A stretch of DNA of 64,000 nt. Origin: Candidatus Latescibacterota bacterium (lineage in GTDB: Bacteria; Latescibacterota; UBA2968). Both the position numbers and the translations under genes were made by a program. The notes below the pieces were generated by a model. The model was given only the letters and a program-made list of their open reading frames with translations, was not told the origin of the DNA and searched no databases. The stretch covers positions 416,001-480,000 of the forward strand of contig OZ242010.1 of assembly GCA_965204745.1 (NCBI GenBank). The letters are read 5' to 3'. Positions 1-64,000 of this stretch are shown here, in pieces. The first letter of the stretch is position 1, and the number at the start of each line of letters is the position of its first letter.

Positions 1-21
1 GGGGGTAGGTTCCAATTTCAA

Positions 22-62
22 AAAGTAAAGCCCGAGTTCCCTGTGAACCCGGGCTTTACTTT
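22..62 (-). terminator. Rho-independent terminator after the adhesin/dockerin locus
   Basis: Minus strand AAAGTAAAGCCCGGGTTC-acagg-GAACTCGGGCTTTACTTTT; same stem as 28378-28416. Confidence 0.8.
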
Positions 63-83
63 GTTTTTTGCGTCTTTCGTCGT

Positions 84-284
84 TCAGCCTGTCGAGCCAA
101 AGTCGGCGACGAAGATGAGGAAATCGGAGAATCCAATCTCGCCATCGCCATTGAGATCGCACCGGGGGTCATATCGCTCCTGACCGAGCCGCGATCCGAA
201 CTTATCCGCAAAGGTCAAGAAGTCGGCGAAATTCACATTGCCATCGCCATTGCCATCTGTGGCGGTCAAGGAATAGGCTTTCAT
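84..284 (-). CDS. Orphan EF-hand/dockerin-like C-terminal module, 66 aa (possibly vestigial)
   Basis: DGNGDGNVNFADF...CDLNGDGEIGFSDFLIF, homologous to the C-terminus of 26016-28352; ATGA overlap with the adhesin stop; no signal peptide. Confidence 0.6.
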   Translation of the reverse strand: MKAYSLTATDGNGDGNVNFADFLTFADKFGSRLGQERYDPRCDLNGDGEIGFSDFLIFVADFGSTG

Positions 285-3200
285 TGGAAGTGGGAGTCGG
301 GATAGAGGCTTCGGATGTAGGGTTCAATGGCTTGAGCGGTCGTGCGCGTAGCAGTTGGCTCGATGACGTTCCCTCTGATGAGGGCCTCGTTCCGGAAGAA
401 GAGGACATATCGAATGATCAGGATTATATCCGAGAACAGCCTCACATCGCCATCGCCATCCACATCGAGAATGTTCTGACCGACCAACGTGTCGAGGTAG
501 GGTTCAATTTCTTGAGCGGTCTTGCGCGTGGCAGTTGGCTCGATGACGTTCCCTCTGAGGAGGGCCTCTTCCCGGAAGAAGAGGACGTATCGAATGACCA
601 GGATTATATCCGAGAACAATCTCACCCGGCCATCGCCATCCACATCCAAGTTGGCACTCGGTGTTTCGTCATCGGTCAGGGTCAGGGTCACGGGTGCGGG
701 TGCGGTGATGCCTTGGGCGTTGTTTGCGGTTGCAGACACGCTGACCGTCTTCTCGTCTGCCCGGTCGTCGTTGTCCGCTGCGGTGATCGTCACGGTGCCC
801 GTGCTCGTTGTGGTCGTCGCCGCGATGATCAGGGTGTCTGCACTTGATAGCGTGAAGTCGCTCGCAGTCGCAGGGGACACAGGCGTAGCAGAGACCGTGA
901 TCGTCGTGATCGCGCTCGATGGATGCGATAGGGTCGCCGTGATCGTGGAAACCTCGGCGTTTTCCGAGATGGACGAGGGCATCAGCACCAACGTCACGGT
1001 CGGCGCATCTTCATCGTCGGTCGTCGTCACTGGAACATCCTCGTCCATAAGGGCGTCGTAGTTGGCATCGCCGCTTGATAGGGCGAGTCGCACCGCCCAG
1101 GTGACGTCCCCGTCGTCGATGGTGTCGTCCTGCCCGGTCACGGTCACGGTTTGTGCCGTGTTATAGCTCGCCGGCGCGAAGGTCAGCATCGCAGGCTCAA
1201 CCCGCCCTTCGCTCGGGTCTTGGCTCGTCACAGAAATCGTCACCGCCGCCGAGGGTTGCGTCAGCAGGGCCACCGTGAAGGTCGCCGAGCCGCCGGCCTC
1301 TGTGGCCTGCCCGGTTATCGTGCTGATGTCCAAGCCGAAATCGTTATCGCGGTTGATCATGTACACGCTGACAGGGGAGAGCGCGTCATAGTTGGTGTCC
1401 TGCGTATCCGTCTGGTTCACCGAAAGGGTGACCGTATAGTTCTGGTTGCCATCGACGTTGTTGGCGGGGGCATCGTCCTGTCCGGTCACGGTCACGGTTT
1501 GTGCCGTGTTCCATGTTGTCGATGAGAAGGTCAGCACCGAGGGCGATACAGTACCTTCCGTCGTGTCTGAACTGACCACCGAGAGTGCCACGTTCCCCGT
1601 CGGCTCGGAGGCGAGCGTGACCGTGAAGGTCTCTGCCCTGCCCGACTCTGTCGTGTGGAGCCTGACCGTCGTCGTGGTCATCGCCGACACCTCAATCGCC
1701 GCCTCGTCGTCATCGGTGATCGTCAGCGACGCAGCCTGCACGGTGCCAGCGCCGTGGTCGTTCTCCACAGCGGCGGTCTGCACCATCACCGCGTTGTCTG
1801 ATGCGTCTATGTCGTTGTCCACGGCGGTGAGTGCCACCGTGTCCGTCGCGTTCGCCATTTGCCCGGCCGCGATGGTGATCGTCGAATCCGAACCCACCGT
1901 GTAGGCATTCGCCACCGGGCGCACCGTGATCGTCGTCGCCGCGCTCGATGGGTGTGTCAGCGTCGCGCTCACCGTGCTCACGCCGCCGGCCTCCGAGATG
2001 GACGCGGGCGACAGCATTAGTGTCACGTCCGGCGCGGCGTCATCGTCTGTGATTGTCAAAGCCGTGCCGGTCACACTGCCTGCGCCTTGGTCGTTGTTCG
2101 CCACAACGGACACGGTCACGTCGCGATTAGGCGCATCGGTCGCGTTGTCCACGGCCGTGATCTCTACTGTGTCCGTCGCGTTCGCCGTGCTCCCGGCCGC
2201 GATGGTGATCGTCGAATCCGACCCCACCGTGTAAGCACCCGCCACCGGGCGCACCGTGATTGTCGTGATCGCGCTCGACCGATGCGACAGCGTCGCCGTG
2301 ATCGTCGAAACACCGCCGGTCTCTGCAATCGACGCGGGCGACAGCGTCAGTGCCACATCCGGCGCGGCCTCATCGTCTGTGATCGTCAGGGTCACGGCAG
2401 ACGATAGCGACGCCCCATTGCCACCTGCCACCGTTGCAGACACGGTCACGCGCTTGTCCGGCGCATCGGTCGTGTCGTTCACCGAGGTGATCGTCACGGC
2501 GCCTGTGCTCGTCGTCACATTCGCCGCGAAGGTCAGCGTGGTCGCGGTCGATAGCGTAAAATCGCCCGCAACCGCAGGGGCCACCTCGGTCGCTGAAACC
2601 GTGACCGTCGTCGCCACGGTTGCAACGCGATCTAGCGTCGCCGTGATCGTGGAAATCTGGGCATTCTCCGTAATTGACGCCGGAGTCAAAACCAATGTCA
2701 CCTGCGCCACTTCGTCATCGATAATCGTCAGCGTCGCATCAGTGACCGATCCCGTGCCTATGCTGTTGCCCACCGTGCTCGACACGGTCACCGTCTTGTT
2801 CCCCGAAGATATGCTGTTGTCCACCGTCGTGATCGTCACGGTGCCCGTGCTCGTCGTTGCGCCCGCCGCGACGGTCAGCGTGGCCGGCGTACTCAGCGTG
2901 TAGTCGCCCAGAACCGCAGGCGACACAGCCGACGCTGAAACCGTGATCGTCGTCGCCGCGCTCGACGTGTGAGACAGGGTCGCGGTCACCGTCGAAATCG
3001 CGCCGTTCTCTGAAATCGACGCAGGAGACAAAACCATCGTCACGTCCGGCGCAGCGTCGTCGTCCGTCAGCGTCAAAGCCGCACCGGTCACACTGCCCGC
3101 GCCTTGGGTGTTGCTCATCACACCTGGCACGGTCACGTCGCGATTAGGCGCGTCTTGGGTATTGTTCACCGCTGTGATGACCACCGTGTCCGACGCGTTA

Positions 3201-6200
3201 ATCGTGTCCCCGGCTGCGATGGTGATCGTCGTATCCGAACCCACCGTGTAAGCACCCGTCAATGGGCGCACCGTGATCGTCGTCGCCGCGCTCGATGGAC
3301 GCGATAGCGACGCCGTGACCGTCGAAACCGCGCCGTTCTCCGAAATCGACGCCGGTGACGCCGCCAACGTCGCTGTCGGTGCAGGGTCGTCGTCCTCCAG
3401 CGTCAAAGTCGCACCAGTTACACTGCCCGCGCCTTGGGCGTTGCCCGCCACAACGGACACGGTCACATCGCGATTAGGCTCGTCTTGGGTGTTGTTCACC
3501 GCTGTGATGACCACCGTGTCCGTCGCGTTCGCAGTGCTCCCGGCCGCGATGGTGATCGTCGTATCCGCCCCCACCGTGTAAGCACCCGCCACCGGGCGCA
3601 CCGTGATCGTCGTCGCCGCGCTCAACGGGTGTGCCAGCGTCGCGGTCACGGTGCTCATCCCGCCGCTTTCCGAGATCGACGAGGGCGTCAGTGCCAACGT
3701 CACTCTCGCGGGTTGGAACTGAAATTGCACGGTGGTGTCCATGCCGGCATACTTCAAGGCCGGATACTGATCCATCGCGCCAAAGGTCCACGGATCGTCG
3801 TTGCCGGCTTGTCCGTCGAGGTTGGCGTTCCAGTTGTAGTAGGTGTCGTTGGCGGTGGCACCGTAGGTAGTAGGGCTTAGGAGATCGCTAGTCGTCTTGC
3901 CGACAACGCCGCTACCGCCTGCGCTGCTGGTCTGACCGCTGGTTGAGGTGTCCCAGTGGCTATCGGTCACTGTACCAGCCGAACTGCCCACCAAACCGCC
4001 TTTCGTGCCGGCACCCGTGACCCGTCCTATCGCGTAGCTGGCGGTCACGCTACCGCCGCTCGCGATTTGACCCACCAACCCGCCGCCCACCGCGCTGCTG
4101 TGTCCCGCGAACACAGAGCCCAGCGCGTAAGACGCCACCACCTCGGTCTGATCGGTCAGCCAACCCACCAAACCGCCGGCCAATCCGTCACTCGTCACAG
4201 ATGCAGGAACGCGCACAGAGACGAGCGCGTAGCTGCTCACAATGCGGTTGGTGCCCGAAGTGCGATAAGACCGACCAACCAAACCACCCACACCCCACCG
4301 CGACCCCGAAACGCGACCCGTCACATAACACGACGAGATGGTGCCCCCACCACCTTGATTACCGGCCAGACCACCCACGCGGTCAGCACCGGTCACATTC
4401 ACATTCAACAACCCCAATCCCGAAACATCGCCATCAACCGCATGGAACAATCCTGTATTATGCCGAGACCCCCGGTTGATGAACAGGTGGGAGATCGTCT
4501 TGTTGTTGCCTTTGAACGTGCCGCCGTAAGGCCCCACAGGGTTCCAGCCCGCGCCGCCATTCCAGTAGGTGGCGTCTGCTTGGGTGATCGCGCCGTCGTT
4601 GTTCTCGTCAAAGTCCAAGTTGTTGAGCAGTTCGTAGCCGATGCAACCTGTGGAAGGGCAACCCTTGCTCGCTGACAAGTTCCCGTTGGGAAAGGCGGCG
4701 TTGTAGGTCATGGCATCACTATCGGCGACGACCCCATCGCCATTGAGATCCCAGCGCATGGCATGCAGTTGGGCCAAGGTCGAGACCTCGAGGAGGCCAT
4801 CGCTATCCGTGTCGTAATGCACGGGTTGGGTAGCGAACTGCGCCGTGGTGTCCAGGCCGGCAAACTTCAAGGCCGGATACTGATTCGTCGTGCCAAAGGT
4901 CCAGGGATCATCATTGTTGGCCCCCGAAGCATCTATGGTCAGATCGTCCCAGTTGGCATAGATGCCACTCGCAGACGTGACCGATTGTAAGTCGGCAGTC
5001 AGTTTGCCCTCCGGCGCAACAGTATCGCTATCATCGGCAATGTCGCTTGTTTGCGTGTCCCAGTAGCTATCGGTCACTGTACCTGAGTTTTCCGCCAGCC
5101 CATGCTTGTGCAGGCAGGCCCCCGTTACTGAGCCTGTTGAGTAGCTCGACGCTATCGTCGCACCCGGACCATTGGCACCTACCAACCCGCCGCCAGTGGA
5201 CCACGGCCCCGACTGATTGCACACCACAGACGCCGTGGCGTAACTCGCCACGATGTACGACCCCCTCTGAGCGGCGCCCACCAACCCGCCGACATTGGTG
5301 TTCGCCGTGACCGACCCCGTGACGTAACTCGCCGCGATCCGACCCTTGTTCAGACCCACCAGCGCGCCCACCGTGCCCTGACCCGTATTGATCACCGCGT
5401 TGACTAACCCCAAAGAGCGGATGTGGGTAGTGGTGTCCGTGCTTGCGAAAAATCCCGAAAAGTTGACGTAGCGGTTGATGTACAGGTGGGAGATCGTCTT
5501 GCCGTTGCCCTCAAATGTGGCGGTGTATGGGGAGGTGTTGCTACTGCCGATGGGTGCCCAGCCCGCGCCGCCATTCCAGTAGGTGGTGTCTGCTTGGGTG
5601 ATCGCGCCGTCGTTGTTCTCGTCAAAGTCCAAGTTGTTGAGCAGTTCGTAGCCAGTGCAGGTGCCGGAAGGGCAACCCATCCGGCCGCTACTGCTGGTGT
5701 CGCGGCCGGGAAAGGCGGCGCCATAATCGGCGTGGGTAGCGTCGCCATTGCCGTTGAGGTCGTGGCGAATGGCGTTGAGTTGCGCCAAAGTCGTGATGTC
5801 AATCAGGCCGTCGTTGTCGTCGTCGTAGTCAATCTCAACCACGGAAGGACTGACGTACTTCAGTACCGGGTACTGGCTACTGGTGCCGAAGTTCCACGGA
5901 TCGTCTCTGCCTTGGCTATCGCCGGTGTTGGCATTGCCATCCAAGTCCAGGTTCCAGTTGGCGTAGATGCCGGTATAGCCAGTGGGATTTTGGAGATTAC
6001 TGGTGCTCTGGCCGCTACCTTTGCCGATTGACCCTGTAGCTTTTGAGGAGTCCCAGTAGCTGTCGGACACGCTACCTCCATCTTCGTCCCCGAGTAATCC
6101 GCCGGGATTACCGCTGGTGTTGAGGGTACCTGCGAAGTACGAATTTTTTATAGTGGCATCGCCCCATATCTCGCCTGCCAAACCGCCGATTTCGCTAGCG

Positions 6201-6886
6201 GTGGTGGTGGATGTAACGGATGCATGGGAGTAGCTAGTTGAGATACTTCCTGTGCCAAACTGGCCGACTAATCCAGACAGGTACGATTTGCCCGTTATTG
6301 TGCCGGTGGTGTAGCAGGCGACGATTGTGCCGGAATTCCCGCCTACTAGAATGCCGGATCTTCTTGATCCCGTAACATTGGCGTTGATGATGCCGAGGGT
6401 TTCGACGCGGGAGCCGGATCCAAATCGTTTGAACAGTCCGATATGGTTGGCGGAGCTACGGGCGATGAACAGGTTGTCGATAGTGTGGCTATTGCCCTTG
6501 AAATTGCCCGTGTAGGTACCACCTATGGGTAGCCATCCGGCGCCGCTGTTGTAGTAGGCGTCGCCGGAGTCTGTGCCGATGGTGCCGTCGCCGTCGGTGT
6601 CTAGGTCAATGTTGGCGGTGAGTTCGTAGCCGACGCAGGTAGTGAGGCAACCCATGCCTGTGGCGGCGTTGGGGAATACGGCGTTGTAGTTCGCAGTATC
6701 CGTAGCGGCTACGACCCCATCGCCGTTGAGGTCCCAGCGAATGGCGTTGAGTTGGGCGTGGCCGGACACCTCAATGTAGTCGTCGTTGTCCGTGTCGTAG
6801 TCGACGGTGGTTTGGGCAAAAGCAGACCCCGATGCCACCAGCATGCCCAGCGCGACCAGGGCCAACAAGTGAGCGTAGCGGGACAT
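281..6886 (-). CDS. Giant secreted adhesin-like protein (2201 aa): three GLUG-containing modules, Calx-beta/Ig-like repeats, two C-terminal dockerin-like repeats
   Basis: Signal peptide MSRYAHLLALVALGMLVASGSAFA after SD GAGGAG; three YDxDxDxxIE(V/I)...AQLxAxRxDLNGxG units; VGGLVG motifs; about ten T/V-rich repeats ending LTITDDD/E; duplicated LDVDGDGxVRLFSDIILxIRYV units. In-frame upstream start at 7072. Confidence 0.85.
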   Translation of the reverse strand: MSRYAHLLALVALGMLVASGSAFAQTTVDYDTDNDDYIEVSGHAQLNAIRWDLNGDGVVAATDTANYNAVFPNAATGMGCLTTCVGYELTANIDLDTDGDGTIGTDSGDAYYNSGAGWLPIGGTYTGNFKGNSHTIDNLFIARSSANHIGLFKRFGSGSRVETLGIINANVTGSRRSGILVGGNSGTIVACYTTGTITGKSYLSGLVGQFGTGSISTSYSHASVTSTTTASEIGGLAGEIWGDATIKNSYFAGTLNTSGNPGGLLGDEDGGSVSDSYWDSSKATGSIGKGSGQSTSNLQNPTGYTGIYANWNLDLDGNANTGDSQGRDDPWNFGTSSQYPVLKYVSPSVVEIDYDDDNDGLIDITTLAQLNAIRHDLNGNGDATHADYGAAFPGRDTSSSGRMGCPSGTCTGYELLNNLDFDENNDGAITQADTTYWNGGAGWAPIGSSNTSPYTATFEGNGKTISHLYINRYVNFSGFFASTDTTTHIRSLGLVNAVINTGQGTVGALVGLNKGRIAASYVTGSVTANTNVGGLVGAAQRGSYIVASYATASVVCNQSGPWSTGGGLVGANGPGATIASSYSTGSVTGACLHKHGLAENSGTVTDSYWDTQTSDIADDSDTVAPEGKLTADLQSVTSASGIYANWDDLTIDASGANNDDPWTFGTTNQYPALKFAGLDTTAQFATQPVHYDTDSDGLLEVSTLAQLHAMRWDLNGDGVVADSDAMTYNAAFPNGNLSASKGCPSTGCIGYELLNNLDFDENNDGAITQADATYWNGGAGWNPVGPYGGTFKGNNKTISHLFINRGSRHNTGLFHAVDGDVSGLGLLNVNVTGADRVGGLAGNQGGGGTISSCYVTGRVSGSRWGVGGLVGRSYRTSGTNRIVSSYALVSVRVPASVTSDGLAGGLVGWLTDQTEVVASYALGSVFAGHSSAVGGGLVGQIASGGSVTASYAIGRVTGAGTKGGLVGSSAGTVTDSHWDTSTSGQTSSAGGSGVVGKTTSDLLSPTTYGATANDTYYNWNANLDGQAGNDDPWTFGAMDQYPALKYAGMDTTVQFQFQPARVTLALTPSSISESGGMSTVTATLAHPLSAATTITVRPVAGAYTVGADTTITIAAGSTANATDTVVITAVNNTQDEPNRDVTVSVVAGNAQGAGSVTGATLTLEDDDPAPTATLAASPASISENGAVSTVTASLSRPSSAATTITVRPLTGAYTVGSDTTITIAAGDTINASDTVVITAVNNTQDAPNRDVTVPGVMSNTQGAGSVTGAALTLTDDDAAPDVTMVLSPASISENGAISTVTATLSHTSSAATTITVSASAVSPAVLGDYTLSTPATLTVAAGATTSTGTVTITTVDNSISSGNKTVTVSSTVGNSIGTGSVTDATLTIIDDEVAQVTLVLTPASITENAQISTITATLDRVATVATTVTVSATEVAPAVAGDFTLSTATTLTFAANVTTSTGAVTITSVNDTTDAPDKRVTVSATVAGGNGASLSSAVTLTITDDEAAPDVALTLSPASIAETGGVSTITATLSHRSSAITTITVRPVAGAYTVGSDSTITIAAGSTANATDTVEITAVDNATDAPNRDVTVSVVANNDQGAGSVTGTALTITDDDAAPDVTLMLSPASISEAGGVSTVSATLTHPSSAATTITVRPVANAYTVGSDSTITIAAGQMANATDTVALTAVDNDIDASDNAVMVQTAAVENDHGAGTVQAASLTITDDDEAAIEVSAMTTTTVRLHTTESGRAETFTVTLASEPTGNVALSVVSSDTTEGTVSPSVLTFSSTTWNTAQTVTVTGQDDAPANNVDGNQNYTVTLSVNQTDTQDTNYDALSPVSVYMINRDNDFGLDISTITGQATEAGGSATFTVALLTQPSAAVTISVTSQDPSEGRVEPAMLTFAPASYNTAQTVTVTGQDDTIDDGDVTWAVRLALSSGDANYDALMDEDVPVTTTDDEDAPTVTLVLMPSSISENAEVSTITATLSHPSSAITTITVSATPVSPATASDFTLSSADTLIIAATTTTSTGTVTITAADNDDRADEKTVSVSATANNAQGITAPAPVTLTLTDDETPSANLDVDGDGRVRLFSDIILVIRYVLFFREEALLRGNVIEPTATRKTAQEIEPYLDTLVGQNILDVDGDGDVRLFSDIILIIRYVLFFRNEALIRGNVIEPTATRTTAQAIEPYIRSLYPDSHFQ

Positions 6887-6903
6887 CGTATCAGACTCCT
6901 CTC

Positions 6904-6923
6904 GGGGGGGGGGGGGGGGGGGG
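6904..6923. repeat. G20/C20 homopolymer directly upstream of the adhesin SD
   Basis: 20 consecutive G on the + strand. Confidence 0.95.
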
Positions 6924-7157
6924 TACACTGTACTGATCATCCTAACAGACTGTTTTGCAATGAAATAGAAGCACACGCCAAGACGAGAATGGGCGATATG
7001 AACCCCTCTTTTCGCGGTGGGAACATAGCACCAAATGAGGTTCAAACAGCGGCTGAAAATGGCGGTGATCATTCTGAATCCTCCTTTGCAAAAGCTGTCG
7101 CACAAATTAGGCGCGGCTTTTCCTCCGCGCTCAAAATCGCAATGGTGAATGGGTAAA

Positions 7158-7186
7158 AAATTAAAAATTATGTTATTATTTGTCAA
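7158..7186 (-). promoter_or_regulatory. Sigma70-type promoter for the adhesin leader
   Basis: TTGACA-17 nt-TAATTT in an AT-rich stretch. Confidence 0.55.
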
Positions 7187-7210
7187 GTGGTAAAATGACG
7201 ATGGGAATTG

Positions 7211-7440
7211 GGACCTACCCCCTGGCCCCCTTCCTGCGAGGAAGGGGGAACTGTGAGCGGTTTTGCGAGGGGAATGGCGTAGAGGTTTTTTGGGGTTCAT
7301 AGCGTGATCTATTCGCTCAAAGCCATCAAAACAGCCAGGGATACAAACCTTCAAGAAAGCCATGCGCTCCCCCTTTCCTCGTAGGCACAGGCGTAGCCTA
7401 CAATGAGCGAAGCGAATAACGGGGGCCGGGGGGATAGGGC
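7211..7440. mobile_element. MITE/REP-like element, family A
   Basis: Ends GGACCTACCCCCTGGCCCCCTTCCTGCGAGGAAGGGGG and GGGGGCCGGGGGGATAGG; relatives at 46950-47140, 15628-15718 and 1-10. Confidence 0.7.
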
Positions 7441-7463
7441 TATGGCGGTAGGGCGGTGGGTGG

Positions 7464-7507
7464 TAATCCGCGCAATCCGCGTAATCCGTTTAATCCGCGA
7501 TTCAGAC
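7464..7507 (-). repeat. 9-mer tandem repeat family B (GTCTGAATC head plus GCGGATTAC units)
   Basis: Other copies at 17807, 31703, 31827, 31914, 41892 and 43205. Confidence 0.8.
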
Positions 7508-7559
7508 ACGGTGGGGTGGGGACGGGGACGCACGGGTGGAGAGGCGGCGCGGCGAGGAT

Positions 7560-7620
7560 CGAGGCTTTCTCTGTTTTGCGGCCACGCGCATCGCTCTAAA
7601 ACAAAATGTCAACAGAACCC
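7560..7620 (+). mobile_element. 3' end remnant of an IS5-family (IS427-like) element
   Basis: Translates RGFLCFAATRIALKQNVNRT, like IS5 transposase C-termini; ends in AAATGTCAACAGAACC, matching the ends at 15401 and 47258. Confidence 0.6.
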
Positions 7621-7714
7621 CGTTCATGTCTTTGGATGATGGGTTGCGGCTTGCTTCTTACTCGCTTTCAACTCTTAATTCGCATTGACAACTGACAACT
7701 GACTCAAGAAAAAA

Positions 7715-7743
7715 TTGACAACACGCCTTGAAACGGCTATTTT
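7715..7743 (+). promoter_or_regulatory. Sigma70-type promoter
   Basis: TTGACA-17 nt-TATTTT upstream of 7792. Confidence 0.6.
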
Positions 7744-7791
7744 GCATCCGAGTTTCGTCACATCCCACCCACCACGCGAAAGGAGTTCGAG

Positions 7792-9108
7792 ATGAAGAAA
7801 TGGCTTTGGGTTTTGTTGGGGTTCTGTTTGATCCCCCTTTGGGTTCAGGCAAAACATCACAAGGCAGGAGAGGCGCACAACTGGCCGCATTGGCGAGGGC
7901 CAAATGCGAATGGCCTTGTCGAAGGTAGCAACCCTCCGTTGGAATGGAGCGAGAGCGAGAACATCCGTTGGAAAGTCAAATTGCCGGGCCTGCTCGGGCA
8001 CGCCACGCCCATTGTTTGGGGCGATAAAATTTTTGTGCAAACCGCGGTGAAAACCGACAAAACCGTAGATGCACCCCAAACCGGCAACCGACGACCTCCG
8101 ATGCCAAACGTCCTTCAGTTTAAGGTATTGGCACTCAATCGCAAAACGGGAAATACCGTGTGGGAGAAAACAGTACAGGAAGCCGCGCCACACGAGGGCA
8201 TTCACCAAACCGCTTCGTACGCCTCCACATCGGGCATCACAGACGGCGAACACCTCTACGCCTTTTTCGGCTCATGGGGCATCTACTGCTTCGACTTTGA
8301 TGGCAACCTGAAATGGGGCAAGGACCTGGGCGATCAGAAAATTGCAGGCAGTTTTGGCGAAGGCTCAGCACCCGCGCTGCACGGCAACACCCTGATCATC
8401 AAATGGGATCACCAAGGCGATTCGTTCATCGTCGCCATGGACAAACGCACTGGCGAGGAACTCTGGCGCAAGGATCGGCCCGAAAGAACGACTTGGACCA
8501 CGCCCTTCATCGTGGAGCACGATGGCACGACGCAGGTGATCGTCAGCGCGACCCAAAAAACCCGCAGTTACGACCTCAAAACCGGCGACATCTTGTGGGA
8601 ATGCGGGGGCTTGGGGGCAAACGTCATTCCCATGCCGGTCTATGCCAACGGCATCGTTTACGTCACCAGCGGGCATCGCAATCCGGCGATGCAGGCCATC
8701 TCCCTGGACAAAGCCAAAGGCGACATCACGGGCACAGATGCCGTGTTGTGGTCTATCGCTGACAACACGCCCTACGTGTCTTCGCCCCTGTTGTATGGCG
8801 ACAAAATTTACGCGCTGAAAAAGAGCAACGCCATCTTGTCCTGTTTCAACGCCAAAACCGGCGAGGCATTTTACGGCCCCACGCGACTCGCGGGCATGCG
8901 CCGCGTCTATGCGTCATTGGTCGGCGTGAGTGACCGCGTGTACATCTCTGACGTGGATGGCACGACGCTGGTGATCAAAAACGGCCCGGAATTTGAGGTT
9001 TTGGCAACGAACAAACTGGACGAAGGCACGGGCGCGTCCCCGATTATCGTGGGCGACGAGTTGTACGTGCGCGGTAGCGAACATCTCTATTGCATTGCGG
9101 AGAATTAG
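7792..9108 (+). CDS. Secreted PQQ-binding-like beta-propeller protein
   Basis: Signal peptide, NWPHWRGP start, repeated A(L/M)DxxTGxxxW blades, SD AAGGAG. Confidence 0.85.
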   Translation: MKKWLWVLLGFCLIPLWVQAKHHKAGEAHNWPHWRGPNANGLVEGSNPPLEWSESENIRWKVKLPGLLGHATPIVWGDKIFVQTAVKTDKTVDAPQTGNRRPPMPNVLQFKVLALNRKTGNTVWEKTVQEAAPHEGIHQTASYASTSGITDGEHLYAFFGSWGIYCFDFDGNLKWGKDLGDQKIAGSFGEGSAPALHGNTLIIKWDHQGDSFIVAMDKRTGEELWRKDRPERTTWTTPFIVEHDGTTQVIVSATQKTRSYDLKTGDILWECGGLGANVIPMPVYANGIVYVTSGHRNPAMQAISLDKAKGDITGTDAVLWSIADNTPYVSSPLLYGDKIYALKKSNAILSCFNAKTGEAFYGPTRLAGMRRVYASLVGVSDRVYISDVDGTTLVIKNGPEFEVLATNKLDEGTGASPIIVGDELYVRGSEHLYCIAEN

Positions 9109-9310
9109 TCCGTCCGCCCCGCACAACCCCCTTCGGTAAGACGTGAGACGGGAGAGGCGAGAAGGAAGTTTAGCCACGAGCGGGGTACAACTGGCGATAG
9201 CCAGTTCAAAGGCACGAGCGGGGTACAACTAGCGATAGTCCGTTCAAAGGCGAGCAGTGTGTAGGGGCCTCGCCCAAAGATATGAGAATGAGAAGCGGTC
9301 AGCAATCAGC
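9108..9310 (+). repeat. Composite intergenic repeat (7-mers, GAAGTTTAGC, two 38-mers, GTAG-REP remnant, CAG 7-mers)
   Basis: 38-mer CACGAGCGGGGTACAACTGGCGATAGCCAGTTCAAAGG at 9175-9212 and a variant at 9213-9250. Confidence 0.85.
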
Positions 9311-9391
9311 CCGTCCCTCTAACTCCCTACGAGAAAGATGGGAACATTTCCCCTCCCCGAGACGGGGAGGGGGCCATCGAAAGGTCATATC

Positions 9392-10339
9392 ATGCAACCC
9401 GTCAAACTCCTGTTCATCTTCGCAATCGCCTTGTGCATCGGATGCGCCGCGCCGCAGACGGATAAATTTCTCAGCGTGGGCACCGCGCCGCCCGGGGGGG
9501 CGTTTTTTGTGGTGGGGGGCGCGATAGCGCAGGTGGTCAATGATCACGCGGCGTGGGAGGTCTCTGCCGAAGCCACCAAAGGCACGCAGGAAAATATCCG
9601 CCGCCTCTCGAGTGGGGAACTGGATTTTGCCTTGGCCAATGCCGCCATCTCCTATTTTGCCATGCGCGGAGAAGGCGCGTGGGAGCAGAAACAGGACATC
9701 GACGCGGTCATGACCTTGGCGCCCAATGTAGCTCTGTTCATCGCGCCGCAAAGCGCGGGCGTCAAAACATTGCGCGACCTCAAAGGCAAGCGCGTGGTGG
9801 TGGGGCCGGCCGGCGCGGGATTTGAATACTTTCTCAAACCCATCCTCAACGCGCACGACGTCACGTACGACGACTTTACCCCGCTCTACAACACGCAGGC
9901 CGGTAGCGTTGACATGCTCGCGGATGGCGCCGCGGCCGCGGCATTCTTAGGCGGTGCAGTGCCCACCGCGTCCATCACCCAAGCCTGTGCGTCTCAAGAC
10001 ATCTATTTCATCCCCTACGACGAACAGGCCAAACAACGCCTCTTTGAAACCTATCCCTTCTTCTTTGCCGCCACGATCCCTGCGGACACGTACCGCGGGC
10101 AAACCCGAACTTATGCGGGCATGAACGTCGGCTCCATGCACCTCATCACGCGCAAAAGCCTGAGCGAAGACACGGTGTACGCGTTCACCAAAACCCTGTA
10201 CGAACACCGCGCAGAAGTCGCAAAAAAACACCCGGCCGGCAAAGCCATCAATCCCAAAAACATCATTCGAGACACGGGCACGCCCTTTCATCCGGGTGCA
10301 ATCAAATACTTCAAAGAAATTGGCATCTGGCCGAATTAG
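9392..10339 (+). CDS. TAXI-family TRAP substrate-binding lipoprotein
   Basis: Lipobox CIGC, GTAPPGG, TKGTQENI, C-terminal PFHPGAIKYFKE. Confidence 0.9.
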   Translation: MQPVKLLFIFAIALCIGCAAPQTDKFLSVGTAPPGGAFFVVGGAIAQVVNDHAAWEVSAEATKGTQENIRRLSSGELDFALANAAISYFAMRGEGAWEQKQDIDAVMTLAPNVALFIAPQSAGVKTLRDLKGKRVVVGPAGAGFEYFLKPILNAHDVTYDDFTPLYNTQAGSVDMLADGAAAAAFLGGAVPTASITQACASQDIYFIPYDEQAKQRLFETYPFFFAATIPADTYRGQTRTYAGMNVGSMHLITRKSLSEDTVYAFTKTLYEHRAEVAKKHPAGKAINPKNIIRDTGTPFHPGAIKYFKEIGIWPN

Positions 10340-10356
10340 TGGCAAGGAGAAATGCT

Positions 10357-10938
10357 ATGGAAACCAAGCAGGTCGTTCTTAGCGTGAATAACATTTCTTT
10401 TCGTGTATGGTGTTGTCTCTTGCTGGTATTTGTTTTTTCAAATGCAACTGGGGCCGAGCAACACGCGGTTCAGAAGCAGGCTGAAGAAACCGATAAACGA
10501 ATTTTAGAGCAACTGGCCTTAATCCGCCAAGATATAACCAATATGGACAAACGGCTCGATCAGATGGACAAACGGCTTGACCAAATGGACAGCCGGCTCA
10601 ACCAGATGGACAAACGGCTCGACCAAATGGATAGTCGGCTCAACCAAATGGACAGCCGGATCGACCAAATGGATAGTCGGATCGAGCAATTGGACAAGCA
10701 GTTCTGGGAATTGAAATCGGATATCAGACAGCAACATTCGGACATAAACAATTGGCTTATTGCGGTATGTGGTGGCTTTATCACCCTTTTGCTCGGCATA
10801 CTTGGCTTGGCAGGCATTTTTATCACGCATGCTTTGGGCTATTGGGGGCCGAACAAATTGGCGAATAAAACGGGCATTCGCGGTCATGGGTTTGTCGAAC
10901 AACAACGCCGAGAAGTGGAGACGGCCCAAGAGGTTTGA
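10357..10938 (+). CDS. Membrane protein with heptad coiled-coil repeats, inserted in the TRAP operon
   Basis: About seven D(K/S)R(L/I)(D/N)QM units encoded by 21-bp repeats; N- and C-terminal hydrophobic segments; SD AAGGAG. Confidence 0.75.
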   Translation: METKQVVLSVNNISFRVWCCLLLVFVFSNATGAEQHAVQKQAEETDKRILEQLALIRQDITNMDKRLDQMDKRLDQMDSRLNQMDKRLDQMDSRLNQMDSRIDQMDSRIEQLDKQFWELKSDIRQQHSDINNWLIAVCGGFITLLLGILGLAGIFITHALGYWGPNKLANKTGIRGHGFVEQQRREVETAQEV

Positions 10939-11234
10939 CGCGCAGGAGATGAATAGATGAATCCTAAAATCAGTGGTCGGTCCCCGCGCCCTGTCCATAA
11001 GCCCCGAGCAATCAGCGGTCAGCTAGCCGCAAAACATACGGCTAATTAAAATCTGTGATCAGCCTCCCATCGGTTTCCCTTTCGCGCATTTCGTCGTTGT
11101 CACCTCGTCCAGCCAGCCATTCGCAATTCGTCTGTACCCCATTCCATCGATTCGCCGATTCGGACAGGCACGGGGTCTGTCTCTGCGATGAACTATCGCA
11201 GTTGTACCCCGCTCCGTCGATTCGCCCATTCACC

Positions 11235-13139
11235 ATGACGCGCCTCCACGCCCTCCTCTTTCGCATCCTCGCCATTCTGCTCGGGCTGTTCATTCTGATA
11301 GAAGTCAACCATCCCCAACTCGCGCCGCAAGCGCAACTCGCGGTCTTCGCGTTGCTCGGTCTGAGCCTCGTGTTTCTCAAATATCCCATCCATCCAAAAA
11401 AATCCCTTCCCAGCCTCGATCTCATTTTCGCGCTCGCAGTCGTCTTTTGCTTTGGGTACGTCCTCACGCAGACCGATGCGCGGTTTCAATTTTTCTGGCT
11501 CAACGGGCAATCATTGGGCAATCGCGCGGGCCTCGAACACGCGCTCGACCACATCGTCGGCCTCATCGGCCTGATCCTGGTCCTCGAAGCCACGCGCCGC
11601 GCCATCGGCCTCATCCTGCCCTTGCTCGCGCTCGCCTTCTCGCTCTACGCCATGTTTGGCTATGCCCTGCCCGACTGGCTCTTTCCGCATCGCGGGTACG
11701 ACTGGGAGCGCGTTGTCTCGCAGACCTATTTGCACGTGCAAGGTGTCTTTGGCATCGCCCTCAAGGTCATGTTCACGTACGTCTTTCTCTTCGTGCTCTT
11801 TGGCACAGTGCTCGAACAAACCGGCGCCACGGGCTACATCTTAAACGCGGCCCGCCGCATGTTTCGCAACAGCACGGGGGGGCCTGCCAAAGTCGCGGTC
11901 ATCTCGTCCGGCATGATGGGATCCCTCTCGGGTAGCGCGGTCGCCAACACCGCCACCACCGGCACCTTTACCATCCCGCTGATGCGCGCCATTGGATTTC
12001 GGCCCGCAGTTGCCGGCGGCATCGAAGCCGCAGCGAGTTCGGGCGGCGCGCTCGTTCCTCCGATCATGGGCGCGGGCGCGTACATGATGCTCGAAATCGT
12101 CACCCCCGCGGTCACCTATTTGGAAATCATCAAAGCCGCCCTAGTGCCCGCCATCCTCTATTACACGGCCTTGCTGCTCATCGTCCACTTCCACGCTAAG
12201 CAAGTGCTGACAGGGGGGCAGTCAGAGCGCGCAACCGAACAACCCCCTGCGGAACGCCCGCCCAAAATGCAGGGCATCGTCTTCCTCGTCGCGTTCCTCA
12301 CCCTCATCGCATTCCTCATTTTGGGGTACACGCCCTTTCGCGCGGTCAGCATCGCCTTGCTCTTCGCGCTCATCGCCAGTGCGGTTCACCCCACGACGCG
12401 CGTTGGCCCGCACGCCTTGATCCGCGCATTAGAAGGCGCGGCGCACAGCGGCGTTTCGCTCATCGCAGCGGCGTCTTGCGTGGGCATCATCATCGGCGTG
12501 GTCACGCTCACCGGCGTCGGCGCGAAATTGCCGAGCACCTTATTGCCCTTGGCGGAAAACAACATCATCCTCGCCCTCCTCCTCCTCATGGTCTCCACCA
12601 TCATCTTGGGCATGGGCCTGCCCTCGGCGGTCTGCTATTTGCTGATGGCAACGCTGGTCGGCCCGGTCTTGAGCGACCTCGGCATCGCGCCCTTGGGCGC
12701 GCATTTCTTCATCTTTTACTTCGGGATGATGTCGATGGTCACGCCCCCTATCGCGCTCGCCGCGTACACCGCCGCGGCCATTGCCAACGCGGGCATTATG
12801 CAAACCGGGGTCACGGCCTTCCGCTTTGCCCTAGTGGGCTTTGCCCTGCCCTACGCCTTTGTGCTACATCCCGAACTCTTGTTGCTCTCGGCTGACCTCT
12901 TTGCCACGGTTGGGAACATCCTCATCGTCCTGATCGGCATCGTTCCCTTGGCCGCGGCCGCGGCCGGGCATGGATTCGCGCCTCTGCCCACCCATCAGCG
13001 CGTCCTCTTGCTCGTTGCGGCCCTGCTCCTCTTCCTCGTCCCCTCCGGCAATGCCCGTCTCTATTTGCAAGGCGCCGCGCTTCTCGTCGCCGGAATCGTC
13101 GCGGTTGCAAACTATGGGGCCGCCCGTTCTCACGCCTGA
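11235..13139 (+). CDS. TRAP fused 4TM/12TM permease
   Basis: GGPAKVAV, SGSAVAN, TGTFTIPLM and TPPIALAAY motifs. Confidence 0.9.
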   Translation: MTRLHALLFRILAILLGLFILIEVNHPQLAPQAQLAVFALLGLSLVFLKYPIHPKKSLPSLDLIFALAVVFCFGYVLTQTDARFQFFWLNGQSLGNRAGLEHALDHIVGLIGLILVLEATRRAIGLILPLLALAFSLYAMFGYALPDWLFPHRGYDWERVVSQTYLHVQGVFGIALKVMFTYVFLFVLFGTVLEQTGATGYILNAARRMFRNSTGGPAKVAVISSGMMGSLSGSAVANTATTGTFTIPLMRAIGFRPAVAGGIEAAASSGGALVPPIMGAGAYMMLEIVTPAVTYLEIIKAALVPAILYYTALLLIVHFHAKQVLTGGQSERATEQPPAERPPKMQGIVFLVAFLTLIAFLILGYTPFRAVSIALLFALIASAVHPTTRVGPHALIRALEGAAHSGVSLIAAASCVGIIIGVVTLTGVGAKLPSTLLPLAENNIILALLLLMVSTIILGMGLPSAVCYLLMATLVGPVLSDLGIAPLGAHFFIFYFGMMSMVTPPIALAAYTAAAIANAGIMQTGVTAFRFALVGFALPYAFVLHPELLLLSADLFATVGNILIVLIGIVPLAAAAAGHGFAPLPTHQRVLLLVAALLLFLVPSGNARLYLQGAALLVAGIVAVANYGAARSHA

Positions 13140-13381
13140 ATGGTCAGCGCGTCTGACCCGGCCGACAGCGCGAGCACCGCACGTTCATCCGCGGACAAAT
13201 CGATCTCCGCAGTCGCATCCCCCACCGAAAGCGCGATTCGCCCATCCGATACGGCCAGCGAAAAATCGGGCGCGCGCTCATTCGGCCCTTGCACGGCACA
13301 CACCGCGGCAATGCGACACCGCGCGACCTTCTCGGTCTCGAGGTGCCGTTCATTCAATGCGATGGGATCGAGGTTTGGCAT
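13130..13381 (-). CDS. Small hypothetical protein, possibly a chimeric gene remnant
   Basis: SD GAGGTG before the ATG; no recognised family. Confidence 0.35.
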   Translation of the reverse strand: MPNLDPIALNERHLETEKVARCRIAAVCAVQGPNERAPDFSLAVSDGRIALSVGDATAEIDLSADERAVLALSAGSDALTIQA

Positions 13382-13414
13382 GGGATGAACACCTCTTGAT
13401 ACACAACTCCTGCC

Positions 13415-14068
13415 TTACGAGGCGAGTTCTCGAATCTTTTTCCGAAAGTAGCGAAAACTGGGCGATGCGTTGTTATTGACATTCATCTGTGGCGCGATTT
13501 TCTCTGCCCACGCTGATTTTTCTTTGCCTATGGCCTGCCATCCCTGGTTTTTAAGCGCGGTTGATCCCCCGACAAATACCGCGTCAGCCAGCAGTTCCCA
13601 TGTGTTGCAAATCGAGTCGTTTTGGTAATGGTTCAATACACCGTTCTTGGCTTGGGGATACGCTTTCTTAATCGCGGGGATGTCGCCGAGCAACCATGCC
13701 TCGCCTTCTTCTATGGCAATGCAAAATCGGGTTTCTGGCTTGGGGTTGCACGCATTCAAGATGGCGAAGAGTTCGTTGCGAAATGTTTTCAAACACTTGT
13801 CGTCCAAGTCGCAAACCAAAATCACCGCTACCGGGTAACTGGCGGGGTAGTTGGCAAATGTTCTCCCATATCCTCTCAATAACTTGAGGAGTTGATCAAG
13901 CAAAAGACGCTTGCTCGCATCCGTTCTACTTTTGAGATTTTTTGGAATGCGACCAATGCCTCGGTAAGGGATACTCCGAAATGTATGTTGATTGCAGATG
14001 ATCTTCGGCACCAAGATGTCGAGGGCCTTTTTGCCTGACTGATCTTCGACGAGTATCTCAAAGTGCAT
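13415..14068 (-). CDS. DUF4276-family (TOPRIM-like) protein
   Basis: ILVEDQS, LVCDLDD and EEGEAWLLGD motifs; ends SPSFRYF; directly follows an AAA ATPase. Confidence 0.8.
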   Translation of the reverse strand: MHFEILVEDQSGKKALDILVPKIICNQHTFRSIPYRGIGRIPKNLKSRTDASKRLLLDQLLKLLRGYGRTFANYPASYPVAVILVCDLDDKCLKTFRNELFAILNACNPKPETRFCIAIEEGEAWLLGDIPAIKKAYPQAKNGVLNHYQNDSICNTWELLADAVFVGGSTALKNQGWQAIGKEKSAWAEKIAPQMNVNNNASPSFRYFRKKIRELAS

Positions 14069-14072
14069 CTCA

Positions 14073-15344
14073 TCACCTCGCGTCGAGATAATCACTGTAC
14101 CAGAGACCGCCCAACGGCAACCCTTCCTCAACCATGTTGTTCACAATGGGGTCTTCGCTCGCCCGCCGGACGGTCGAAAAGCCATCCGCGCCCTTTTCCA
14201 AAATCCAGACTTCTTTTGGTTCTAAGGCATCGACGAGGTAAGGCTGGTGTGTGGTCATAAAAATTTGCGAGCCGCCCCGGCGGTTGGCGTGTTCTCGAAA
14301 TTCGTCAGCGAGGATTTCCAAGAGTTTGTGATACAGGCCATTTTCCGGTTCCTCAATGCAGAGAAACGCGGGCGGTGTCGGGTCTTCGAGCAACAAGAGA
14401 TAGGCGAATACCTTGAGCGTCCCGTCTGATACCTGCTGTGCGTAAAAGGGTGCCTGAAAGCCTTTGTCATTGAATCTGAGCAACAGCCGCCCATCGCTGG
14501 TTTTTTCCGTGTCGATTTGGTCTATGCCCGGAATTTTATCGGCGATCTGTTTTAGAATCCCTTGGAAACGCCGGGGATGTTCGCGCTCCATGAATTGCAC
14601 GACATTGCCGATGTTGTCGCCGTGGACATTGAGGCGTTGCTGGGGGCCGGCCAACGGCAGGCTACGCGCCGCGTCCGGGGTGAAGTAGCTGAGATACCAT
14701 CCCTCGATGAAGCGGCGAAAAGCAGCAATGCGCGGGTGTTGTTTCAAGGCGCCAAGCGTGGCAATGCCGAACTTGCGGCGATCTTCCAACTCAATACTCT
14801 CCGTCTCGTTGGGTTCCTCTGCTGTGATTTTTTTCCAGAGAAGGTCAAAGTCTAGGGTTTCTTCATCAATCTGACGCCCTTCTCGTTCTCCCTTCCATAC
14901 CACGCCGCTACCATTATTGAGCATTAAAAACGAAAATGGCTGACCATATTTCTGGCCTTTTCGCCTTTGTCTGAGGCGTTCTCGTAGCACGTAAGGACGT
15001 CCGAATTTATCCGCATCAATGGCGACCTCGTAGGTCATGGGCCTGGCGTTTCCGTGCTCTCTATAATACACCGCAAACTCGATAGGGCCCGTTTGTCCTT
15101 GGGTCCGTATTTTTTCAAAGCCGCCGCGGCCTCGTGTGTCGCAGGCCTCCTCCACGCCGGATTTGAGGGCGTCTGCGAGAAACCCGAACGCATCGAACAG
15201 GGCACTTTTTCCGGTGCCGTTTTTGCCGATGATCGCTGTCATGGGAGTGAGTGATTTGTCTTTGTGTTGGTTCCAAAGACGGCCCAATATCACATCCTCG
15301 AGCGACTTGAAATTTTTGACTTTGAAGCCTTCTATTTTCGCCAT
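14073..15344 (-). CDS. AAA_21 ABC-type ATPase (defence-associated)
   Basis: NFKSL, Walker A GKNGTGKS, signature VSDGT, Walker B IEEPENGL, TTHQP. Confidence 0.9.
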   Translation of the reverse strand: MAKIEGFKVKNFKSLEDVILGRLWNQHKDKSLTPMTAIIGKNGTGKSALFDAFGFLADALKSGVEEACDTRGRGGFEKIRTQGQTGPIEFAVYYREHGNARPMTYEVAIDADKFGRPYVLRERLRQRRKGQKYGQPFSFLMLNNGSGVVWKGEREGRQIDEETLDFDLLWKKITAEEPNETESIELEDRRKFGIATLGALKQHPRIAAFRRFIEGWYLSYFTPDAARSLPLAGPQQRLNVHGDNIGNVVQFMEREHPRRFQGILKQIADKIPGIDQIDTEKTSDGRLLLRFNDKGFQAPFYAQQVSDGTLKVFAYLLLLEDPTPPAFLCIEEPENGLYHKLLEILADEFREHANRRGGSQIFMTTHQPYLVDALEPKEVWILEKGADGFSTVRRASEDPIVNNMVEEGLPLGGLWYSDYLDAR

Positions 15345-15400
15345 CTTATGCTTCCTTGCTGGATGGGAGGTAGGATACGGACAACCTAAAATCAAATTGG

Positions 15401-15508
15401 TTAGATTCTGTTGACATTTTGTTTTTGCATAAGCACGCACGACAGTGCTGTCAATGATCAGACATGCCAAGTCTGGATCAGACGTAAAATGCTGGTGCAT
15501 GCGTTCCC
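15401..15508 (-). mobile_element. Internally deleted IS5-family remnant
   Basis: Translates ERMHQHFTSDPDLACLIIDSTVVRA (IS5 DST motif) joined directly to the terminal repeat AAATGTCAACAGAATCTA. Confidence 0.7.
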
Positions 15509-15627
15509 CGGATTTGGGATGCCCGCCCGGGCCATAGCCTGCGGTGGATTGCGATTCGCGGGCGAGCAGGATAAATATATCGGCTATGATATCGGTTATG
15601 CCAGCGTCTGTCAAGTCAAAATGATAG

Positions 15628-15718
15628 AAGCCATCAAAGGAACTTTTCCCCCTTCCTCGCAGGCACAGGCGTAGCCTACAACGAAGCGTAGCGAGTAACG
15701 GGGGTTAGGGGGGTAGGT
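15628..15718. repeat. Right half of a family A element
   Basis: AAGCCATCAAAGGA...CCTTCCTCGCAGG[insert]GGGGGTTAGGGGGGTAGG. Confidence 0.7.
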
Positions 15719-15846
15719 TAGAATAAAAAGACAAGTACGTAATGGATTCAACGCTTAATTCGCATTATCGAATGAGATTCATCGCCTGTACTGCCGGATT
15801 AGTGAAGTTGTTCATGATGGTTCCTCGCTTTCAGGTTTAGCCATGT

Positions 15847-16494
15847 TCATCCGCTTCCCTCCGCCAAATTCAACGCCAGCAATTCGCGGAGTGCGGCATC
15901 GTCAGATATGTCGGCGGGCCAACCGTAGGCGGCGGCGACAGCAGTATCGAGCGCGGCGTGGGCGTTGGCGAGCCATTGGGGGCGTTCATTGTAGAGGTTG
16001 GTCAAGGTGCGCGCTTTGAGTTCGTCGGCTACCGCTTCATTGCTTGGAACCGGGCGTTTGGGATAGCCAGCGACCGGTTCATCTACCCACGCCACCCGTT
16101 CGGGCGGGTTGAGCCAGTGATCGCGGAATTCGACGAGCCGCCGTGCGGCCTCGGCAATGGCGATGGCATGCGGATTGTCCGCGTAATCAGCGGCGGGAAT
16201 GTCGGGCGTCAATCCTTCCGGAAATGGGAATGTCGCAAAGGTCGTGGTCGGCGTGTAGCGCGGCGTCACGCCGAGACTCGTTCCAAGCCGCAATGACCAC
16301 ATCTCGTGAAACCTGCTGTGCAAAATGCCGAAGGTCGTGTCGTCGTCGCGGGCAATAGCGATTAGGGCACTATCGGGACAAACGCGGGCGTCGAGCCAGA
16401 CGAACAGCCGATGCTTGGCGACACGAGTCGTGGCGATGTAGCGCGGCAGAACGCTCCTTGAGTTCAGAAGCCCGCCACTTGGCGATAAACGCAT
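15847..16494 (-). pseudogene. Target-recognition/C-terminal fragment of an MmeI-like type IIG/IIL RM enzyme
   Basis: RYIATTRVAKHRLFVW, FGILHSRFHEMWSLR, PRYTPTTTFATFPFP, RTLTNLYN, AAYGW; nuclease and MTase domains absent. Confidence 0.8.
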
Positions 16495-16616
16495 CTGGAG
16501 TCATGGTTTGATTCATGGTTATACCAATCTGAAGGCGATTACTTTTTTTTATCGCTGACCGCGGATTGCGAGGACAGGCACGGGGGCCTATCCCTACGAT
16601 GCCTTTCGCAGGTTGC

Positions 16617-17777
16617 CTACAACCACAACGCGTTGCCCTCGGGCAGATGTCTCAAAATCTCTGCCTCGTCCAAGTCAATGCCCAGGCCAGGCCCTTCTGG
16701 CACCGCGATGTACCCGTCTTGAATGGGATTTTTGATCGTCAGCATAGACGACCACAGCGGGATATTGGCCGAGTGGTATTCCAGCGCCAGAAAATTGGGA
16801 ACCGTGGAACAAATATGAACCGCGGCCATCCCTGCGACCGCGCTCGCCATGTAGTGCGGCGCGATAGACATGTGATACATGTCGGCCAACTCGGCGATGC
16901 GCCGCATCTCAATGGCCCCGCCACTGCGCGGAATATCCGGTTCGAGCAAATCGCACGCGCCCTTTTCCATCAGTTCCCGAAACAATTTCGCGCCGTGAAA
17001 AATCTCGCCCGTGCAAATCGGCGTCTCGGTCTGCATGCAAATTTTTGCCAGCGCATCCACATTGCCCCACTCCCACCGGATCGGGTCTTCCAACCACAGC
17101 AAGTCCAGATGCTCCACATCCTTGCAAATCCGCAGGCCATCGACCATGTTAAACGACCCGTGTAGATCGATTGCCAACTCAATGTACGGCCCAACCGCAT
17201 CGCGCAACGCTTCTATCGTAGTGACGATATGCTCGTGTTGCCGGCGGCTCATGGTGGGGTCGTACACGTCCATCTTCCAGGGATTGGGCACATCCAAATC
17301 GAACTTCAACGCCGTGAACCCGGCCGCGACCCGCTCCTTTGCCCGCGCCACGTACGCCGACGTCTCGTACACCGGATCTAATTCCCCAGACGCGCGCACC
17401 TCGGCCCAGCGCCGGTCGTAATCCGCTTTGGTCCAATACGCGCCGGAATGGCAATCGCAATACATCCGCACTTTATCGCGCAACTTCCCGCCGAGCAAAT
17501 CGCACATCGGCACGCCCAATGCCTTGCCCTTGATATCCCACAACGCGATCTCCACACCCGCGCCCGCGCCGTGCATGCGCCACAGGTGATCGCGGTGCAA
17601 TTTGTTCACATTGGTCGGATCCTCCCCGATCAACACGCGCTTTAACCCGTCAATCGACAGCCCACCCATGCACTCGCCCAAGCCCTCAATCCCCTCATCC
17701 GTGCTGATTTTCAACAACGCCCAATGCCGACACGCGGCGCCGAGGGACGGGGTTTTTTGTATGTCTGTGATTTTCAT
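16617..17777 (-). CDS. Mandelate racemase/muconate lactonising family dehydratase
   Basis: EIALWDIKGK, KFD, IDLH, WLEDP, TGE motifs. Confidence 0.9.
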   Translation of the reverse strand: MKITDIQKTPSLGAACRHWALLKISTDEGIEGLGECMGGLSIDGLKRVLIGEDPTNVNKLHRDHLWRMHGAGAGVEIALWDIKGKALGVPMCDLLGGKLRDKVRMYCDCHSGAYWTKADYDRRWAEVRASGELDPVYETSAYVARAKERVAAGFTALKFDLDVPNPWKMDVYDPTMSRRQHEHIVTTIEALRDAVGPYIELAIDLHGSFNMVDGLRICKDVEHLDLLWLEDPIRWEWGNVDALAKICMQTETPICTGEIFHGAKLFRELMEKGACDLLEPDIPRSGGAIEMRRIAELADMYHMSIAPHYMASAVAGMAAVHICSTVPNFLALEYHSANIPLWSSMLTIKNPIQDGYIAVPEGPGLGIDLDEAEILRHLPEGNALWL

Positions 17778-18034
17778 GCGTTCTCCTGTTGAAATGGTGG
17801 TCAGTTGTCTGGATCGCGGATTAAATGGATTACGCGGATTGCGCGGATTACCCCCCGCGCCGCCGCCCAAGTGCGTCCCAACCGCGCCCCCAACCGCCCG
17901 TGCGTGCCCTACCTCGCCCTGCCGTGTGCGTTTTGCCTGTCATCTGTGTTCTTAGGCGAAGCGGACGTTTTCCCGTCTCACCTCTCCCGTCTTCCCTCTT
18001 ACCAAAGGGGATGGGGCGGACTGACCACATTCTT

Positions 18035-18808
18035 CTACGTCCGCCACCTGCGCGATTCGAGCACGGTGTGCGTCACAAAAAGAAAAAACGCTACGGCGCT
18101 GACAAAAAACACCACGTCGTGCGTATCCACCACGCCGCGGATCATGTCGCGGGTGTGTTCTAGCAGGGAAAGAAATTTCAAAATCACAAAAAACAAATCG
18201 TCCGAAAAACGCGCGGCCCAGTCGATAATCCACAACAAAATGAGCAGAAAAAACGACAGCACCGCGGCGATGATCTGATTCTCGGTCAAAGACGACGCCA
18301 AAATGCCCACGCTGATAAAGGTCGCGCCGAGCAACACCACGGCCAGCGCGCCGGAGAAAATCGGCCCCCAATCCAATTGCGCGTGGGTCGCCAACACGCC
18401 GATATAGCCGAACGCCATCAATTCGATCAGCAAGTACAAAGCATAGCACGCGAGGAACTTGCCCATGAGAATTTGCCCGGACGTAATCGGCGAGGTCATC
18501 AACAACTCGTAAGTACCCCCGCGTTTTTCCTCGGCGTAGAGACGCATCGTCAGCATCGGGATCACGATCATCCAGATAAAGGTCTGAAATTCAAAAAACG
18601 GCTCGACGACATCGGTATTGACATTCAGTTGAATTTTCTCCTCGCGCTCGGCCAATTGCAAAAAAACGCTCATATCGTGAAATTCGAGCACCTGATTGCG
18701 GAACACAAACCCGCTAAACAGCAAGAACACGCCGGCCATCACATAAGCGATGGGCGAGCCGAAATACGACCGCATCTCTTTGCCAAAAATCGCCATCACC
18801 TGGCCCAT
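18035..18808 (-). CDS. ABC-2 type permease (GldF-like)
   Basis: KEMRSYFGSPIAY, TMRLYAEEKRGGTYELL. Confidence 0.9.
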   Translation of the reverse strand: MGQVMAIFGKEMRSYFGSPIAYVMAGVFLLFSGFVFRNQVLEFHDMSVFLQLAEREEKIQLNVNTDVVEPFFEFQTFIWMIVIPMLTMRLYAEEKRGGTYELLMTSPITSGQILMGKFLACYALYLLIELMAFGYIGVLATHAQLDWGPIFSGALAVVLLGATFISVGILASSLTENQIIAAVLSFFLLILLWIIDWAARFSDDLFFVILKFLSLLEHTRDMIRGVVDTHDVVFFVSAVAFFLFVTHTVLESRRWRT

Positions 18809-19734
18809 CACATCTCCTCCTCTCGCGTGGTCAGCGCGTGAAAAATTTCTTCCAACGACATGGCTTCTCGCCGCATTTCCACCAATCCCATGCCCAAGGC
18901 GACAATGCAAGCCGAGACCTCGGTGCTCAAATTCGCCTCTGCCGGCCAAGTGACCGCCAGGCCATCGCTTGCCCGCGTCACCTCGCCGATTCCCGCAATC
19001 CCGGCAATCGCTTGGGCCGCGACATCCACATCGCCCGATACGCGAACGAAAAACCGCGCTGTGCCGCGCATCTCTGCCGTGAGATTTTCCGGGGTATCCA
19101 CCGCGACAATTTTGCCCTCGTGAATGATGATCACGCGATTGCAGGTCATTTCGACTTCGGGCAAGATATGCGTGCTCAAAATCACCGTGCGCTCATGCGC
19201 GAGTTCGCGGATCAACTGCCGCACCTCGATGATCTGATTGGGATCGAGGCCCGAGGTCGGCTCGTCCATAATAATCACCTCGGGATCGTGCAAAATCGCC
19301 TGTGCGAGCCCCACGCGCTGCCGGTATCCCTTGGACAACTGGCCGATGAGTTGATGCGCGCGATCCACGAGGCCGCACTGCGCGATCACCGCATCGATCC
19401 GCTGCTCGGCGTCTCTCGGCGCGACCCCCTTGATCTTGGCGATGAATTTGAGATAGGCATGCACGCGCATATCCCGATACAGGGGTGGCAACTCGGGCAA
19501 ATAGCCAATGCGCCGCTTGACCTCGAGTGGATTTTCAAAAATATCGTACCCGCCAATGCGGGCCGTGCCCTCTGTTGCGGGCAAAAAACAGGTCAGCACG
19601 CGCATGGTCGTGGTTTTGCCCGCGCCATTTGGCCCCAAAAAACCGACAATTTCGCCCTTGCCCACCTCAAACGAAATGTCATCCACGGCCGTAATCGCGC
19701 CGTATCGCTTGGTCAAATGATCGACTTCTATCAT
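18808..19734 (-). CDS. ABC transporter ATP-binding protein (GldA-like)
   Basis: GPNGAGKTT, LSKGYRQR, MDEPT. Confidence 0.92.
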   Translation of the reverse strand: MIEVDHLTKRYGAITAVDDISFEVGKGEIVGFLGPNGAGKTTTMRVLTCFLPATEGTARIGGYDIFENPLEVKRRIGYLPELPPLYRDMRVHAYLKFIAKIKGVAPRDAEQRIDAVIAQCGLVDRAHQLIGQLSKGYRQRVGLAQAILHDPEVIIMDEPTSGLDPNQIIEVRQLIRELAHERTVILSTHILPEVEMTCNRVIIIHEGKIVAVDTPENLTAEMRGTARFFVRVSGDVDVAAQAIAGIAGIGEVTRASDGLAVTWPAEANLSTEVSACIVALGMGLVEMRREAMSLEEIFHALTTREEEM

Positions 19735-19736
19735 GG

Positions 19737-20618
19737 TTATACCCTAATTTTTCGCGCCCGCATCCGAAAAAATCGCATCAGCGGCTCGTGATACGCGCCC
19801 TCGGTCGAGATAGTCACAGCGTCCAACCCCACGCGCCGAAACAGTGCTTCGCGCTCCTCGCGCGCTTGCCGCGCCCAGTGTTGAAAATCGTAGCGCACGG
19901 CCGCGTTGCCAAAATCCACCATGACGCCCTCGCCGGTCTCGGCGTCTTCCAACTCCACAATGCCAATCGCGGGCAGGTCGAACTCCCGCGGATCCTCGAG
20001 CACTATCGCCACCAAGTCGTGCCGCCGGTTGGCAACGCGCAATGCCCGCTCGTAGTTGGACGCCAAGAAATCCGACACCAAAAACACCACGCTGCGCCGA
20101 TAGGTCACGCGGTTCAAATACTCCAACGCCGCGTCGATATTCGTGCCGCGCCCGGCGGGCTGAAAATACAACAACTCCCGAATCACGCGCAACACATGCT
20201 TCTTGCCCTTTTTGGGCGGGATGAACAACTCGACCTCGTCGGTAAAAATGATCAGCCCCACGCGGTCGTTGTTTTGAATCGCGGAAAACGCGAGCAACGC
20301 GCAAATCTCCGCGCCGATCTCGCCTTTCATTTGCGCCACCGTGCCAAAGTCGCCCGAGGCACTCGCATCGACCATCAGCATCACCGTCAGTTCGCGCTCT
20401 TCGTCGAAAACCTTGACGTAGGGATCGCCCATGCGCGCGGTCACATTCCAATCTATCGCCCGCACATCATCCCCGTGCTGATACTCCCGCACTTCGGCAA
20501 ATGCCATGCCCCTGCCCTTAAATACCGAATGGTATTCCCCGGCAAACACCGTATTCACCAAATTGCGCGTCCGCAGCTCGATGCGCTTCACTTTTTTTAG
20601 AATTTCGATTGGAATCAT
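19737..20618 (-). CDS. DUF58 (vWA-like) protein
   Basis: GEYHSVFKGRG, REYQHGDDVRAIDWNVTAR. Confidence 0.92.
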   Translation of the reverse strand: MIPIEILKKVKRIELRTRNLVNTVFAGEYHSVFKGRGMAFAEVREYQHGDDVRAIDWNVTARMGDPYVKVFDEERELTVMLMVDASASGDFGTVAQMKGEIGAEICALLAFSAIQNNDRVGLIIFTDEVELFIPPKKGKKHVLRVIRELLYFQPAGRGTNIDAALEYLNRVTYRRSVVFLVSDFLASNYERALRVANRRHDLVAIVLEDPREFDLPAIGIVELEDAETGEGVMVDFGNAAVRYDFQHWARQAREEREALFRRVGLDAVTISTEGAYHEPLMRFFRMRARKIRV

Positions 20619-20776
20619 AAGGCGTAAGACGTGAGACGTAAGACGTAAGACGTGAGAAGGAAGTTTAGCCACGAGCGGGGTACAACTGGCGATAGCCCGT
20701 TCAAAGGCGAGCAGTGTGTAGGGGCGATGCCCCGTGCTCGCCCGAAGATACAAGAAGTTGTCAGTTGTCAGTCCCC
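20619..20776 (+). repeat. Composite intergenic repeat abutting the DUF58 start codon
   Basis: GTAAGAC/GTGAGAC 7-mers, GAAGTTTAGC, 38-mer at 20670-20707, REP GTAGGGGCGATGCCCCGTGCTCGCCC, GTTGTCA 7-mers. Confidence 0.85.
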
Positions 20777-20850
20777 ACCCTTCCACCCCAAGGCAATCGC
20801 TAAGATACGAGATGTAGCGGCCCCCATGTCGCCCGTTTTCCACGGGATAT

Positions 20851-21699
20851 TCATCGTGTATTGAGTAGGGTTTTCAGCAATTCTGTCGCAGCGGTCATGG
20901 GCGCGTCATGGCAGATTACCATGTCGTAAACGCGCAGGTATTCCGCCCTATTTTCTGCGACCGATTCATTCAAAAATCCCACGCGGATGATGCAGTCTAA
21001 ATCCGCAGTGTTCACCATTTGCGCGTCTTCTAGGGTATCGCCCAAAAGCAGGACACAGCCCTGCGCGTCTATGGCATGACGCGCTTTGTTCAAGCTGTGG
21101 ATGACCGGCTCGCAAAATCCCGCCACTGTGCCGTGGGCGTCGAACAGCAACTGATTTGCCATCACGGTCACATTTTGGGTGAGCAATGCTCTGACCTTTA
21201 GGAACTGTGAAATCACGTTGCCAAGGCCCGCGGACAAAATGAACAGGGATATGCCACTACGCGATAGCATTGCAAAAAAATTGATCGCGCCATCGCGCAG
21301 GTGGATCAGGTCTCGGGCGGCCAGGTCTGCGATCATGGCGGCGGTGAGGCCGTGTCGTTGCATCATCGCAACTGCCGCCAGCCACCAAGCGCGCATGGCG
21401 TTCTGTTTTTCGCGGTCAGAAATCGTCCGCGAGACTTCGATGGGGCGATACCGCGCGTACAGCCGATCCATCTCTCGGCGATACACCGCGCCCAAATACG
21501 CGCCGTGTACAATCGCCGAATAGGATGTTGCATCTCGCCCATCGCTAGTTCGCGCTATGGTCAAGGTGCGATCCCAATCGCTGACCACACATAGCCGCTC
21601 GATGCCCGCGGTTTGAAATTGCGCGATTTTGTCGCGCAAGGCCAGGTGATCGGCGATCAGTAGCGATTCCGACGCGCTACAAGTCCAAGTCCGAAACAT
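20851..21699 (-). CDS. HAD hydrolase of the pyrimidine 5'-nucleotidase (UMPH-1/cN-III) type
   Basis: VVSDWDRTLT, YRPIE...EK..M.AWW, SAGLGNVI, IHSLNK, LLLGDTLEDAQM, GFLN; start uncertain. Confidence 0.75.
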   Translation of the reverse strand: MFRTWTCSASESLLIADHLALRDKIAQFQTAGIERLCVVSDWDRTLTIARTSDGRDATSYSAIVHGAYLGAVYRREMDRLYARYRPIEVSRTISDREKQNAMRAWWLAAVAMMQRHGLTAAMIADLAARDLIHLRDGAINFFAMLSRSGISLFILSAGLGNVISQFLKVRALLTQNVTVMANQLLFDAHGTVAGFCEPVIHSLNKARHAIDAQGCVLLLGDTLEDAQMVNTADLDCIIRVGFLNESVAENRAEYLRVYDMVICHDAPMTAATELLKTLLNTR

Positions 21700-22717
21700 A
21701 GTCCGCGATTTCCTTCGGCTGTCCATCTAAGGTGGTTTCCATTGCGGCGATGACCATCGCGTACGAAATGATGTTTTTTTCAATGCGCGTGTCAGAAGGC
21801 GGGCCGCCGTCGAGCCAGTTGAGAAATTCATCGAAGAGATGATCGTGGCCTTCTCGTTCAATTTCGGGCGCGTCATAGACTTCGGGGGACTGTCCAACGC
21901 GGTGGATGGTCATTGTCGCGCCTTCGGCGATTTCGACCGTGCCCGCTTCAAATTCTGCGCGGTAGTGTTCCCGGTGCCAGCAGTTGGTGATGCCAGCCGC
22001 CGAACTGTTGCCCTCGTAAAAGGCGTGCGTGCCGTTGTCCATGTTGACGAGGTACATGCCGCTTGAATGGTGGTCAAAGCTGGACCATTCGGGGTTCCAG
22101 CCAAATCCCATCAGGGTGTCGGGATCGCCGCCTGCGAGGAAGCGGAGCATGTCAAAGTGATGCACCGAGCCTTCAAAGAGGAGGCCAAATTCCATGGTGT
22201 GCCGCCAGTCTTTGCCCCACGCGCCAAATTCTCGGTAGTCGCAGGCATAGCGTCCAACGATGTGCTGAAGGCGACCCAAGCGACCCTCATTGCGGAGCCG
22301 CACGAGTTCCCGCTTGTTGCGGGCATAGCGATAATTTTGAATGATGGCGCAGGGCAGGCCCGTTTTTTGTGCTGCGCGAACCATGGCTTTGGCCGCATTG
22401 AGCGCGTCTGCAATGGGTTTTTCAGAGATGACGGGCATCCCGGCTTCCAGCGCGGCTATGGTCGCTGGCGCGTGAAATTGCGGCGGCGTTGCCACGCCAC
22501 AAAAGTCGGCTTTGACAGAGGATATGGCGTCCTCGTGTGAGGTGAAAAGTCGGTTTTTGGACAGGCCAAGCGCCTGCGCCTGCCGATCTAGCACGCCTTG
22601 ATCCACATCGACGAGACCGATGATTTTGATGCGGTCTCCAAAGTTTTGCGTCATGCGATTGATCCAGCCGCCGGCCATCCCGCCGCCGCCGACCATGAGA
22701 CACGTCTTGACTGCCAT
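21677..22717 (-). CDS. Gfo/Idh/MocA oxidoreductase
   Basis: VGGGGMA, TPPQFH, SEKP, HHFD. Confidence 0.9.
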   Translation of the reverse strand: MAVKTCLMVGGGGMAGGWINRMTQNFGDRIKIIGLVDVDQGVLDRQAQALGLSKNRLFTSHEDAISSVKADFCGVATPPQFHAPATIAALEAGMPVISEKPIADALNAAKAMVRAAQKTGLPCAIIQNYRYARNKRELVRLRNEGRLGRLQHIVGRYACDYREFGAWGKDWRHTMEFGLLFEGSVHHFDMLRFLAGGDPDTLMGFGWNPEWSSFDHHSSGMYLVNMDNGTHAFYEGNSSAAGITNCWHREHYRAEFEAGTVEIAEGATMTIHRVGQSPEVYDAPEIEREGHDHLFDEFLNWLDGGPPSDTRIEKNIISYAMVIAAMETTLDGQPKEIADYVSDLDL

Positions 22718-22797
22718 AGCGCACTCCTATAAAAAAAGAAACCGGCGCATCGCCCCACATGATACGCCGGTTTTTTGCAACTGCGAAGAAAATGCGA

Positions 22798-23817
22798 TTA
22801 TTCCACTTCGAGGTCTTCGGCATCCAGTTGAAACCAGAACACATCCCCGGATTCGATGGTGTTCTGTATGCGATTGTCTTTGTACATGCCGGCGACGACC
22901 GCATAAGCGCGTTTGCCCGTGAACCGGGTTAAAAACGCAGCATTGCGAATGGCCCGCCGCGTATCCCGGCCATTGGCTGTGAAGGAGATTTCCACGGCGA
23001 TATAGCAGGTTTCACCGTCCTGACCCGCGGCTTCCATGATCAAGTCTGCCGAGTAGAAACTCCGCCGCTCGTTTCTGGGGATGTCCGCCGCATCGTGGGG
23101 GTGAATGAGAGAGATGATTTTTTGTTGGGACACAATGCCGACCAGGTCAAATCCCATGTCATGGGCGATCAAGGCGGCATTTCTGATCGCTGAGGTTCTG
23201 GCATGCCCCCCTTTGAGCACACCTACACTGGTTTCGAGCCTATCCAGTCTGCTTTCGATCTTGTCCAGTCTGCTTTCGATCTTGTCCAGTCTGCTTTCGA
23301 TCTTGTCCAGTCTGTCTTCGACCTTGTCCAGTCTGCTTTCGATCTTGTCCAGCCGGTGTTCGATCTTGTCCAGCCGGTGTTCAACCTTGTCCAGTCTGCT
23401 TTCGACTTTGTCCAGTCGGTGTTCAACTTTCTCCAGTCTGCTTTCGACCTTGTCCAGTCTGTCTTCGACCTTGTCCAGTCTGCCTCCGCCTTTGTCCAGC
23501 CTACCTTCAACTTTGTCCATCCGCTTGTTCATAGCCTCAAATTGCTTGTTCATAGCCTCAAATTGCTTGTTCGTGGCTTCGATAAACTTGTCCACTTTAG
23601 CGACAAAGGCGTTCATCTTAGCGACGAACTTATTCATTTCGGCGACGAACTTATTCATTTCGGCGACAAAGGTGTTCATCTCGGCGACGAACTCGGTGAA
23701 CTTTTCGGGCAGATCGAGCAACTCGGGCGTGAGCAACCGGGCACGCAAGGCGTCAATCCACTCGGGTTTTTCGTCCAGTACGTGGATCAGGTCTTCTATG
23801 GTATTGATAGTGTACAT
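22798..23817 (-). CDS. Heptad-repeat coiled-coil protein with a C-terminal PD-(D/E)xK-like domain
   Basis: Three kinds of 7-aa repeat (FVAEMNK, NKQFEAM, RLDK(V/I)ES) then ADLIM...AVEIS. Confidence 0.75.
   Translation of the reverse strand: MYTINTIEDLIHVLDEKPEWIDALRARLLTPELLDLPEKFTEFVAEMNTFVAEMNKFVAEMNKFVAKMNAFVAKVDKFIEATNKQFEAMNKQFEAMNKRMDKVEGRLDKGGGRLDKVEDRLDKVESRLEKVEHRLDKVESRLDKVEHRLDKIEHRLDKIESRLDKVEDRLDKIESRLDKIESRLDKIESRLDRLETSVGVLKGGHARTSAIRNAALIAHDMGFDLVGIVSQQKIISLIHPHDAADIPRNERRSFYSADLIMEAAGQDGETCYIAVEISFTANGRDTRRAIRNAAFLTRFTGKRAYAVVAGMYKDNRIQNTIESGDVFWFQLDAEDLEVE
23240..23520. repeat. 21-bp coding tandem array (about 13 units)
   Basis: Consensus TCCAGTCTGCTTTCGATCTTG. Confidence 0.9.
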
Positions 23818-24108
23818 AGCAGTTCCTTTCTCGTGCGACAAAACGATGATCAATGACAAAAAATATACCCTATTTCACTCGGTTTTGCAACCGCTTATTG
23901 TTCATCTTTCCGCTTGCCTCCAAAGGCGAAATCCGATATATAAAGTTTATGCCGTTGGGCAACAAAAAGGAAAGACGATGAAATGTTGCGACAGGCGGGA
24001 ATTGACGAAGAAAAATTTCGAGACTTGTCGTCGCTCCTGAAGCGATCACAGGATGCGCTCTGAAGACGGATCGCAGTTTGCCGTTGCTTTTTTTATTTTG
24101 GTTTGAGT

Positions 24109-24927
24109 ATGGATGCAAATGCCTCGCTGCTGTTGTCGGGATATTCCGTTGCCATCGTTGCCGCGTCTTTGCTCGGCGGGTGGTTGCCGGGTGTTGTGAC
24201 CATGACGCATACGCGCACGCAGATGGTGATGAGCTTTGTGGCGGGGATGATTCTCGGCATTGCCCTGTACCATCTCTTGCCCCACGGCTTGGCGCAGATC
24301 CCCGGGCCAAAGGCAGTTGAGACAGCCGTGTGGTGGATGATGTTGGGCCTCATTCTGATGGTGTTGCTGTTGCGTTTTTTCCACTTTCACCAACACGACT
24401 TCAGCCATGAGGAGCGCGATCACAGCCAGGATGTGCATTCGCTGAGTTGGGTCGGCATTGCCCTTGGCATGGCCCTGCACACGGTGACAGAGGGCATCGC
24501 GTTGGGCGTGAGCATTCGAGTGGAATGGTCGTTTGAAGACGGAGTGGGTTTGGCGGGACTCGGCGTGTTTTTGGCGATCTTTTTGCACAAGCCGCTCGAC
24601 GCGCTCTCCATTACGAGCGTCATGCAAGCCGCCGGGTTGCGCCCTTGGGCTTGCACAGCGGTCAATATTGGGTTTGCCTTGCTCTGCCCGATAGGCGCCT
24701 TCTTGACGTTTTGGGGCGTGGGGCTGTTCGGCGCGTGGACAGGGCAGGTGATCGGTTGCACGCTGACGTTCGCGGCCGGCGCGTTTTTGTGCATTTCCCT
24801 GAGCGATTTGTTGCCGGAGATCCATTTCCACAGCCACGACCGCGGCAAGCTCACCGGGGCTTTTCTCATCGGAATTGGCTTGGCTTACGCGCTGCGCTTT
24901 GTCGAATCCGGTGCAGTGCATCCTTAA
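24109..24927 (+). CDS. ZIP-family metal transporter
   Basis: His-rich loop HFHQHDFSH, LHTVTEG, HKPLD, LLPEIH. Confidence 0.9.
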   Translation: MDANASLLLSGYSVAIVAASLLGGWLPGVVTMTHTRTQMVMSFVAGMILGIALYHLLPHGLAQIPGPKAVETAVWWMMLGLILMVLLLRFFHFHQHDFSHEERDHSQDVHSLSWVGIALGMALHTVTEGIALGVSIRVEWSFEDGVGLAGLGVFLAIFLHKPLDALSITSVMQAAGLRPWACTAVNIGFALLCPIGAFLTFWGVGLFGAWTGQVIGCTLTFAAGAFLCISLSDLLPEIHFHSHDRGKLTGAFLIGIGLAYALRFVESGAVHP

Positions 24928-25006
24928 AAAAACGCCTCGGCAGTTCACAATCGTCGGGGTGCTATCGTATTTGTCGTAAAAAATACAAAAGCAGATAATT
25001 TTTTTC

Positions 25007-25034
25007 TTGCAATGGCTTCTAAATTTGTTATCTT
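25007..25034 (+). promoter_or_regulatory. Putative extended -10 promoter
   Basis: TTGCAA-16 nt-TATCTT with TGn, upstream of 25111. Confidence 0.45.
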
Positions 25035-25110
25035 TTGCCCACACTTCGTTACGCTCGTTTTGGCTGACTTCATAAGCCAGAAACCCCCATCCTACCCAAG
25101 GAGGAGAATC

Positions 25111-28100
25111 ATGAAGATGCTGAACAGATTTTTGACCTGCTCGACCATGTGTTGGGCTTTTGTATTGGTGTGCCTCTGCTTCTCAGGAGCTAAGGCACAG
25201 ACGACGAAATATCAGACTATCACAACGACTGCTTCAACTACGGCTCCCGGCCCAAGTACTCAGATCGATTTCGACTTCGCCTACGCAACCACTCCGGCAG
25301 AGACAACTGCCGGTGTATCCCTCGCGATGTGTTACGACACGACCAAAGTGGTCGCGAAAGGATCAGTCGTGGCGGATGCATACTCCAACCTTATTACTGT
25401 ACTTGAGGTTGTACCTGATCTTCTTACCGGAGGCGCAGGCCAGATATCAGGGCCATCTTTTTCCTTTGAAGATATAGATAGCGACCCTGCTACTAACAAG
25501 TGTATATCGGTAGCATTTATTAACCAGCAAACTGGCAGCTTCCCTACTTCTTTCACGCGCTTATTAACTATTCACTTGGTCACAAGGGCTACTTTTGGAG
25601 TGAGTGATAACGGTTTAACAACAGTAAATATGGCGATCACTGAGTCAGCAGCTGGCTTTACAGAGCGACTAACCCCTGCGTCGATTGTACTTTCAAACCC
25701 GAATACCAACAATCCACCTGTCTTCACCAGTCCGGATACCTTTAGGGTGGCGGAAAATACCATAACCACGCCAGTTGGCACGGTCACGGCTCCAGACCCC
25801 AATACCGAAGACAACGTTACCTATGCGTTTGTCGGCAGTTCTGCGGACACTACCGATTTTAGTCTCGATTCAACAACGGGCGTGTTGGTCTTTAAGACGG
25901 CACCAGACTTCGAAACCCCAACGGATCGCCTCATTGCGGCCCCGGCCAATGCGGCGATGACAACAACCATTATATCCTCATTGTACAGGCGACGGGAGGA
26001 GCCGCTAGTCGGGCCATGACGACCAATGATACCATCGTAGTTATAGTCACCGATGTAGTAGTACCGGTTGCGCCCACCGGTCTGACGCCGACCGCCGGTG
26101 ACGCGCAGATATCTCTGACCTGGACTGATCCTGAAAACCCCACCATTACGAGCTACGATTATAGCTCCGATGGTGGTACCACTTGGAACGCAATAGCGAA
26201 CAGCGGCGCGACCACAACCAGTTATACAGTGACATCATTGACGAATGGCACGGCGTACGAGATCCAACTGCGGGCCGTAAATGCGGAGGGCGATGGTGCT
26301 GCTGCCACTGCGGCTTCGGCGACCCCGCAATCCTCAGACGCGACGCTGAGCGCACTGACCATTTCGCAGGGGACGCTGACTCCTACCTTTGCTTCAACTA
26401 TCACGGCGTACCGGGCGACGGTTCCAAACGCCACGGCTAGCCTAACGGTAACGCCGACAGTTAATGAATCTAACGCCACCGTCGAGGTCAATGGAACAGC
26501 CGTGACGAGCGGCACTGCCAGCGGTTCTATCACCTTGACCGTTGGAGAAACCACGATCTCCATTGTAGGAACCGCCCAAAACACAACCACGACCCTGACC
26601 TATACAGCGACCGTGCTACGGCAGATTGAAGTTATAGGTGGTACAAATACCATGGAAAGCGAGGAAGGCCAGATCAGCACGCAGGTCAGCGGGACAACGG
26701 TCGAGCTCATCCTGCCTAAAAATTCCGGCACAGATACCCTGACGTTTAGTAAGCCCACTGCCCAAGCTATAACAGTTGCTCGGCCCACCACTGCTCGCTT
26801 TGCGGCAGCGGAAACCTTCATAGACATCGCAAATGTCGTAATTCCTGCAGATTCTACTGCTACTGTGTGTCTGCCCGTGCCCTCGGATTTTAGTGATCTG
26901 CCCATTGCTCAGCAGTTGGTGTACCACCTACCCACAGGTGCAACTGCGTGGGTGACCTTGCCACGAGTCGAGTCGTCTCAGGAAGGTTTTGTATGCGGGA
27001 CAGTGACCACCTTCTCGCCCTTTACTGTCGGAACCGTCGAAAGACCGGATACAGCCCCTCCCGGACTAGAAGCAGAGGGTAGCGACAGAACAGTAACCCT
27101 AAATTGGAACAACCCCCAAGATCTCACCATCACGGGTTACCAAAGGCGCTACAAGACCGTAGATGGGGACTACAACGAGTGGGCAACGATAGAAAATAGC
27201 GACGCGAGCACGGTCCGGTTTATCTTGACAGATCTGGAAAATGGTTTGGAATATGTCTTTCAACTGAGGGCGATCAACTCAGGTGGAAACGGACCTGCGT
27301 CTGAGGTGACAGCACTCACGCAGTCTATACCGCCCCCGGAATTTACGGATGCGTTGGAACCGCAATATTATCAGCAAGGCACGCCCATCACACTGATATT
27401 CCCACAAGTGATAGGTGGCGAAGGGCAACTGACTTACGAACTGACGTTGCCTGTTGACGGGCTGACCTACACCCCGCCAAGCGATGAAGACAAGCACAGT
27501 GGTGTCTTGTCTGGCACACCGACCACCGCGCAGGATAGAGCGACTTACACCCTGACAGTAACGGATGAAGGTGGCACCGTGCAGAGCCTGTCCTTTATCT
27601 TGATCGTGAAGGCAGATCTGATACCGACCTTCGGCGATAAACAGGTCCCCGCGCAAAATTATGTGCAGAACCGGGCAATTGAGGCATTGACCCTGCCGCA
27701 GGCAACTGGTGGCGATGGAACGCTGTCCCACACGCTGACGCCCGATCTGCCTGATGGCTTGACCTTCGATGAGAAGACGCATGTGCTGTCTGGCACGCCG
27801 CTCGAGGCACTAGACACGACGACTTACAAGCTGACCGCATTGGACGCCGATGGCGACGCGATAATTTTGTCATTCAGCTTAGTCGTGGCGGCAGATCTGA
27901 TGCCGATCTTTGGCGATTCGACGTTGACCGCACAAAAATACACAATGGGAATAGCGGTCAACCTAGAACTGCCCGTAGCGACCGGTGGTGATGGGACGTT
28001 GCGCTACATCTTATTCCCCTCTCCACCCGATGGGCTGACATTTGACAATGAGACGCGAGTGCTATCCGGCACGCCGATCAAGACAATGGCTGAAACCGAG

Positions 28101-28352
28101 TACACGCTGACCGCATTGGACGCCGATGGCGACACGGCCACGCTGACCTTCATGCTTGACGTGCAATTGCCCTCGCCCGACTTTAATGGCGATGGGCAGG
28201 TGAATTTTGCTGACTTCGTGATCTTTGCGGGCAAGTTCGGATCGCAACGCGGTCAGGACAGGTATGACGCTCGGTGCGATCTCAACGGCGATGGTCAAAT
28301 TGGATTTGACGATTTTTTGATATTTAGTCAGCGTTTCGGCTCTGAAGTCTGA
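25111..28352 (+). pseudogene. Secreted multidomain protein (cohesin-like, cadherin, FN3, Ig-like repeats, EF-hand dockerin) split by a one-base frameshift near 25955
   Basis: SD GGAGGAG and signal peptide; the cadherin domain APDFETP continues in the -1 frame as DDNNHYILIVQATGGAASRAMTTNDTIVVIVTDV; ends DFNGDGQVNFADF...DLNGDGQIGFDDF. Confidence 0.75.
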
Positions 28353-28377
28353 CGTAGAATCGGCACTCGCCACACAA

Positions 28378-28416
28378 AAAGCCCGGGTTCATCGCGAACC
28401 CGGGCTTTATTTTTTT
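28378..28416 (+). terminator. Rho-independent terminator
   Basis: AAAGCCCGGGTTC-atcgc-GAACCCGGGCTTT plus T tract. Confidence 0.85.
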
Positions 28417-28594
28417 CAATACCCATGGTGGGTTACTCGCTACATTTCCATTGCACGAACGCAATGGCCTCTGAATGGGCGGGCGCGAGCAACGAGAAGG
28501 ACGCCCAGAGAAATACTATCGGTCAGCATGTCCATGAAGTTGAATATCATCGATGCCTCCCGTGATCGCGGGCTTAGGAGTGAGGAATAAAGCG

Positions 28595-29974
28595 ATGGAT
28601 TACGACGTCATCGTCATTGGCGGCGGCAGCGCGGGGTATGCGGCAGCGCGCACGGCCCAAGAGCGCGGCGCGAAAGTTGCCATCATCGACCAAGGGCCGT
28701 TGGGCGGCCTGTGCATTTTGCGCGGGTGTATGCCCACCAAAGCCATTTTGCGCTCGTCCGAGATCATGTCGTTGATGCGCCGCGCCGAGGAATTTGGCCT
28801 GCGTGCGTCCAAGTTGCGCGCCGACCTCGGGGAGATCAATGACCGAAAACGCGCGCTCGTCAAGGAATTTGCAGACTATCGCATCGCGCAACTTTGCAGT
28901 CCGCGATTCGCGCTCATCTCTGGCAGGGCGCGGTTTGTCAATCGCACCGCCATTGCCGTGGGGCGACGAACTTTGACTGCGCGGAGTTTCATCATCAGCA
29001 CGGGGTCAGCGGTTGCCGACATCGCCATTGCCGGGCTGAAAGAGGTGGGGTATCTCACCAGCGATGACGCGCTCGAATTGCGGGCATTGCCCGAGTCCAT
29101 GATCGTGTTGGGCGGCGGGCCAGTCGCCGTGGAGTTTGCCCAGTTTTTCTGCCGCTTGGGCACACGCACCACCCTGATTCAGCGCAGCGACCACATCTTC
29201 AGCAACACGGATGAAGACCTCGCCCGCCCGGTGGAGGCCCGATTCAGGCAAGAGGGGATGCGGGTTTTTACCGGGACGCAGTTGCAAAAATTCACGCAAA
29301 AGGACGATGCCAAAATCGCGCATTTTCTCCACCAGGGCAAACCGCACACGGCTTCGGCAAAGGTGATCCTCCAGGCGTTGGGGCGCGTGCCCGCCATCCA
29401 ATCGCTCGCGCTTAAAAATGCGGGCGTGCAGGTTGCGAACGGCCGCATTGTCGTGGATGAGCAGATGCGGACGAGCGCGCCCAATATTTTTGCGGCGGGC
29501 GATTGCACGGGGCTTTACGAAATCGTCCACATCGCGGTGCAACAAGGCGAGGTGGCCGGGCACAACGCGGTTGAGCACACCCAAAAGCAGCGCATCGACT
29601 ACAGGCTCAAAGCCGAAGTGGTTTTCACGGATCCGCAACTCGCATCGGTGGGGCTTACCGAAAAAGAATGCCGCGCCCAAAATATCCCCTATCGCGTCGC
29701 GTCCTATCCCTTTGACGATCACGGCAAGTCCATGGTCATGGGCGAAACCCATGGCTTTGTCAAACTCCTCTGCCAGCCCGAGACCGGCGAACTCATCGGC
29801 GGGCACATCGTCGGGCCGGAGGCGTGTGAACTCATCCACGAACTCATCGCCATCATGCACTTTCGCGGGACGGTGTATGACCTGATGAGCATGCCGCATT
29901 ACCACCCCACCCTCGCGGAAATTCTCACCTATCCGGCCGAAGACCTCGCCGAGGCAATTCAATCTTCGGCGTGA
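28595..29974 (+). CDS. Pyridine nucleotide-disulfide oxidoreductase (dihydrolipoamide dehydrogenase-like)
   Basis: GGGSAG, GGLCILRGCMPTK, AAGD, HPTLAE; no C-terminal MerA cysteine pair. Confidence 0.85.
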   Translation: MDYDVIVIGGGSAGYAAARTAQERGAKVAIIDQGPLGGLCILRGCMPTKAILRSSEIMSLMRRAEEFGLRASKLRADLGEINDRKRALVKEFADYRIAQLCSPRFALISGRARFVNRTAIAVGRRTLTARSFIISTGSAVADIAIAGLKEVGYLTSDDALELRALPESMIVLGGGPVAVEFAQFFCRLGTRTTLIQRSDHIFSNTDEDLARPVEARFRQEGMRVFTGTQLQKFTQKDDAKIAHFLHQGKPHTASAKVILQALGRVPAIQSLALKNAGVQVANGRIVVDEQMRTSAPNIFAAGDCTGLYEIVHIAVQQGEVAGHNAVEHTQKQRIDYRLKAEVVFTDPQLASVGLTEKECRAQNIPYRVASYPFDDHGKSMVMGETHGFVKLLCQPETGELIGGHIVGPEACELIHELIAIMHFRGTVYDLMSMPHYHPTLAEILTYPAEDLAEAIQSSA

Positions 29975-31299
29975 ATCACGGGTTTTAATTGGCGGGCGAG
30001 CAGCGCGGCAAAGGGGATGAACAGCAGGGAAATGCAAAACAACTTTTGGTAGGAAATCCACGCCACGAGCACCCCGGCCAGCATGGGCAACAAGCCCTGC
30101 GGAAACATGAACATGTTCATAAAGCTGGTGTACGTGGGCCGCCGGTCCGCGGGCGCGATGTCGAGGATGTAGGTCATGCGCCCGGAGTACATGCCGCTTT
30201 GGGCCGCGCCGGAAAAGACAAAGGTGAGCCCGTACACCACGACCCACAACTCGACCTCGGTGCCCCAGAACCAGATTGTGCGGTGGGGTACGTACTCGAT
30301 GCAGATCGGAACCAAAATGGACAGGGCGAGCAAGAACGTGCCGTACAAAAACAAGGTCTGATTGCCCTTGTAACGCCCTATCCACGCCCACGCCACATTG
30401 GAAAACACCGCGCTAAACTGCATCACCGTCACGTAAAGCCCGATATAGGCCGCGCTGATGCCCAAGCCCGCAATCGCGTAGGGCACGTAAAACGGCCCGC
30501 CCATCATGCTGAAGCCCCACAAAAATTGCACCATGCAAAGACGCCTAAAATTCACGTCCTCTTTCATCAGGCTCACGCCGCTGAGCAAATAGTTTTTTAG
30601 GGAGCGTTGCGCGCGCGTGCGCCGTTCAACCGGTTCGCGGATCATGCCAAACGTGAACACGGCCAGCGCAGTGCCCAAGCCGGACAGCATAAACAACACC
30701 GCGTAATTACTCGGAAACACCAACCCGCTTTGCGCGCTCAAGATATAGGTAATCAGTGCCCCGGCGGCCATGGACATCGCGCCTCCGGAAAATCGGCGCA
30801 GGGCGAATATTTTCGACCGATGAGACGCGGGAATCGCCTTGCCCATCAGATCCATCCACGGCACGCTCATCACGCCCATCAAGGATGTGCCCAGCGCGTA
30901 GAGCACCATAAACAAAAATAAAAAAATGGCGGGCGTCATGCCCCCCAAGAACATGGTCATGACGCCCACCAAAATCCACATCGCGCTTCGGGCCAACCCC
31001 GCGCCGATCAACAAGGGCATCTTTCGGGGTTTGGGTTCGATAATCCGGGAGATGAACACCTGCGGCCACGCCCAGCCCATTCTCATCAGCGCGCCCGCCA
31101 TGCCCACCAAAATGCTGGATGTGGTCAGGGTTTGTACAAAGGCCGGCATCACCAGGTCCGCGCTGATGAACGTGTAGGACATGATCACCAACCCCCCGTT
31201 GATCACCAGCAACCAACTGTTTCGACGCACTTCTTTGCGCGTGCGCCGCGCCGCCACCACGTCTCGCAGCGGCGGCCCCTCATTGCGCGCCATTTCCAT
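29959..31299 (-). CDS. MFS transporter
   Basis: About 12 hydrophobic segments, WMDLMGKAIP, IAPADRRPTY. Confidence 0.85.
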   Translation of the reverse strand: MEMARNEGPPLRDVVAARRTRKEVRRNSWLLVINGGLVIMSYTFISADLVMPAFVQTLTTSSILVGMAGALMRMGWAWPQVFISRIIEPKPRKMPLLIGAGLARSAMWILVGVMTMFLGGMTPAIFLFLFMVLYALGTSLMGVMSVPWMDLMGKAIPASHRSKIFALRRFSGGAMSMAAGALITYILSAQSGLVFPSNYAVLFMLSGLGTALAVFTFGMIREPVERRTRAQRSLKNYLLSGVSLMKEDVNFRRLCMVQFLWGFSMMGGPFYVPYAIAGLGISAAYIGLYVTVMQFSAVFSNVAWAWIGRYKGNQTLFLYGTFLLALSILVPICIEYVPHRTIWFWGTEVELWVVVYGLTFVFSGAAQSGMYSGRMTYILDIAPADRRPTYTSFMNMFMFPQGLLPMLAGVLVAWISYQKLFCISLLFIPFAALLARQLKPVIHAED

Positions 31300-31317
31300 A
31301 ATTGTACTCGCCCCAAC

Positions 31318-31446
31318 TCATCCGACCTCGTCTGCATCGGCGATGATTGTCTGAATATCCACGACGCCGCACCCCGGCCCTTGTGGATTGAAGTTAATCC
31401 ATACCACATCGCCGCGCTGTGGTATGTACTCGGTTGACTTCACCAT
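31318..31446 (-). pseudogene. mazF: Truncated MazF N-terminus fused to a displaced enolase 3' end
   Basis: MVKSTEYIPQRGDVVWINFNPQ (MazF-like) then GPGCGVVDIQTIIADADEVG*, which copies the end of gene 37128-38285. Confidence 0.8.
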
Positions 31447-31682
31447 ACTTCACCACCTACCGCAGGCCCAGTATCTACTTCGCCGTGCAAGTTGTCCTCA
31501 GTCACTTGATCTAACAGATCCTCCAACTTCAAACCGGACTGCATCACAGGGGCGATGACCAACTCTGCATCGCGGAGCGACAATTTGACCGGTGAATTGG
31601 ATTCAATCCCAATTTGAACAGCGAGCGATTGGGGAATACGCAAGACCAAACCATCGCCCCATTGCTGCACGCGGGTTTCCAT
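31440..31682 (-). CDS. mazE: AbrB/MazE antitoxin
   Basis: VQQWGDGLVLRIP, LEDLLDQVT, HGEVDTGPAVGGEVW. Confidence 0.9.
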   Translation of the reverse strand: METRVQQWGDGLVLRIPQSLAVQIGIESNSPVKLSLRDAELVIAPVMQSGLKLEDLLDQVTEDNLHGEVDTGPAVGGEVW

Positions 31683-31702
31683 ATCTTCCTCCTTCCCTTG
31701 TT

Positions 31703-31930
31703 GTCTGAATCGCGGATTACACGGATTACGCGGATTACGCTGCTACCCCCTCCCGTTCCCAACCCCCGCTACGCCTTCTGTACACTTCGCACTGCTTAAG
31801 CCTTACCTTCGTTTGACGCTTCATGCTACGGATTACGCGGATTGCGCGGATTACGCGGATGCCCCCTCCCGTTCCCAACCCCCGCTATGTCCTCTGCCCT
31901 ACCTGCGCTGTTCTAATCCGCGATTCAGAC
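31703..31930. mobile_element. 228-bp MITE-like element of family B with 17-bp terminal inverted repeats
   Basis: GTCTGAATCGCGGATTA...TAATCCGCGATTCAGAC; internal duplication of CCCCCTCCCGTTCCCAACCCCCGCTA; supplies the hsdS stop codon. Confidence 0.75.
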
Positions 31931-33259
31931 CGTTTTGGGCGTAAATGCCTCCTTCAAAACCGCCTGAAGAAGATTCTCGGCCTGTGCGCGGGCATGCCCA
32001 ATTTCAACTTCGAGTTGACGGCATGAAGCCAAGAGCGATTCGACGCGCTCGATAATTGCAACTTGCTCAGTCTGCGACGGCACCGGAATCAAAATTCTAT
32101 CCATCTTGTTTTTGGGGAGTCCTTCTCGTCCGGATCCTGTTTGGGCTTCTATTATCTGCCTTTGAAAATAGGGAGAAAGCAACACTTTGTGAACAAACTG
32201 ACCCATATCTCGCTCGACGGGTCTAATTATTGAAACATGCTGATTGATGTTCGCTTCGTCAAATTCGTCGTGAACGATGGCACTTCTGCCTATCGAGCCG
32301 CCGGTGATATTCAGAAGAACGTCTCGCGGGTACACAACAGAACCTCTCATTTGAATATGTGTAAATTTGGGGATATAAACGAGGCCATTGAGGCCAATGC
32401 CGTCGTCGTGAACATTTTGCGATCTGAGGAACGGAATGCCTGATGAAACATAGGCCGTTTTGCCGCCGCGAGGAGTGCTCCCCGATCCAGTCTTTTCACA
32501 CAAGTCCCCCAATCGGCACCACGCCCATCCCTCTGGAATCTCAAACGGAATTTCTTCCGGTGCTATCGGCGGTAGCGGTTTTTCCCTGCGGATTTTCTTT
32601 TTGGCGACGAGCCGTTGCTTTTCCCCGCGAATGCGCTCGAGCAACTGACTTGCGGGTTCGACATCGGGGTTCTCTTGCCGCCAATCCGCCGTCAACTTGC
32701 CTTGTACCGCCTCGTGCAAAATCGCCTGCTTGAGTTGGGTGAGGAGGGTTTCTTGGTGGGCAATTTCTTTTAAGAGTTTAGCTTGCTCGGAACAACAAGC
32801 GTCCATTTGAAAAATAAGTTCATCTTGGATATGGATCGGAGGCGATGGAATGTGAATGCCAAATAGTGCCTGTGGTTGAATGCGTTTTGTCGCGGCTCCT
32901 TTGGCTATTGATACCAATGTTTGATAGCAGTTTCCTTGTTTGAAGAAGTACTCTATCCATTTTGGTCGCATGGCTTCGGAAACATCAAAAGCGGGCAAAT
33001 CTGAACTGCTTTCAAAGCGATCTAATTCATTCGGAATAACACCAAATGCGCCCTTATGCAGATTTTGTTTTCCGTAAATGAACTGGCCTGAACGTCTGAT
33101 AAAATAGCGCGTTACTCCTTTTCTCTCCGTAACTACCGGTCTTTTTTCTACTCCCTCAGCATTGAGCCGGACCCTTATGCGCCGTTCAACAGCAGGATTT
33201 GTAGAAATGATCCTACTTTCCGACAAGAAATTCCCAAGCGGTTTTAGAGGCCAATTCAT
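31925..33259 (-). CDS. hsdS: Type I RM specificity subunit
   Basis: Two TRDs separated by AVQGKLT...PFEIPEGWAWCRLG. Confidence 0.92.
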   Translation of the reverse strand: MNWPLKPLGNFLSESRIISTNPAVERRIRVRLNAEGVEKRPVVTERKGVTRYFIRRSGQFIYGKQNLHKGAFGVIPNELDRFESSSDLPAFDVSEAMRPKWIEYFFKQGNCYQTLVSIAKGAATKRIQPQALFGIHIPSPPIHIQDELIFQMDACCSEQAKLLKEIAHQETLLTQLKQAILHEAVQGKLTADWRQENPDVEPASQLLERIRGEKQRLVAKKKIRREKPLPPIAPEEIPFEIPEGWAWCRLGDLCEKTGSGSTPRGGKTAYVSSGIPFLRSQNVHDDGIGLNGLVYIPKFTHIQMRGSVVYPRDVLLNITGGSIGRSAIVHDEFDEANINQHVSIIRPVERDMGQFVHKVLLSPYFQRQIIEAQTGSGREGLPKNKMDRILIPVPSQTEQVAIIERVESLLASCRQLEVEIGHARAQAENLLQAVLKEAFTPKTV

Positions 33260-34689
33260 CTTAAGAAACTCCTGATCGCATCGAGATGTTTGCGGGATTG
33301 GTCAAAACTATCGTTCATTTTTTGAATAATATCGACAACGCAAAGATCATTCTCTTCTTCTCGTATGTTTGGATTCTTCACGTCCAAATCAAACCCTTCC
33401 TTCAAATCCCCAACCCTCACCCGCCAAGCGACCTCATTCTCCTCGCGCTCGTTCCACCAAGCTAGCATCGCTTCAAATTCGTGAAAATAGATGGGCTTGG
33501 TTTTGGAATAACTCTTTTGACCTTCGGGCAAGCGGTGCTCGTAGTACCAAATTTCCTTGGTGGGCGTGCCCTTTTCAAAAAAGAGCAGATTGGTCGAAAC
33601 AGTCGCCGGATGGAACGTAGATTGCGGCAGGCGAACAATGGTGTGGACATTGCAGTCGGTCAAGAGCTTCTCGCGGATGCGGACTTTGTAGCCATCCCCG
33701 GTAATGCAGCCATCGGGCAGAACAATGGCCGCCCGGCCACCGGGCTTGAGCAACTGAATCATCAAGACGACAAACAGATCCGCGGATTCCCGACAGCGAA
33801 AGGCTTGTGGAAAATTCGATTCCACCCCCTCGGCAATGCCGGCGCCAAAAGGCGGATTCGCCAAAATAACATCCACCTGCTGACGCGGGCCAATGCCGTT
33901 GTATTCCGTCTTGAGACTGTCCATGTAGTGCCAGTCCGGCACCTCCATGCCGTGCAGAATCAAATTCGTGAGACCGAGGACATAAGCAACCGGCTTGTAT
34001 TCCCAACCGGTGATGGACTTTTGGAGCATCGCTTCGTCGTGGAGGGTGTGAACATACTGTTCGCGCACATAGTCGATGGCGGCACTGAGGAACCCCCCTG
34101 TCCCGGCTGCCGGATCGAGCACCTTTTCGCCGAGGCGCGGGGCCGTGGTCTGCGTCATCAGTTGCGTAATGGCGCGAGGGGTGTAGTACTCGCCTTTGTT
34201 GCCCGCATCGCGCAACTCGACGAGGATGCTCTCGTAAATGGTGCCGAAAATTTGGCGGTCTTCCGAGTTGTTGAAGTCAAAGCCGTTGAGTTGATTGATC
34301 ACTTGGCGCATCGCATAGCCCGACTTCATGTAGTTGTTCGACCCGTCAAAAACCTCGCGCACGAGCATCGCGCGGTTGGGAGCGGTGGCGGACTGGAGAT
34401 TTTTGAGTGTGACGAACAGACCATCGTTGGGGTCATCGACAAAGGCGAGCAATTCGTCGCCGGTGATGCCTTCGGGATCGACCGCCCAAGTGCGCCACTG
34501 GAATCGCTGCGGGATGACGGATGTATAATCGTCGCGAATGAGTTCCAACTCCTGATCCTTCTCGTCCAAAATTTTGAGAAAGATCATCCAGCCGAGTTGC
34601 TCGAGTCGCTGGGCATCGCCAGAAATGCCTTGGTCCTCATTCCGCATAATGTTGCGGACGTTTTTGATGATTGCAGAGATATTCGCCAT
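33256..34689 (-). CDS. hsdM: Type I RM N6-adenine methyltransferase
   Basis: GEYYTPR, DPAAGTGGFL, NPPF. Confidence 0.95.
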   Translation of the reverse strand: MANISAIIKNVRNIMRNEDQGISGDAQRLEQLGWMIFLKILDEKDQELELIRDDYTSVIPQRFQWRTWAVDPEGITGDELLAFVDDPNDGLFVTLKNLQSATAPNRAMLVREVFDGSNNYMKSGYAMRQVINQLNGFDFNNSEDRQIFGTIYESILVELRDAGNKGEYYTPRAITQLMTQTTAPRLGEKVLDPAAGTGGFLSAAIDYVREQYVHTLHDEAMLQKSITGWEYKPVAYVLGLTNLILHGMEVPDWHYMDSLKTEYNGIGPRQQVDVILANPPFGAGIAEGVESNFPQAFRCRESADLFVVLMIQLLKPGGRAAIVLPDGCITGDGYKVRIREKLLTDCNVHTIVRLPQSTFHPATVSTNLLFFEKGTPTKEIWYYEHRLPEGQKSYSKTKPIYFHEFEAMLAWWNEREENEVAWRVRVGDLKEGFDLDVKNPNIREEENDLCVVDIIQKMNDSFDQSRKHLDAIRSFLR

Positions 34690-34701
34690 AAGTGTCCGTT
34701 C

Positions 34702-37080
34702 CTATGCCGCTCGATACAGCGCGGCGGTGAGCTCGCGGATGGCGGCGGCGTAACCGGCTTTGCCACCAAAAGCGCGGTTGATCTCTAGCACCGTGCCGAG
34801 TTGCTTGATGGGGTCGAGCGTGAGGATAGCGGGATTCTCCAAATCCGTCAAACCGTCGTCGGCGTATTTGTCCAAGAGCGCGTCGATGACCTTGCGCGCG
34901 CGGTCGCCATACTTGGCAAAGTAATCGCGCTTCTTGACATCGTCCGCGCGTTCCCGCCGGGTCAGGGGTTTCTGGTCGTAGGCAACATGGCAGATCAAAT
35001 CGAACGGATCGAAGTTCGAGCCGACCTCGTCCCGCAGTGCGGGCCAAATAACGCCCTGTTTTTCCAACTCCTCAACGAGCACACGCTTCTTGTCGGCCTG
35101 CCGCCACGAGTTCAGAAACGCATCGAGGGTGGCGTAGTTCTTCTGCACATTGCGGCGGGTATAGCCGCGCAAACTCTCGGTGATAATTTTGCCGTCTTCC
35201 CCCATGTAATGCACGCGCTCATTGAGCACGGAAACCTCGACGCCGTTGACGGTGACCTTTCGCGTTATCCCGTAGTCGTTCCGACTATCCTCTCGAAAAA
35301 GAGGGGAGGGGGTAAAAACGACTTCATCGCCGGTCAACGCATCGATCAGCGGCGCATCGCCCATCTCTTTATCGACCTCGGAAAGGTCTTCACGTTGCGA
35401 CGCCTCTTTGACGCGGACCGGGTCGCCATCAAACGCGGGGTCGGCAAACAAGGCCGTGACATTGCGGAAGTCCAAAATCGTGAAGTAGTGTTTCCCAAAG
35501 TCCTCATTGATGCGCGTGCCCCGTCCGATGATTTGCTTAAACTCAGTCGGCGATCCAATATTGGCGTCGAGGACGATCAACTTGCAGGTTTGTGCATCGA
35601 TGCCGGTGGTCATCAGCTTGGAGGTCGTGGCGATAACCGGGTACCGCTCGTTGGGGTCGATAAAGGCGTCGAGGTGGCGTTTGCCCTCTTCGTTGTCTCC
35701 CGTGATCTGCATGACGTATTTGCTGTTTTGGGACATCGGGTCGGCATTGGCATTCACGAGCGCACGCCGCATGCCTTCGGCGTGTTCGATATCCACGCAG
35801 AATACGATGGTTTTAGCAAAGCGGTCGCTGCTCTTGAGAAATTCGGTGATCTTTGCAGCCACCAACCGGCGGCGTTCCTCGACCACGATGGTTTTGTCGA
35901 AATCCCGCCTATTGTATATGCGATCCGCGACGACATGCCCGTCCTTGTCTTTGAAGCCCTTGGGTGGACGCCATCCCTCGGCGTCGATGTCGAGCGTGAC
36001 TTTGATGACCTTATAGGGCGCGAGAAAGCCATCGTCGATCCCCTGTTTGAGCGAGTAGGTGTAAAGCGGATCCCCGAAGTATTCGGAACTGGACACCTCG
36101 GTGGTCTCTTTGGGGGTTGCCGTGAGGCCGAGGTGTGAAGCCCCGTTGAAGTATTCGAGGATTTCGCGCCACTTGCTATCTTCTCGCGCGCTGCCTCGGT
36201 GACACTCATCCACGACGACGAGATCAAAAAAATTGGGGCTGAATCGTTTGTAGGTATCTTCCGATTTGTGGTCAGAAAGCCCTTGATAGAGCGCGAGGTA
36301 GATGTTGTAGGCGGTATCGACGGTTCGGTTTTTGACGACGGTCATGGCCTCTTTGAAGTGGCGAAAGTCGCCGCGCGCGGTTTGGTCGATCAAGGCGGTG
36401 CGGTCGGCGAGGAACAGGACGCGCTTTTTGACGCCGCTTTTCCAAAGCCGATAGATAATTTGGGATGCGACATAGGTTTTTCCCGTGCCGGTCGCCATGA
36501 CCAACAGCACCCGCTCATCGCCTCGCGCTATGGCCTCAACCGCCCGGTTAATGGCGATCTGCTGATAGTAGCGCGGCGAACGCTCGCTCCCGTCGGCGAA
36601 ATAGTCTTGGGCGACGACCGGTTCATGGTTCGCCGCGATGCCTTTGTACGCGGTGTATTTGGCCCAGAGTATTGCGGGCGAGGGAAATGAATCGAGGGGC
36701 AACTCGGCTTCCAGCGCGTCACCGGTCGAGGTCTTGTCGTGAAAAACGAAGCCATCGCCATTGCTGCTGAACACAAAGGGGATGTCTAAAATTTCAGCGT
36801 AGCCGAGGGCCTGCTGCATACCCGCGCCGACGGTGTGCGCGTTGTCCTTTGCTTCGATGACAGCGATGGGAATGTGCGGTTTGTAGTAGAGAATGTAGTC
36901 GGCAAACTTTCTCTTTCCCCGAGTGTGCATGTTACCCCGCACGTAAATCCGCCCATCCGTGAGATGGACCTCTTCCCGAATCTGGGTCTGCATGTCCCAT
37001 CCGGCATCGACCAAAGCCGGCGTGATATACTTCGTGCGGATGTCGCGTTCGCCGAGGTCTTTTTTGCTTTTTTGGATCAT
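34702..37080 (-). CDS. hsdR: Type I restriction subunit, EcoAI/EcoEI-like
   Basis: ADY...IEAK, MATGTGKT, DECHRGSA, QIIGRGTR, C-terminal TRRERA. Confidence 0.95.
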   Translation of the reverse strand: MIQKSKKDLGERDIRTKYITPALVDAGWDMQTQIREEVHLTDGRIYVRGNMHTRGKRKFADYILYYKPHIPIAVIEAKDNAHTVGAGMQQALGYAEILDIPFVFSSNGDGFVFHDKTSTGDALEAELPLDSFPSPAILWAKYTAYKGIAANHEPVVAQDYFADGSERSPRYYQQIAINRAVEAIARGDERVLLVMATGTGKTYVASQIIYRLWKSGVKKRVLFLADRTALIDQTARGDFRHFKEAMTVVKNRTVDTAYNIYLALYQGLSDHKSEDTYKRFSPNFFDLVVVDECHRGSAREDSKWREILEYFNGASHLGLTATPKETTEVSSSEYFGDPLYTYSLKQGIDDGFLAPYKVIKVTLDIDAEGWRPPKGFKDKDGHVVADRIYNRRDFDKTIVVEERRRLVAAKITEFLKSSDRFAKTIVFCVDIEHAEGMRRALVNANADPMSQNSKYVMQITGDNEEGKRHLDAFIDPNERYPVIATTSKLMTTGIDAQTCKLIVLDANIGSPTEFKQIIGRGTRINEDFGKHYFTILDFRNVTALFADPAFDGDPVRVKEASQREDLSEVDKEMGDAPLIDALTGDEVVFTPSPLFREDSRNDYGITRKVTVNGVEVSVLNERVHYMGEDGKIITESLRGYTRRNVQKNYATLDAFLNSWRQADKKRVLVEELEKQGVIWPALRDEVGSNFDPFDLICHVAYDQKPLTRRERADDVKKRDYFAKYGDRARKVIDALLDKYADDGLTDLENPAILTLDPIKQLGTVLEINRAFGGKAGYAAAIRELTAALYRAA

Positions 37081-37127
37081 TTTTCTCTGTCGGGTTTTGG
37101 GATTATTGACCGGGGACTGACCGCGCA

Positions 37128-38285
37128 CTAAAGACGAGTTGCATCGGCGATGATTGCCTGAATATCCACGACGCCGCACCCCGGCCCTTGCGGGATGCTC
37201 ATTTTGCCATCTCGAATTTCGAGCGCGGGGGTGAACCAATCGCGGTATTTTTCTATGCCTCGTTTGTATTCCTGGTACCGGCCGATAGCCGGCGTTATGG
37301 CGGCAAAGAGGAGCATGTAGATAAACCCGAAGCCGCCCGAGATGTGAACCGTTGTCGGCATGCCGGCCAGGGCGGCCATGCGCGCGACGCGCGACGAGCG
37401 AATCAGGCCGCCGTAATAGTGCAAGTCCGGTTGCACGATGTCCACGCCGCGGTTGGCGATCATCCAGCGAAACCGCCGGTCACTAAATTCCTGCTCGCCC
37501 CCGGAAACCGGAATGTCCAGCGCGTCCGCGACGGCCTTTGTGTCTTCGAGATGGTCAAATGGGCAGGGTTCTTCAAAATACACCGCGCCTATGTCTTCGA
37601 GCATGCGCCCGACTTCAATGGCCTGCGGGGGATCGTAAGAGCTGTTGGAATCCGCGTGAATGTCGATCTCATCGCCCAGGGTTTTGCGGGACAAGGCGAT
37701 CAACTTCGGCGTGCGCCCGGGCATGGCGTCCTCGTTTTTGCTCATGCGCCCGCCGATTCTAAATTTTATGGCCCTCGCGCCCGTCTCGTCGATCAGACGC
37801 TGCAAATAAACCACTTCCTCTTCCGGCGTGCTGTCTCGCCGCCCACTCGCCACGTAAAACGCCGCCTGATCGCGCACTGCGCCGCCCATGAGTTCGGGGA
37901 TGGATTTTCGCGCTACGCGGCCGAGCAAGTCCAACAGGGCCATCTCGACCCAAGCCACGCAACACCAAAATGCCAATCCCTGTAATTTGTAATTGCTTTT
38001 GTGCCGATACACGCCCCACAACAGGTCTTCGAGGTCGCGGGCGTCTTTTCCGATGAAGTAGGGAATGACCAACCGATTGAGGATCGGATGCGCGTATTGC
38101 GCGCGCCCATTGGTGAACGCCAGTCCCTCCGCGCCATCTGTGGAACGGACATGGACGTAGTATTCCCGGTCATCTTTGAGCAGTTGGATGGACGCGATTG
38201 CGACGGGTTCAGTCAGGCCGTCTAATACCAAAACGGGTTTTGCCGCGGCCTCGTCCAGCGCCGCGATACTCGGGGTTGGGGTCAT
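37128..38285 (-). CDS. Mandelate racemase-family enolase
   Basis: KFR, ADSNSSY, FEEP, GGEQ, QPD. Confidence 0.88.
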   Translation of the reverse strand: MTPTPSIAALDEAAAKPVLVLDGLTEPVAIASIQLLKDDREYYVHVRSTDGAEGLAFTNGRAQYAHPILNRLVIPYFIGKDARDLEDLLWGVYRHKSNYKLQGLAFWCCVAWVEMALLDLLGRVARKSIPELMGGAVRDQAAFYVASGRRDSTPEEEVVYLQRLIDETGARAIKFRIGGRMSKNEDAMPGRTPKLIALSRKTLGDEIDIHADSNSSYDPPQAIEVGRMLEDIGAVYFEEPCPFDHLEDTKAVADALDIPVSGGEQEFSDRRFRWMIANRGVDIVQPDLHYYGGLIRSSRVARMAALAGMPTTVHISGGFGFIYMLLFAAITPAIGRYQEYKRGIEKYRDWFTPALEIRDGKMSIPQGPGCGVVDIQAIIADATRL

Positions 38286-38320
38286 AGTGCCTCCGCTGGG
38301 AAAGGGACGAATGACAACTC

Positions 38321-39352
38321 CTAAACTTCCACATCGAATTTTTTCGCGGTCTCGCAAATCTGTTCCCAGGTCGTCTCTTCTATGGGAATCCCCTCTGCCT
38401 TGCGCGTGCGTGCTTCGCGCCATGATCGCTCGCCCGGCACGAGGATGTCGTCAAAGCCCGGTGCTGTTTTTGTCGATTTCACATAGTCGATAAATCGCCC
38501 CACTTCGGCCTTAAAATCCGCGATGGGTAGGAAGGCGTCGATGCGAATGGCCTGGGCGAACAGGGCATTGCCCGTCACCGGCGAATTTGCGCGCGTACAC
38601 CCGGCGGGCGACAGGGCACCGGACAAAATATCCAAAACAAATGCCAAGCCGTATCCTTTGTGACCGCCAAACGGGGTCAGCGCGGCCTCGCCCCGCACGT
38701 AATCCGCGGGATCCGTTGTGGGGTTGCCCTCGGCGTCGATCAGCCAGTCTTTGGGAACGCGCTCGCCTCGGGCCAAGGCCACCCGCATCTTGCCACCTGC
38801 CGCTGTGGCTGCGGTCAAATCCAGCGCGATGGGAAACGCGCGATCTGAGGGAAACGCAACAGCCAAACAGTTGGCGGACAAAACGCGCCCAAGACCGCCC
38901 CATGGCGCCATCGAAAGGTCCGCGCCATGACCGTTGTTGCACATCAGCCCGATCATAGCTTCGTCCGCGGCGATAGCGGGATAGCCCCCCAACCGTCCGA
39001 CGTGATTGCACTGGTGAACGGTGACGATCCCCACGGCACTTTTGCGCGCCTTTTCAATCGCTAGGTGCATGGCTTTGGTCGCCGTTACATGCCCAAACCC
39101 CCAGTGCCCGTTCACCGCGGCGGTCGCATCGGTTTCGCGCTCGATTTCCACCGTTGTGCCGAGTTGGATTTGACCGCGCTCAACCGCTGTCACGTATTGC
39201 GGAATACGCACCACGCCGTGCGAATCGTGGCCCGCGAGATTGGACGATACCAGCAAATCGGACACCGTGCGGGCCTCTTCGGCCGTGGTGCCCACACGTT
39301 CGAAAACCTCGCGGCCAATGCGCCGCAACTCATCGGGATTCAAAATTGGCAT
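38321..39352 (-). CDS. Ldh_2-family malate/L-lactate dehydrogenase
   Basis: GHDSHG, NHVGRLG, GGHKGYGL, VPGE. Confidence 0.9.
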   Translation of the reverse strand: MPILNPDELRRIGREVFERVGTTAEEARTVSDLLVSSNLAGHDSHGVVRIPQYVTAVERGQIQLGTTVEIERETDATAAVNGHWGFGHVTATKAMHLAIEKARKSAVGIVTVHQCNHVGRLGGYPAIAADEAMIGLMCNNGHGADLSMAPWGGLGRVLSANCLAVAFPSDRAFPIALDLTAATAAGGKMRVALARGERVPKDWLIDAEGNPTTDPADYVRGEAALTPFGGHKGYGLAFVLDILSGALSPAGCTRANSPVTGNALFAQAIRIDAFLPIADFKAEVGRFIDYVKSTKTAPGFDDILVPGERSWREARTRKAEGIPIEETTWEQICETAKKFDVEV

Positions 39353-39369
39353 GGAAAGCGACCTCGTCC

Positions 39370-41220
39370 TTACGCCTCGTACATTTCGGCGATTTCTTTT
39401 GCAAAAAGCGATTCGATCTTTTTGGGCACGACCTTTTTCAATCCCCGCGTGAGGCTACCCGCTTCTTCGCTCAACTGCGTGGGCAAGACCAACACCCTTT
39501 GCGGACGCTCGTACCCGGGCAGGCCAGCCGCCGCGGCTTCTTTCAACAACTGCTGCCGAACGCGCTCGGCAATTGCGGGGTGGCGGCGCAGGGCGTCCTC
39601 GTCCTTTGTGGGCAAGTCGGGGATATCCGTTTGCAGGGCAGCCTCTTCTGCGTTCACGGTGACGACGGGCAGGGGGAACGTGCGGGTTTGGTCCCCACAG
39701 ATGAGGACGTGCTCGATCAAGGGCACCCGGGCAAAGATGCGTTCCAGCCGCTCCGGATTGACAAACTCGCCATTTTTCAACTTGAACTGCCGGCCCAAGC
39801 GTCCCTGAAAAGTCAAAAATCCGGCGTCGTCCATGCTGAACAAATCCCCCGTGCGGTACCACACCTTGCCCGCGTCGTCGGTGATGAGCACTTCCGCCGT
39901 GCGCTCGGGGTCGTCCAAATACCCGGTCATGACGTGATCGCCGTGGACCCACAATTCGCCGCTGCCCTCGCCGCTGCCGCGATAGGATTCGGTTTTCGGA
40001 TCGCCATGGGCAATTTCCTCGCCCGTCTCGGTGATGATCTTGACTTCTTGCAATGGCTGTCCGACGGTGCCGGTCTTTTGTCCACCGAGCGTATTGGCCG
40101 CGATCAGCGGGCTGCACTCGGTGACGCCATAGCCTTCGAATGAGACGATGTCGAGCACGTCTTGAAAAAAGTCGAGGGCCTCGGGATCGGCCTTTGCCGA
40201 GCCGACGATGAGCAGTTCGAGGCGCGACCCTACGCGCTGTGAGAGCCGCGCTTTAATTTGCCCGACCACCTTTTTGCCCAGCGTGGCATTGACGAGGTGA
40301 TCGATGATCGATGCCTCGCCGCGGGCAATGCGCTGTTTGGCCCGCACGGAGCGCGCGATCAATTTGCCTTTTGCCCCACCCGCTTCAATTTCTTTTCGCA
40401 CATTGCCAAATACTTTGTCCAAAATCAGCGGCACGGTCAAAAACCCGTGGGGTTCGGAATGGCGAATATCCACCAGCACGCGATCTGGCGACCGCGCGAG
40501 ATCCAGGGTCCAGCCCTTTGCCAAGGGAAAGTAAATGTTCAAAATGCCCATCGTGTGATAATCCGGCGCGGACTTGAACAACACCAACTCATCGCGCTCG
40601 CTGATCGTATCCCACACGGATTGGACATTGCCCACGAGGTTGCGGTGCGTTTGAATCACGCCCTTGGGCAATCCAGACGAGCCCGAGGTATAGACGATTT
40701 TCGATTCGTCCTCCGGGACAATGGTCACATCGGGCGGCGGCGAGGTCGCGCCTTGTTGTGCCAACTGAAAAAATGAGAGCGCGTCATCGGCTTGGCCTTC
40801 TGTGAGCACCACTTGCGGGGGATTGTTCAGTTGCTCGCGCACGCGCGCCACCTGTTCCAAACTTTTCGCATCGGCAAACAAATACGCGATGCCCGAGTGG
40901 TTGACGTTGTGGACGAGCAAATCGTCGGGCAACTTGTTGCAGAGAGGCACGGCGGTCAAACCGAGCATATCGCACGCGAGAAAGACCAGCACGGATTCCA
41001 AACCGCCATCGGTCAAAAGCCCGAGACGCTGCCCCTTTTCCAAGCCCAGTTGCGCCAGGCCCGAGGCCAAGCGGTCGCGCTGCTCTTTCACTTGCCGATA
41101 CGTCAACGGCACATAGCGCAAGCCCTTTTCGCCGGGCTGTTCGGACTGGCGCAACACGCGAACAGCCGTGCGCTCGGCATGGCGTTCAAAGCTATTGTTC
41201 AACAAATCCTTCAGTGTCAT
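39370..41220 (-). CDS. Long-chain acyl-CoA synthetase (AMP-binding)
   Basis: YTSGSSGLPKG, EGYGVTE, RTGD, KLKNGEFVNP. Confidence 0.88.
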   Translation of the reverse strand: MTLKDLLNNSFERHAERTAVRVLRQSEQPGEKGLRYVPLTYRQVKEQRDRLASGLAQLGLEKGQRLGLLTDGGLESVLVFLACDMLGLTAVPLCNKLPDDLLVHNVNHSGIAYLFADAKSLEQVARVREQLNNPPQVVLTEGQADDALSFFQLAQQGATSPPPDVTIVPEDESKIVYTSGSSGLPKGVIQTHRNLVGNVQSVWDTISERDELVLFKSAPDYHTMGILNIYFPLAKGWTLDLARSPDRVLVDIRHSEPHGFLTVPLILDKVFGNVRKEIEAGGAKGKLIARSVRAKQRIARGEASIIDHLVNATLGKKVVGQIKARLSQRVGSRLELLIVGSAKADPEALDFFQDVLDIVSFEGYGVTECSPLIAANTLGGQKTGTVGQPLQEVKIITETGEEIAHGDPKTESYRGSGEGSGELWVHGDHVMTGYLDDPERTAEVLITDDAGKVWYRTGDLFSMDDAGFLTFQGRLGRQFKLKNGEFVNPERLERIFARVPLIEHVLICGDQTRTFPLPVVTVNAEEAALQTDIPDLPTKDEDALRRHPAIAERVRQQLLKEAAAAGLPGYERPQRVLVLPTQLSEEAGSLTRGLKKVVPKKIESLFAKEIAEMYEA

Positions 41221-41250
41221 CTTCCCTCCTCTTGGACGAGTTTCATCCCA

Positions 41251-41841
41251 CTATTTTTTTTTAATATATCCCTCGGCGACCATCTGTTCAACTAATTCTC
41301 GCACGCAATCCCACAGCATCGGGGCGCCAATGGCGATGTGGCTATTGCTTTGCAACACGCGATCAGCCGCAATTCCGTGTTCTCGCCAAGCGCGCCCACA
41401 GGTGTGGCAATTGTGCAAAAAGGGTTGGATTCGGTCCATCGCCCCTGCAAATTTCGCCTCGGGCGTCTCCTTGGCTTCAAATTCCTCCCACAGCGCGCGC
41501 AATTCCCCGCCTTGTTCTTCGGGCAACAGGGCAAAAATGCGGTCCGCGGCTTTTGCCTCGCGCTCGGCCTTATCCGCCTGGCCCGCTTCGTCGTAGAGAA
41601 ACGTGTCTCCGGCATCGATCTCCACGAGGTCGTGCACCAGGGCCATTTTGATCACTTTGAGCATATCCACCCGCACGGGCGCGTATTCCGCGAGAACAAT
41701 CGCAAACATCGCAAAATGCCACGAGTGTTCCGCGTCGTTTTCCTTGCGCGTCTCATCGAGCAAATAGGTCTGCCGAAAAATCTGCTTGAGTTTATCGACC
41801 TCGAGGAGAAATGCGAGTTGTCGTTGCAAGCGGTCGGTCAT
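41251..41841 (-). CDS. HD_3-domain hydrolase
   Basis: ENDAEHSWH, VHDLVEIDAGD. Confidence 0.88.
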   Translation of the reverse strand: MTDRLQRQLAFLLEVDKLKQIFRQTYLLDETRKENDAEHSWHFAMFAIVLAEYAPVRVDMLKVIKMALVHDLVEIDAGDTFLYDEAGQADKAEREAKAADRIFALLPEEQGGELRALWEEFEAKETPEAKFAGAMDRIQPFLHNCHTCGRAWREHGIAADRVLQSNSHIAIGAPMLWDCVRELVEQMVAEGYIKKK

Positions 41842-41874
41842 TGTGGTGATTCCAAATGAAGGGAGACGTGAGAG

Positions 41875-41972
41875 GGGAGAAGTAACACCCTGTCTGAATC
41901 GCAGATTAAACGGATTACGCGGATTAGGGCACGCAGGTAGAGCAGGGCTACAAAGAGGCAAAGCATGCGCTG
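41875..41972 (+). repeat. About 100-bp direct repeat containing family B, paired with 43188-43286
   Basis: GGGAGAAGTAACACCCTGTCTGAATCGC(A/G)GATTAAACGGATTACGCGGATTAGGGCACGCAGGTAG shared by both copies. Confidence 0.85.
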
Positions 41973-42045
41973 AAGCGATTTTGTTCATGATGGCGATGGG
42001 TTGGCTGACCACTGACCGCTAACTGCTTGGGGCATGGGGTTGTCC

Positions 42046-42927
42046 CTACGGTTGTGTTTTCACTTTCAGCGCGTTGGGAACGACCTCAACTGTCGCGGGG
42101 GTCTCGCACACGGGTTCGCCGTCGGCAAAGACCCACATGGGATCATCCGCCTCAATCCGCAGGGTCTTGGTTTGCGCGACCTGCACCGCAGGATGACCAA
42201 CGTGCGCGCCAGAATACGCCCGCAACAACAGCCGCAAGACCCGCCAACGCGGCACATCGGACACCCGGCACACATCCAGCACGCCATCATCTAACACGGC
42301 ACTCGGTGCAACTTTGATCCCGCTCCCGTAAAAAGGCGTGTTCGCCGTTGCCGCCAGCAGAACGCGCCCGTCCAAAACGCCAAAATCTCCTGTGAGACGC
42401 ACCAGCGGAGATCGATATTGGCCCAGCGTTTGCAAAATTGCCAGCCCATAAGCCATCGTCCCACCCAATCGCAACGCCTGATCGCGCACCCGTCGCGCCA
42501 CTGCGGTATCGAATCCCAAACTCGCAACGGTCGCAAAGAACCGGCCCCCGATTTTCCCCAGATCCATCGCCCGCACCCGGCCGTGCATCAGCGCATTGAC
42601 AACGCCGTTCACATCCTTGGGCAATCCCAATGCCCGCGCCAAATCATTCCCGCGACCACATGGCACAATGCCCAAAACCGCGCCTGAATGCGCGAGGCCA
42701 TTGATCACTTCGTGGATCGTGCCATCCCCACCACACGCCGCAACCCGTTGCACACCCCGCGCCAATGCTTCCCGCGTCAACCGCTCGCAATCCCCCCGCG
42801 CTTTCGACACCACCAGATCAGCCCCCACCCCGCGCTGCCGCAACTCCCCCACAACCCGCTCCCCCAAGCGCGTTGCCCGGCCGCGCCCCGAACTGGGATT
42901 TGCGATGATCGTCCAATGAGTTGGCAT
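42046..42927 (-). CDS. Diacylglycerol/lipid kinase (YegS/BmrU family)
   Basis: NPSSG, GGDGT, PCGRGND, ADGE; the stop TAG lies in a GTAG-REP. Confidence 0.9.
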   Translation of the reverse strand: MPTHWTIIANPSSGRGRATRLGERVVGELRQRGVGADLVVSKARGDCERLTREALARGVQRVAACGGDGTIHEVINGLAHSGAVLGIVPCGRGNDLARALGLPKDVNGVVNALMHGRVRAMDLGKIGGRFFATVASLGFDTAVARRVRDQALRLGGTMAYGLAILQTLGQYRSPLVRLTGDFGVLDGRVLLAATANTPFYGSGIKVAPSAVLDDGVLDVCRVSDVPRWRVLRLLLRAYSGAHVGHPAVQVAQTKTLRIEADDPMWVFADGEPVCETPATVEVVPNALKVKTQP

Positions 42928-43286
42928 GAGGCGGTAAGAGGCAAAAGGTGAGACGCAAGACGGGAGAGGCAAGAGGTGGGACGCAAGAGGCAAGAGGCAA
43001 GATGGAAGTTTAGCCACAAAAGGCACAAAAGGCACAAAAGGCACAAAAGGCACAAAAGGCACAAAAGGCACAAAAGGCACAAAAGACATAAAAGACACGA
43101 GCGGGGTACAACTGAAGATAGCCCGTTCAAAGGCGAACCGTGTGTAGGGGCGATGCCCCCGTGCTCGCCCGAAGATACAAGACGGGAGGGAGAAGTAACA
43201 CCCTGTCTGAATCGCGGATTAAACGGATTACGCGGATTAGGGCACGCAGGTAGGGCAGAGGATGCAGAGAGGCGAAGCATGTGCTG
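42928..43286 (+). repeat. Largest composite repeat
   Basis: About ten 7-mers, GAAGTTTAGC, nine CACAAAAGG-type units (43015-43095), 38-mer at 43096-43133, GTAG-REP, family B. Confidence 0.9.
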
Positions 43287-43445
43287 TATTTGCGGTGAGC
43301 ACCCGATTCTTGATTGCGTTCGGGGTCAATTGGTTTTCCTGGGTCATCATTGCTCCTCATTAACGTCGCGGGATTGAATAATCGGGTATTGGACATTCGC
43401 TTTTGTCACTGGCAACGACATAGGGGCTGAATGACACGGCGAGGA

Positions 43446-44828
43446 CTAATCCGCGCCCTTGTCTTCGCCGCGAAGGTCGGGGGAGGAGATTGGACGGACA
43501 TCCGTTTCGATGGGATTGGGGGCCGCGATCTGTTGCTCGTCAACCGTTGCGCCGAGGTCTTCCAAGCGTCGCGCTTGCACGAGGACGCGCCTCTCAAGCG
43601 AACCAATACTATCGTTGTAGCAAGTCACGGCTTTATGCAATGCCTTGCCGACCTCGCCGACATGACCGCCGTAGGTCCGAATGCGGCCGTAGAGTTCCCC
43701 TGCGGCTTGGGCGATCTTTTCGGCATTTTCCTGAACTTTGGCTTGTTGCCAGCCGATAGCGATGGTGCGGAGTAGCGCGATGAGCAGGCCGGGCGTTGCG
43801 ATGAGGACGCGGTGTTGCTTCCAAGCGTCGTCCCATACGCCCACCTTGGCACGCTCGGCAGCGTCGAGGATGGCGTCGTGTGGAACGTACATCACGGCAA
43901 AGTCGAATGACCCGGGAATCGAACTTGTGTACTCGCGGCCTGAGAGTTCCTTAGCGCGTGCGGCGAGCGCATCGGCATGGCGGCGGAAATGCGTCTGCTG
44001 TTGCCGAGGGTCTTCTGTCTCGAACGCGTCGAGGTAGGCGTCCATCGGCGCCTTGGCGTCAACCACGATCTGCTTGTCGCCGGGGATCGTAACCACCATA
44101 TCGGGGCGAAGGCGTCGTCGGTCTGTGCCTACCGAAGGTTGCTCTATGAACTCGACATGTTCGAGCATGCCCGCGGCTTCAACGACCCGGCGCAGTTGCT
44201 GTTCTCCCCAGTCTCCGCGTTCGCGCGTGGAGCGTAAGGCACGGTGCAACTGATTGGTTTCGCTACGGAGTTGGATGATTTCTCGTCGCGCTTGTTTAAC
44301 AGCTTCATGCACCTGCACATAGGCGCCCTCGCGTTCCCGTTCGATTTCGCCGACGTGCTTTTGCAATTTTTCGAGCGTTTCGCCGACGGGTTTAACGAGA
44401 TTGTCAACGGCGATCTGGCGGGACTCGAGATCTTTGTCCGACAACTCGCGCTGGCGTTTGAACGCTTCCTGTGCCTGCTTGCGAAATTCCTCGCTCGTGT
44501 CTTGCACAACCTGCGACGCGATGCCCTTGAAATGCGTGTCGAGTTGCTCCTGCGTCCGCTTCATCTCTTCTTGCCTCGTCTGATCCTCGGCACGTACCTT
44601 GGCGAGTTCTTGAGTTGTAGTCGATAGTTTCTCGCTGACTTCTGCCAAGCGTTTCTGGGCTTCATCTCGCTGGCTGGTGCGTTCTTCAAGTGCGATGCTC
44701 CGTTCGGCGAGTTGGACTTGCAGGTTCTTCAACTCGTCTGCGTCGGCCATGTTGTACTTCCGTGCGACGGTGAAGGCTATACCAAACCCGGCGAGTAGCC
44801 CTACGATGAGTGCGACAACGATCTCCAT
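43446..44828 (-). CDS. rmuC: RmuC-family protein
   Basis: N-terminal TM and coiled coil, RGDWGE, RPDM, VVDAKAP, ATP. Confidence 0.9.
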   Translation of the reverse strand: MEIVVALIVGLLAGFGIAFTVARKYNMADADELKNLQVQLAERSIALEERTSQRDEAQKRLAEVSEKLSTTTQELAKVRAEDQTRQEEMKRTQEQLDTHFKGIASQVVQDTSEEFRKQAQEAFKRQRELSDKDLESRQIAVDNLVKPVGETLEKLQKHVGEIEREREGAYVQVHEAVKQARREIIQLRSETNQLHRALRSTRERGDWGEQQLRRVVEAAGMLEHVEFIEQPSVGTDRRRLRPDMVVTIPGDKQIVVDAKAPMDAYLDAFETEDPRQQQTHFRRHADALAARAKELSGREYTSSIPGSFDFAVMYVPHDAILDAAERAKVGVWDDAWKQHRVLIATPGLLIALLRTIAIGWQQAKVQENAEKIAQAAGELYGRIRTYGGHVGEVGKALHKAVTCYNDSIGSLERRVLVQARRLEDLGATVDEQQIAAPNPIETDVRPISSPDLRGEDKGAD

Positions 44829-44984
44829 TGAGGAATCTCCTTTCTGTTGGCGTCTCGCATTTCCCCTAAGATCACTTGTTGCAACAGTCGAACTTGGGGA
44901 CTAAGACCACTTTGGGGTTACGCAAGAGCGTGAGTTGTTGAGGGGGTTGGCTCGTTCTGATTTTTTGTTTTTATGACGGCCTTC

Positions 44985-45797
44985 TTACAATTCGGGTGGC
45001 GAGTCGTGGTCTTTCATTTTTCGCTTCACCAGCCATTCGACGATTTTGGGATGGATCAGTTGTAGCCACGGGAGGGTGCGGAGTTTCCAAGGGATCACGA
45101 GTTCGCGCTTTTGTTTTTGCATGGCGGTCAAAATGGCCTCGCAACACTTCTTGACGGGAATCGCCTCTTTGGTATGGTGCTGTGAGGCCGCGCCGCGGGC
45201 CGCACCATCTTTGCCCAGCGCGCCTTGTCGCAAATTCGTGCCCTGAAGCCAGTGCGGCAAGACCGTCAAGATATGCATGTCAGGGACTTCCATTTGCAGG
45301 GCTTTCAGAAAGCCCAACACCGCGTGCTTGGACGCCGCGTACCCCGTGTGCAGGGGCACGCCGATCTTGCCTTGCACAGACGCAATGCCCACCAGCATGC
45401 CCTTGGACGCGGTCATATATGGCAATGCCGCATGCGCGCAATAGACCAAACCGAGGTAATTGGTCTCCATCAATTTGCGAAACACGCCCATATCTTCCAC
45501 CTCGTCAAACCGCGCCCACATGCTGATCCCGGCATTGGCGATCAAAAAATCGATGCGGCCAAATTCCGCTATGGCTACATCGACCAAGCGCGCGCAATCT
45601 TCCACCCGCGTGACATCGCCGGGCACGGGGACCACGCGCACGCCGCACGCCCGACATCGATCCGCTGTCTCGCCGAGCATTGCCTCGCGCCGCGCAAACA
45701 GCACCAAGTGCGCGCCGCGTTTTGCCAGTGCCAGTGCCAATGCGGCCCCCAGCCCGGAAGACGCGCCCGTAATGATTGCAACTTTATTGCGAAACAT
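44985..45797 (-). CDS. SDR oxidoreductase, DHRS7/7B-like (candidate acyl/alkyl-DHAP reductase)
   Basis: TGASSGLG, NAG, SVQGKIGVP..TGYAASKHA. Confidence 0.8.
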   Translation of the reverse strand: MFRNKVAIITGASSGLGAALALALAKRGAHLVLFARREAMLGETADRCRACGVRVVPVPGDVTRVEDCARLVDVAIAEFGRIDFLIANAGISMWARFDEVEDMGVFRKLMETNYLGLVYCAHAALPYMTASKGMLVGIASVQGKIGVPLHTGYAASKHAVLGFLKALQMEVPDMHILTVLPHWLQGTNLRQGALGKDGAARGAASQHHTKEAIPVKKCCEAILTAMQKQKRELVIPWKLRTLPWLQLIHPKIVEWLVKRKMKDHDSPPEL

Positions 45798-46110
45798 CGC
45801 GCCTTTCTATCTTAAAGGTCGTGCGCCCCAAGTGCTCGAGTGCGCGTTCAAAGCTGACGAGGCGGCGGATGAGGCTATTGTAGCGGGAATGCGTATCTCG
45901 GGGATAGCGCGCGCCGAGGGCCTCGTAGAGTGCGCGTTCAGGATGATCGGGCAAATCCGGCGCGTGGGGAATCTCCAAACCCGCGGCGCGCAACCGCGGC
46001 GCGCCAATGGCGACGAGCAAGGCTTCCACTGTGATCTCGCCGCGTTTTAATGCTTCAATACCCGATAGCACGAGATCCGCGCCGGGGAGATTTTCCGGTA
46101 CTTTGGTCAT
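45784..46110 (-). CDS. Small conserved hypothetical partner of the DUF6036 protein
   Basis: LPGADLV, LLVAIGAPRL, HSRYNSLIRRLVSFERAL; ATGA overlap with the upstream gene. Confidence 0.7.
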   Translation of the reverse strand: MTKVPENLPGADLVLSGIEALKRGEITVEALLVAIGAPRLRAAGLEIPHAPDLPDHPERALYEALGARYPRDTHSRYNSLIRRLVSFERALEHLGRTTFKIERRDVSQ

Positions 46111-46652
46111 CGCGCCTCCAGTGCGATTGTTGCTTTTTGCACCTTCTCGCGGAAGGACGCGGCGTCAATCGCGGGATAACGCACGAGATCCGGCGCAATG
46201 GCAGTGAAGAGCGCGGGCAGGCGCGTCGGGTCGATCAATCGCGCCCTGTACATCGCTTCCACATCGCGCAAATCCCGTTCATGACCGCGCTCGATTTTGG
46301 CGAGTGCCTGGGCGTAAAAGTCGTAATGAAAAAAATTGATCGGCCCATGCTGGTCGATGAATGCGCTGCGCTCTCGCCAGTTGGGAAGAGGAGGAATGAA
46401 GTCGTCGGGCGCCGCCAGTTCGACATTGATGTTCAAAGCATGCTTGGCGCGTGCGATAGCGTCGAAAACACCTGCGGGTTCCGGGGCGAGTTTGAGGTCG
46501 ATGTCCATCGTGGTCATTCGCCATCCGATCAGCACTGCCGAACTCCCGCCGACGAGATAAATCCGGCCTTCGCCTCGCGCCTCCGCGCCGAGATACCGCA
46601 TGAATTTCCGCACTTTCGCGGCATCGGTCATTTCCCGCATGGTAGTGTCCAT
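46107..46652 (-). CDS. DUF6036-family nucleotidyltransferase
   Basis: LVGGSSA, TTMDID, AKIERGHERDLRD; start may be 46640. Confidence 0.8.
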   Translation of the reverse strand: MDTTMREMTDAAKVRKFMRYLGAEARGEGRIYLVGGSSAVLIGWRMTTMDIDLKLAPEPAGVFDAIARAKHALNINVELAAPDDFIPPLPNWRERSAFIDQHGPINFFHYDFYAQALAKIERGHERDLRDVEAMYRARLIDPTRLPALFTAIAPDLVRYPAIDAASFREKVQKATIALEAR

Positions 46653-46662
46653 TCATCTATAA

Positions 46663-46833
46663 TGGAAGTTTAGCCACAAAAGGCACAAAAGGCACGAGCG
46701 GGGTACAACTGGCGACAGCCAGTTCAAAGGTGAGCGATGCGTGTAGGGGCGGTGCCTCCGTGCCCGCACAATATCAAAATCAGTAGTCAGTGGTCAGTAG
46801 TCAGTGGTCAGTGGTCAGTGGTCAGTGGTCAGT
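46663..46833 (+). repeat. Composite repeat (9-mers, 38-mer at 46693-46730, REP, TCAGT(G/A)G array)
   Basis: Same module order as 9108, 20619 and 42928. Confidence 0.85.
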
Positions 46834-47258
46834 AGGTTGTGTTGACATTTGCGAGCAAAGCAACTGGCTTGAGCGGTTTATCGAGAAAATCAAGCCCTAT
46901 CGCAGAATATGCTCTCGGTTTGAGAAACTGGAATAGTCGCTCCTTATCGGGACCTACCCCCCTAGCCCCCCTTCCTGCGAGGAAGGGGGGAACTGTGAGC
47001 GGTTTTGCGAGGAGGGGATTGATGAGGGTATTTAATCGCTTTATGCCCTCGCAAAACGCCATCAGAGCAACCAGAGCGATAAGCCATCAAAGGAGCTTTA
47101 CTCCCCTTTCCTCGTAGGAAAGGGGCCGGGGGATAGGTCCCCTCGCGCAACGCCATCAGAGCAACCTAAGCCATCAAAGGACCAAACGCCTTAAGTCAGC
47201 AAGCAACCCATTTGCTACTCTGTGCGTAACGTAAAAAAATAAAATGTCAACACGACCT
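46834..47258 (+). mobile_element. IS5-derived MITE (425 bp) with a nested family A element
   Basis: TIRs AGGTTGTGTTGACATTT / AAATGTCAACACGACCT; internal SNWLERFIEKIKPYRRICSRFEKL transposase relic; family A at 46950-47140. Confidence 0.8.
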
Positions 47259-47268
47259 TAATTCGTTT

Positions 47269-49098
47269 TCACTGTCCAAACGCGCCGTTGCCGATGGCGA
47301 AGATGTTGTTGGGGTCCATTGCCTTTTTCATCTGTTGCAGGACCGCGATGCTGTTTTCACTTTGGATTTGCGGCAAAAAGCCCCTGCGGAGTTTGCCTAT
47401 GCCGTGGTGGTGGGACAGGGAGCCGCCGCGGTCCAAAATTTCTTGGCGCAAGGCGTGCTCGATCTCGTGATAAACGCCCACGGCATCTGCAAGGCCCTGC
47501 CCGCAAAAGCCCATCGTAAAATAGATGCACACGCCCGTGTGGTAGGTCTGCGTCACGCGGTAGGCCAGATAGGGTTTGCCCGGGATGCCGTGCTTGTCGT
47601 GCAACGCGGTCAGGGTCGTTTCCACCGCGCCGATCACCTCGTGGATATTCGTCCACGGCACAGAAGTCTCAAAGGTCTCGCCCAAGATGTGAAACTGGCT
47701 GAAAAAATCGCGGATATACGCGATCCCAAACGTCAGCATATACCCGCGCTTGCCATTGCTCGCGCCGCCCGAAATCCCGCCGAATTGCTTCGCCAATTTG
47801 AAAATCGTCTTCGCCTGTTGCCGGACCTCGGCTTTGCTGCCCTCCATCACAACCGTACACGCCACCACCTGCTCGAGATCAAAGCCCTTGAGCTTGAACA
47901 GGAAAAACCGCTGAATCCCCTGCTCGACCTTCTTCAATCCGGTTGCCGCGGGCTTCAATGCCTGTCCAAAGCGAAACTCCGTGTTGTTCAGCAGGCGAAT
48001 GCTCGCGGGAATCTGTCCGGTCTGCCGCAGGGCTTTGAGATAGGCCACACCGCGTTCAAACGACGGAAACACCAGCGAGCCAAATCGCTGCGCTTCGGGC
48101 TGTTTGTGGATTTTGATCGTGGCGCGGGTGATGATCCCCAAATTGCCCTCGCTGCCAAACAAAAAGGATCGGGGTTGCACGCCTGTGGAATTGCGCGGCG
48201 TCGCGTGGCGCGTCTCGACCTCGCCGGTGGGCGTCACCAACTTGGCTTCCAGCACGATATCCTCGATATTGCCGTAGCGGTTCTTTTTCATGCCGCTGGC
48301 ATGGGTCGAAATCCACCCGCCCAGAGTCGAAAACTCCAAACTGTCCGGATCGTGCCCGGACGTGTAGCCCCGGTCATTGAGCACTCGCTCCAACTGCTTG
48401 CCGGAAATGCCCGCCTCCACGCACGCCTGCAAATTCTCCTCGTCCAACCACACCACGCGATTCATGCGCCGCATATCCACCGACGCGACCATCCGCTTTT
48501 CCGAAGGCGGAATCGCCAGCGCGCCGCTCACATTCGTCCCCCCGCCGTAGGGCACGAGCACCACATCATGCGCGTTTGCAAGGTGGATAATCTGCTGTAC
48601 ATCGGCCTCGCCCTGTGGAAACAGCACCACATCCACCAAGCGGTCCGGGAGGCGATGGTACAGAATTTGGTATACCTCATCCACGCTCAACTGCCCGTGG
48701 CTGTGCGTCAAACGCACGCGGTCGGTTAGCGAAACGCACTCCTCTGAAAGCACCTCGCGCACCGCATCTAAAAAACCCGCGTTTGCAATGGGCGCGGGCA
48801 AATCCCGGTGTTCGACCTCTTGCCCTATGTCTTCGGGGCGGATCGGCACGTCGATCACCTCTTCGACAAAGGGCAAAAAATACGGCATCTGATAGCCGCA
48901 CAGCGGGTACCGCGTGCCGGTCACATGCACGGTTCTGTCATCGTCAAATTCAAACCGCGTATCCGCATAGCCCCACTTGTGGTCGAACTGCTCGCCCTCT
49001 GCCCGATCAAAAAAATCGCCCTCCCGCGCATCAGCACGCCCCCATCGCATCAGCAAAAACACCAGCACCAACAACGCGACAAGCGTCAATTCAATCAT
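47269..49098 (-). CDS. agpS: Alkyl-dihydroxyacetonephosphate synthase-like FAD enzyme with an N-terminal membrane anchor
   Basis: PYGGGTNV, GHDPDSLEFSTLGGWISTHASGMKKNRYGNIED, RVTQTY..GVCIYF, GSLSHHHGIGKLR, all matching eukaryotic AGPS motifs. Confidence 0.85.
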   Translation of the reverse strand: MIELTLVALLVLVFLLMRWGRADAREGDFFDRAEGEQFDHKWGYADTRFEFDDDRTVHVTGTRYPLCGYQMPYFLPFVEEVIDVPIRPEDIGQEVEHRDLPAPIANAGFLDAVREVLSEECVSLTDRVRLTHSHGQLSVDEVYQILYHRLPDRLVDVVLFPQGEADVQQIIHLANAHDVVLVPYGGGTNVSGALAIPPSEKRMVASVDMRRMNRVVWLDEENLQACVEAGISGKQLERVLNDRGYTSGHDPDSLEFSTLGGWISTHASGMKKNRYGNIEDIVLEAKLVTPTGEVETRHATPRNSTGVQPRSFLFGSEGNLGIITRATIKIHKQPEAQRFGSLVFPSFERGVAYLKALRQTGQIPASIRLLNNTEFRFGQALKPAATGLKKVEQGIQRFFLFKLKGFDLEQVVACTVVMEGSKAEVRQQAKTIFKLAKQFGGISGGASNGKRGYMLTFGIAYIRDFFSQFHILGETFETSVPWTNIHEVIGAVETTLTALHDKHGIPGKPYLAYRVTQTYHTGVCIYFTMGFCGQGLADAVGVYHEIEHALRQEILDRGGSLSHHHGIGKLRRGFLPQIQSENSIAVLQQMKKAMDPNNIFAIGNGAFGQ

Positions 49099-49180
49099 TG
49101 TTTTTCTCCTCATTAAAATGACAACCGCATCCGATTTGTGAGTTCGCGTCTTTGACCTTCATCGCTCGGTTTTTCTCTCG

Positions 49181-50107
49181 TCAAATTTCGGGCGTGTTTT
49201 CATGACGTTCCGCATATTCTCTCGCTTGAATTGGGTCGTCCGCGTTCTTTTGCAATGAACGTTTGAAGAGCGCGATCTCTTTATCTATATCCCCCAAATC
49301 TTCGATATCCTCTCCGCGGGCGGCTTTGAGATGGAGGTTCAGGGCGTATTCGCAACACTGTGCGATGTATGTGATAAACTCGGTCAAATCTTCGGTTCTA
49401 TCGGCACGCGCCAACGCGCTGATGTATCGATCTCTTTCCTCAATGGGGATTAGAGCCACGGTGTATCCGTGTTTGATCAAGATCATATTCATCAAAAGCC
49501 GCGCCATGCGGCCATTCCCATCGTCGAAAGGGTGGATGCGGACAAAGCGGTAGTGAAACGCAGCAGCGATGACAATGGGATGCTCGCCCTCGGTTTCTCG
49601 CCTTCTGTACCAATCTAAGAGATCGCTCATCGCGGGTTTTACTCGGTCTGGCGGCGTAAAATAATACGTCTCATCGGTAGCGGTTCGCACATTGTTGGGC
49701 CGCGTCTTGTAGCTTCCAATGGCAATGCGTCGCTTTACGTGCTGCCCATCAGGCGTTATCGCGTCGTTTTTGTAAGGCTCTTTTAGCAATACTTTATGCA
49801 GATTGCGGATGAAAACCTCGTTGAGTGCCTCGTCTTTTTTTGCGGCTTCCTCGATGGCTTTGACCGCATCGTCGTGACCTTGGATATCCAGATGATCGCG
49901 CATGGATTTCCCGTGGGCGGTGAGGCCATGGAGAATCAGGCTTTTCGTTTCTCCGAGGGTTAGGCTGTTGCCCTCTACGGCATTGGAGTGATAATTCGAC
50001 TCGATCCTGAGCTTTTGCTCTATCCGTCTGATGACCTCGAGAGGCAATGGTCGCAAAGCGTCCAACTGCTTTTTCAACCGATCAATTTTTTCGATGGGGT
50101 TGCTCAT
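49181..50107 (-). CDS. Fic-domain protein, possibly C-terminally truncated
   Basis: SNAVEGN, HPFDDGNGRMAR. Confidence 0.88.
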   Translation of the reverse strand: MSNPIEKIDRLKKQLDALRPLPLEVIRRIEQKLRIESNYHSNAVEGNSLTLGETKSLILHGLTAHGKSMRDHLDIQGHDDAVKAIEEAAKKDEALNEVFIRNLHKVLLKEPYKNDAITPDGQHVKRRIAIGSYKTRPNNVRTATDETYYFTPPDRVKPAMSDLLDWYRRRETEGEHPIVIAAAFHYRFVRIHPFDDGNGRMARLLMNMILIKHGYTVALIPIEERDRYISALARADRTEDLTEFITYIAQCCEYALNLHLKAARGEDIEDLGDIDKEIALFKRSLQKNADDPIQAREYAERHENTPEI

Positions 50108-50135
50108 AGCTTGTCCTTTCGCTACTCGGGGGTTT

Positions 50136-52082
50136 TCAGCGTTCTTCCGGATTGAGCAGGGTGGCGATGTGGATGGCTTGGAACAGGGCCGCGGCTTCGG
50201 ATTGGATCCGCAGGGAGCGTCTTTTGGGCAACAGGGCCGTTTCCCCGAGCATGGGCGGGGAGACGCACACATCGACTCGGCCTGGGTTGATGTCGATATT
50301 GCCCTTTGGGCACTTGGGCCACAGCGCGTGCAGGCCGCGGTACGCGATAGGCACGATCACCACGTCTTGGGGCAGTTGGGCGAACACCCCGTGCTGGAGT
50401 GGAAATTGTTGAATGGCAAAGGCCGCGGTCGTCGCCATGGGGTAAATCACGCCCGGTCGATCTGCCAAGGCGTGGGCAACGCGCTGTGTGGTATGGCCCG
50501 CGGCGTGGGACCGCTCGAGCATCACGTACCCATCGACAGTCTCCAAAATCTCGTCAAATGCCTCGGAGGTCATCCCGAATTGCGTGATCTGTTTGGACCC
50601 GATCTTAATGCCCGAACGCGCCAGCCCGGTCCGCGCCAAAATCACGCACGGCTCGGGCCTGTCCCAACCCATAGCGTCCAAAAACGCGGGGGACTGCAAC
50701 ACCTCGTACAAAACCGGATGGTCGAACAAACTCTGATGCGTGGGCAAAAAGATGAGCCGCTGATTTTCCCCGGTGGCCCGCAGTGCGCGCATCACGGCTT
50801 CAAACTGCGGGTCGATCAACACATTGACCCGAATATCGAAAATCCCCAGCGTGCGATGCCCCCAATCGAGCCAGGCGCGCCACCCGGCTTCGCGGCGATG
50901 AATCGGGTCATCGCCTTTGTGCAGCAACTTCTTTTTGCGATGCCCGGTCCGAAGCGAAACCGCCATCCACTTGGCAAACCGCAGGCCGCGTTGCCATTTT
51001 GAAAACTGGGCACTGCGTCCGACATCGGGATATTCCAAAAAGCGTCCGCGTGTTGGAGTTGCGAGCAGCGGGGGCGTTTGCACGGGCGAAATGTCTTGCG
51101 ATGCGCGCTGGATTTGCGCGTTGACCGCGCGGATGAGTTGTGCGGACAGGTCGATCATATCCCGCGTCAAATAGCTGTACTCCTGCCCGTACCAATACAA
51201 CTTGGGCCGCAACTTGGTGGGGTCTTCCTGATGGGCAGATAAAAATTCGATCAACAATGCCTGGGCGCGGGCGATGTCATCGGCGATCCCCTGCAAACCG
51301 GACTCGGCAACCGCGCCGTGCAACCGCGCCAACGCCACCTCGGCATCGGCGATCACCTTCCACACGGACACCCCGAACCAGCCGAAGTTCGTCAGATAAT
51401 TGTAGCGCGTTGCCAGCAAGCCCCCGGCCGCGATCAAATTGAGGGTGCGCTGGGCGACATCTTGTAGCAAATCGCGCAACCTGCCCGTCACGCGCTCGCC
51501 ATCTGTATCGCAGACATAGACCTCGGCCCAATGCGCGTCATCGTCTAGCACCACATCCCCGAGCACCTCGGCGACTGCGCGGGCGTGCGACATCGGCACC
51601 TGCGTGATATGCACATGCGCGAGGGCCTCCTCCACGGCTTCGGGCGCGTGCAACTCCTCTTCGGCCAGTGCTTTCAAGTACAGGGATTGGTACAATTTCA
51701 AAAAATCTCGCGCATCGCCATGGCCCCGCGAGACGAATCGCGCCTTGAGTTGCAAATACATCTGCGTCCCCGCGTGGTATTGCGGCAACAAATCGGCGAC
51801 TGGGCGATACGCCTCGAGCAGCCGTTCATCGCGAATCGCGGGCAGGCCGCGAAAAATCGCATCCACAATTTGCGCGCGAAATTGCAATGCCTTCAAGTCC
51901 ATGCCCCCGCGCTGGGTTTTCGGCCAGACAGCCGGCGCGTCAAAGTCGTCAAAATAGCCATCGTGCGCGATGGCTTCGAGCATGCGCTGCACGGACTGGT
52001 CGTAAATCGCCCGCATCTGATCGGCGTCGTCGAGCAGGGTTTCGTGCAGGGGGCGAGGGTCTGATTTGTCGCGTGTCAGCAT
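50136..52082 (-). CDS. PlsC-superfamily acyltransferase with a large unrecognised N-terminal domain (candidate DHAP acyltransferase)
   Basis: FLPTHQSLFD (HxxxxD), IYPMAT, IVPIAYRG in the C-terminal third. Confidence 0.7.
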   Translation of the reverse strand: MLTRDKSDPRPLHETLLDDADQMRAIYDQSVQRMLEAIAHDGYFDDFDAPAVWPKTQRGGMDLKALQFRAQIVDAIFRGLPAIRDERLLEAYRPVADLLPQYHAGTQMYLQLKARFVSRGHGDARDFLKLYQSLYLKALAEEELHAPEAVEEALAHVHITQVPMSHARAVAEVLGDVVLDDDAHWAEVYVCDTDGERVTGRLRDLLQDVAQRTLNLIAAGGLLATRYNYLTNFGWFGVSVWKVIADAEVALARLHGAVAESGLQGIADDIARAQALLIEFLSAHQEDPTKLRPKLYWYGQEYSYLTRDMIDLSAQLIRAVNAQIQRASQDISPVQTPPLLATPTRGRFLEYPDVGRSAQFSKWQRGLRFAKWMAVSLRTGHRKKKLLHKGDDPIHRREAGWRAWLDWGHRTLGIFDIRVNVLIDPQFEAVMRALRATGENQRLIFLPTHQSLFDHPVLYEVLQSPAFLDAMGWDRPEPCVILARTGLARSGIKIGSKQITQFGMTSEAFDEILETVDGYVMLERSHAAGHTTQRVAHALADRPGVIYPMATTAAFAIQQFPLQHGVFAQLPQDVVIVPIAYRGLHALWPKCPKGNIDINPGRVDVCVSPPMLGETALLPKRRSLRIQSEAAALFQAIHIATLLNPEER

Positions 52083-52104
52083 GGCGATCAACTTTCTTTT
52101 GCGG

Positions 52105-53766
52105 TCAGCGATTCGCGCGGGTGGGCCGTTCAGGTGGCGTCGATGGCTTTTGCCCCTTCATAGCCGCGGCTGTTTTGAGCACATGGCGTTGCAGGCCGGG
52201 AATGTGGATCTCTTTGAGGTAACGGGGCCAATCGATGCGCGAGACATCGCAGTTGAAAATTTCTTGGTCCTCTGCGTCCATGTCGTTGAACAGGCGGGTC
52301 ATATTCTCGTTTTGAAACACGCAATCGAGAGACATATAAGACGTGTAAATGTCGGTGAGGGACAGGGTATTTTCCAGCGTGGCGTTCAGGATGGACAGGT
52401 GGCGTTTCTTTTTGGAAACGTCGATGAGCGGCACGCGGTCGAGTGCCCACTGCGCCATCTTGATGGGCAACTGATAGCGGTAGCGCAACTTGCGGCGGAA
52501 CTGCGGCAGGGTGGGATAGGTCCACGGCGCCACCGCGATGGGGTTGCCCTGCCGGTCACGCATGGGATTTTCCACAAAATACTCGTGGACATACTGGACG
52601 ACCTCGCCCAAGGTCACGGGATTGCGCGCGCCTGTGGTGACGTGATAAACCCGCAACTCGGATGATGCTTTGACCGCGGGCAAAACCCCGATGATCGCGT
52701 TGATGATGATATCCACGGGGATAATGTCTAAAATCGTTTCTGGGCGCGCCGGGAAATCCGTCAACCGCCCCTTGCCGTAGTGGACGATGATCGGATCCGC
52801 CACCTTGAGGCCCTCCAGCCAGCCGGGCTCGGGGTCGGACAAACTGCTTTCGATAATCGACGGGCGGACGATCACAGTCGGCAACTTGCCCCGCATTTTG
52901 GCGATTATCTGCTCGCCCATGGCTTTGGTAAAAGAATAACTGTCGTGCCAGCCCAATTCGCGGCCGCGCTGCATGCCCCGCGCCACCATGTGGTCGCGCA
53001 CCCAGCGTTGGCGCAGGGCCTCGAGTTGGTGTTCGCGCCTGTGGGCGGTCACGCGCTTGCCCCGGTCCTGTTTGTCGAGCAAGCGCGTAAATTCGGCGAA
53101 CCGCTCGGGCCGCCGAGACGCGGCCTCGGTCTCTTGGCTATACGCCAAAATGCTTTCGATCTCCGCATCCAACTCGTAGTTGAGCGCACGCCCATCGCCC
53201 ATCAGGTGCGCCACGGTTTGATCGGGTATGGGCGCGTCTTCGGAAATGATCCCCTTTTGCCTGCCGTTGACGTAGGCGGTCGAAACGTGGACGAGCACCG
53301 CGTCGCTGCACGCCTTGGCAAACTCGACGATCCGCATCGCGCCCAGGGTGTTTTGCGTCAGCGCGAAATCCAGCGGCTCGTCGAACACCACTGTGGCCGC
53401 GCTGTTGATCACGATATCGACTTCGCGGGTCAACCGTGCGTATGTTTCCGCGTCCATGCCCAAGCGGTCTTTTGACAAATCGCCCGGCACAGCCACGAGT
53501 TTTTCGCGCATCACCGCGTTGAACCGATCCCCGAGTTCGGCGCGCAATCGCGCAAACGCATTGGATTGCAACACCTCGCGGTCGAGGCGATCCGCCACGC
53601 TGATCGGCTTGCCCGCCCCTCGGCTTCGCGGGCGCACCATCAGATAGACGCGCCCCACATCCGGCGCGTGGCGGAGAATTTTTTCCACCGTGCCCTTGCC
53701 CAAAAAACCCGTTGCACCCGTGACGAACAGCACCTTGCGGCTCAAAAATGGAATGACGACGCTCAT
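52105..53766 (-). CDS. Alcohol-forming fatty acyl-CoA reductase (NAD_binding_4 plus Sterile domain)
   Basis: TGATGFLGK, HVSTAYV, YSFTKAMGE, RPSIIES, DIIPVD, FNCDVSRIDW. Confidence 0.88.
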   Translation of the reverse strand: MSVVIPFLSRKVLFVTGATGFLGKGTVEKILRHAPDVGRVYLMVRPRSRGAGKPISVADRLDREVLQSNAFARLRAELGDRFNAVMREKLVAVPGDLSKDRLGMDAETYARLTREVDIVINSAATVVFDEPLDFALTQNTLGAMRIVEFAKACSDAVLVHVSTAYVNGRQKGIISEDAPIPDQTVAHLMGDGRALNYELDAEIESILAYSQETEAASRRPERFAEFTRLLDKQDRGKRVTAHRREHQLEALRQRWVRDHMVARGMQRGRELGWHDSYSFTKAMGEQIIAKMRGKLPTVIVRPSIIESSLSDPEPGWLEGLKVADPIIVHYGKGRLTDFPARPETILDIIPVDIIINAIIGVLPAVKASSELRVYHVTTGARNPVTLGEVVQYVHEYFVENPMRDRQGNPIAVAPWTYPTLPQFRRKLRYRYQLPIKMAQWALDRVPLIDVSKKKRHLSILNATLENTLSLTDIYTSYMSLDCVFQNENMTRLFNDMDAEDQEIFNCDVSRIDWPRYLKEIHIPGLQRHVLKTAAAMKGQKPSTPPERPTRANR

Positions 53767-53823
53767 AAAAAACTCCGGCAATGGGGGGAATGGAGAACGA
53801 AAAACCGCGTCCAAAAGCGACTC

Positions 53824-53853
53824 AATAAAAGGCGTCTATCGGGCATGTGTCAA
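53824..53853 (-). promoter_or_regulatory. Possible promoter of the lipid cluster
   Basis: TTGACA then 17-18 nt to a weak TTTTAT/TTTATT. Confidence 0.35.
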
Positions 53854-53901
53854 CCCCTTTCTCGCACGGGGATAAGGAGCAAACCCTTGCCAAAAATGGG
53901 G

Positions 53902-53930
53902 TTGACAAAAAAAAGAGCAACTCCTATCTT
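53902..53930 (+). promoter_or_regulatory. Sigma70 promoter of ndk
   Basis: TTGACA-17 nt-TATCTT. Confidence 0.7.
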
Positions 53931-53981
53931 GTCCACTTCCAAGCGCGATACGCGCCGTATTTTCACGCGGATATAACGACT

Positions 53982-54392
53982 ATGGAACGCACCCTGCTCA
54001 TCGTCAAACCAGACGCGGTTGCAAAAAACGCCATCGGCGAAATCATCCGCCGATTGGAAGCCGAGAACTTTCGGATTGCCGAACTAAAAATGCTCCGCCT
54101 CACGCGAGACCAAGCCGCCGAGTTTTACGCGGTGCATCGCCACCGGCCCTTTTACGACGCCCTGCTCGATTTTATGACCTCCGGCCCTTGCGTGCCCATG
54201 GCCCTCGACCGCGAAAACGCCGTCTCATTCTTGCGCGAAACCATCGGCAGCACCGATCCCGCCGAAGCCGCCGAAGGCACGATCCGCAAAGACTTCGCCA
54301 CCGACATCCAAAACAACGCGGTCCACGCCTCGGACTCACTGGAAAACGCGGCTAGGGAAGTGGCGTTCTTTTTCGATAAATGTGAGGATTGA
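53982..54392 (+). CDS. ndk: Nucleoside diphosphate kinase
   Basis: ERTLLIVKPDA, NAVHASDS. Confidence 0.97.
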   Translation: MERTLLIVKPDAVAKNAIGEIIRRLEAENFRIAELKMLRLTRDQAAEFYAVHRHRPFYDALLDFMTSGPCVPMALDRENAVSFLRETIGSTDPAEAAEGTIRKDFATDIQNNAVHASDSLENAAREVAFFFDKCED

Positions 54393-54422
54393 CACCCTGT
54401 TCTTTTTTTTTGGAGAATTAAA

Positions 54423-56432
54423 ATGGCAATGACAACACAGAGCAAAACCTACCTCGACCGAGCTATCGCCGAGGGCCATGCCAAAATCACCGGCGAGGGT
54501 CGCGATGAGCGCGTTCACTATATCGACGCCGACCACTCCGAACGTTGGGCCGACCCAGAGGAGAAAGTCCGCGCCGAGTTGTGGGCGGAACTTATCTGCA
54601 AATACAAATACCCGCCGGAGTGCATCGGCTTTGAGGTCAGCGTTCCAAGACGGACGCCAAATGACCGTGCGGACCTGGTCATTTTCTCTGATAAAGAATT
54701 GAAAGAGCCTTATTTTGTTATCGAATGCAAACGTCCCGACCTGTCCGATGCTGCCTTTGATCAGGCCATTGAACAAGCCTGCGGCAACCGCGCTAGCTTG
54801 GGCGCGAATTACTGCGGTGCAATCGCCGGGCGAACCCGCCGCTTCTTGCGCTTCGACAAATTCCCATCCTTAGAGCGCGAACGCAACCATCTCTCCGACA
54901 TTCCCACGCGCTACGGCCAGCCACCTGTATGGCGTTTCCTGAAAAATCATCCGGAGAGGGACTTGACCGCTGTTCCCCGCGAAGAACTGCGTGCCGCCAT
55001 TCGCAAGTGCCATCAAACCCTTTGGGAAGGCGGACGCCGCAGTCCCATCGCAGCGTTTGGCGAATTTTCCAAACTGGTCTTTATCAAACACCGAGATGAG
55101 AAAAACTTGGATAGGGCAGACGGTCAACCTTACGCCTTCCAGCGTCGCGATGGCGAAACCGCCGAGGAACTCGCCTCGCGCATCGACCAACTCTACGACG
55201 CCGAGCAACGAAATGAACCGGATGTGTTCATTGATCGCATCGACATTGACCCTCCTATCATGGCGCAATGCGTGGAACACTTGGAGGACATTTCCCTTGA
55301 CCGCACGGAACTGGACACCAAAGGCGTCGCGTTTGAAGAATTTATGGGTAGCTTTTTCAAAGGCGATTTCGGGCAGTATTTCACGCCCCGCGAGTTGATT
55401 GCCTTCGCCGTTGCCGTGCTCGACCCAGAACGGACCGACATCATCCTCGATCCCGCCTGCGGTTCTGGCGGCTTCCTGCTCTACGCGCTCGACCATGTGC
55501 GCCGCAAAGCCGATGAGGTGCAAACGCCCGGTACGATCTCGCATTTTACCTACTGGCACGATTTTGCCGAAAAGAACCTGTTTGGGCTTGAAGTGAACGA
55601 CGAACTTGCCCGCGTCGCCAAGATGAACATGATCATCCACGACGATGGACATACCAATATTGTCGGTCACGACGCGCTGGACTTCCCAAAAAAAATTCAG
55701 GCAAAAAACAACGACCTTGCTGAGGGCAAGTTCAACCTCATTCTCACCAACCCACCTTTTGGCTCGATCATCAGACGTACGGAAAAAGGGGAAGGGTATC
55801 TGGATCAGTTCGAGCTACAGCAATACCTCGGCAAAAATTATCCCGATTCCACCAAAACAACCGGGAATGGGGCAAAAAGCGGCATCAAAGCTGTGAAAGC
55901 ACGCGCCAGTATCAAGACGGAAATTCTATTCTTGGAGCGTATCCACACTTTTCTCAAGCCCGGTGGTCGCGCCGCTGTGGTTTTGCCAGATGGCATTCTC
56001 ACCAACTCCTCGTTGCAAGGCGTGCGCCATTGGCTACTCAACCACTTTCAACTGCTGGCGGTAGTCAGCCTGCCACAATTCGCCTTTCAGCACTACGACG
56101 CGGGCGTGAAGGCGAGTATTGTCTTTCTCCGCCGCTTGGCTGATAACGAGACCGCCCCCGACGAACCTATCTTTATGGCTCTGGCTGAGAACATTGGATA
56201 CGACGCTACCGGACGCAAAACCTTCGATGTAACGGTTGAGGAGCAAACTTCCAGAAAAGAGAAGGTTGAACGACACAGTTGCGATCTGTTTGACTACCGC
56301 GTCACCTACGAGTGGCGGCGCACCGGTTCCGGCGAAGGCGACTGGAGCGAACGACATCGAGAAATTATCCCCGATACCGGCTTGGTCGCCCAATGGCAAG
56401 CCTTTCAGCGGGATCCCACTTCTTTTTTTTGA
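54423..56432 (+). CDS. Fused HsdR_N-type endonuclease and N6-adenine methyltransferase (RM subunit)
   Basis: PEEKVR, RADLV...IECK nuclease motif; GQYFTPR, DPACGSGGFL, NPPF. Confidence 0.9.
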   Translation: MAMTTQSKTYLDRAIAEGHAKITGEGRDERVHYIDADHSERWADPEEKVRAELWAELICKYKYPPECIGFEVSVPRRTPNDRADLVIFSDKELKEPYFVIECKRPDLSDAAFDQAIEQACGNRASLGANYCGAIAGRTRRFLRFDKFPSLERERNHLSDIPTRYGQPPVWRFLKNHPERDLTAVPREELRAAIRKCHQTLWEGGRRSPIAAFGEFSKLVFIKHRDEKNLDRADGQPYAFQRRDGETAEELASRIDQLYDAEQRNEPDVFIDRIDIDPPIMAQCVEHLEDISLDRTELDTKGVAFEEFMGSFFKGDFGQYFTPRELIAFAVAVLDPERTDIILDPACGSGGFLLYALDHVRRKADEVQTPGTISHFTYWHDFAEKNLFGLEVNDELARVAKMNMIIHDDGHTNIVGHDALDFPKKIQAKNNDLAEGKFNLILTNPPFGSIIRRTEKGEGYLDQFELQQYLGKNYPDSTKTTGNGAKSGIKAVKARASIKTEILFLERIHTFLKPGGRAAVVLPDGILTNSSLQGVRHWLLNHFQLLAVVSLPQFAFQHYDAGVKASIVFLRRLADNETAPDEPIFMALAENIGYDATGRKTFDVTVEEQTSRKEKVERHSCDLFDYRVTYEWRRTGSGEGDWSERHREIIPDTGLVAQWQAFQRDPTSFF

Positions 56433-56482
56433 AAAGCCCCGCTGAACTTGGCAAGGCGCAATGCTTTGCAGTAAAGCGGGGC
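56410..56482 (+). promoter_or_regulatory. Predicted -1 programmed ribosomal frameshift signal
   Basis: GGGA, heptamer T TTT TTT (56423-56429), stop TGA, 6-nt spacer, hairpin 56436-56482. Confidence 0.65.
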
Positions 56483-57814
56483 GAAACAGCCGATAGGCTT
56501 GATGCAAAGTTTCATGCTTTGCATGAAATTCTCAGTTCTCCTTTTCCATTGGTAGAGTTTGGGAGATTGGTATGTGCGGAGCCGGATTACGGTTTGAGTT
56601 CAAGAGCGGTGCCAAGGACATCAAATAAACAACCCCGGTATATTCGAATTACCGATTTTGGAGAGGACGGCATTGAACCTGATCACAAATTTGTGACCGC
56701 CGACCCCATTGTAGCGGGTTACAAACTCAATCGCGGTGACATTATTTTTTCCCGCACTGGTAGCGTTGGAAAGACCTACTTGCACGAAGATGTTAGCGAA
56801 CCTGCTGTTTTCGCTGGATATTGTATCCGATTTAAATTTCATATTTCAAAAGTGTTGCCGAAATTCGTTTATTGGTGGACGAAGACCCAAGCGTATGAAA
56901 GGTGGGTTACAGCCATTCACCGGCCTTCGGTACAGTCGAACATCAACAAGGCAGAATTCAAATCCTGTCAGATTCCACTACCTAAAGTTGAAGTTCAGAG
57001 CAAACTCGTGACGAAAATGAACGCGGCACGGGCAGAGCGAAGGGCAAAATTAGCGGAGGCCGATGCACTGCTGGCCGGGATTGACGATTTCCTGCTTGAT
57101 ACGCTGAACATTACGCCGCCACCTGAAGATCATCGTCGCGTGTTTGCTGTTCGTAGTCAAGTCGCCCGTAAGCGTTTCGACCCTTACTTTCATTCGCCTA
57201 ATTTTGCGCGAATGAAAAAAATGCTTTCACAGACACGGTGCAAACCATTGGGAGATATAGCGGCATTATCAAAAGAAACTTGGAGTCCTCGAGATCGCGA
57301 TCAGTTGACATTCCGGTATATTGAAATCAGCACAGTCAGTCCGCAGACAGGCGAAGCTCATTGGAACGATGTTTTAACGTCAGAAGCCCCAAGCCGAGCG
57401 CGAATGAAGGTTAAAGCAAACGACATCATCGTTAGCTTGACTCGCCCCCATCACGGTTCTATTGCTTACCTTGGTTCGGAGTTTGAAGGCTGTATCGCAT
57501 CCACGGGATTTGCCGTAATTCGCAATGTAGCAGAACACGTCCGACGCGATTACCTATGGTGCGTCTTGAGAGCGCAGTTTTGCCTTGATCAGATGCTCCA
57601 GCGGACAAGCGGCGGCAATTATCCCGCCATTATCCAATCAGAACTATTGAAAATCCTCGTACCCGTACCCGGCGAGAAAACTCAGAATCGTATCGCCTCC
57701 GAAGTTCGCTATCGCCGCGAAAATGCCCGTCGCCTGCGCGACGAGGCCGAAAACGGTTGGCAAGCGGCCAAGCGTTGGTTTGAGGAACAGTTGTTGGGGA
57801 GTACCACGCCATGA
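56429..57814 (+). CDS. hsdS: Two-TRD specificity subunit in the -1 frame of the RM gene
   Basis: RLDAKFH and RFDPYFH repeats, YIRITD, SRTGSVGK, PSRAR, STGFAV; no ATG with SD at its 5' end. Confidence 0.85.
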   Translation: MKSPAELGKAQCFAVKRGETADRLDAKFHALHEILSSPFPLVEFGRLVCAEPDYGLSSRAVPRTSNKQPRYIRITDFGEDGIEPDHKFVTADPIVAGYKLNRGDIIFSRTGSVGKTYLHEDVSEPAVFAGYCIRFKFHISKVLPKFVYWWTKTQAYERWVTAIHRPSVQSNINKAEFKSCQIPLPKVEVQSKLVTKMNAARAERRAKLAEADALLAGIDDFLLDTLNITPPPEDHRRVFAVRSQVARKRFDPYFHSPNFARMKKMLSQTRCKPLGDIAALSKETWSPRDRDQLTFRYIEISTVSPQTGEAHWNDVLTSEAPSRARMKVKANDIIVSLTRPHHGSIAYLGSEFEGCIASTGFAVIRNVAEHVRRDYLWCVLRAQFCLDQMLQRTSGGNYPAIIQSELLKILVPVPGEKTQNRIASEVRYRRENARRLRDEAENGWQAAKRWFEEQLLGSTTP

Positions 57815-58088
57815 GTTTTGAATTTCTCCTCACTTGTAGGGTAACGCCAGAGGCCGATATAAAGGAGGTACTAACCGATTCCCTTGCCGGTGCCTTAGAT
57901 GACCGAGATGAGTTTGACCAGGAAGTAATAAATGACCTGATACAACTGCGGCACGAGCGAATTAGAGACACTTCTCAACATAGAATAATCGGCTTCTCTG
58001 TTGAACTACCAGAAGACATTGAACCCGCTGAAACTATAATTGAAGACTTCATTGAGAATCTGTGCGACTCTGGTCATGGGTTTCACAT

Positions 58089-59273
58089 GGCGTTGTTGCA
58101 TAAATGTTGTCGTGGCTAAGTTCGTCCCTTTCCCGCGAAATTTAAGCCCTTCTTTCTATGGGATAGGACACGGGTTTCGCGATCCTCATCATGCGATTGA
58201 GCACCGCACATCCCAACCGTGCTTCCGTTTCTTGGTTCTTCTTTTTTCGTGCGCGCAACTGCCGCCCAATGAGTTGTTTGTAGCGGCCTATGTGGGTTTC
58301 AACGACCGAGCGACGATGATAGCCACTGGTGCGTTTCCACTGTCGGCGGCCTTGACGCCGGATGGCTCGGATGATTTCATCGCGGGCGAGGGGGGGTGCC
58401 TTCCTGTTTCCGTGTTGTTCAATTTTGGCATCATGGCGCGGGGGAATCAGAGGTCGGATGGGGGCTCCTTGTTTGGGGGCGGCGCATGTGTTGAAGACCT
58501 TGCGTTTGTCATAGCCGCCATCGGCGCCCAGCGTATGGACAGGGGCCGGGACTTGATCGAGCAAGGGGTTGACCTGCGAAGCGTCATCAACGCTTGCCGA
58601 GGTCAGGGTCTGTGCGACAATCTCCCCGGTGGCCTCATCGACGCCGATGTGCAATTTGCGCCAAGTCCGGCGCTTGCAAAAGCCGTGTTGACGCACCTTC
58701 CATTCGCCTTCGCCATACACTTTCAGGCCGGTAGAATCCACCACCAAGTGGATCGGCTCGTGACGGGATTGGACAGGTAAATCCACGTTCAAATCGCCCT
58801 GTCGCCGGCAGAGGGTCGTGTGATCGGGCACACGCAAATCCACCCCCATCAATGCCAGGATGGACTTGAGAAACCCCTCGGTTTGACGCAGGGGCAAGGC
58901 ATAGACCAAGCGCACCATCAATGCCGTTTGAATAGCCAAATCTGAAAAGGTGTTTTGCCGCCCCCGTTGCGTTGGCCCTTGATGGTACCAGTTCCGAAGG
59001 GCTTGCGGCGTGATCCAAAACGTCAGACTGCCCCGCTGCTTGAGACCGGCCTCGTAGGCCGCCCAGTTCCTAACCCGATAGACAGGCGCACAGCGCGGGC
59101 GACGCGGGCGACGCGGGGACTTGACGGCGGGTTTGGAAGCGGTTATCTTGGGCATGACAGGTTCCTGGTGAGAAAGGGTGAGTTGTTTTGGTGATCTATA
59201 TGCCCAATCTACGAAGGAGCCTGTCTTTTTGCAATCCCAACTTGCAGGAAATTGCTATTTATGCAACAACGCC
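58089..59273 (-). mobile_element. Complete IS5-family (IS903 group) element, 1185 bp
   Basis: 17-bp perfect TIR GGCGTTGTTGCATAAAT; 9-bp TSD GTTTCACAT at 58080-58088 and 59274-59282. Confidence 0.95.
58142..59155 (-). CDS. IS903-like DDE transposase
   Basis: NWAAYEAGLKQRGSLTFW, DSTGLKVYGEGEW, ADGGYD, YHRRSVVET. Confidence 0.95.
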   Translation of the reverse strand: MPKITASKPAVKSPRRPRRPRCAPVYRVRNWAAYEAGLKQRGSLTFWITPQALRNWYHQGPTQRGRQNTFSDLAIQTALMVRLVYALPLRQTEGFLKSILALMGVDLRVPDHTTLCRRQGDLNVDLPVQSRHEPIHLVVDSTGLKVYGEGEWKVRQHGFCKRRTWRKLHIGVDEATGEIVAQTLTSASVDDASQVNPLLDQVPAPVHTLGADGGYDKRKVFNTCAAPKQGAPIRPLIPPRHDAKIEQHGNRKAPPLARDEIIRAIRRQGRRQWKRTSGYHRRSVVETHIGRYKQLIGRQLRARKKKNQETEARLGCAVLNRMMRIAKPVSYPIERRA

Positions 59274-59981
59274 GTTTCACATAGTAAAATTCGAAGATCC
59301 GTTACTCAAGACCAAGCTGGCCGAGCGTGCCAAAGAAATCTTTGATCTGGAAATGAAGTTGCGCCGTGTATTGTCGATTATCTATTTACATGCTTACCAA
59401 AGTGAAGAGCCATATAACCTGCTACGAGATGAGACAACCAAGACAAGAACCCAAGGCTTGAAACCTCAACAGATGAAATCAGCAACTGAGAATCAGTTCT
59501 TTCATGTTACCTTCAGCCAATATATTCAGTTGAACCAGCGTCGAAAATTCAACGTAGATGACATCTTGGAGTTCGTCCGCGATGCTAAGAAATACAACGC
59601 TTTCCGTGTCAAAATTATCCGAGAACCGATTGAAAACACTGAGGATGCCGACTTGCTAGAAGATCTTAAAACAATTATGGATCCCATTGAGCAAATGCGA
59701 AACTGTGTGGCCCATAACCGCCAACCTTCCCAACGATTAACTGGGAACTACATCAATGCGTGTTCGGAATTGAAAGAACGGCTGGATCAATACTTGGAAC
59801 AATGGGAGATCCAGTAGTAATTTTTAGAAGGGCTTTCATCATACGCCCGTGTTTATGGATTGTGCTCGTTGCATTGTTGGGTGGTTGTAGCAACACTGCC
59901 GCCTACAATACCGTCTGACGCCACGGCGCGATATGCGCTTTTGTGGTTGGGGACTGACAACTGACAACTGACAACTGCCTC

Positions 59982-60488
59982 ATGAAAATCGACCTCAGAG
60001 ACATACGCGAAGGCGAAACCGAACTTGCGTTTGAAGAAAGGCCCGCGGACTTGCACCTGACCGGTGAAGACGCCCACGTTGAAGGCGCGATCAACACCCG
60101 CCTCGTCGTGTACAAATTTGGCGCGTCCCTCTCGGCCAAGGGGCAAACCACCTGTCTGGCGCGCCCGGAATGCGCCCGTTGTCTGGAACCCATCGCATTT
60201 CCGATTGATGTCTCATACGCATTCGTCTTCCAAAAAGGTCGCCCAGACATGATGGGCGAAGATGACGACGAGACCCTGATCTGGCTCGACGAAGAACCCG
60301 GGGAAATCGACTTGGGCAATGAGATAAAAGACTACATCTTGCTCGAACTGCCCATGATCCCAACGTGCGCGGCATCGCCCTCCGGCCCTTGCGAACGCTA
60401 TGATCGAGACCTCCATGAATTATTGGAACACCAACGCGAAACCGAAATCGACCCGCGCTGGGAAGCCCTGCGCGCACTCAAAGATTGA
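59982..60488 (+). CDS. yceD: DUF177/YceD protein
   Basis: ECARCL, C-terminal DPRWEAL, upstream of rpmF. Confidence 0.9.
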   Translation: MKIDLRDIREGETELAFEERPADLHLTGEDAHVEGAINTRLVVYKFGASLSAKGQTTCLARPECARCLEPIAFPIDVSYAFVFQKGRPDMMGEDDDETLIWLDEEPGEIDLGNEIKDYILLELPMIPTCAASPSGPCERYDRDLHELLEHQRETEIDPRWEALRALKD

Positions 60489-60503
60489 AATGGCGGAGGC
60501 CTT

Positions 60504-60746
60504 ATGCTCAAAAGGTTCACTCTGGATTTTTGGGTCGATGATGGCTGGTATGTTGGGAAACTCCGCGAAGTTCCCGGCGTATTCAGCCAGGGAAAAACCC
60601 TAAAAGAATTAAAAATAAACATCAAAGATGCTTACGATCTTATGATGCGAGAAACGATGCAGGTACCTGTGGAAAAATTCAGTTCCACTGAACTGGAGAT
60701 GGAAATGTGTCGAATTTGCCAACCGCCAACCGCTAACCCCTCATAG
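60504..60746 (+). CDS. hicB: Solitary HicB-family antitoxin
   Basis: DDGWYVG...VPGVFSQGKTLKEL..NIKDA. Confidence 0.8.
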   Translation: MLKRFTLDFWVDDGWYVGKLREVPGVFSQGKTLKELKINIKDAYDLMMRETMQVPVEKFSSTELEMEMCRICQPPTANPS

Positions 60747-60765
60747 CCTTAAAAAAGGAACTCCC

Positions 60766-60948
60766 ATGGCCAATCCCAAACGAAAAAGTTCGCGTTCTCG
60801 CACCGGGAAACGGCGCGCCAACTGGAAGTTGGGTCAACCCACTTTTAACGAGTGCCCCAACTGCGGGCAACAAAAAATACCCCATCGGGTCTGCGCCGAT
60901 TGCGGGTATTACAATGGGCGCGAAGTGATTGAAACCGACGGATTTTAA
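60766..60948 (+). CDS. rpmF: 50S ribosomal protein L32 (Zn-ribbon form)
   Basis: MANPKRKSS, CPNC, HRVCADCGYY. Confidence 0.95.
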   Translation: MANPKRKSSRSRTGKRRANWKLGQPTFNECPNCGQQKIPHRVCADCGYYNGREVIETDGF

Positions 60949-61012
60949 TCGCCTCCTGACCGGTGGACGATGCTATCTCGCATCGTCAGTGCAACCCTCT
61001 TCAGAATTGCTT

Positions 61013-62008
61013 ATGGACAAACCATTGACTGCCACCATCACCGGGGTCGGGCACTATGTTCCAGAACGACGCCTGACCAATGCGGACCTCGAAAAAATGG
61101 TCGAGACCTCCGACGAGTGGATCACGTCTCGCACGGGCATCGAAGAACGCCGCATCCTCGGCGAGGGCTTGGGCACGTCTCACATGGCCCTCAAATCCCT
61201 GGAATCCATCTTGCGCGACAAGGGCCTTGACGCGCGCGACATCGACCTGATCATCGTCGCGACCATCACCCCGGACATGTTCTTTCCGTCAACCGCCTGC
61301 TTGGTGCAAAACGAAATCGGCGCCACAAAGGCGTGGGCCTTTGACCTGTCGGCGGCTTGCAGTGGGTTTGTGTACGCGCTGGTGGTGGGGGCGCAATTTA
61401 TTGAAACGGGCGTGCATAAGCGCGTGGCCGTCATCGGCGCCGACAAGATGAGTTGCATCACGGATTATACGGACCGCGAGACCTGCGTGCTCTTTGGCGA
61501 TGGCGCGGGCGCGGTGTTGCTCGAACCGGGCGAACCGAGTTTGGGGCTGAAGGATTTTATCCTCCATGCCGACGGTAGCGGCGTGGCCTATTTGCGGCAG
61601 CCCGCGGGGGGCAGCTTGTACCCGGCGTCTCGAAAAACCGTTGACGAAAAAATGCACTACGTCTATCAGGACGGGCGCGAGGTTTTCAAGTTTGCCGTTT
61701 CCAAAATGGCCGAGGTTTCCGCTCAACTTCTCGAACGCAACGGGCTTGTCGGCAAAGACATCGCGCTTTTCGTGCCGCATCAGGCGAACAAGCGCATCAT
61801 CGACGCCTGTGTCAAACGCACGGATTTGCCCAAAGATCGCGTGGTGCTCAACATCGACCGCTACGCCAACACCTCGGCCGCCACCATTCCCATTGGCCTG
61901 TCCGAAGCCGCGGACCAGGGCAGAATTCATCGCGGCGACCATGTGTTGCTCGCCAGCGCCGGTGCGGGATATACCTGGGGCAGTGCCCTGCTTACATGGG
62001 CTTATTAG
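61013..62008 (+). CDS. fabH: 3-oxoacyl-ACP synthase III
   Basis: AACSGF, LFGDGAGA, PHQAN, NTSAA. Confidence 0.95.
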   Translation: MDKPLTATITGVGHYVPERRLTNADLEKMVETSDEWITSRTGIEERRILGEGLGTSHMALKSLESILRDKGLDARDIDLIIVATITPDMFFPSTACLVQNEIGATKAWAFDLSAACSGFVYALVVGAQFIETGVHKRVAVIGADKMSCITDYTDRETCVLFGDGAGAVLLEPGEPSLGLKDFILHADGSGVAYLRQPAGGSLYPASRKTVDEKMHYVYQDGREVFKFAVSKMAEVSAQLLERNGLVGKDIALFVPHQANKRIIDACVKRTDLPKDRVVLNIDRYANTSAATIPIGLSEAADQGRIHRGDHVLLASAGAGYTWGSALLTWAY

Positions 62009-62947
62009 ATGGGCAAAACAGCGTTTCTATTTCCGGGACAAGGGTCGCAATTCGTCGGCATGGGGTATGACCTGTACAGGGCATCAGCAGAAGCGCGCAA
62101 AATTTTTGACCTCGCCGACGATGTGCTCGACACTGACCTCAAATCACTTTGCTTCAACGGCCCTGCCGAGTCCCTCAAACAAACCGCCATCACGCAGCCG
62201 GCCATTTTTGCCCACAGCATGGCCGCGCTCGAAGTGCTCAAACTTCGGGGCGTACAACCCGACTTCGTCGCGGGGCACAGCGTAGGCGAACTCGCCGCGC
62301 TCGTCGCGGCCGGGGTGATGCGCGTCGAAGACGGCTTTCGCGTGGTCCGCGTTCGCGGGTGTGCCATGCAAGTGGCGGGCAAAACCCGGCCCGGCGCGAT
62401 GGCCGCTGTGCTCGGCCTCGACGACGAGGTGTTGATCCGGTTGTGCGACGATCTCAGTTCGTCCGGGCACGTCACGACCGCCAATTTCAACTGCCCGGGG
62501 CAAGTCGTCCTGTCCGGTGAGGAAAACGCGGTTGCAAAAGCACTTGAACACGCCAGCGCGCTAGGGGCCAAACGCGCTGTTCGCCTGCCTGTCAGCGGCG
62601 CGTTTCACTCGGCCCTGATGCAACCGACCATCGCCGCATTGACCGACGTTCTCGCCGACATACCCTTTGCCCGTGCGCGAATCCCCATCATTCCCAATGT
62701 CACGGCCAAACCCACACGCGATCCGGATCGGCTCAAAACCCTGTTGATCGAGCAAGTCATTTCGCCAGTTCGCTGGACCGAATCTATGCAATGCCTCGTA
62801 GCCGAAGGCGTGACCCATGCCCTCGAAGTGGGGCCAGGCACTGTGCTCAAGGGCCTCATGCGCCGCATCGACCGCAAGGTTGTCGTCCGCGAAGCAGGCA
62901 CTTGGGAAGCCATTGAACGAGCGGGAGAGGTAAGACAGGAGAGGTAA
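62009..62947 (+). CDS. fabD: Malonyl-CoA:ACP transacylase
   Basis: FPGQGSQ, GHSVGE, VSGAFHS. Confidence 0.95.
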   Translation: MGKTAFLFPGQGSQFVGMGYDLYRASAEARKIFDLADDVLDTDLKSLCFNGPAESLKQTAITQPAIFAHSMAALEVLKLRGVQPDFVAGHSVGELAALVAAGVMRVEDGFRVVRVRGCAMQVAGKTRPGAMAAVLGLDDEVLIRLCDDLSSSGHVTTANFNCPGQVVLSGEENAVAKALEHASALGAKRAVRLPVSGAFHSALMQPTIAALTDVLADIPFARARIPIIPNVTAKPTRDPDRLKTLLIEQVISPVRWTESMQCLVAEGVTHALEVGPGTVLKGLMRRIDRKVVVREAGTWEAIERAGEVRQER

Positions 62948-63108
62948 GACGGGAGAGGTAAGAGGCGAGAGGCAAGACGGAAGAGGTAAGAGGCGAGACG
63001 GGATTTTAGCCACAAAAGGCACGAGCGGGGTACAACTGGCGATAGCCAGTTCAAAGGCACAAAAGGGGTACAACTGGCGATAGCCAGTTCAAAACACAAA
63101 AGGGGTAG
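62921..63108 (+). repeat. Composite repeat overlapping the fabD 3' end
   Basis: About eleven 7-mers, TTTAGC, 9-mers, 38-mer at 63020-63057 and a hybrid copy. Confidence 0.85.
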
Positions 63109-63146
63109 CCTTTGAATATCCCCTAAACTTTTTTTGAGGTTGTAAA

Positions 63147-64000
63147 ATGGATAAAGGGAATGTTGGCGTGCCGAATTTTCCGAACAGGTCGATCTATATC
63201 GGTGACAACTTGCATGTGATGCGTGGAATGAATGATGCATGCGTGGACTTGATTTATTTGGATCCGCCTTTCAATTCTAATCGCAATTACAGTGCGCCGA
63301 TTGGTTCCGAATCTGCGGGGGCGGCGTTCAAAGATGCGTGGACCAAGAGTGATTTAGATGACGCTTGGGCAGGCAATATCGCAGAGAAATACCCTGCGGT
63401 TTATTCCGTGTGTAAGACGGCTGAACAAGCGCATAGCGATGGGATGTACTCTTATCTCGTTATGATGGCACGGCGTCTTATGGAAATGCACCGCATACTG
63501 AAGCCGACGGGGAGTCTATGGTTGCATTGCGATCCGACGGCGAGTCATTATCTCAAACTCGTGATGGACAGTATTTTGGGAAAAGACAATTTTCGGAATG
63601 AGGTTATTTGGAAGCGCACGTCGTCCAAGAGTGCGGGGCGTAAATTGGGTGCGGTACATGATGTGTTGTTGTGGTATGCAGGGGGCGATGAGCATATCTA
63701 TAATAAGGTCTATGGGTCGCATGATCCTGAATATGTCAGAAAATTTTATCGCTATGAAGACGAGCACGGGCAGTATCGGACGGACAATTTGACGGGGGCA
63801 GGTGTAAGCAATGGCGATTCGGGTCAGCCGTGGCGGGGAATAGACCCTTCGACAAAGGGTAATCATTGGCGGGCACCGGGCACTTTTCCCGTGCATGTGG
63901 AGAAACCCGCAGGGTGGGATTCGATGAAAACGCGGGTCAAATTGGATTTTCTCGATGCCAATGGCCTTATTTATTGGCCGACAAAGCAAGGCGGGGTTCC
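63147..64000 (+). CDS. N4/N6 site-specific DNA methyltransferase (partial, runs off the window)
   Basis: GDNLHVM, DLIYLDPPFNS, RILKPTGS, FRNEVIWKR; SD GAGGT. Confidence 0.9.
   Translation, partial: MDKGNVGVPNFPNRSIYIGDNLHVMRGMNDACVDLIYLDPPFNSNRNYSAPIGSESAGAAFKDAWTKSDLDDAWAGNIAEKYPAVYSVCKTAEQAHSDGMYSYLVMMARRLMEMHRILKPTGSLWLHCDPTASHYLKLVMDSILGKDNFRNEVIWKRTSSKSAGRKLGAVHDVLLWYAGGDEHIYNKVYGSHDPEYVRKFYRYEDEHGQYRTDNLTGAGVSNGDSGQPWRGIDPSTKGNHWRAPGTFPVHVEKPAGWDSMKTRVKLDFLDANGLIYWPTKQGGV

Follow-up and report, generated by a model that had tools for sequence, protein, structure and literature searches.

A bacterium of the Latescibacterota appears, from its gene content, to carry an animal-style four-gene ether-lipid route interrupted by mobile genes. 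The four genes, which encode a fatty acyl-CoA reductase (FAR), a 651-aa HX4D acyltransferase, an alkyl-dihydroxyacetonephosphate synthase (AGPS) and a classical SDR, probably constitute an operon that makes 1-O-alkyl-glycerol-3-phosphate by the DHAP route, in a genome where it took up insertions. This reading starts from synteny, the identity of the domains, the assignment to AGPS and the acyltransferase fold (as an AF2 model), which are directly established. The peroxisomal ether-lipid route of animals uses FAR1, GNPAT, AGPS and DHRS7B/PexRAP, and the chemistry proposed here runs through the same four steps; unlike the animal route, the bacterial one would involve no organelle, its AGPS bears an N-terminal hydrophobic segment and its acyltransferase comes from another, unnamed family.

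Bacterial AGPS operons are already known from Myxococcus (PMC13012113, which cites Lorenzen et al. 2014), and agps hits in Latescibacterota have been published. Homologues of agps were reported in 67 of 92 Black Sea Latescibacterota MAGs (PMC11868695) and in sponge Latescibacterota MAGs (bioRxiv 10.64898/2026.06.23.733905). Both reports deal with the same phylum and the same gene, given in their agps passages as BLAST hit counts only: the Latescibacter and AGPS passages of the former name no operon, acyltransferase or reductase, and the main text of the latter contains neither GNPAT nor fatty acyl-CoA reductase (0 occurrences each). In the case of M. xanthus, the operon MXAN_1676-1675-1674 is described as encoding AGPS, the FAR-GNPAT fusion FARAT and a protein of the NAD-dependent epimerase family (PMC13012113). 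Like the present operon, it thus unites AGPS with an alcohol-forming FAR, an HX4D acyltransferase and an NAD(P) reductase. In contrast to it, FAR and acyltransferase are separate genes here, the acyltransferase has no detectable sequence kinship to GNPAT-type proteins, a classical SDR (adh_short) stands in place of the epimerase-family protein as reductase, and the order is FAR-acyltransferase-AGPS-SDR.

A conserved gene order and its insertions

The window is a stretch of 64,000 nucleotides of contig OZ242010.1. On its minus strand the genes follow one another as FAR, the 651-aa HX4D protein, Fic, AGPS, MITE, DUF6036 pair, SDR, RmuC, lipid kinase, HD protein and acyl-CoA synthetase:

52105..53766, minus: FAR, alcohol-forming fatty acyl-CoA reductase, first gene of the putative operon (Pfam NAD_binding_4 5.4e-66 and Sterile 8e-15)
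50136..52091, minus: 651-aa HX4D acyltransferase of an unnamed family, proposed DHAP (or G3P) sn-1 acyltransferase (predicted fold and motif)
49181..50107, minus: inserted Fic-domain gene, defence or toxin-like (Pfam Fic 8e-22; HPFDDGNGR intact)
47269..49113, minus: AGPS, alkyl-dihydroxyacetonephosphate synthase (FAD_binding_4 and FAD-oxidase_C)
46834..47258, unstranded: MITE between AGPS and the DUF6036 pair (repeat I20)
46654..46833, unstranded: repeat block adjoining the MITE, made of short units of 9 nt and 14 nt, dispersed and in tandem (families D1, D5, D7 and D12)
46107..46652, minus: inserted DUF6036 nucleotidyltransferase-like gene (Pfam DUF6036 7.3e-09)
45784..46110, minus: orf108, 108 aa, inserted and paired with DUF6036 (overlaps of 4 nt with DUF6036 and 14 nt with the SDR start)
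44985..45797, minus: classical SDR, last of the core genes and proposed acyl/alkyl-DHAP reductase (adh_short 7.4e-46)
43446..44828, minus: RmuC, between SDR and kinase, outside the pathway (Pfam RmuC 4.3e-86)
42046..42927 (ORF 42046-43098), minus: YegS/DgkB-type lipid kinase, possible accessory (DAGK_cat and YegS_C)
41251..41841 (ORF 41251-42012), minus: HD_3 (YfbR-like) phosphohydrolase, neighbour only (Pfam HD_3 2.8e-55)
39370..41220, minus: AMP-forming acyl-CoA synthetase, neighbour only (AMP-binding 1.3e-61)

The domains named in an earlier, sequence-only reading of this DNA, together with their strand and positions, were all confirmed by Pfam and NCBIfam. That reading had also taken FAR, HX4D acyltransferase, AGPS and SDR for one unit parted by insertions, and had suggested synteny in relatives as a check. 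The four genes indeed form a conserved unit: in loci sampled around AGPS, 13 of 14 relatives from the order have them contiguous and identically arranged, and the Fic gene, the MITE/DUF6036 block and RmuC are therefore insertions. In a second set of 79 loci centred on the acyltransferase family (one of them, L029, reassigned by hand), FAR lies immediately upstream of the acyltransferase in 45, AGPS comes next after this pair in 38 of the 41 loci with room, and the SDR then follows in 34 of the 35 with room. Such a four-gene arrangement is beyond chance. Moreover, 39 of 41 genomes from the order have AGPS, and in a 61-genome sample of the phylum it was found in 24 of the 27 genomes with the acyltransferase family and in none of the 34 without it. 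AGPS and SDR still form an adjacent pair in two genomes (G043 and G045) where FAR and acyltransferase sit elsewhere. G018, the closest relative, has the four genes scattered over three places (0.88 Mb for FAR and acyltransferase, 0.77 Mb for AGPS and 4.72 Mb for the SDR), so clustering is not required. All genomes compared are uncultured MAGs.

There are three insertions, all co-oriented: Fic in the gap between acyltransferase and AGPS, the MITE with the DUF6036 pair between AGPS and SDR, and RmuC with repeat blocks behind the SDR; in relatives these sites carry other cargo or nothing. The Fic gene, which PADLOC matches to PDC-S04 (5.5e-33) and SoFic (5.5e-31), has a GC content of 0.51-0.54 versus 0.58-0.61 in its flanks, and the first 55 codons of its ORF overlap the acyltransferase in a different frame. 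It is missing from this site in 12 of the 14 relatives, and a DUF4276 gene takes its place in G016. The MITE noticed in the earlier reading proved real, with 425 nt and 17-nt terminal inverted repeats (94% complementary). Across the 5.48-Mb genome it gives 642 blastn hits, of which 47 are near-full-length copies of 81-92% identity, and the adjoining repeat block gives 956 partial ones. DUF6036 stands between AGPS and SDR in some congeners only, and orf108, which matched no family in Pfam, NCBIfam or PADLOC, travels with it in relatives. RmuC occupies the SDR/kinase position only in this genome and G016 among the 14 relatives.

FAR, AGPS, SDR and the proposed pathway

The first gene matches PDB 7eoz, 'Fatty acyl-CoA reductase', at E 6.8e-91, carries the 'Sterile' C-domain of eukaryote-type FARs and starts at M17 of its ORF, followed by VTGATGFLG. 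The third is a genuine AGPS by sequence comparison, in agreement with the earlier call of an alkyl-DHAP synthase with an intact HHH motif. It aligns with guinea-pig AGPS over residues 45-606 (PDB 4bby; E 5.3e-152, 510.9 bits), as well as with Dictyostelium AGPS (E 8.3e-88), keeps the HHH loop in register, and conserves the positions corresponding to guinea-pig R419, Y578, H300 and T309. Its N-terminus is a hydrophobic segment, MRRKTMIELTLVALLVLVFLLM. It sits with AGPS and not with D-lactate or glycolate oxidases, the next FAD-oxidase family, D-lactate dehydrogenase, reaching only E 3.9e-24. The SDR shows the motifs TGASSGLG, NAG and YAASK, and in G041 and G042, which lack AGPS, no orthologue of it was found.

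Each step of the pathway is an inference drawn from homology and gene linkage. The route would start with the reduction of acyl-CoA to fatty alcohol by FAR, and the 651-aa HX4D acyltransferase would produce 1-acyl-DHAP. AGPS, anchored via its hydrophobic segment, would swap the acyl group for the alcohol, yielding 1-alkyl-DHAP, whose keto group would be reduced by the SDR. Finally, the sn-2 acyl chain would be added by the single PlsC-type enzyme of the genome, encoded elsewhere. Unlike in the M. xanthus comparison system, no PEDS1/CarF was found here in a search whose control was itself silent; the predicted products are therefore alkyl and not alkenyl lipids, and a stand-alone counterpart of 'every step', as formerly claimed, was an overstatement. 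The lipid analysis of the sponge preprint (bioRxiv 10.64898/2026.06.23.733905) reports no short-chain plasmalogens, which was counted against the operon reading and concerns alkenyl, not alkyl, lipids. A role of the cluster in producing free fatty alcohols or wax-type esters, with the AGPS-like flavoenzyme performing another oxidation, is very improbable: FAR and acyltransferase alone could yield wax esters and the FAD_binding_4 family is broad in function, but the AGPS match (E 5e-152) extends over 562 residues and includes an intact catalytic loop, and the AGPS-SDR pairing persists even where FAR is not adjacent.

The acyltransferase and its place in lipid synthesis

The acyltransferase gene lies 13 nt from FAR, and its product comprises a helical N-domain (about residues 1-360) and a C-domain (363-651) that, in the AF2 model (pLDDT 82.9, pTM 0.87), has the PlsC/GPAT fold. 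In sequence the protein matches nothing in Pfam or NCBIfam even at E 10, nor any PDB sequence; HMMER found only 62 representatives among 1.84 billion, all of its own family, with no relatives beyond, and no link was detected to GNPAT, FARAT or any named family. An hhalign comparison with 27 PlsC sequences was not significant (P 0.017-0.05). The motif HQSLFD occupies residues 452-457, and H452, P546/G547/Y550/T554 and P581/R585/G586, invariant in 32 homologues, align with PlsC blocks I, III and IV.

By Foldseek the best match of the model is PlsC 5kym (E 9.5e-5). The modelled C-terminal fold of 290 residues and the HX4D motif are shared with T. maritima PlsC (5kym), human GPAT1 (8e4y/8e50) and plastid GPATs (1k30, 1iuq and 8ia1), from which the protein differs in an identity of only 9-16%, no HMMER or Pfam link, and an extra helical N-domain of ~360 residues, for which no clear structural match was found. 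VIA gives Z-scores of 17.2 for PlsC (rmsd 3.9, 232/241 residues aligned), 12.7 for GPAT1 and 11.1-11.9 for the plastid GPATs; beyond the acyltransferase superfamily the highest row has Z 6.6, and PatA, itself an acyltransferase, has 7.2. A Foldseek-free search of 48,161 chains left the top four unchanged. Of the GNPAT counterpart proposed earlier, then, the common acyltransferase fold stands; a sequence link to GNPAT does not, and the best structural match is an sn-2 PlsC.

The wide margin of that match, which takes in the N-terminal two-helix region of PlsC (model 363-651 versus chain residues 1-246), could speak for a PlsC/AGPAT-like 1-alkyl-G3P acyltransferase that finishes plasmanic acid at sn-2, with acyl-DHAP coming from an unrecognised enzyme. 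This is unlikely: Z-scores inside one fold superfamily say nothing on positional specificity, the genome already has a canonical PlsC, no sn-1 candidate besides the present enzyme was found in it, and the FAR-before-acyltransferase gene order parallels the FAR-GNPAT domain order described for FARAT fusions such as that of M. xanthus (PMC13012113). A fused form was not found here, on weak evidence.

A last question is whether the acyltransferase, taken as an sn-1 enzyme, serves ether lipids alone. Its orthologues stand apart from FAR, AGPS and SDR in 32 of the 79 loci, and the family also occurs in AGPS-less genomes (G041, G042 and G048), so the enzyme is not dedicated to ether lipids. In the phylum sample, 26 of the 27 family-bearing genomes have neither PlsY nor GpsA, and each of these two is present in 28 of the other 34; the acyltransferase may therefore be the only sn-1 acyltransferase of the lineage, and may also start all of its membrane-lipid synthesis. 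It could then be chiefly a general sn-1 enzyme on G3P or DHAP, replacing PlsB or PlsX/PlsY, with the ether branch tapping its product and its place in the operon secondary, a reading to which we give somewhat less than an even chance. In keeping with it, PlsY was found in none of the 41 genomes of the order, G041-G045 have neither PlsY nor GpsA (0/5 each), and the present genome lacks PlsY and PlsX, has the acyltransferase in single copy and holds a single PF01553 protein, a PlsC-like ORF of 276 aa. On the other hand, the family-bearing genomes are mostly one class plus two outliers and hence represent few independent events, a divergent PlsB or PlsY can escape Pfam searches, and a glycerol kinase in this genome makes G3P obtainable from glycerol.

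Genes downstream of the core

The sequence-only reading had extended the pathway to seven genes, with kinase, HD hydrolase and synthetase serving alkylglycerol salvage, dephosphorylation and fatty-acid activation. All seven are co-oriented in this genome. The lipid kinase, which scores 173.8 bits to TIGR00147 (cut-off 118.65), is found no more than 3.6 kb downstream of the SDR in half of the loci with room (15 of 30), and in four distant loci (L046, L049, L097 and L103) it comes directly after the SDR (<110 nt). However, it was not seen near the operon in loci of the order's sister family, and its proposed membership holds in part: it is possibly a loosely linked accessory. The other two additions fail, since HD protein and acyl-CoA synthetase stand beside kinase or operon in none of the 20-kb loci of the 14 relatives, nor in the 15 kb that follow the kinase in G016, and the former is of the YfbR-like 5'-deoxynucleotidase type. 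Both are chance neighbours outside the pathway, and a seven-gene route is quite improbable, with FAR, acyltransferase, AGPS and SDR as its conserved part. Another, unrelated synthetase (28% identical) precedes FAR in L102 and L105. The HD protein likely starts at M58 (41841), and the kinase likely at its own M58 (42927), because the 5' end of its ORF is a tandem 9-nt repeat.

Gene order and the conserved core

In the closed 5.48-Mb genome that contains the window, all sizeable genes between 39370 and 53814 lie on the minus strand. Pfam and NCBIfam matches give the order of transcription as fatty acyl-CoA reductase (FAR), the 651-aa protein, Fic, a FAD_binding_4/FAD-oxidase_C flavoenzyme, a DUF6036 gene with its 108-aa partner ORF (orf108), an SDR, RmuC, a lipid kinase, an HD_3 protein and an acyl-CoA synthetase. 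The main features and revised starts are the following:

start at 53766 (M17 of the ORF, after trimming), minus strand: FAR
50136..52091, minus strand: 651-aa HX4D acyltransferase, ACYLTRANSFERASE
49181-50107, minus strand: Fic, starting at M56 (50107); the upstream part of its ORF is the 3' end of the acyltransferase gene in another frame
46834-47258: MITE of 425 nt, bounded by 17-nt terminal inverted repeats and present genome-wide in 47 near-full copies
start at 42927 (M58), minus strand: YegS/DgkB-type lipid kinase; the 5' stretch of the ORF is repeat DNA
start at 41841 (M58), minus strand: HD_3 protein; the 5' stretch of the ORF is repeat DNA
minus strand: acyl-CoA synthetase with an AMP-binding domain, the last gene in the direction of transcription

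A scan for promoters and terminators gave no useful signal, with 18 terminator-like sites where 20.1 would be expected. The region is bordered by type I restriction-modification genes, with an HsdR-like helicase (ResIII, EcoEI_R_C) on one side (34702-37239, minus strand) and HsdM (N6_Mtase) and HsdS (Methylase_S) on the other (54423-57814, plus strand), all by Pfam; the HsdM gene beside FAR is retained in a related genome, G016, at 89% identity. Directly downstream of the acyl-CoA synthetase, at 37128-39352, overlapping ORFs encode an MR_MLE enolase-superfamily protein and an Ldh_2 malate/L-lactate dehydrogenase, which appear unconnected with the lipid genes.

The flavoenzyme is, on sequence comparison, an alkyl-DHAP synthase (AGPS). 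Its two domains match Pfam at 1.3e-37 and 8.6e-37, and among all PDB sequences guinea-pig AGPS (4bby) aligns across residues 45-606 with an E of 5.3e-152, followed by Dictyostelium AGPS (2uuu, 8.3e-88); the top family other than AGPS is D-lactate dehydrogenase, at 3.9e-24. The enzyme thus lies nearer to characterised AGPS than to D-lactate, glycolate or 2-hydroxyglutarate dehydrogenases, and the grouping with D-lactate or glycolate oxidases that could have undone the initial assignment did not emerge. The HHH loop described as intact in the sequence-only reading is indeed retained (SLSHHHG in the alignment with the guinea-pig enzyme), as are the residues matching R419, Y578, H300 and T309, while S527 is replaced by Thr. 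The roles of the HHH loop and of the active-site Arg and Tyr come from structural work on the guinea-pig enzyme. The N-terminus is hydrophobic and therefore suggests a membrane anchor. In the case of FAR, of the 'male sterility' type, both the NAD_binding_4 domain (222.8 bits) and the Sterile C-terminal domain (55.2 bits) score above their cut-offs, and the protein matches PDB 7eoz with an E of 6.8e-91. The acyl/alkyl-DHAP reductases DHRS7B and Ayr1 are classical SDRs, and the SDR of the window is also of the classical type (adh_short, 7.4e-46; TGxxxGxG, NAG and YxxxK motifs present), its closest PDB entries, which reach about 1e-21, being generic SDRs, among them 11-beta-HSD1. The kinase belongs to the YegS/DgkB type (DAGK_cat and YegS_C; TIGR00147 at 173.8 bits, cut-off 118.65). 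A search for the PEDS1/CarF family gave no match, but its control likewise matched in no genome, so that the blank carries no weight.

The conservation of gene order among relatives delimits which of these genes belong together. The public records of the closest relatives are Candidatus Latescibacterota MAGs, some of them carrying Gemmatimonadota-type labels. AGPS is present in 39 of the 41 genomes of the order, the other two being fragmented assemblies (91% and 82% complete). Across 14 AGPS-centred loci of 20 kb, which cover two families and six genera, FAR, acyltransferase, AGPS and SDR follow each other in this order on one strand in 13. A wider view is offered by 79 loci encoding the acyltransferase family: FAR lies directly upstream in 45 (including L029, placed by hand in this group since its matches overlap), and where the FAR-adjacent loci extend far enough, AGPS is the next gene in 38 of 41, and in 34 of 35 it is in turn followed by the SDR.

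The proposed ether-lipid pathway of seven genes is thus upheld for its four-gene core, whose synteny elsewhere had been named as decisive, and contracts for the rest. In 15 of 30 loci at most 3.6 kb separates the lipid kinase from the SDR, and in four distant loci the kinase follows the SDR directly, which makes it a plausible but optional companion with a weak claim to membership. In none of the 14 loci from relatives, on the other hand, did the HD hydrolase or the acyl-CoA synthetase appear next to the cluster, and neither turned up in the 15 kb that follow the kinase in G016. Both are rejected as members of the pathway on synteny; they are neighbours only.

The resulting operon follows the same logic as that of M. 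xanthus, where MXAN_1676-1675-1674 encode, according to PMC13012113, AGPS, a protein that fuses FAR with GNPAT (FARAT) and a member of the NAD-dependent epimerase family. In the window, however, FAR and acyltransferase are separate genes, the acyltransferase comes from a family other than that of the GNPAT part, and the putative reductase is a classical SDR instead of an epimerase-family protein. A search for longer members of the acyltransferase family found no fused or extended FAR-acyltransferase form, which is weak evidence.

In other published work, agps homologues have been reported in 67 of 92 Latescibacterota MAGs from the Black Sea (PMC11868695) and in sponge-symbiont Latescibacterota (bioRxiv 10.64898/2026.06.23.733905); the text of the latter describes the phylum as not earlier tied to ether lipids and nowhere mentions GNPAT or fatty acyl-CoA reductase. 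Nor does Latescibacterota occur in the main text of PMC13012113, and the literature searched yielded, for this phylum, no account of either the operon or the acyltransferase family, with the proviso that the supplements of the two screens and of PMC13012113 (GTDB hits for GNPAT, FAR and AGPS) could list these genomes. The agps hits in the phylum are already published. Whereas the published screens only counted agps, the operon amounts to a concrete set of four genes, ready to be cloned, for making ether lipids compatibly with oxygen in a phylum that is both widespread and uncultured. It could also help to trace which organisms produce the non-isoprenoid alkyl glycerol ethers met in the environment.

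Insertions and rearrangement of the cluster

Both the sister family and several congeners have the four-gene core uninterrupted, so that the Fic gene, the MITE/DUF6036/orf108 block and RmuC are insertions, as initially proposed; all of them share the orientation of the operon. The genes, motifs and MITE first seen in the sequence were confirmed by Pfam, NCBIfam, PDB alignment and a repeat analysis of window and genome, the MITE by its inverted ends and its copy number. Over the Fic region the G+C content falls to 0.51-0.54, compared with 0.58-0.61, and the Fic gene matches the PADLOC models SoFic/PDC-S04. The spacer between acyltransferase and AGPS, whose length stays below 400 nt in 36 of the 38 other loci, is a cargo site, holding Fic in the window and in G018, and a DUF4276 gene in G016 (L030, 11188-11796). 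The DUF6036 pair is found in only some congeners. The RmuC protein (43446-44828) matches the PADLOC 'RTasRmuC' model of DRT defence systems (1.3e-50).

In G018, the closest relative, the set is scattered over three distant pieces: FAR with the acyltransferase (0.88 Mb), Fic-AGPS-DUF6036-orf108 (0.77 Mb) and the SDR (4.72 Mb), with these coordinates:

C1:766009-767835: AGPS
C1:877996-879936: acyltransferase
C1:4716039-4716842: SDR

The breaks fall exactly at the two insertion sites, AGPS still being accompanied by Fic, DUF6036 and orf108, and the rearrangement may have come about through the insertions.

Short dispersed repeats are dense in the intergenic regions (42994-43116, 46654-46722, 41875-41945 and 43188-43258), with hundreds of partial copies across the genome. 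A 71-nt repeat occurs in two spacers, 97% identical, and a tandem 9-nt unit lengthens the kinase ORF by 57 codons.

The unnamed acyltransferase family

The 651-aa protein has no Pfam or NCBIfam match up to an E of 10, and against the PDB both the single sequence and a profile give chance matches only (E 0.4-0.7). None of its 216 homologues in the database has a Pfam domain, and nearly all are named hypothetical. A 32-member profile run against 1.84 billion representative proteins returned only 62 matches, each of them either a fragment or a full-length member of this one family. The HxxxxD motif assigned to it earlier is present as HQSLFD at 452-457; H452 is invariant in 32 sequences, and D457 is mostly Asp, with Glu in one of nine. 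When the family was aligned by hhalign with 27 PlsC sequences of the phylum, all four motif blocks were colinear, at a non-significant level (P 0.017-0.05, probability 1-3%), and in this same non-significant alignment the invariant residues H452, PG..Y...T (546-554) and P581..RG (585-586) coincide with blocks I, III and IV of PlsC. A stored ESM Atlas homologue resembles PF01553 clusters only (score 0.80), which serves as a lead only.

The AlphaFold2 model that was derived from the alignment of 32 sequences is confident (pLDDT 82.9, pTM 0.87). Its residues 363-651 superpose on T. maritima PlsC (5kym) with a Z of 17.2 and an rmsd of 3.9 Å over 232 of 241 residues, and on human GPAT1 and plastid GPATs with Z values of 12.7-12.8 and 11.1-11.9, whereas the next unrelated structures reach 6.6-8.1. 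In one of the two structural searches, 6.6 is the highest score outside the acyltransferase superfamily, with PatA, another acyltransferase, at 7.2. PlsC is also the first-ranked Foldseek match (E 9.5e-5), and a Foldseek-independent scan of 48,161 chains returned the identical top four entries. The helical N-terminal domain (about 1-360) finds no convincing structural match, its best rows being short helical stretches with Z of at most 8.1, and no GNPAT structure surfaced among the PDB matches of the model. By its predicted fold, then, the protein is a true HX4D acyltransferase, yet unrecognisable as GNPAT. The proposal that a family labelled 'hypothetical protein' in public records is the missing acyltransferase is, together with a possible class-wide swap of canonical phospholipid entry steps, the main value of the operon.

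A single branch of the acyltransferase tree (SH-aLRT 97, by a quick method and with a midpoint root only) parts FAR-adjacent from stand-alone members. That the two groups are paralogues is disfavoured by the single copy per genome searched, and they look like orthologues of two lineages. At L072 (6429-12217), from an AGPS-less lineage, the orthologue has an M81/MlrC peptidase gene on one side and an NfeD-Band 7 (SPFH) membrane pair on the other. Elsewhere in the genome of the window, a 128-aa ORF (L117, C1:2436187-2436348) matches positions 380-433 of the family profile (E 2.4e-13), which correspond to the basic linker and helix preceding the catalytic domain.

A possible entry point for all glycerolipids

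Neither PlsY nor PlsX was found in the genome of the window, and a whole-genome PF01553 search retrieved a single gene, a 276-aa PlsC-like ORF located elsewhere, leaving the 651-aa protein unmatched. PlsY is likewise found in none of the 41 genomes of the order. In an even draw of 61 genomes of the phylum, with presence tabulated by hand, the acyltransferase family occurs in 27, PlsY in 29, GpsA in 29 and AGPS in 24, distributed as follows:

Distribution of entry-step genes in the 61-genome phylum sample
Family-positive genomes (27): PlsY and GpsA together in 1 (G062); AGPS in 24
Family-negative genomes (34): PlsY in 28; GpsA in 28; AGPS in 0

The family-positive genomes lacking AGPS are G012 and G023, both incomplete, and G048 (99% complete). 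Five further family-positive genomes (G041-G045) are devoid of PlsY and GpsA, and two of them, G041 and G042, also of AGPS and of a close SDR orthologue (best SDR match, 34-35% identity). Since the genomes are related to each other, belonging essentially to a single class with two outliers, the pattern reflects a few events and not 27.

This distribution nevertheless suggests that the first acylation step of every glycerolipid has passed to the acyltransferase family. Its acyl acceptor may be DHAP, as hinted by the linkage with AGPS and SDR and by the loss of GpsA. It is conceivable, if on the doubtful side, that in one Latescibacterota class the acyl-DHAP route is the sole glycerolipid entry, the unnamed 650-aa family having replaced PlsB and PlsX/PlsY, and GpsA having been lost. 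DHAP, and not G3P, would then be acylated first, and a ketoreductase would yield both lyso-phosphatidate and its ether analogue. Such a strict dependence on DHAP, however, has to contend with the glycerol kinase present in the genome of the window, with an operon SDR that follows the distribution of AGPS and not that of the acyltransferase, and with divergent PlsB or PlsY that might evade Pfam. If the acyl-DHAP entry is real, these bacteria start all their membranes as peroxisomes start ether lipids, and the family, in place of PlsB/PlsX/PlsY and GpsA, fills a gap at the start of phospholipid synthesis in a whole bacterial class. It would also be a further bacterial precedent for the acyl-DHAP pathway, bearing on the debate over a bacterial origin of the eukaryotic one (PMC13012113).

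A last observation in the phylum sample concerns G058, in which PlsY, GpsA, AGPS and the acyltransferase family are all missing. This genome, like G079, G084, G085 and G087, encodes a long ORF (1415-1508 aa) with a PF01553 domain, and these ORFs may be ElbD-like multidomain ether-lipid enzymes.

Follow-up and report, generated by a model that had tools for sequence, protein, structure and literature searches.

An RM gene and an S part in overlapping reading frames

The window, by which the whole analysed stretch of 64,000 nucleotides is meant, carries on its forward strand an RM gene (54423–56432) whose 669 codons specify a non-shifted, 0-frame product of 669 aa. The N-terminal part of this product contains a nuclease domain of the PD-(D/E)xK type (HSDR_N_2, residues 45–132, E 1.7e-10), in which D84, E101 and K103 do not vary between 4 orthologues, and the remainder contains a gamma-class N6-adenine methyltransferase domain (N6_Mtase, residues 298–595, E 1e-36) with an NPPF motif at residues 443–446. 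A DNA-recognition part is absent from this 669-aa combination of nuclease and methyltransferase. The S part (56429–57814, forward strand) is a continuation in the -1 frame of 461 codons with two target-recognition domains, and Methylase_S matches it in 2 stretches (E 1.8e-16). The S frame is open from 56312 to its stop at 57812–57814, and the codon read after a -1 slip would be TTG at 56429, followed by 460 further codons. The coordinates thus agree with the original prediction of an S reading frame at -1, an RM protein of 669 aa and an RM-S fusion of 669 + 461 = 1130 aa. Comparison of the two halves of S with each other gave, besides the stretch common to both pieces, only a weak 23% alignment; the repeat of the domain start was judged instead from an alignment with a single-chain relative, P0003 (below).

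In the flanks within the window, RM and S are accompanied by ndk, two small unknown genes and a transposase gene, and no separate ATP-dependent HsdR was found there. The locus displays the sequence features of Type IIB systems, whose enzymes cleave a bipartite site on either side and methylate its two half-sites: nuclease and methyltransferase in one chain, a two-domain S and, in the window flanks, no HsdR. Of the named NCBIfam models, those of the MADS genes mad2 and mad5 (NF047738 and NF047740; PADLOC mad2 and mad5) scored best with RM and S, and membership was rejected as the scores of 303.6 and 82.4 bits lie far below the respective cut-offs of 720 and 400. With PADLOC, generic Type I methyltransferase and specificity models outscored mad2 and mad5, and no other mad genes were detected among the neighbours of RM and S.

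Among 8000 scored database proteins, 3190 belonged to the RM family at E 1e-30 or better, and the RM orthologues in the searched protein collection were of RM length and labelled type I M protein or N-6 DNA methylase. Within the best 120 orthologues, 101 had 657–692 aa and three had 903–917 aa. Frequent C-terminal ends in these 120 proteins were Pro-Phe-Phe-Val/Ala and Pro-Phe-Leu-Ala/Val, as expected when the heptamer described below is followed by one more codon. A tblastn search of a plasmid collection yielded no close annotated orthologue, the best identity being 34%.

A slippery heptamer, a stop codon and a hairpin at the end of RM

The RM reading frame ends with TCT TTT TTT TGA, as had been predicted. 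In the register of RM these letters contain a slippery heptamer of the type X_XXY_YYZ, T_TTT_TTT (56423–56429), and immediately 3' of it the 0-frame stop TGA (56430–56432), which ends the RM-only product. A spacer of 6 nt (56430–56435) leads to a 47-nt hairpin (56436–56482), a putative stimulator, in which GCCCCGCT (56436–56443) pairs with AGCGGGGC (56475–56482) to form the outer stem; the outer, middle and inner stems, of 8, 3 and 7 bp, are present as originally drawn. The folding energy is -30.2 kcal/mol compared with a mean of -17.2 (SD 2.7) for shuffled sequences (z = -4.73), and 0 of 200 shuffles folded as stably. A search of Rfam gave no family match: the only hit, Plastid-psbJ-4, reached 20.7 bits against a gathering threshold of 55.2 (E 0.41) and, being weak and on the opposite strand, was taken as chance. 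The GGGA that had been noted about 10 nt upstream lies at 56410–56413 on the same strand, separated from the heptamer by 9 nt, and is a possible SD-like upstream stimulator.

The T run at this site is 8 long (56423–56430). The same T8, with no letter inserted or deleted, was found in contigs from 4 runs of 4 different studies, so the run is not an assembly slip, and T8 also occurs in a same-genus relative (89% protein identity). In the genome of the window the cassette pattern is found at the window site and at one other place only; this second match lies on the opposite strand of a 399-aa open reading frame and was dismissed as chance.

The layout recurs in many phyla

In a scan with one genome per species, 483 related stretches were found and the best 80 were kept; together with 3 further relatives and the window, 83 rows were examined. 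The full layout, that is an in-frame T_TTT_TTC/A/T, a stop in the 0 frame at +0 or +3, a hairpin 6 nt on and S at -1 relative to RM, was present in 67 of these 83 rows (65 distinct loci, with the best 80 of 483 included). The original prediction had proposed that homologues be inspected for FF-stop, -1 overlap and hairpin, and it is these rows that retain all three. Record titles place them in Chloroflexota, Proteobacteria, Cyanobacteria, Acidobacteria, Verrucomicrobiota, Planctomycetota, Deinococcales and other groups. A second clade, distinguished by a 170-aa insertion in the methyltransferase, contributed 20 distinct rows, 17 of them new, with the same heptamer and stop and a 41-nt hairpin. 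By this comparison, recurrence of the layout in 65 distinct loci from other genomes is far beyond chance.

The heptamer reads T_TTT_TTC in 53 of the distinct loci, T_TTT_TTA in 7 and T_TTT_TTT in 5, and its last base is never G. In alignment A2 of the 65 cassettes, T13–T18 are invariant in 65/65. The first heptamer T, the X base, is the third base of a codon and is T in every locus, although this codon is of 8 kinds (CCT, CTT, TCT, CGT, GAT, AGT, GCT and AAT). The invariant T13–T18 and an X base that is always T are a sign of selection at the nucleotide level. The stop stands at +0 in the window and in L002/L021 and one codon further in all other cassette loci. AGGA or GGGA is found at -13 to -10 in 35 of the distinct loci, where it overlaps conserved Lys/Arg-Asp codons.

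These versions of the heptamer bear on transcriptional slippage, in which RNA polymerase would add one U in the T run, so that some messages would carry RM and S in frame and be read in the normal way. The window and its same-genus relative have T8, a length at which such slippage becomes plausible. The T7 variants L120 and L121 demonstrate that RM and S come into one frame when a T is added, and PMC4066793 reports that runs of seven U are under-represented, possibly owing to slippage of this kind. Sixty of the 65 distinct loci, however, have only T6, followed by C or A, the run is held in one fixed codon register, and a covarying hairpin at a fixed distance of 6 nt downstream would have no known role in polymerase slippage because it would not yet be transcribed while the run is being copied. 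Slippage on T8, which had been listed as an alternative, is thus unlikely as a general mechanism, and we assign transcriptional slippage a small probability.

The outer stem of the hairpin covaries

In most of the 65 loci the hairpin is exactly 47 nt long, and the median folding energy is -25.8 kcal/mol. Unbroken pairing of the first 8 hairpin bases was found in 39/65 loci. By a simple rule, about 10/65 loci, with 2–4 contiguous pairs, lack pairing from the first hairpin base; part of this group begins to pair at the second base, and in others a different and shorter hairpin is found locally.

Across the 65 loci, 77.6% of the pairing cells contain a pair compared with 71.5% in shuffles (0/500 reach 77.6%) and the covariation score is 0.234 compared with 0.149 after shuffling (0/500 as high), a control that is not to be read as a probability, given the kinship of the sequences and the horizontal transfer of the system. 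When the partners were slid by 1–3 columns the score was 0.07–0.11 (at most 0.107). The outer stem contains compensatory changes: pair 26:75 is GC in 47 loci and CG in 8, pair 30:71 is CG in 51 and UA in 5, pair 32:69 is CG in 39, AU in 7 and UA in 2, and pair 33:68 is UA in 27 and CG in 13. The 5 loci with UA at 30:71 are the same 5 in which Gln replaces Arg in the S-frame peptide, and in them the change is non-synonymous in one arm and a synonymous Pro change in the other. Likewise, the 8 loci with CG at 26:75 are the same 8 in which Thr replaces Ser, with a synonymous Gly change opposite. As far as these substitutions tell, the outer-stem couplings are not explained by selection on the protein alone. 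RNAalifold applied to the alignment of 65 sequences recovered only 6 outer-stem pairs with a weak consensus energy of -2.62 kcal/mol, and the inner part of the hairpin is variable across relatives and not alignable.

S has no conserved start of its own

The original prediction had stated that S possesses neither an ATG nor a well-spaced SD. The first half of this statement has to be corrected, as an in-frame ATG exists at 56393–56395, 30 nt 5' of the heptamer; the second half stands, as no SD-like word was found in the 12 nt scanned upstream of it. This ATG stems from the conserved Gln-Trp codons CAA TGG of RM, and the GTG or ATG frequently found at -30 in relatives is a by-product of the same two codons. 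The scan for candidate starts began at -45, or at the closest S-frame stop on the upstream side, and covered the whole hairpin. Among the 65 loci no start codon of S is conserved, ATG, GTG and TTG are all missing from the scanned S frame in 21 of them, and an SD-like word is present for only 1 of all the listed candidates. In 20/65 loci an S-frame stop codon lies 3–24 nt before the heptamer.

The S-frame peptide encoded over the hairpin is conserved (Ser-Pro-Ala ... Cys-Phe-Ala-Val-Lys/Arg-Arg-Gly-Glu ... Arg-x-Asp) and matches the beginning of each of the two recognition domains when aligned with P0003, a single-chain relative; judged by this conservation, the S frame is the one in which the hairpin region is translated. 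The S part has at least 430 codons in 48/65 loci. Among the 17 shorter ones, 8 have 150–299 codons, 5 have 300–429 and 3 have under 150, and one of the 17 is cut by a contig end; the logic that two domains need two RM subunits does not fit every locus.

These data also bear on the possibility that S is made alone, by non-canonical initiation or by termination and reinitiation after the RM stop, with a hairpin that throttles S or stabilises the message. Translational coupling of this sort has a counterpart in EcoKI, whose hsdM and hsdS overlap by 1 nt according to PMC3510504, and some family members do have a separate S gene, as in L096, where an ATG lies 1 nt after the RM stop. In the window itself the S-frame TTG at 56429 and the ATG at 56393 could be minor starts in one genome. 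The coupled TTG start that had been offered as an alternative fails in comparison, as a TTG at this place is found only in the window and the same-genus relative, and the scan described above argues against initiation within S in the family. Moreover, a separate start leaves the invariant register of the heptamer and the always-T preceding third base unexplained, and natural in-frame fusions show that a covalent RM-S form is viable. Independent synthesis of S is accordingly given an even slimmer chance than slippage of the polymerase.

In-frame relatives and variants of the T run

In L053 and L022 one T has been lost and RM and S are read straight through; the junction residues of L053 are those predicted for the transframe product, and the hairpin has decayed in both (-16.0 kcal/mol in L053 and -10.6 kcal/mol in L022). 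One extra T likewise gives an in-frame gene in L120/L129 and L121, which retain the hairpin and have the heptamer back in register. P0003 (1210 aa), a natural single-chain relative, follows the predicted transframe product colinearly through the junction; its DNA was not found among 81 relatives of G062, the best match being 79% identical. More distant relatives (40–54% identity, 1172–1230 aa) are in-frame fusions with two domains, so this class of enzyme does not strictly require free RM, and they share a junction at which Phe-Phe is followed by the start of a domain.

Such one-T variants could also indicate a switch or decay at the DNA level, with the T run as a mutational hot spot and the split arrangement as the off state of phase variation or as an RMS pseudogene. 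The Phe-Phe of the distant single-chain relatives fits this reading insofar as a fused form was probably the ancestor of the split one. Yet the split form is the conserved state, in 65 distinct loci, in 17 more of the second clade and, by length, in 101 of the best 120 orthologues; both reading frames stay open, with S mostly of at least 430 codons; T6 is short for frequent slipped-strand change; and contigs from the 4 studies, which would hide rare variants, show no variant in the length of the run. We consider a DNA-level origin of the split the least probable of the three alternatives.

A proposed programmed -1 frameshift

An in-register heptamer, a structure 5–9 nt downstream with covariation, a -1 downstream reading frame devoid of an initiation signal and a conserved transframe junction are the marks by which heptamer and stem-loop frameshift sites are recognised, and all are found here. 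Comparison of relatives strongly supports the interpretation as a -1 frameshift, and we consider it likely that the locus encodes a Type IIB-like (BcgI/AloI-like) RM system whose S part is made only via programmed -1 ribosomal frameshifting. A ribosome at T_TTT_TTT would hold the two Phe codons in its P and A sites while the GC-rich hairpin, 6 nt downstream, stands at the mRNA entrance. Without slippage, translation would stop immediately at TGA and free RM of 669 aa would be released; ribosomes that slip back by one base would proceed through the hairpin into the S frame and produce RM-S of 1130 aa. One message would thus probably make both bare RM and RM-S in a set ratio, determined by the efficiency of frameshifting. 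Enzymes of this kind use one RM per recognition domain, and as S has two such domains, the holoenzyme unit would be one RM-S plus one free RM (2RM:1S). Slippage by the ribosome, its efficiency, the two products, their stoichiometry and their assembly are all inferred from DNA sequence.

The premise that BcgI-type enzymes need RM in excess over S agrees with the composition 2RM:1S given for BcgI in PMC4081073. By the same source, BcgI, CspCI and BsaXI, Type IIB enzymes with a separate S, resemble the window system in an RM with N-terminal PD-(D/E)xK nuclease and gamma-class methyltransferase, a two-domain S, a need for 2RM:1S and no separate ATP-driven R nearby; they differ in that S in the window has no start of its own and would be reached only by a change of frame at the end of RM. 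The frameshift product would correspond to the single-chain RMS enzymes AloI, PpiI, CjeI and TstI, which in that account make the fusion only, whereas the window family is predicted to make free RM too. A parallel in activity is the engineered HsdM-HsdS fusion of EcoKI ('Type IMS', Roberts et al. 2012, PMC3510504), likewise a methyltransferase-specificity fusion with two recognition domains, for which cleavage in vitro is reported to have needed added free HsdM. That fusion is man-made and works with a separate HsdR, its free HsdM being supplied or accidental, while here recoding would supply free RM.

Recoding signals of similar layout are familiar elsewhere. Escherichia coli dnaX combines an X_XXY_YYZ heptamer, a short spacer, a stable stem-loop and possibly an upstream SD-like word, and gives tau and gamma, which share their N-terminal part and enter one complex in a fixed ratio. 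The heptamer of dnaX is A_AAA_AAG rather than T_TTT_TTC/A/T, its shifted product is the short one whereas RM-S is a long fusion, and it encodes a replication factor, not a defence enzyme. In orfAB of IS3-family transposases and in the phage tail chaperone G/GT, the upstream reading frame has a heptamer close to its end, and a -1 shift there yields a fusion with the downstream frame; these belong to mobile elements and phages, whereas RM-S would be a cellular defence enzyme.

A wider reading is more tentative. It holds that S is never free in the family, that a frameshift of about 1 in 2 builds 2RM:1S and that the cassette may work in either register, and we regard these three statements, taken jointly, as possible but rather unlikely. 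In L120/L129 and L121 the default product would be RM-S, and a -1 shift, ending after 4–5 codons, may yield free RM in the manner of dnaX. If true, a change of one base in the T run would exchange the roles of default and recoded product, with neither lost, and a frameshift of about 1 in 2 would answer the puzzle of what PMC4081073 calls 'an imbalance' of catalytic and specificity parts in single-chain RMS Type IIB enzymes.

No description of a frameshift from an RM or M gene into an S gene was found in the literature, though supplementary tables of candidate clusters (GeneTack, heptamer surveys) might include the family. The accessible portions of PMC3711429 (GeneTack) and of the review PMC5009743 contain no relevant passage on restriction or methyltransferase genes, and in a different system, a C-protein/REase fusion, a suspected frameshift was tested and none was seen (PMC3850674).

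The proposed mechanism would be a third mode of expression for RM-S enzymes, besides separate genes and in-frame fusion, and it opens to experiment the standing question of how two recognition domains are matched by two catalytic parts in single-chain Type IIB enzymes and in fused Type I enzymes. For annotation, an S part accessible only through frameshifting would be overlooked or its start misplaced. Being compact at 78 nt and occurring in many natural versions, the cassette would serve well as a model of U-rich slippery sites in bacteria. Few bacterial genes that are cellular and non-mobile are known to have a conserved -1 frameshift; if the interpretation is true, this would be a very common cellular -1 frameshift, spread over many phyla and located in a defence enzyme.

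Overlap of RM and S at a slippery heptamer followed by a hairpin

In the window, the gene for the fused nuclease and methyltransferase (RM; 54423-56432, forward strand, 669 codons) ends with TCT TTT TTT TGA, and its product combines an HsdR-N-type nuclease domain at residues 45-132 with an N6-adenine methyltransferase domain at residues 298-595, the latter with NPPF at 443-446. The second long ORF, which encodes the specificity part S with two Methylase_S stretches, lies on the same strand in the -1 frame, open from 56312 and stopping at 57812-57814. The domain content, and the absence of HsdR from the neighbourhood, mark the system as Type IIB-like; assignment to the MADS system was rejected, as scores were far under the cut-offs and the partner genes were absent nearby. 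At the end of RM, a run of eight T (56423-56430, forward strand) contains the slippery heptamer T_TTT_TTT in the RM frame (56423-56429). The first codon after a -1 slip on this heptamer is TTG at 56429, and the transframe protein RM-S is predicted to comprise 669 + 461 = 1130 aa. Folding of 56436-56482 reproduced the hairpin drawn in the original prediction (-30.2 kcal/mol, z -4.73, none of 200 shuffles as stable). The cassette as a whole spans 78 nt (56411-56488). Bacterial -1 programmed frameshifts of the dnaX and IS kind employ a heptamer, a short spacer and a stable stem-loop. The RM/S junction shares with them the heptamer, a 6-nt spacer and a stable stem-loop, and has a stop just past the slip site.

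The T8 run was present without an inserted or missing letter in contigs of four runs from four different studies, in which rare variants are invisible, and near the run these contigs vary by few substitutions only. A same-genus relative (89% protein identity) has the identical T8 and TGA.

The cassette is conserved in relatives from many phyla

Among 61 related genomes three close relatives were found, and all three share the overlap of RM with an S ORF in the -1 frame. Two of them have only six T, in the arrangement CCT TTT TTC GTN TAA followed by the hairpin, and even so their heptamer fits X_XXY_YYZ perfectly in the frame of RM. When one genome per species was scanned, 483 related stretches came up and the 80 best were retained; the 83 rows examined include the window and the three close relatives, and L062, one of the loci, gave no C-terminal match. 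The Phe-Phe-stop end, -1 overlap and heptamer of the original prediction recur in these homologues: T_TTT_TTN is found in the RM register in 67 of the 83 rows (65 distinct cassettes), all 67 with a 0-frame stop at +0 or +3 and with S in the -1 frame. The last heptamer base is C in 53, A in 7 and T in 5 of the distinct loci, and never G. In most cassette loci the hairpin, which starts 6 nt 3' of the heptamer, is exactly 47 nt long; its median energy is -25.8 kcal/mol (65 loci), and the contiguous pairs formed from its first bases number all 8 in 39, 5-7 in 17 and 2-4 in 9 of the 65 loci. According to record titles, the carriers belong to Chloroflexota, several classes of Proteobacteria, Cyanobacteria, Acidobacteria, Gemmatimonadota and Verrucomicrobiota, and further to Planctomycetota, Ignavibacteria, Deinococcales and others. 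The scan names cultured carriers as well: Novosphingobium mangrovi HK4-1, Microcystis ichthyoblabe FBCC-A1114, Chlorogloea sp. CCALA 695 and filamentous cyanobacterium ESFC-1. A second clade, reached via relatives of one genome carrying a large methyltransferase insertion, contributed 20 distinct rows (17 new) with this insertion and with T_TTT_TTC/T, a stop at +3 and a 41-nt hairpin.

The 16 rows without a T heptamer comprise two in-frame fusions (L022 and L053), a decayed second copy (L083), a locus with a weakened A_TTT_TTC (L064), a locus whose heptamer call was spurious (L085), and 11 loci that are either more distant, at 46-58% identity, or truncated at contig ends, some with a separate S gene. 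Distant members from candidate phyla and others (L091-L097) lack the cassette and carry S as a gene of its own in the +1 frame; in L096 the RM stop is followed, after 1 nt, by the ATG of this gene. Together with the fusions and the cassette loci, these reveal three expression layouts in the family: separate genes, in-frame fusion and frameshift.

When 5.8 billion proteins were searched and 8000 candidates scored, at least 3190 matched at E 1e-30 or better. Within the best 120, 101 proteins measure 657-692 aa, 3 have 903-917 aa and the other 16 are shorter fragments, and common C-terminal ends are Pro-Phe-Phe-Val/Ala and Pro-Phe-Leu-Ala/Val, which is the encoded product of the heptamer plus one codon. 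An explanation of the split by phase variation or decay of an RM-S gene runs against the finding that the split form dominates and is intact.

Selection on the RNA at the heptamer and the hairpin

All 65 aligned sequences share the six T of the run, and the base before them, which occupies the third position in eight different codons (seven amino acids), is T in 65 of 65. With the window-derived structure, 77.6% of cells were paired (71.5% after shuffling, 40-48% with partners slid by 1-3 columns) and the covariation score was 0.234 (0.149 shuffled, 0.07-0.11 slid); none of 500 shuffles reached either value, the structure being taken from one alignment member and the sequences being related, so that this count is no probability. 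The hairpin does covary, as the original prediction had envisaged, with clear double changes at four outer pairs, given as alignment columns: 26:75 (GC 47, CG 8), 30:71 (CG 51, UA 5), 32:69 (CG 39, AU 7, UA 2) and 33:68 (UA 27, CG 13). The 5 UA loci at 30:71 are exactly the 5 with Gln for Arg in the S frame, a non-synonymous change opposite a synonymous Pro change; likewise, the 8 CG loci at 26:75 are the 8 with Thr for Ser, opposite a synonymous Gly change. As read from the alignment, the double changes at these two pairs cross coding logic, and the comparison indicates that selection acts on the RNA, beyond the protein, at both heptamer and hairpin. RNAalifold returned six outer pairs only, with a weak consensus energy, because the inner hairpin varies in sequence and length. 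No Rfam family matches the cassette element. Transcriptional slippage, possible at the T8 of the window, leaves unexplained the T6 of 60 of the 65 loci, the fixed register and the covarying downstream hairpin.

No conserved start codon for S

For independent initiation of S, no conserved start was found. From -45 relative to the heptamer (or the nearest upstream S-frame stop) to the hairpin end, the S frame of 21 of the 65 loci is free of ATG, GTG and TTG, and in 20 loci this frame is closed 3-24 nt 5' of the heptamer. The window itself does have an S-frame ATG, which the original prediction had missed, at 56393, 30 nt 5' of the heptamer and without an SD-like word. The GTG or ATG often seen at -30 derives from the Gln-Trp codons conserved in RM, the GTG at +48 lies in the 3' half of the hairpin and is the Val codon of a conserved strand, and an SD-like word accompanies one candidate S start only. 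A coupled TTG start, earlier considered as an alternative, loses ground, as TTG occurs there only in the window and the same-genus relative. The S-frame peptide of the hairpin region is conserved and can be aligned to the beginning of each recognition domain in a natural single-chain relative; the region must therefore be read in the S frame.

Genomic neighbourhood

Across the RM-S locus (54000-58000) G+C is 0.47-0.56 versus 0.58-0.61 in the flanks, and its neighbours are ndk (53847-54392, directly 5') on one side and a transposase gene on the other, which is consistent with horizontal acquisition, as for an acquired defence island. ORF3 (57811-58119, forward strand, 102 aa), whose start overlaps the S stop as ATGA, and ORF4 (59188-59817, forward strand, 209 aa) are conserved 3' of S in relatives, with tblastn matches in 14 and 16 other distinct loci, respectively. 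Their equivalents are adjacent in relatives such as L066 (6428-6709 and 6710-7255), and the DDE transposase gene between them in the window (58142-59155, reverse strand; DDE_Tnp_1_5, DDE_Tnp_1) looks like an insertion sequence that split an ORF3-ORF4 operon. Neither ORF has a Pfam or NCBIfam family; weak leads for ORF4 point to HEPN (PADLOC CARF_HEPN, E 0.0046; Atlas clusters at 0.92-0.94, some HEPN). The two may form an accessory module of the RM-S system. The whole genome of the window's organism contains 18 matches to the RM protein, several of them open frames of about 850 aa with 33-40% identity, indicating many paralogous methyltransferase-fusion systems.

In-frame fusions and the predicted supply of RM and RM-S

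In L053 and L022 one T is missing and RM reads directly into S, the junction residues of L053 being those predicted for the frameshift product; the outer stem is gone in both (-16.0 and -10.6 kcal/mol, respectively, over the equivalent 47 nt). In-frame forms close to the cassette family, namely L053, L022 (protein P0119, 903 aa) and the proteins P0105 (917 aa) and P0136 (915 aa), have about 230 residues 3' of the junction, equal to one recognition domain, and so does the in-frame L127 of the second clade, domain 1 and the hairpin having been lost by deletion. These one-domain fusions fit the idea that recoding sets subunit stoichiometry, since at one RM per domain the fused RM is enough and no free RM is called for. 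Against a strict rule stand distant relatives (40-54% identity, 1172-1230 aa) that are in-frame with two domains, and an S part of less than 430 codons in 17 of the 65 cassette loci. Both domains persist in three in-frame forms, namely P0003 (protein only), L121 (genome G135) and L120/L129 (genome G104), the last additionally broken near residue 420. In L121 and L120/L129, T7 stands for T6, RM and S form one frame and the hairpin is kept; the heptamer once more falls in register, and a stop closes the -1 frame after 4-5 codons. They may be errors of assembly, genuine variants or cases in which the signal is used in reverse, as in dnaX.

With the signal and its conservation observed, and with the slip, its efficiency and subunit assembly inferred, the RM/S junction most likely works as a -1 programmed frameshift. 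Both the recoding mechanism and the enzyme class are known; the combination was not found in print, no description of an RM-S or M-S frameshift being found in the literature searched, which included the GeneTack paper (PMC3711429) and the 2016 recoding review (PMC5009743); candidate lists supplementary to such surveys may include the family. Ribosomes that do not shift would release RM (predicted at about 75 kDa) and shifting ribosomes would produce RM-S (predicted at about 128 kDa). In the review PMC4081073, BcgI is described as acting as 2RM:1S, and the "imbalance" of catalytic versus specificity parts in single-chain RMS enzymes as unexplained. Roberts et al. fused HsdM of EcoKI to HsdS and found the fusion active in vivo, with DNA cleavage in vitro dependent on the addition of free HsdM (PMC3510504). 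The cassette would supply such a mix of free RM and RM-S from one message, corresponding to what the EcoKI fusion required in vitro.
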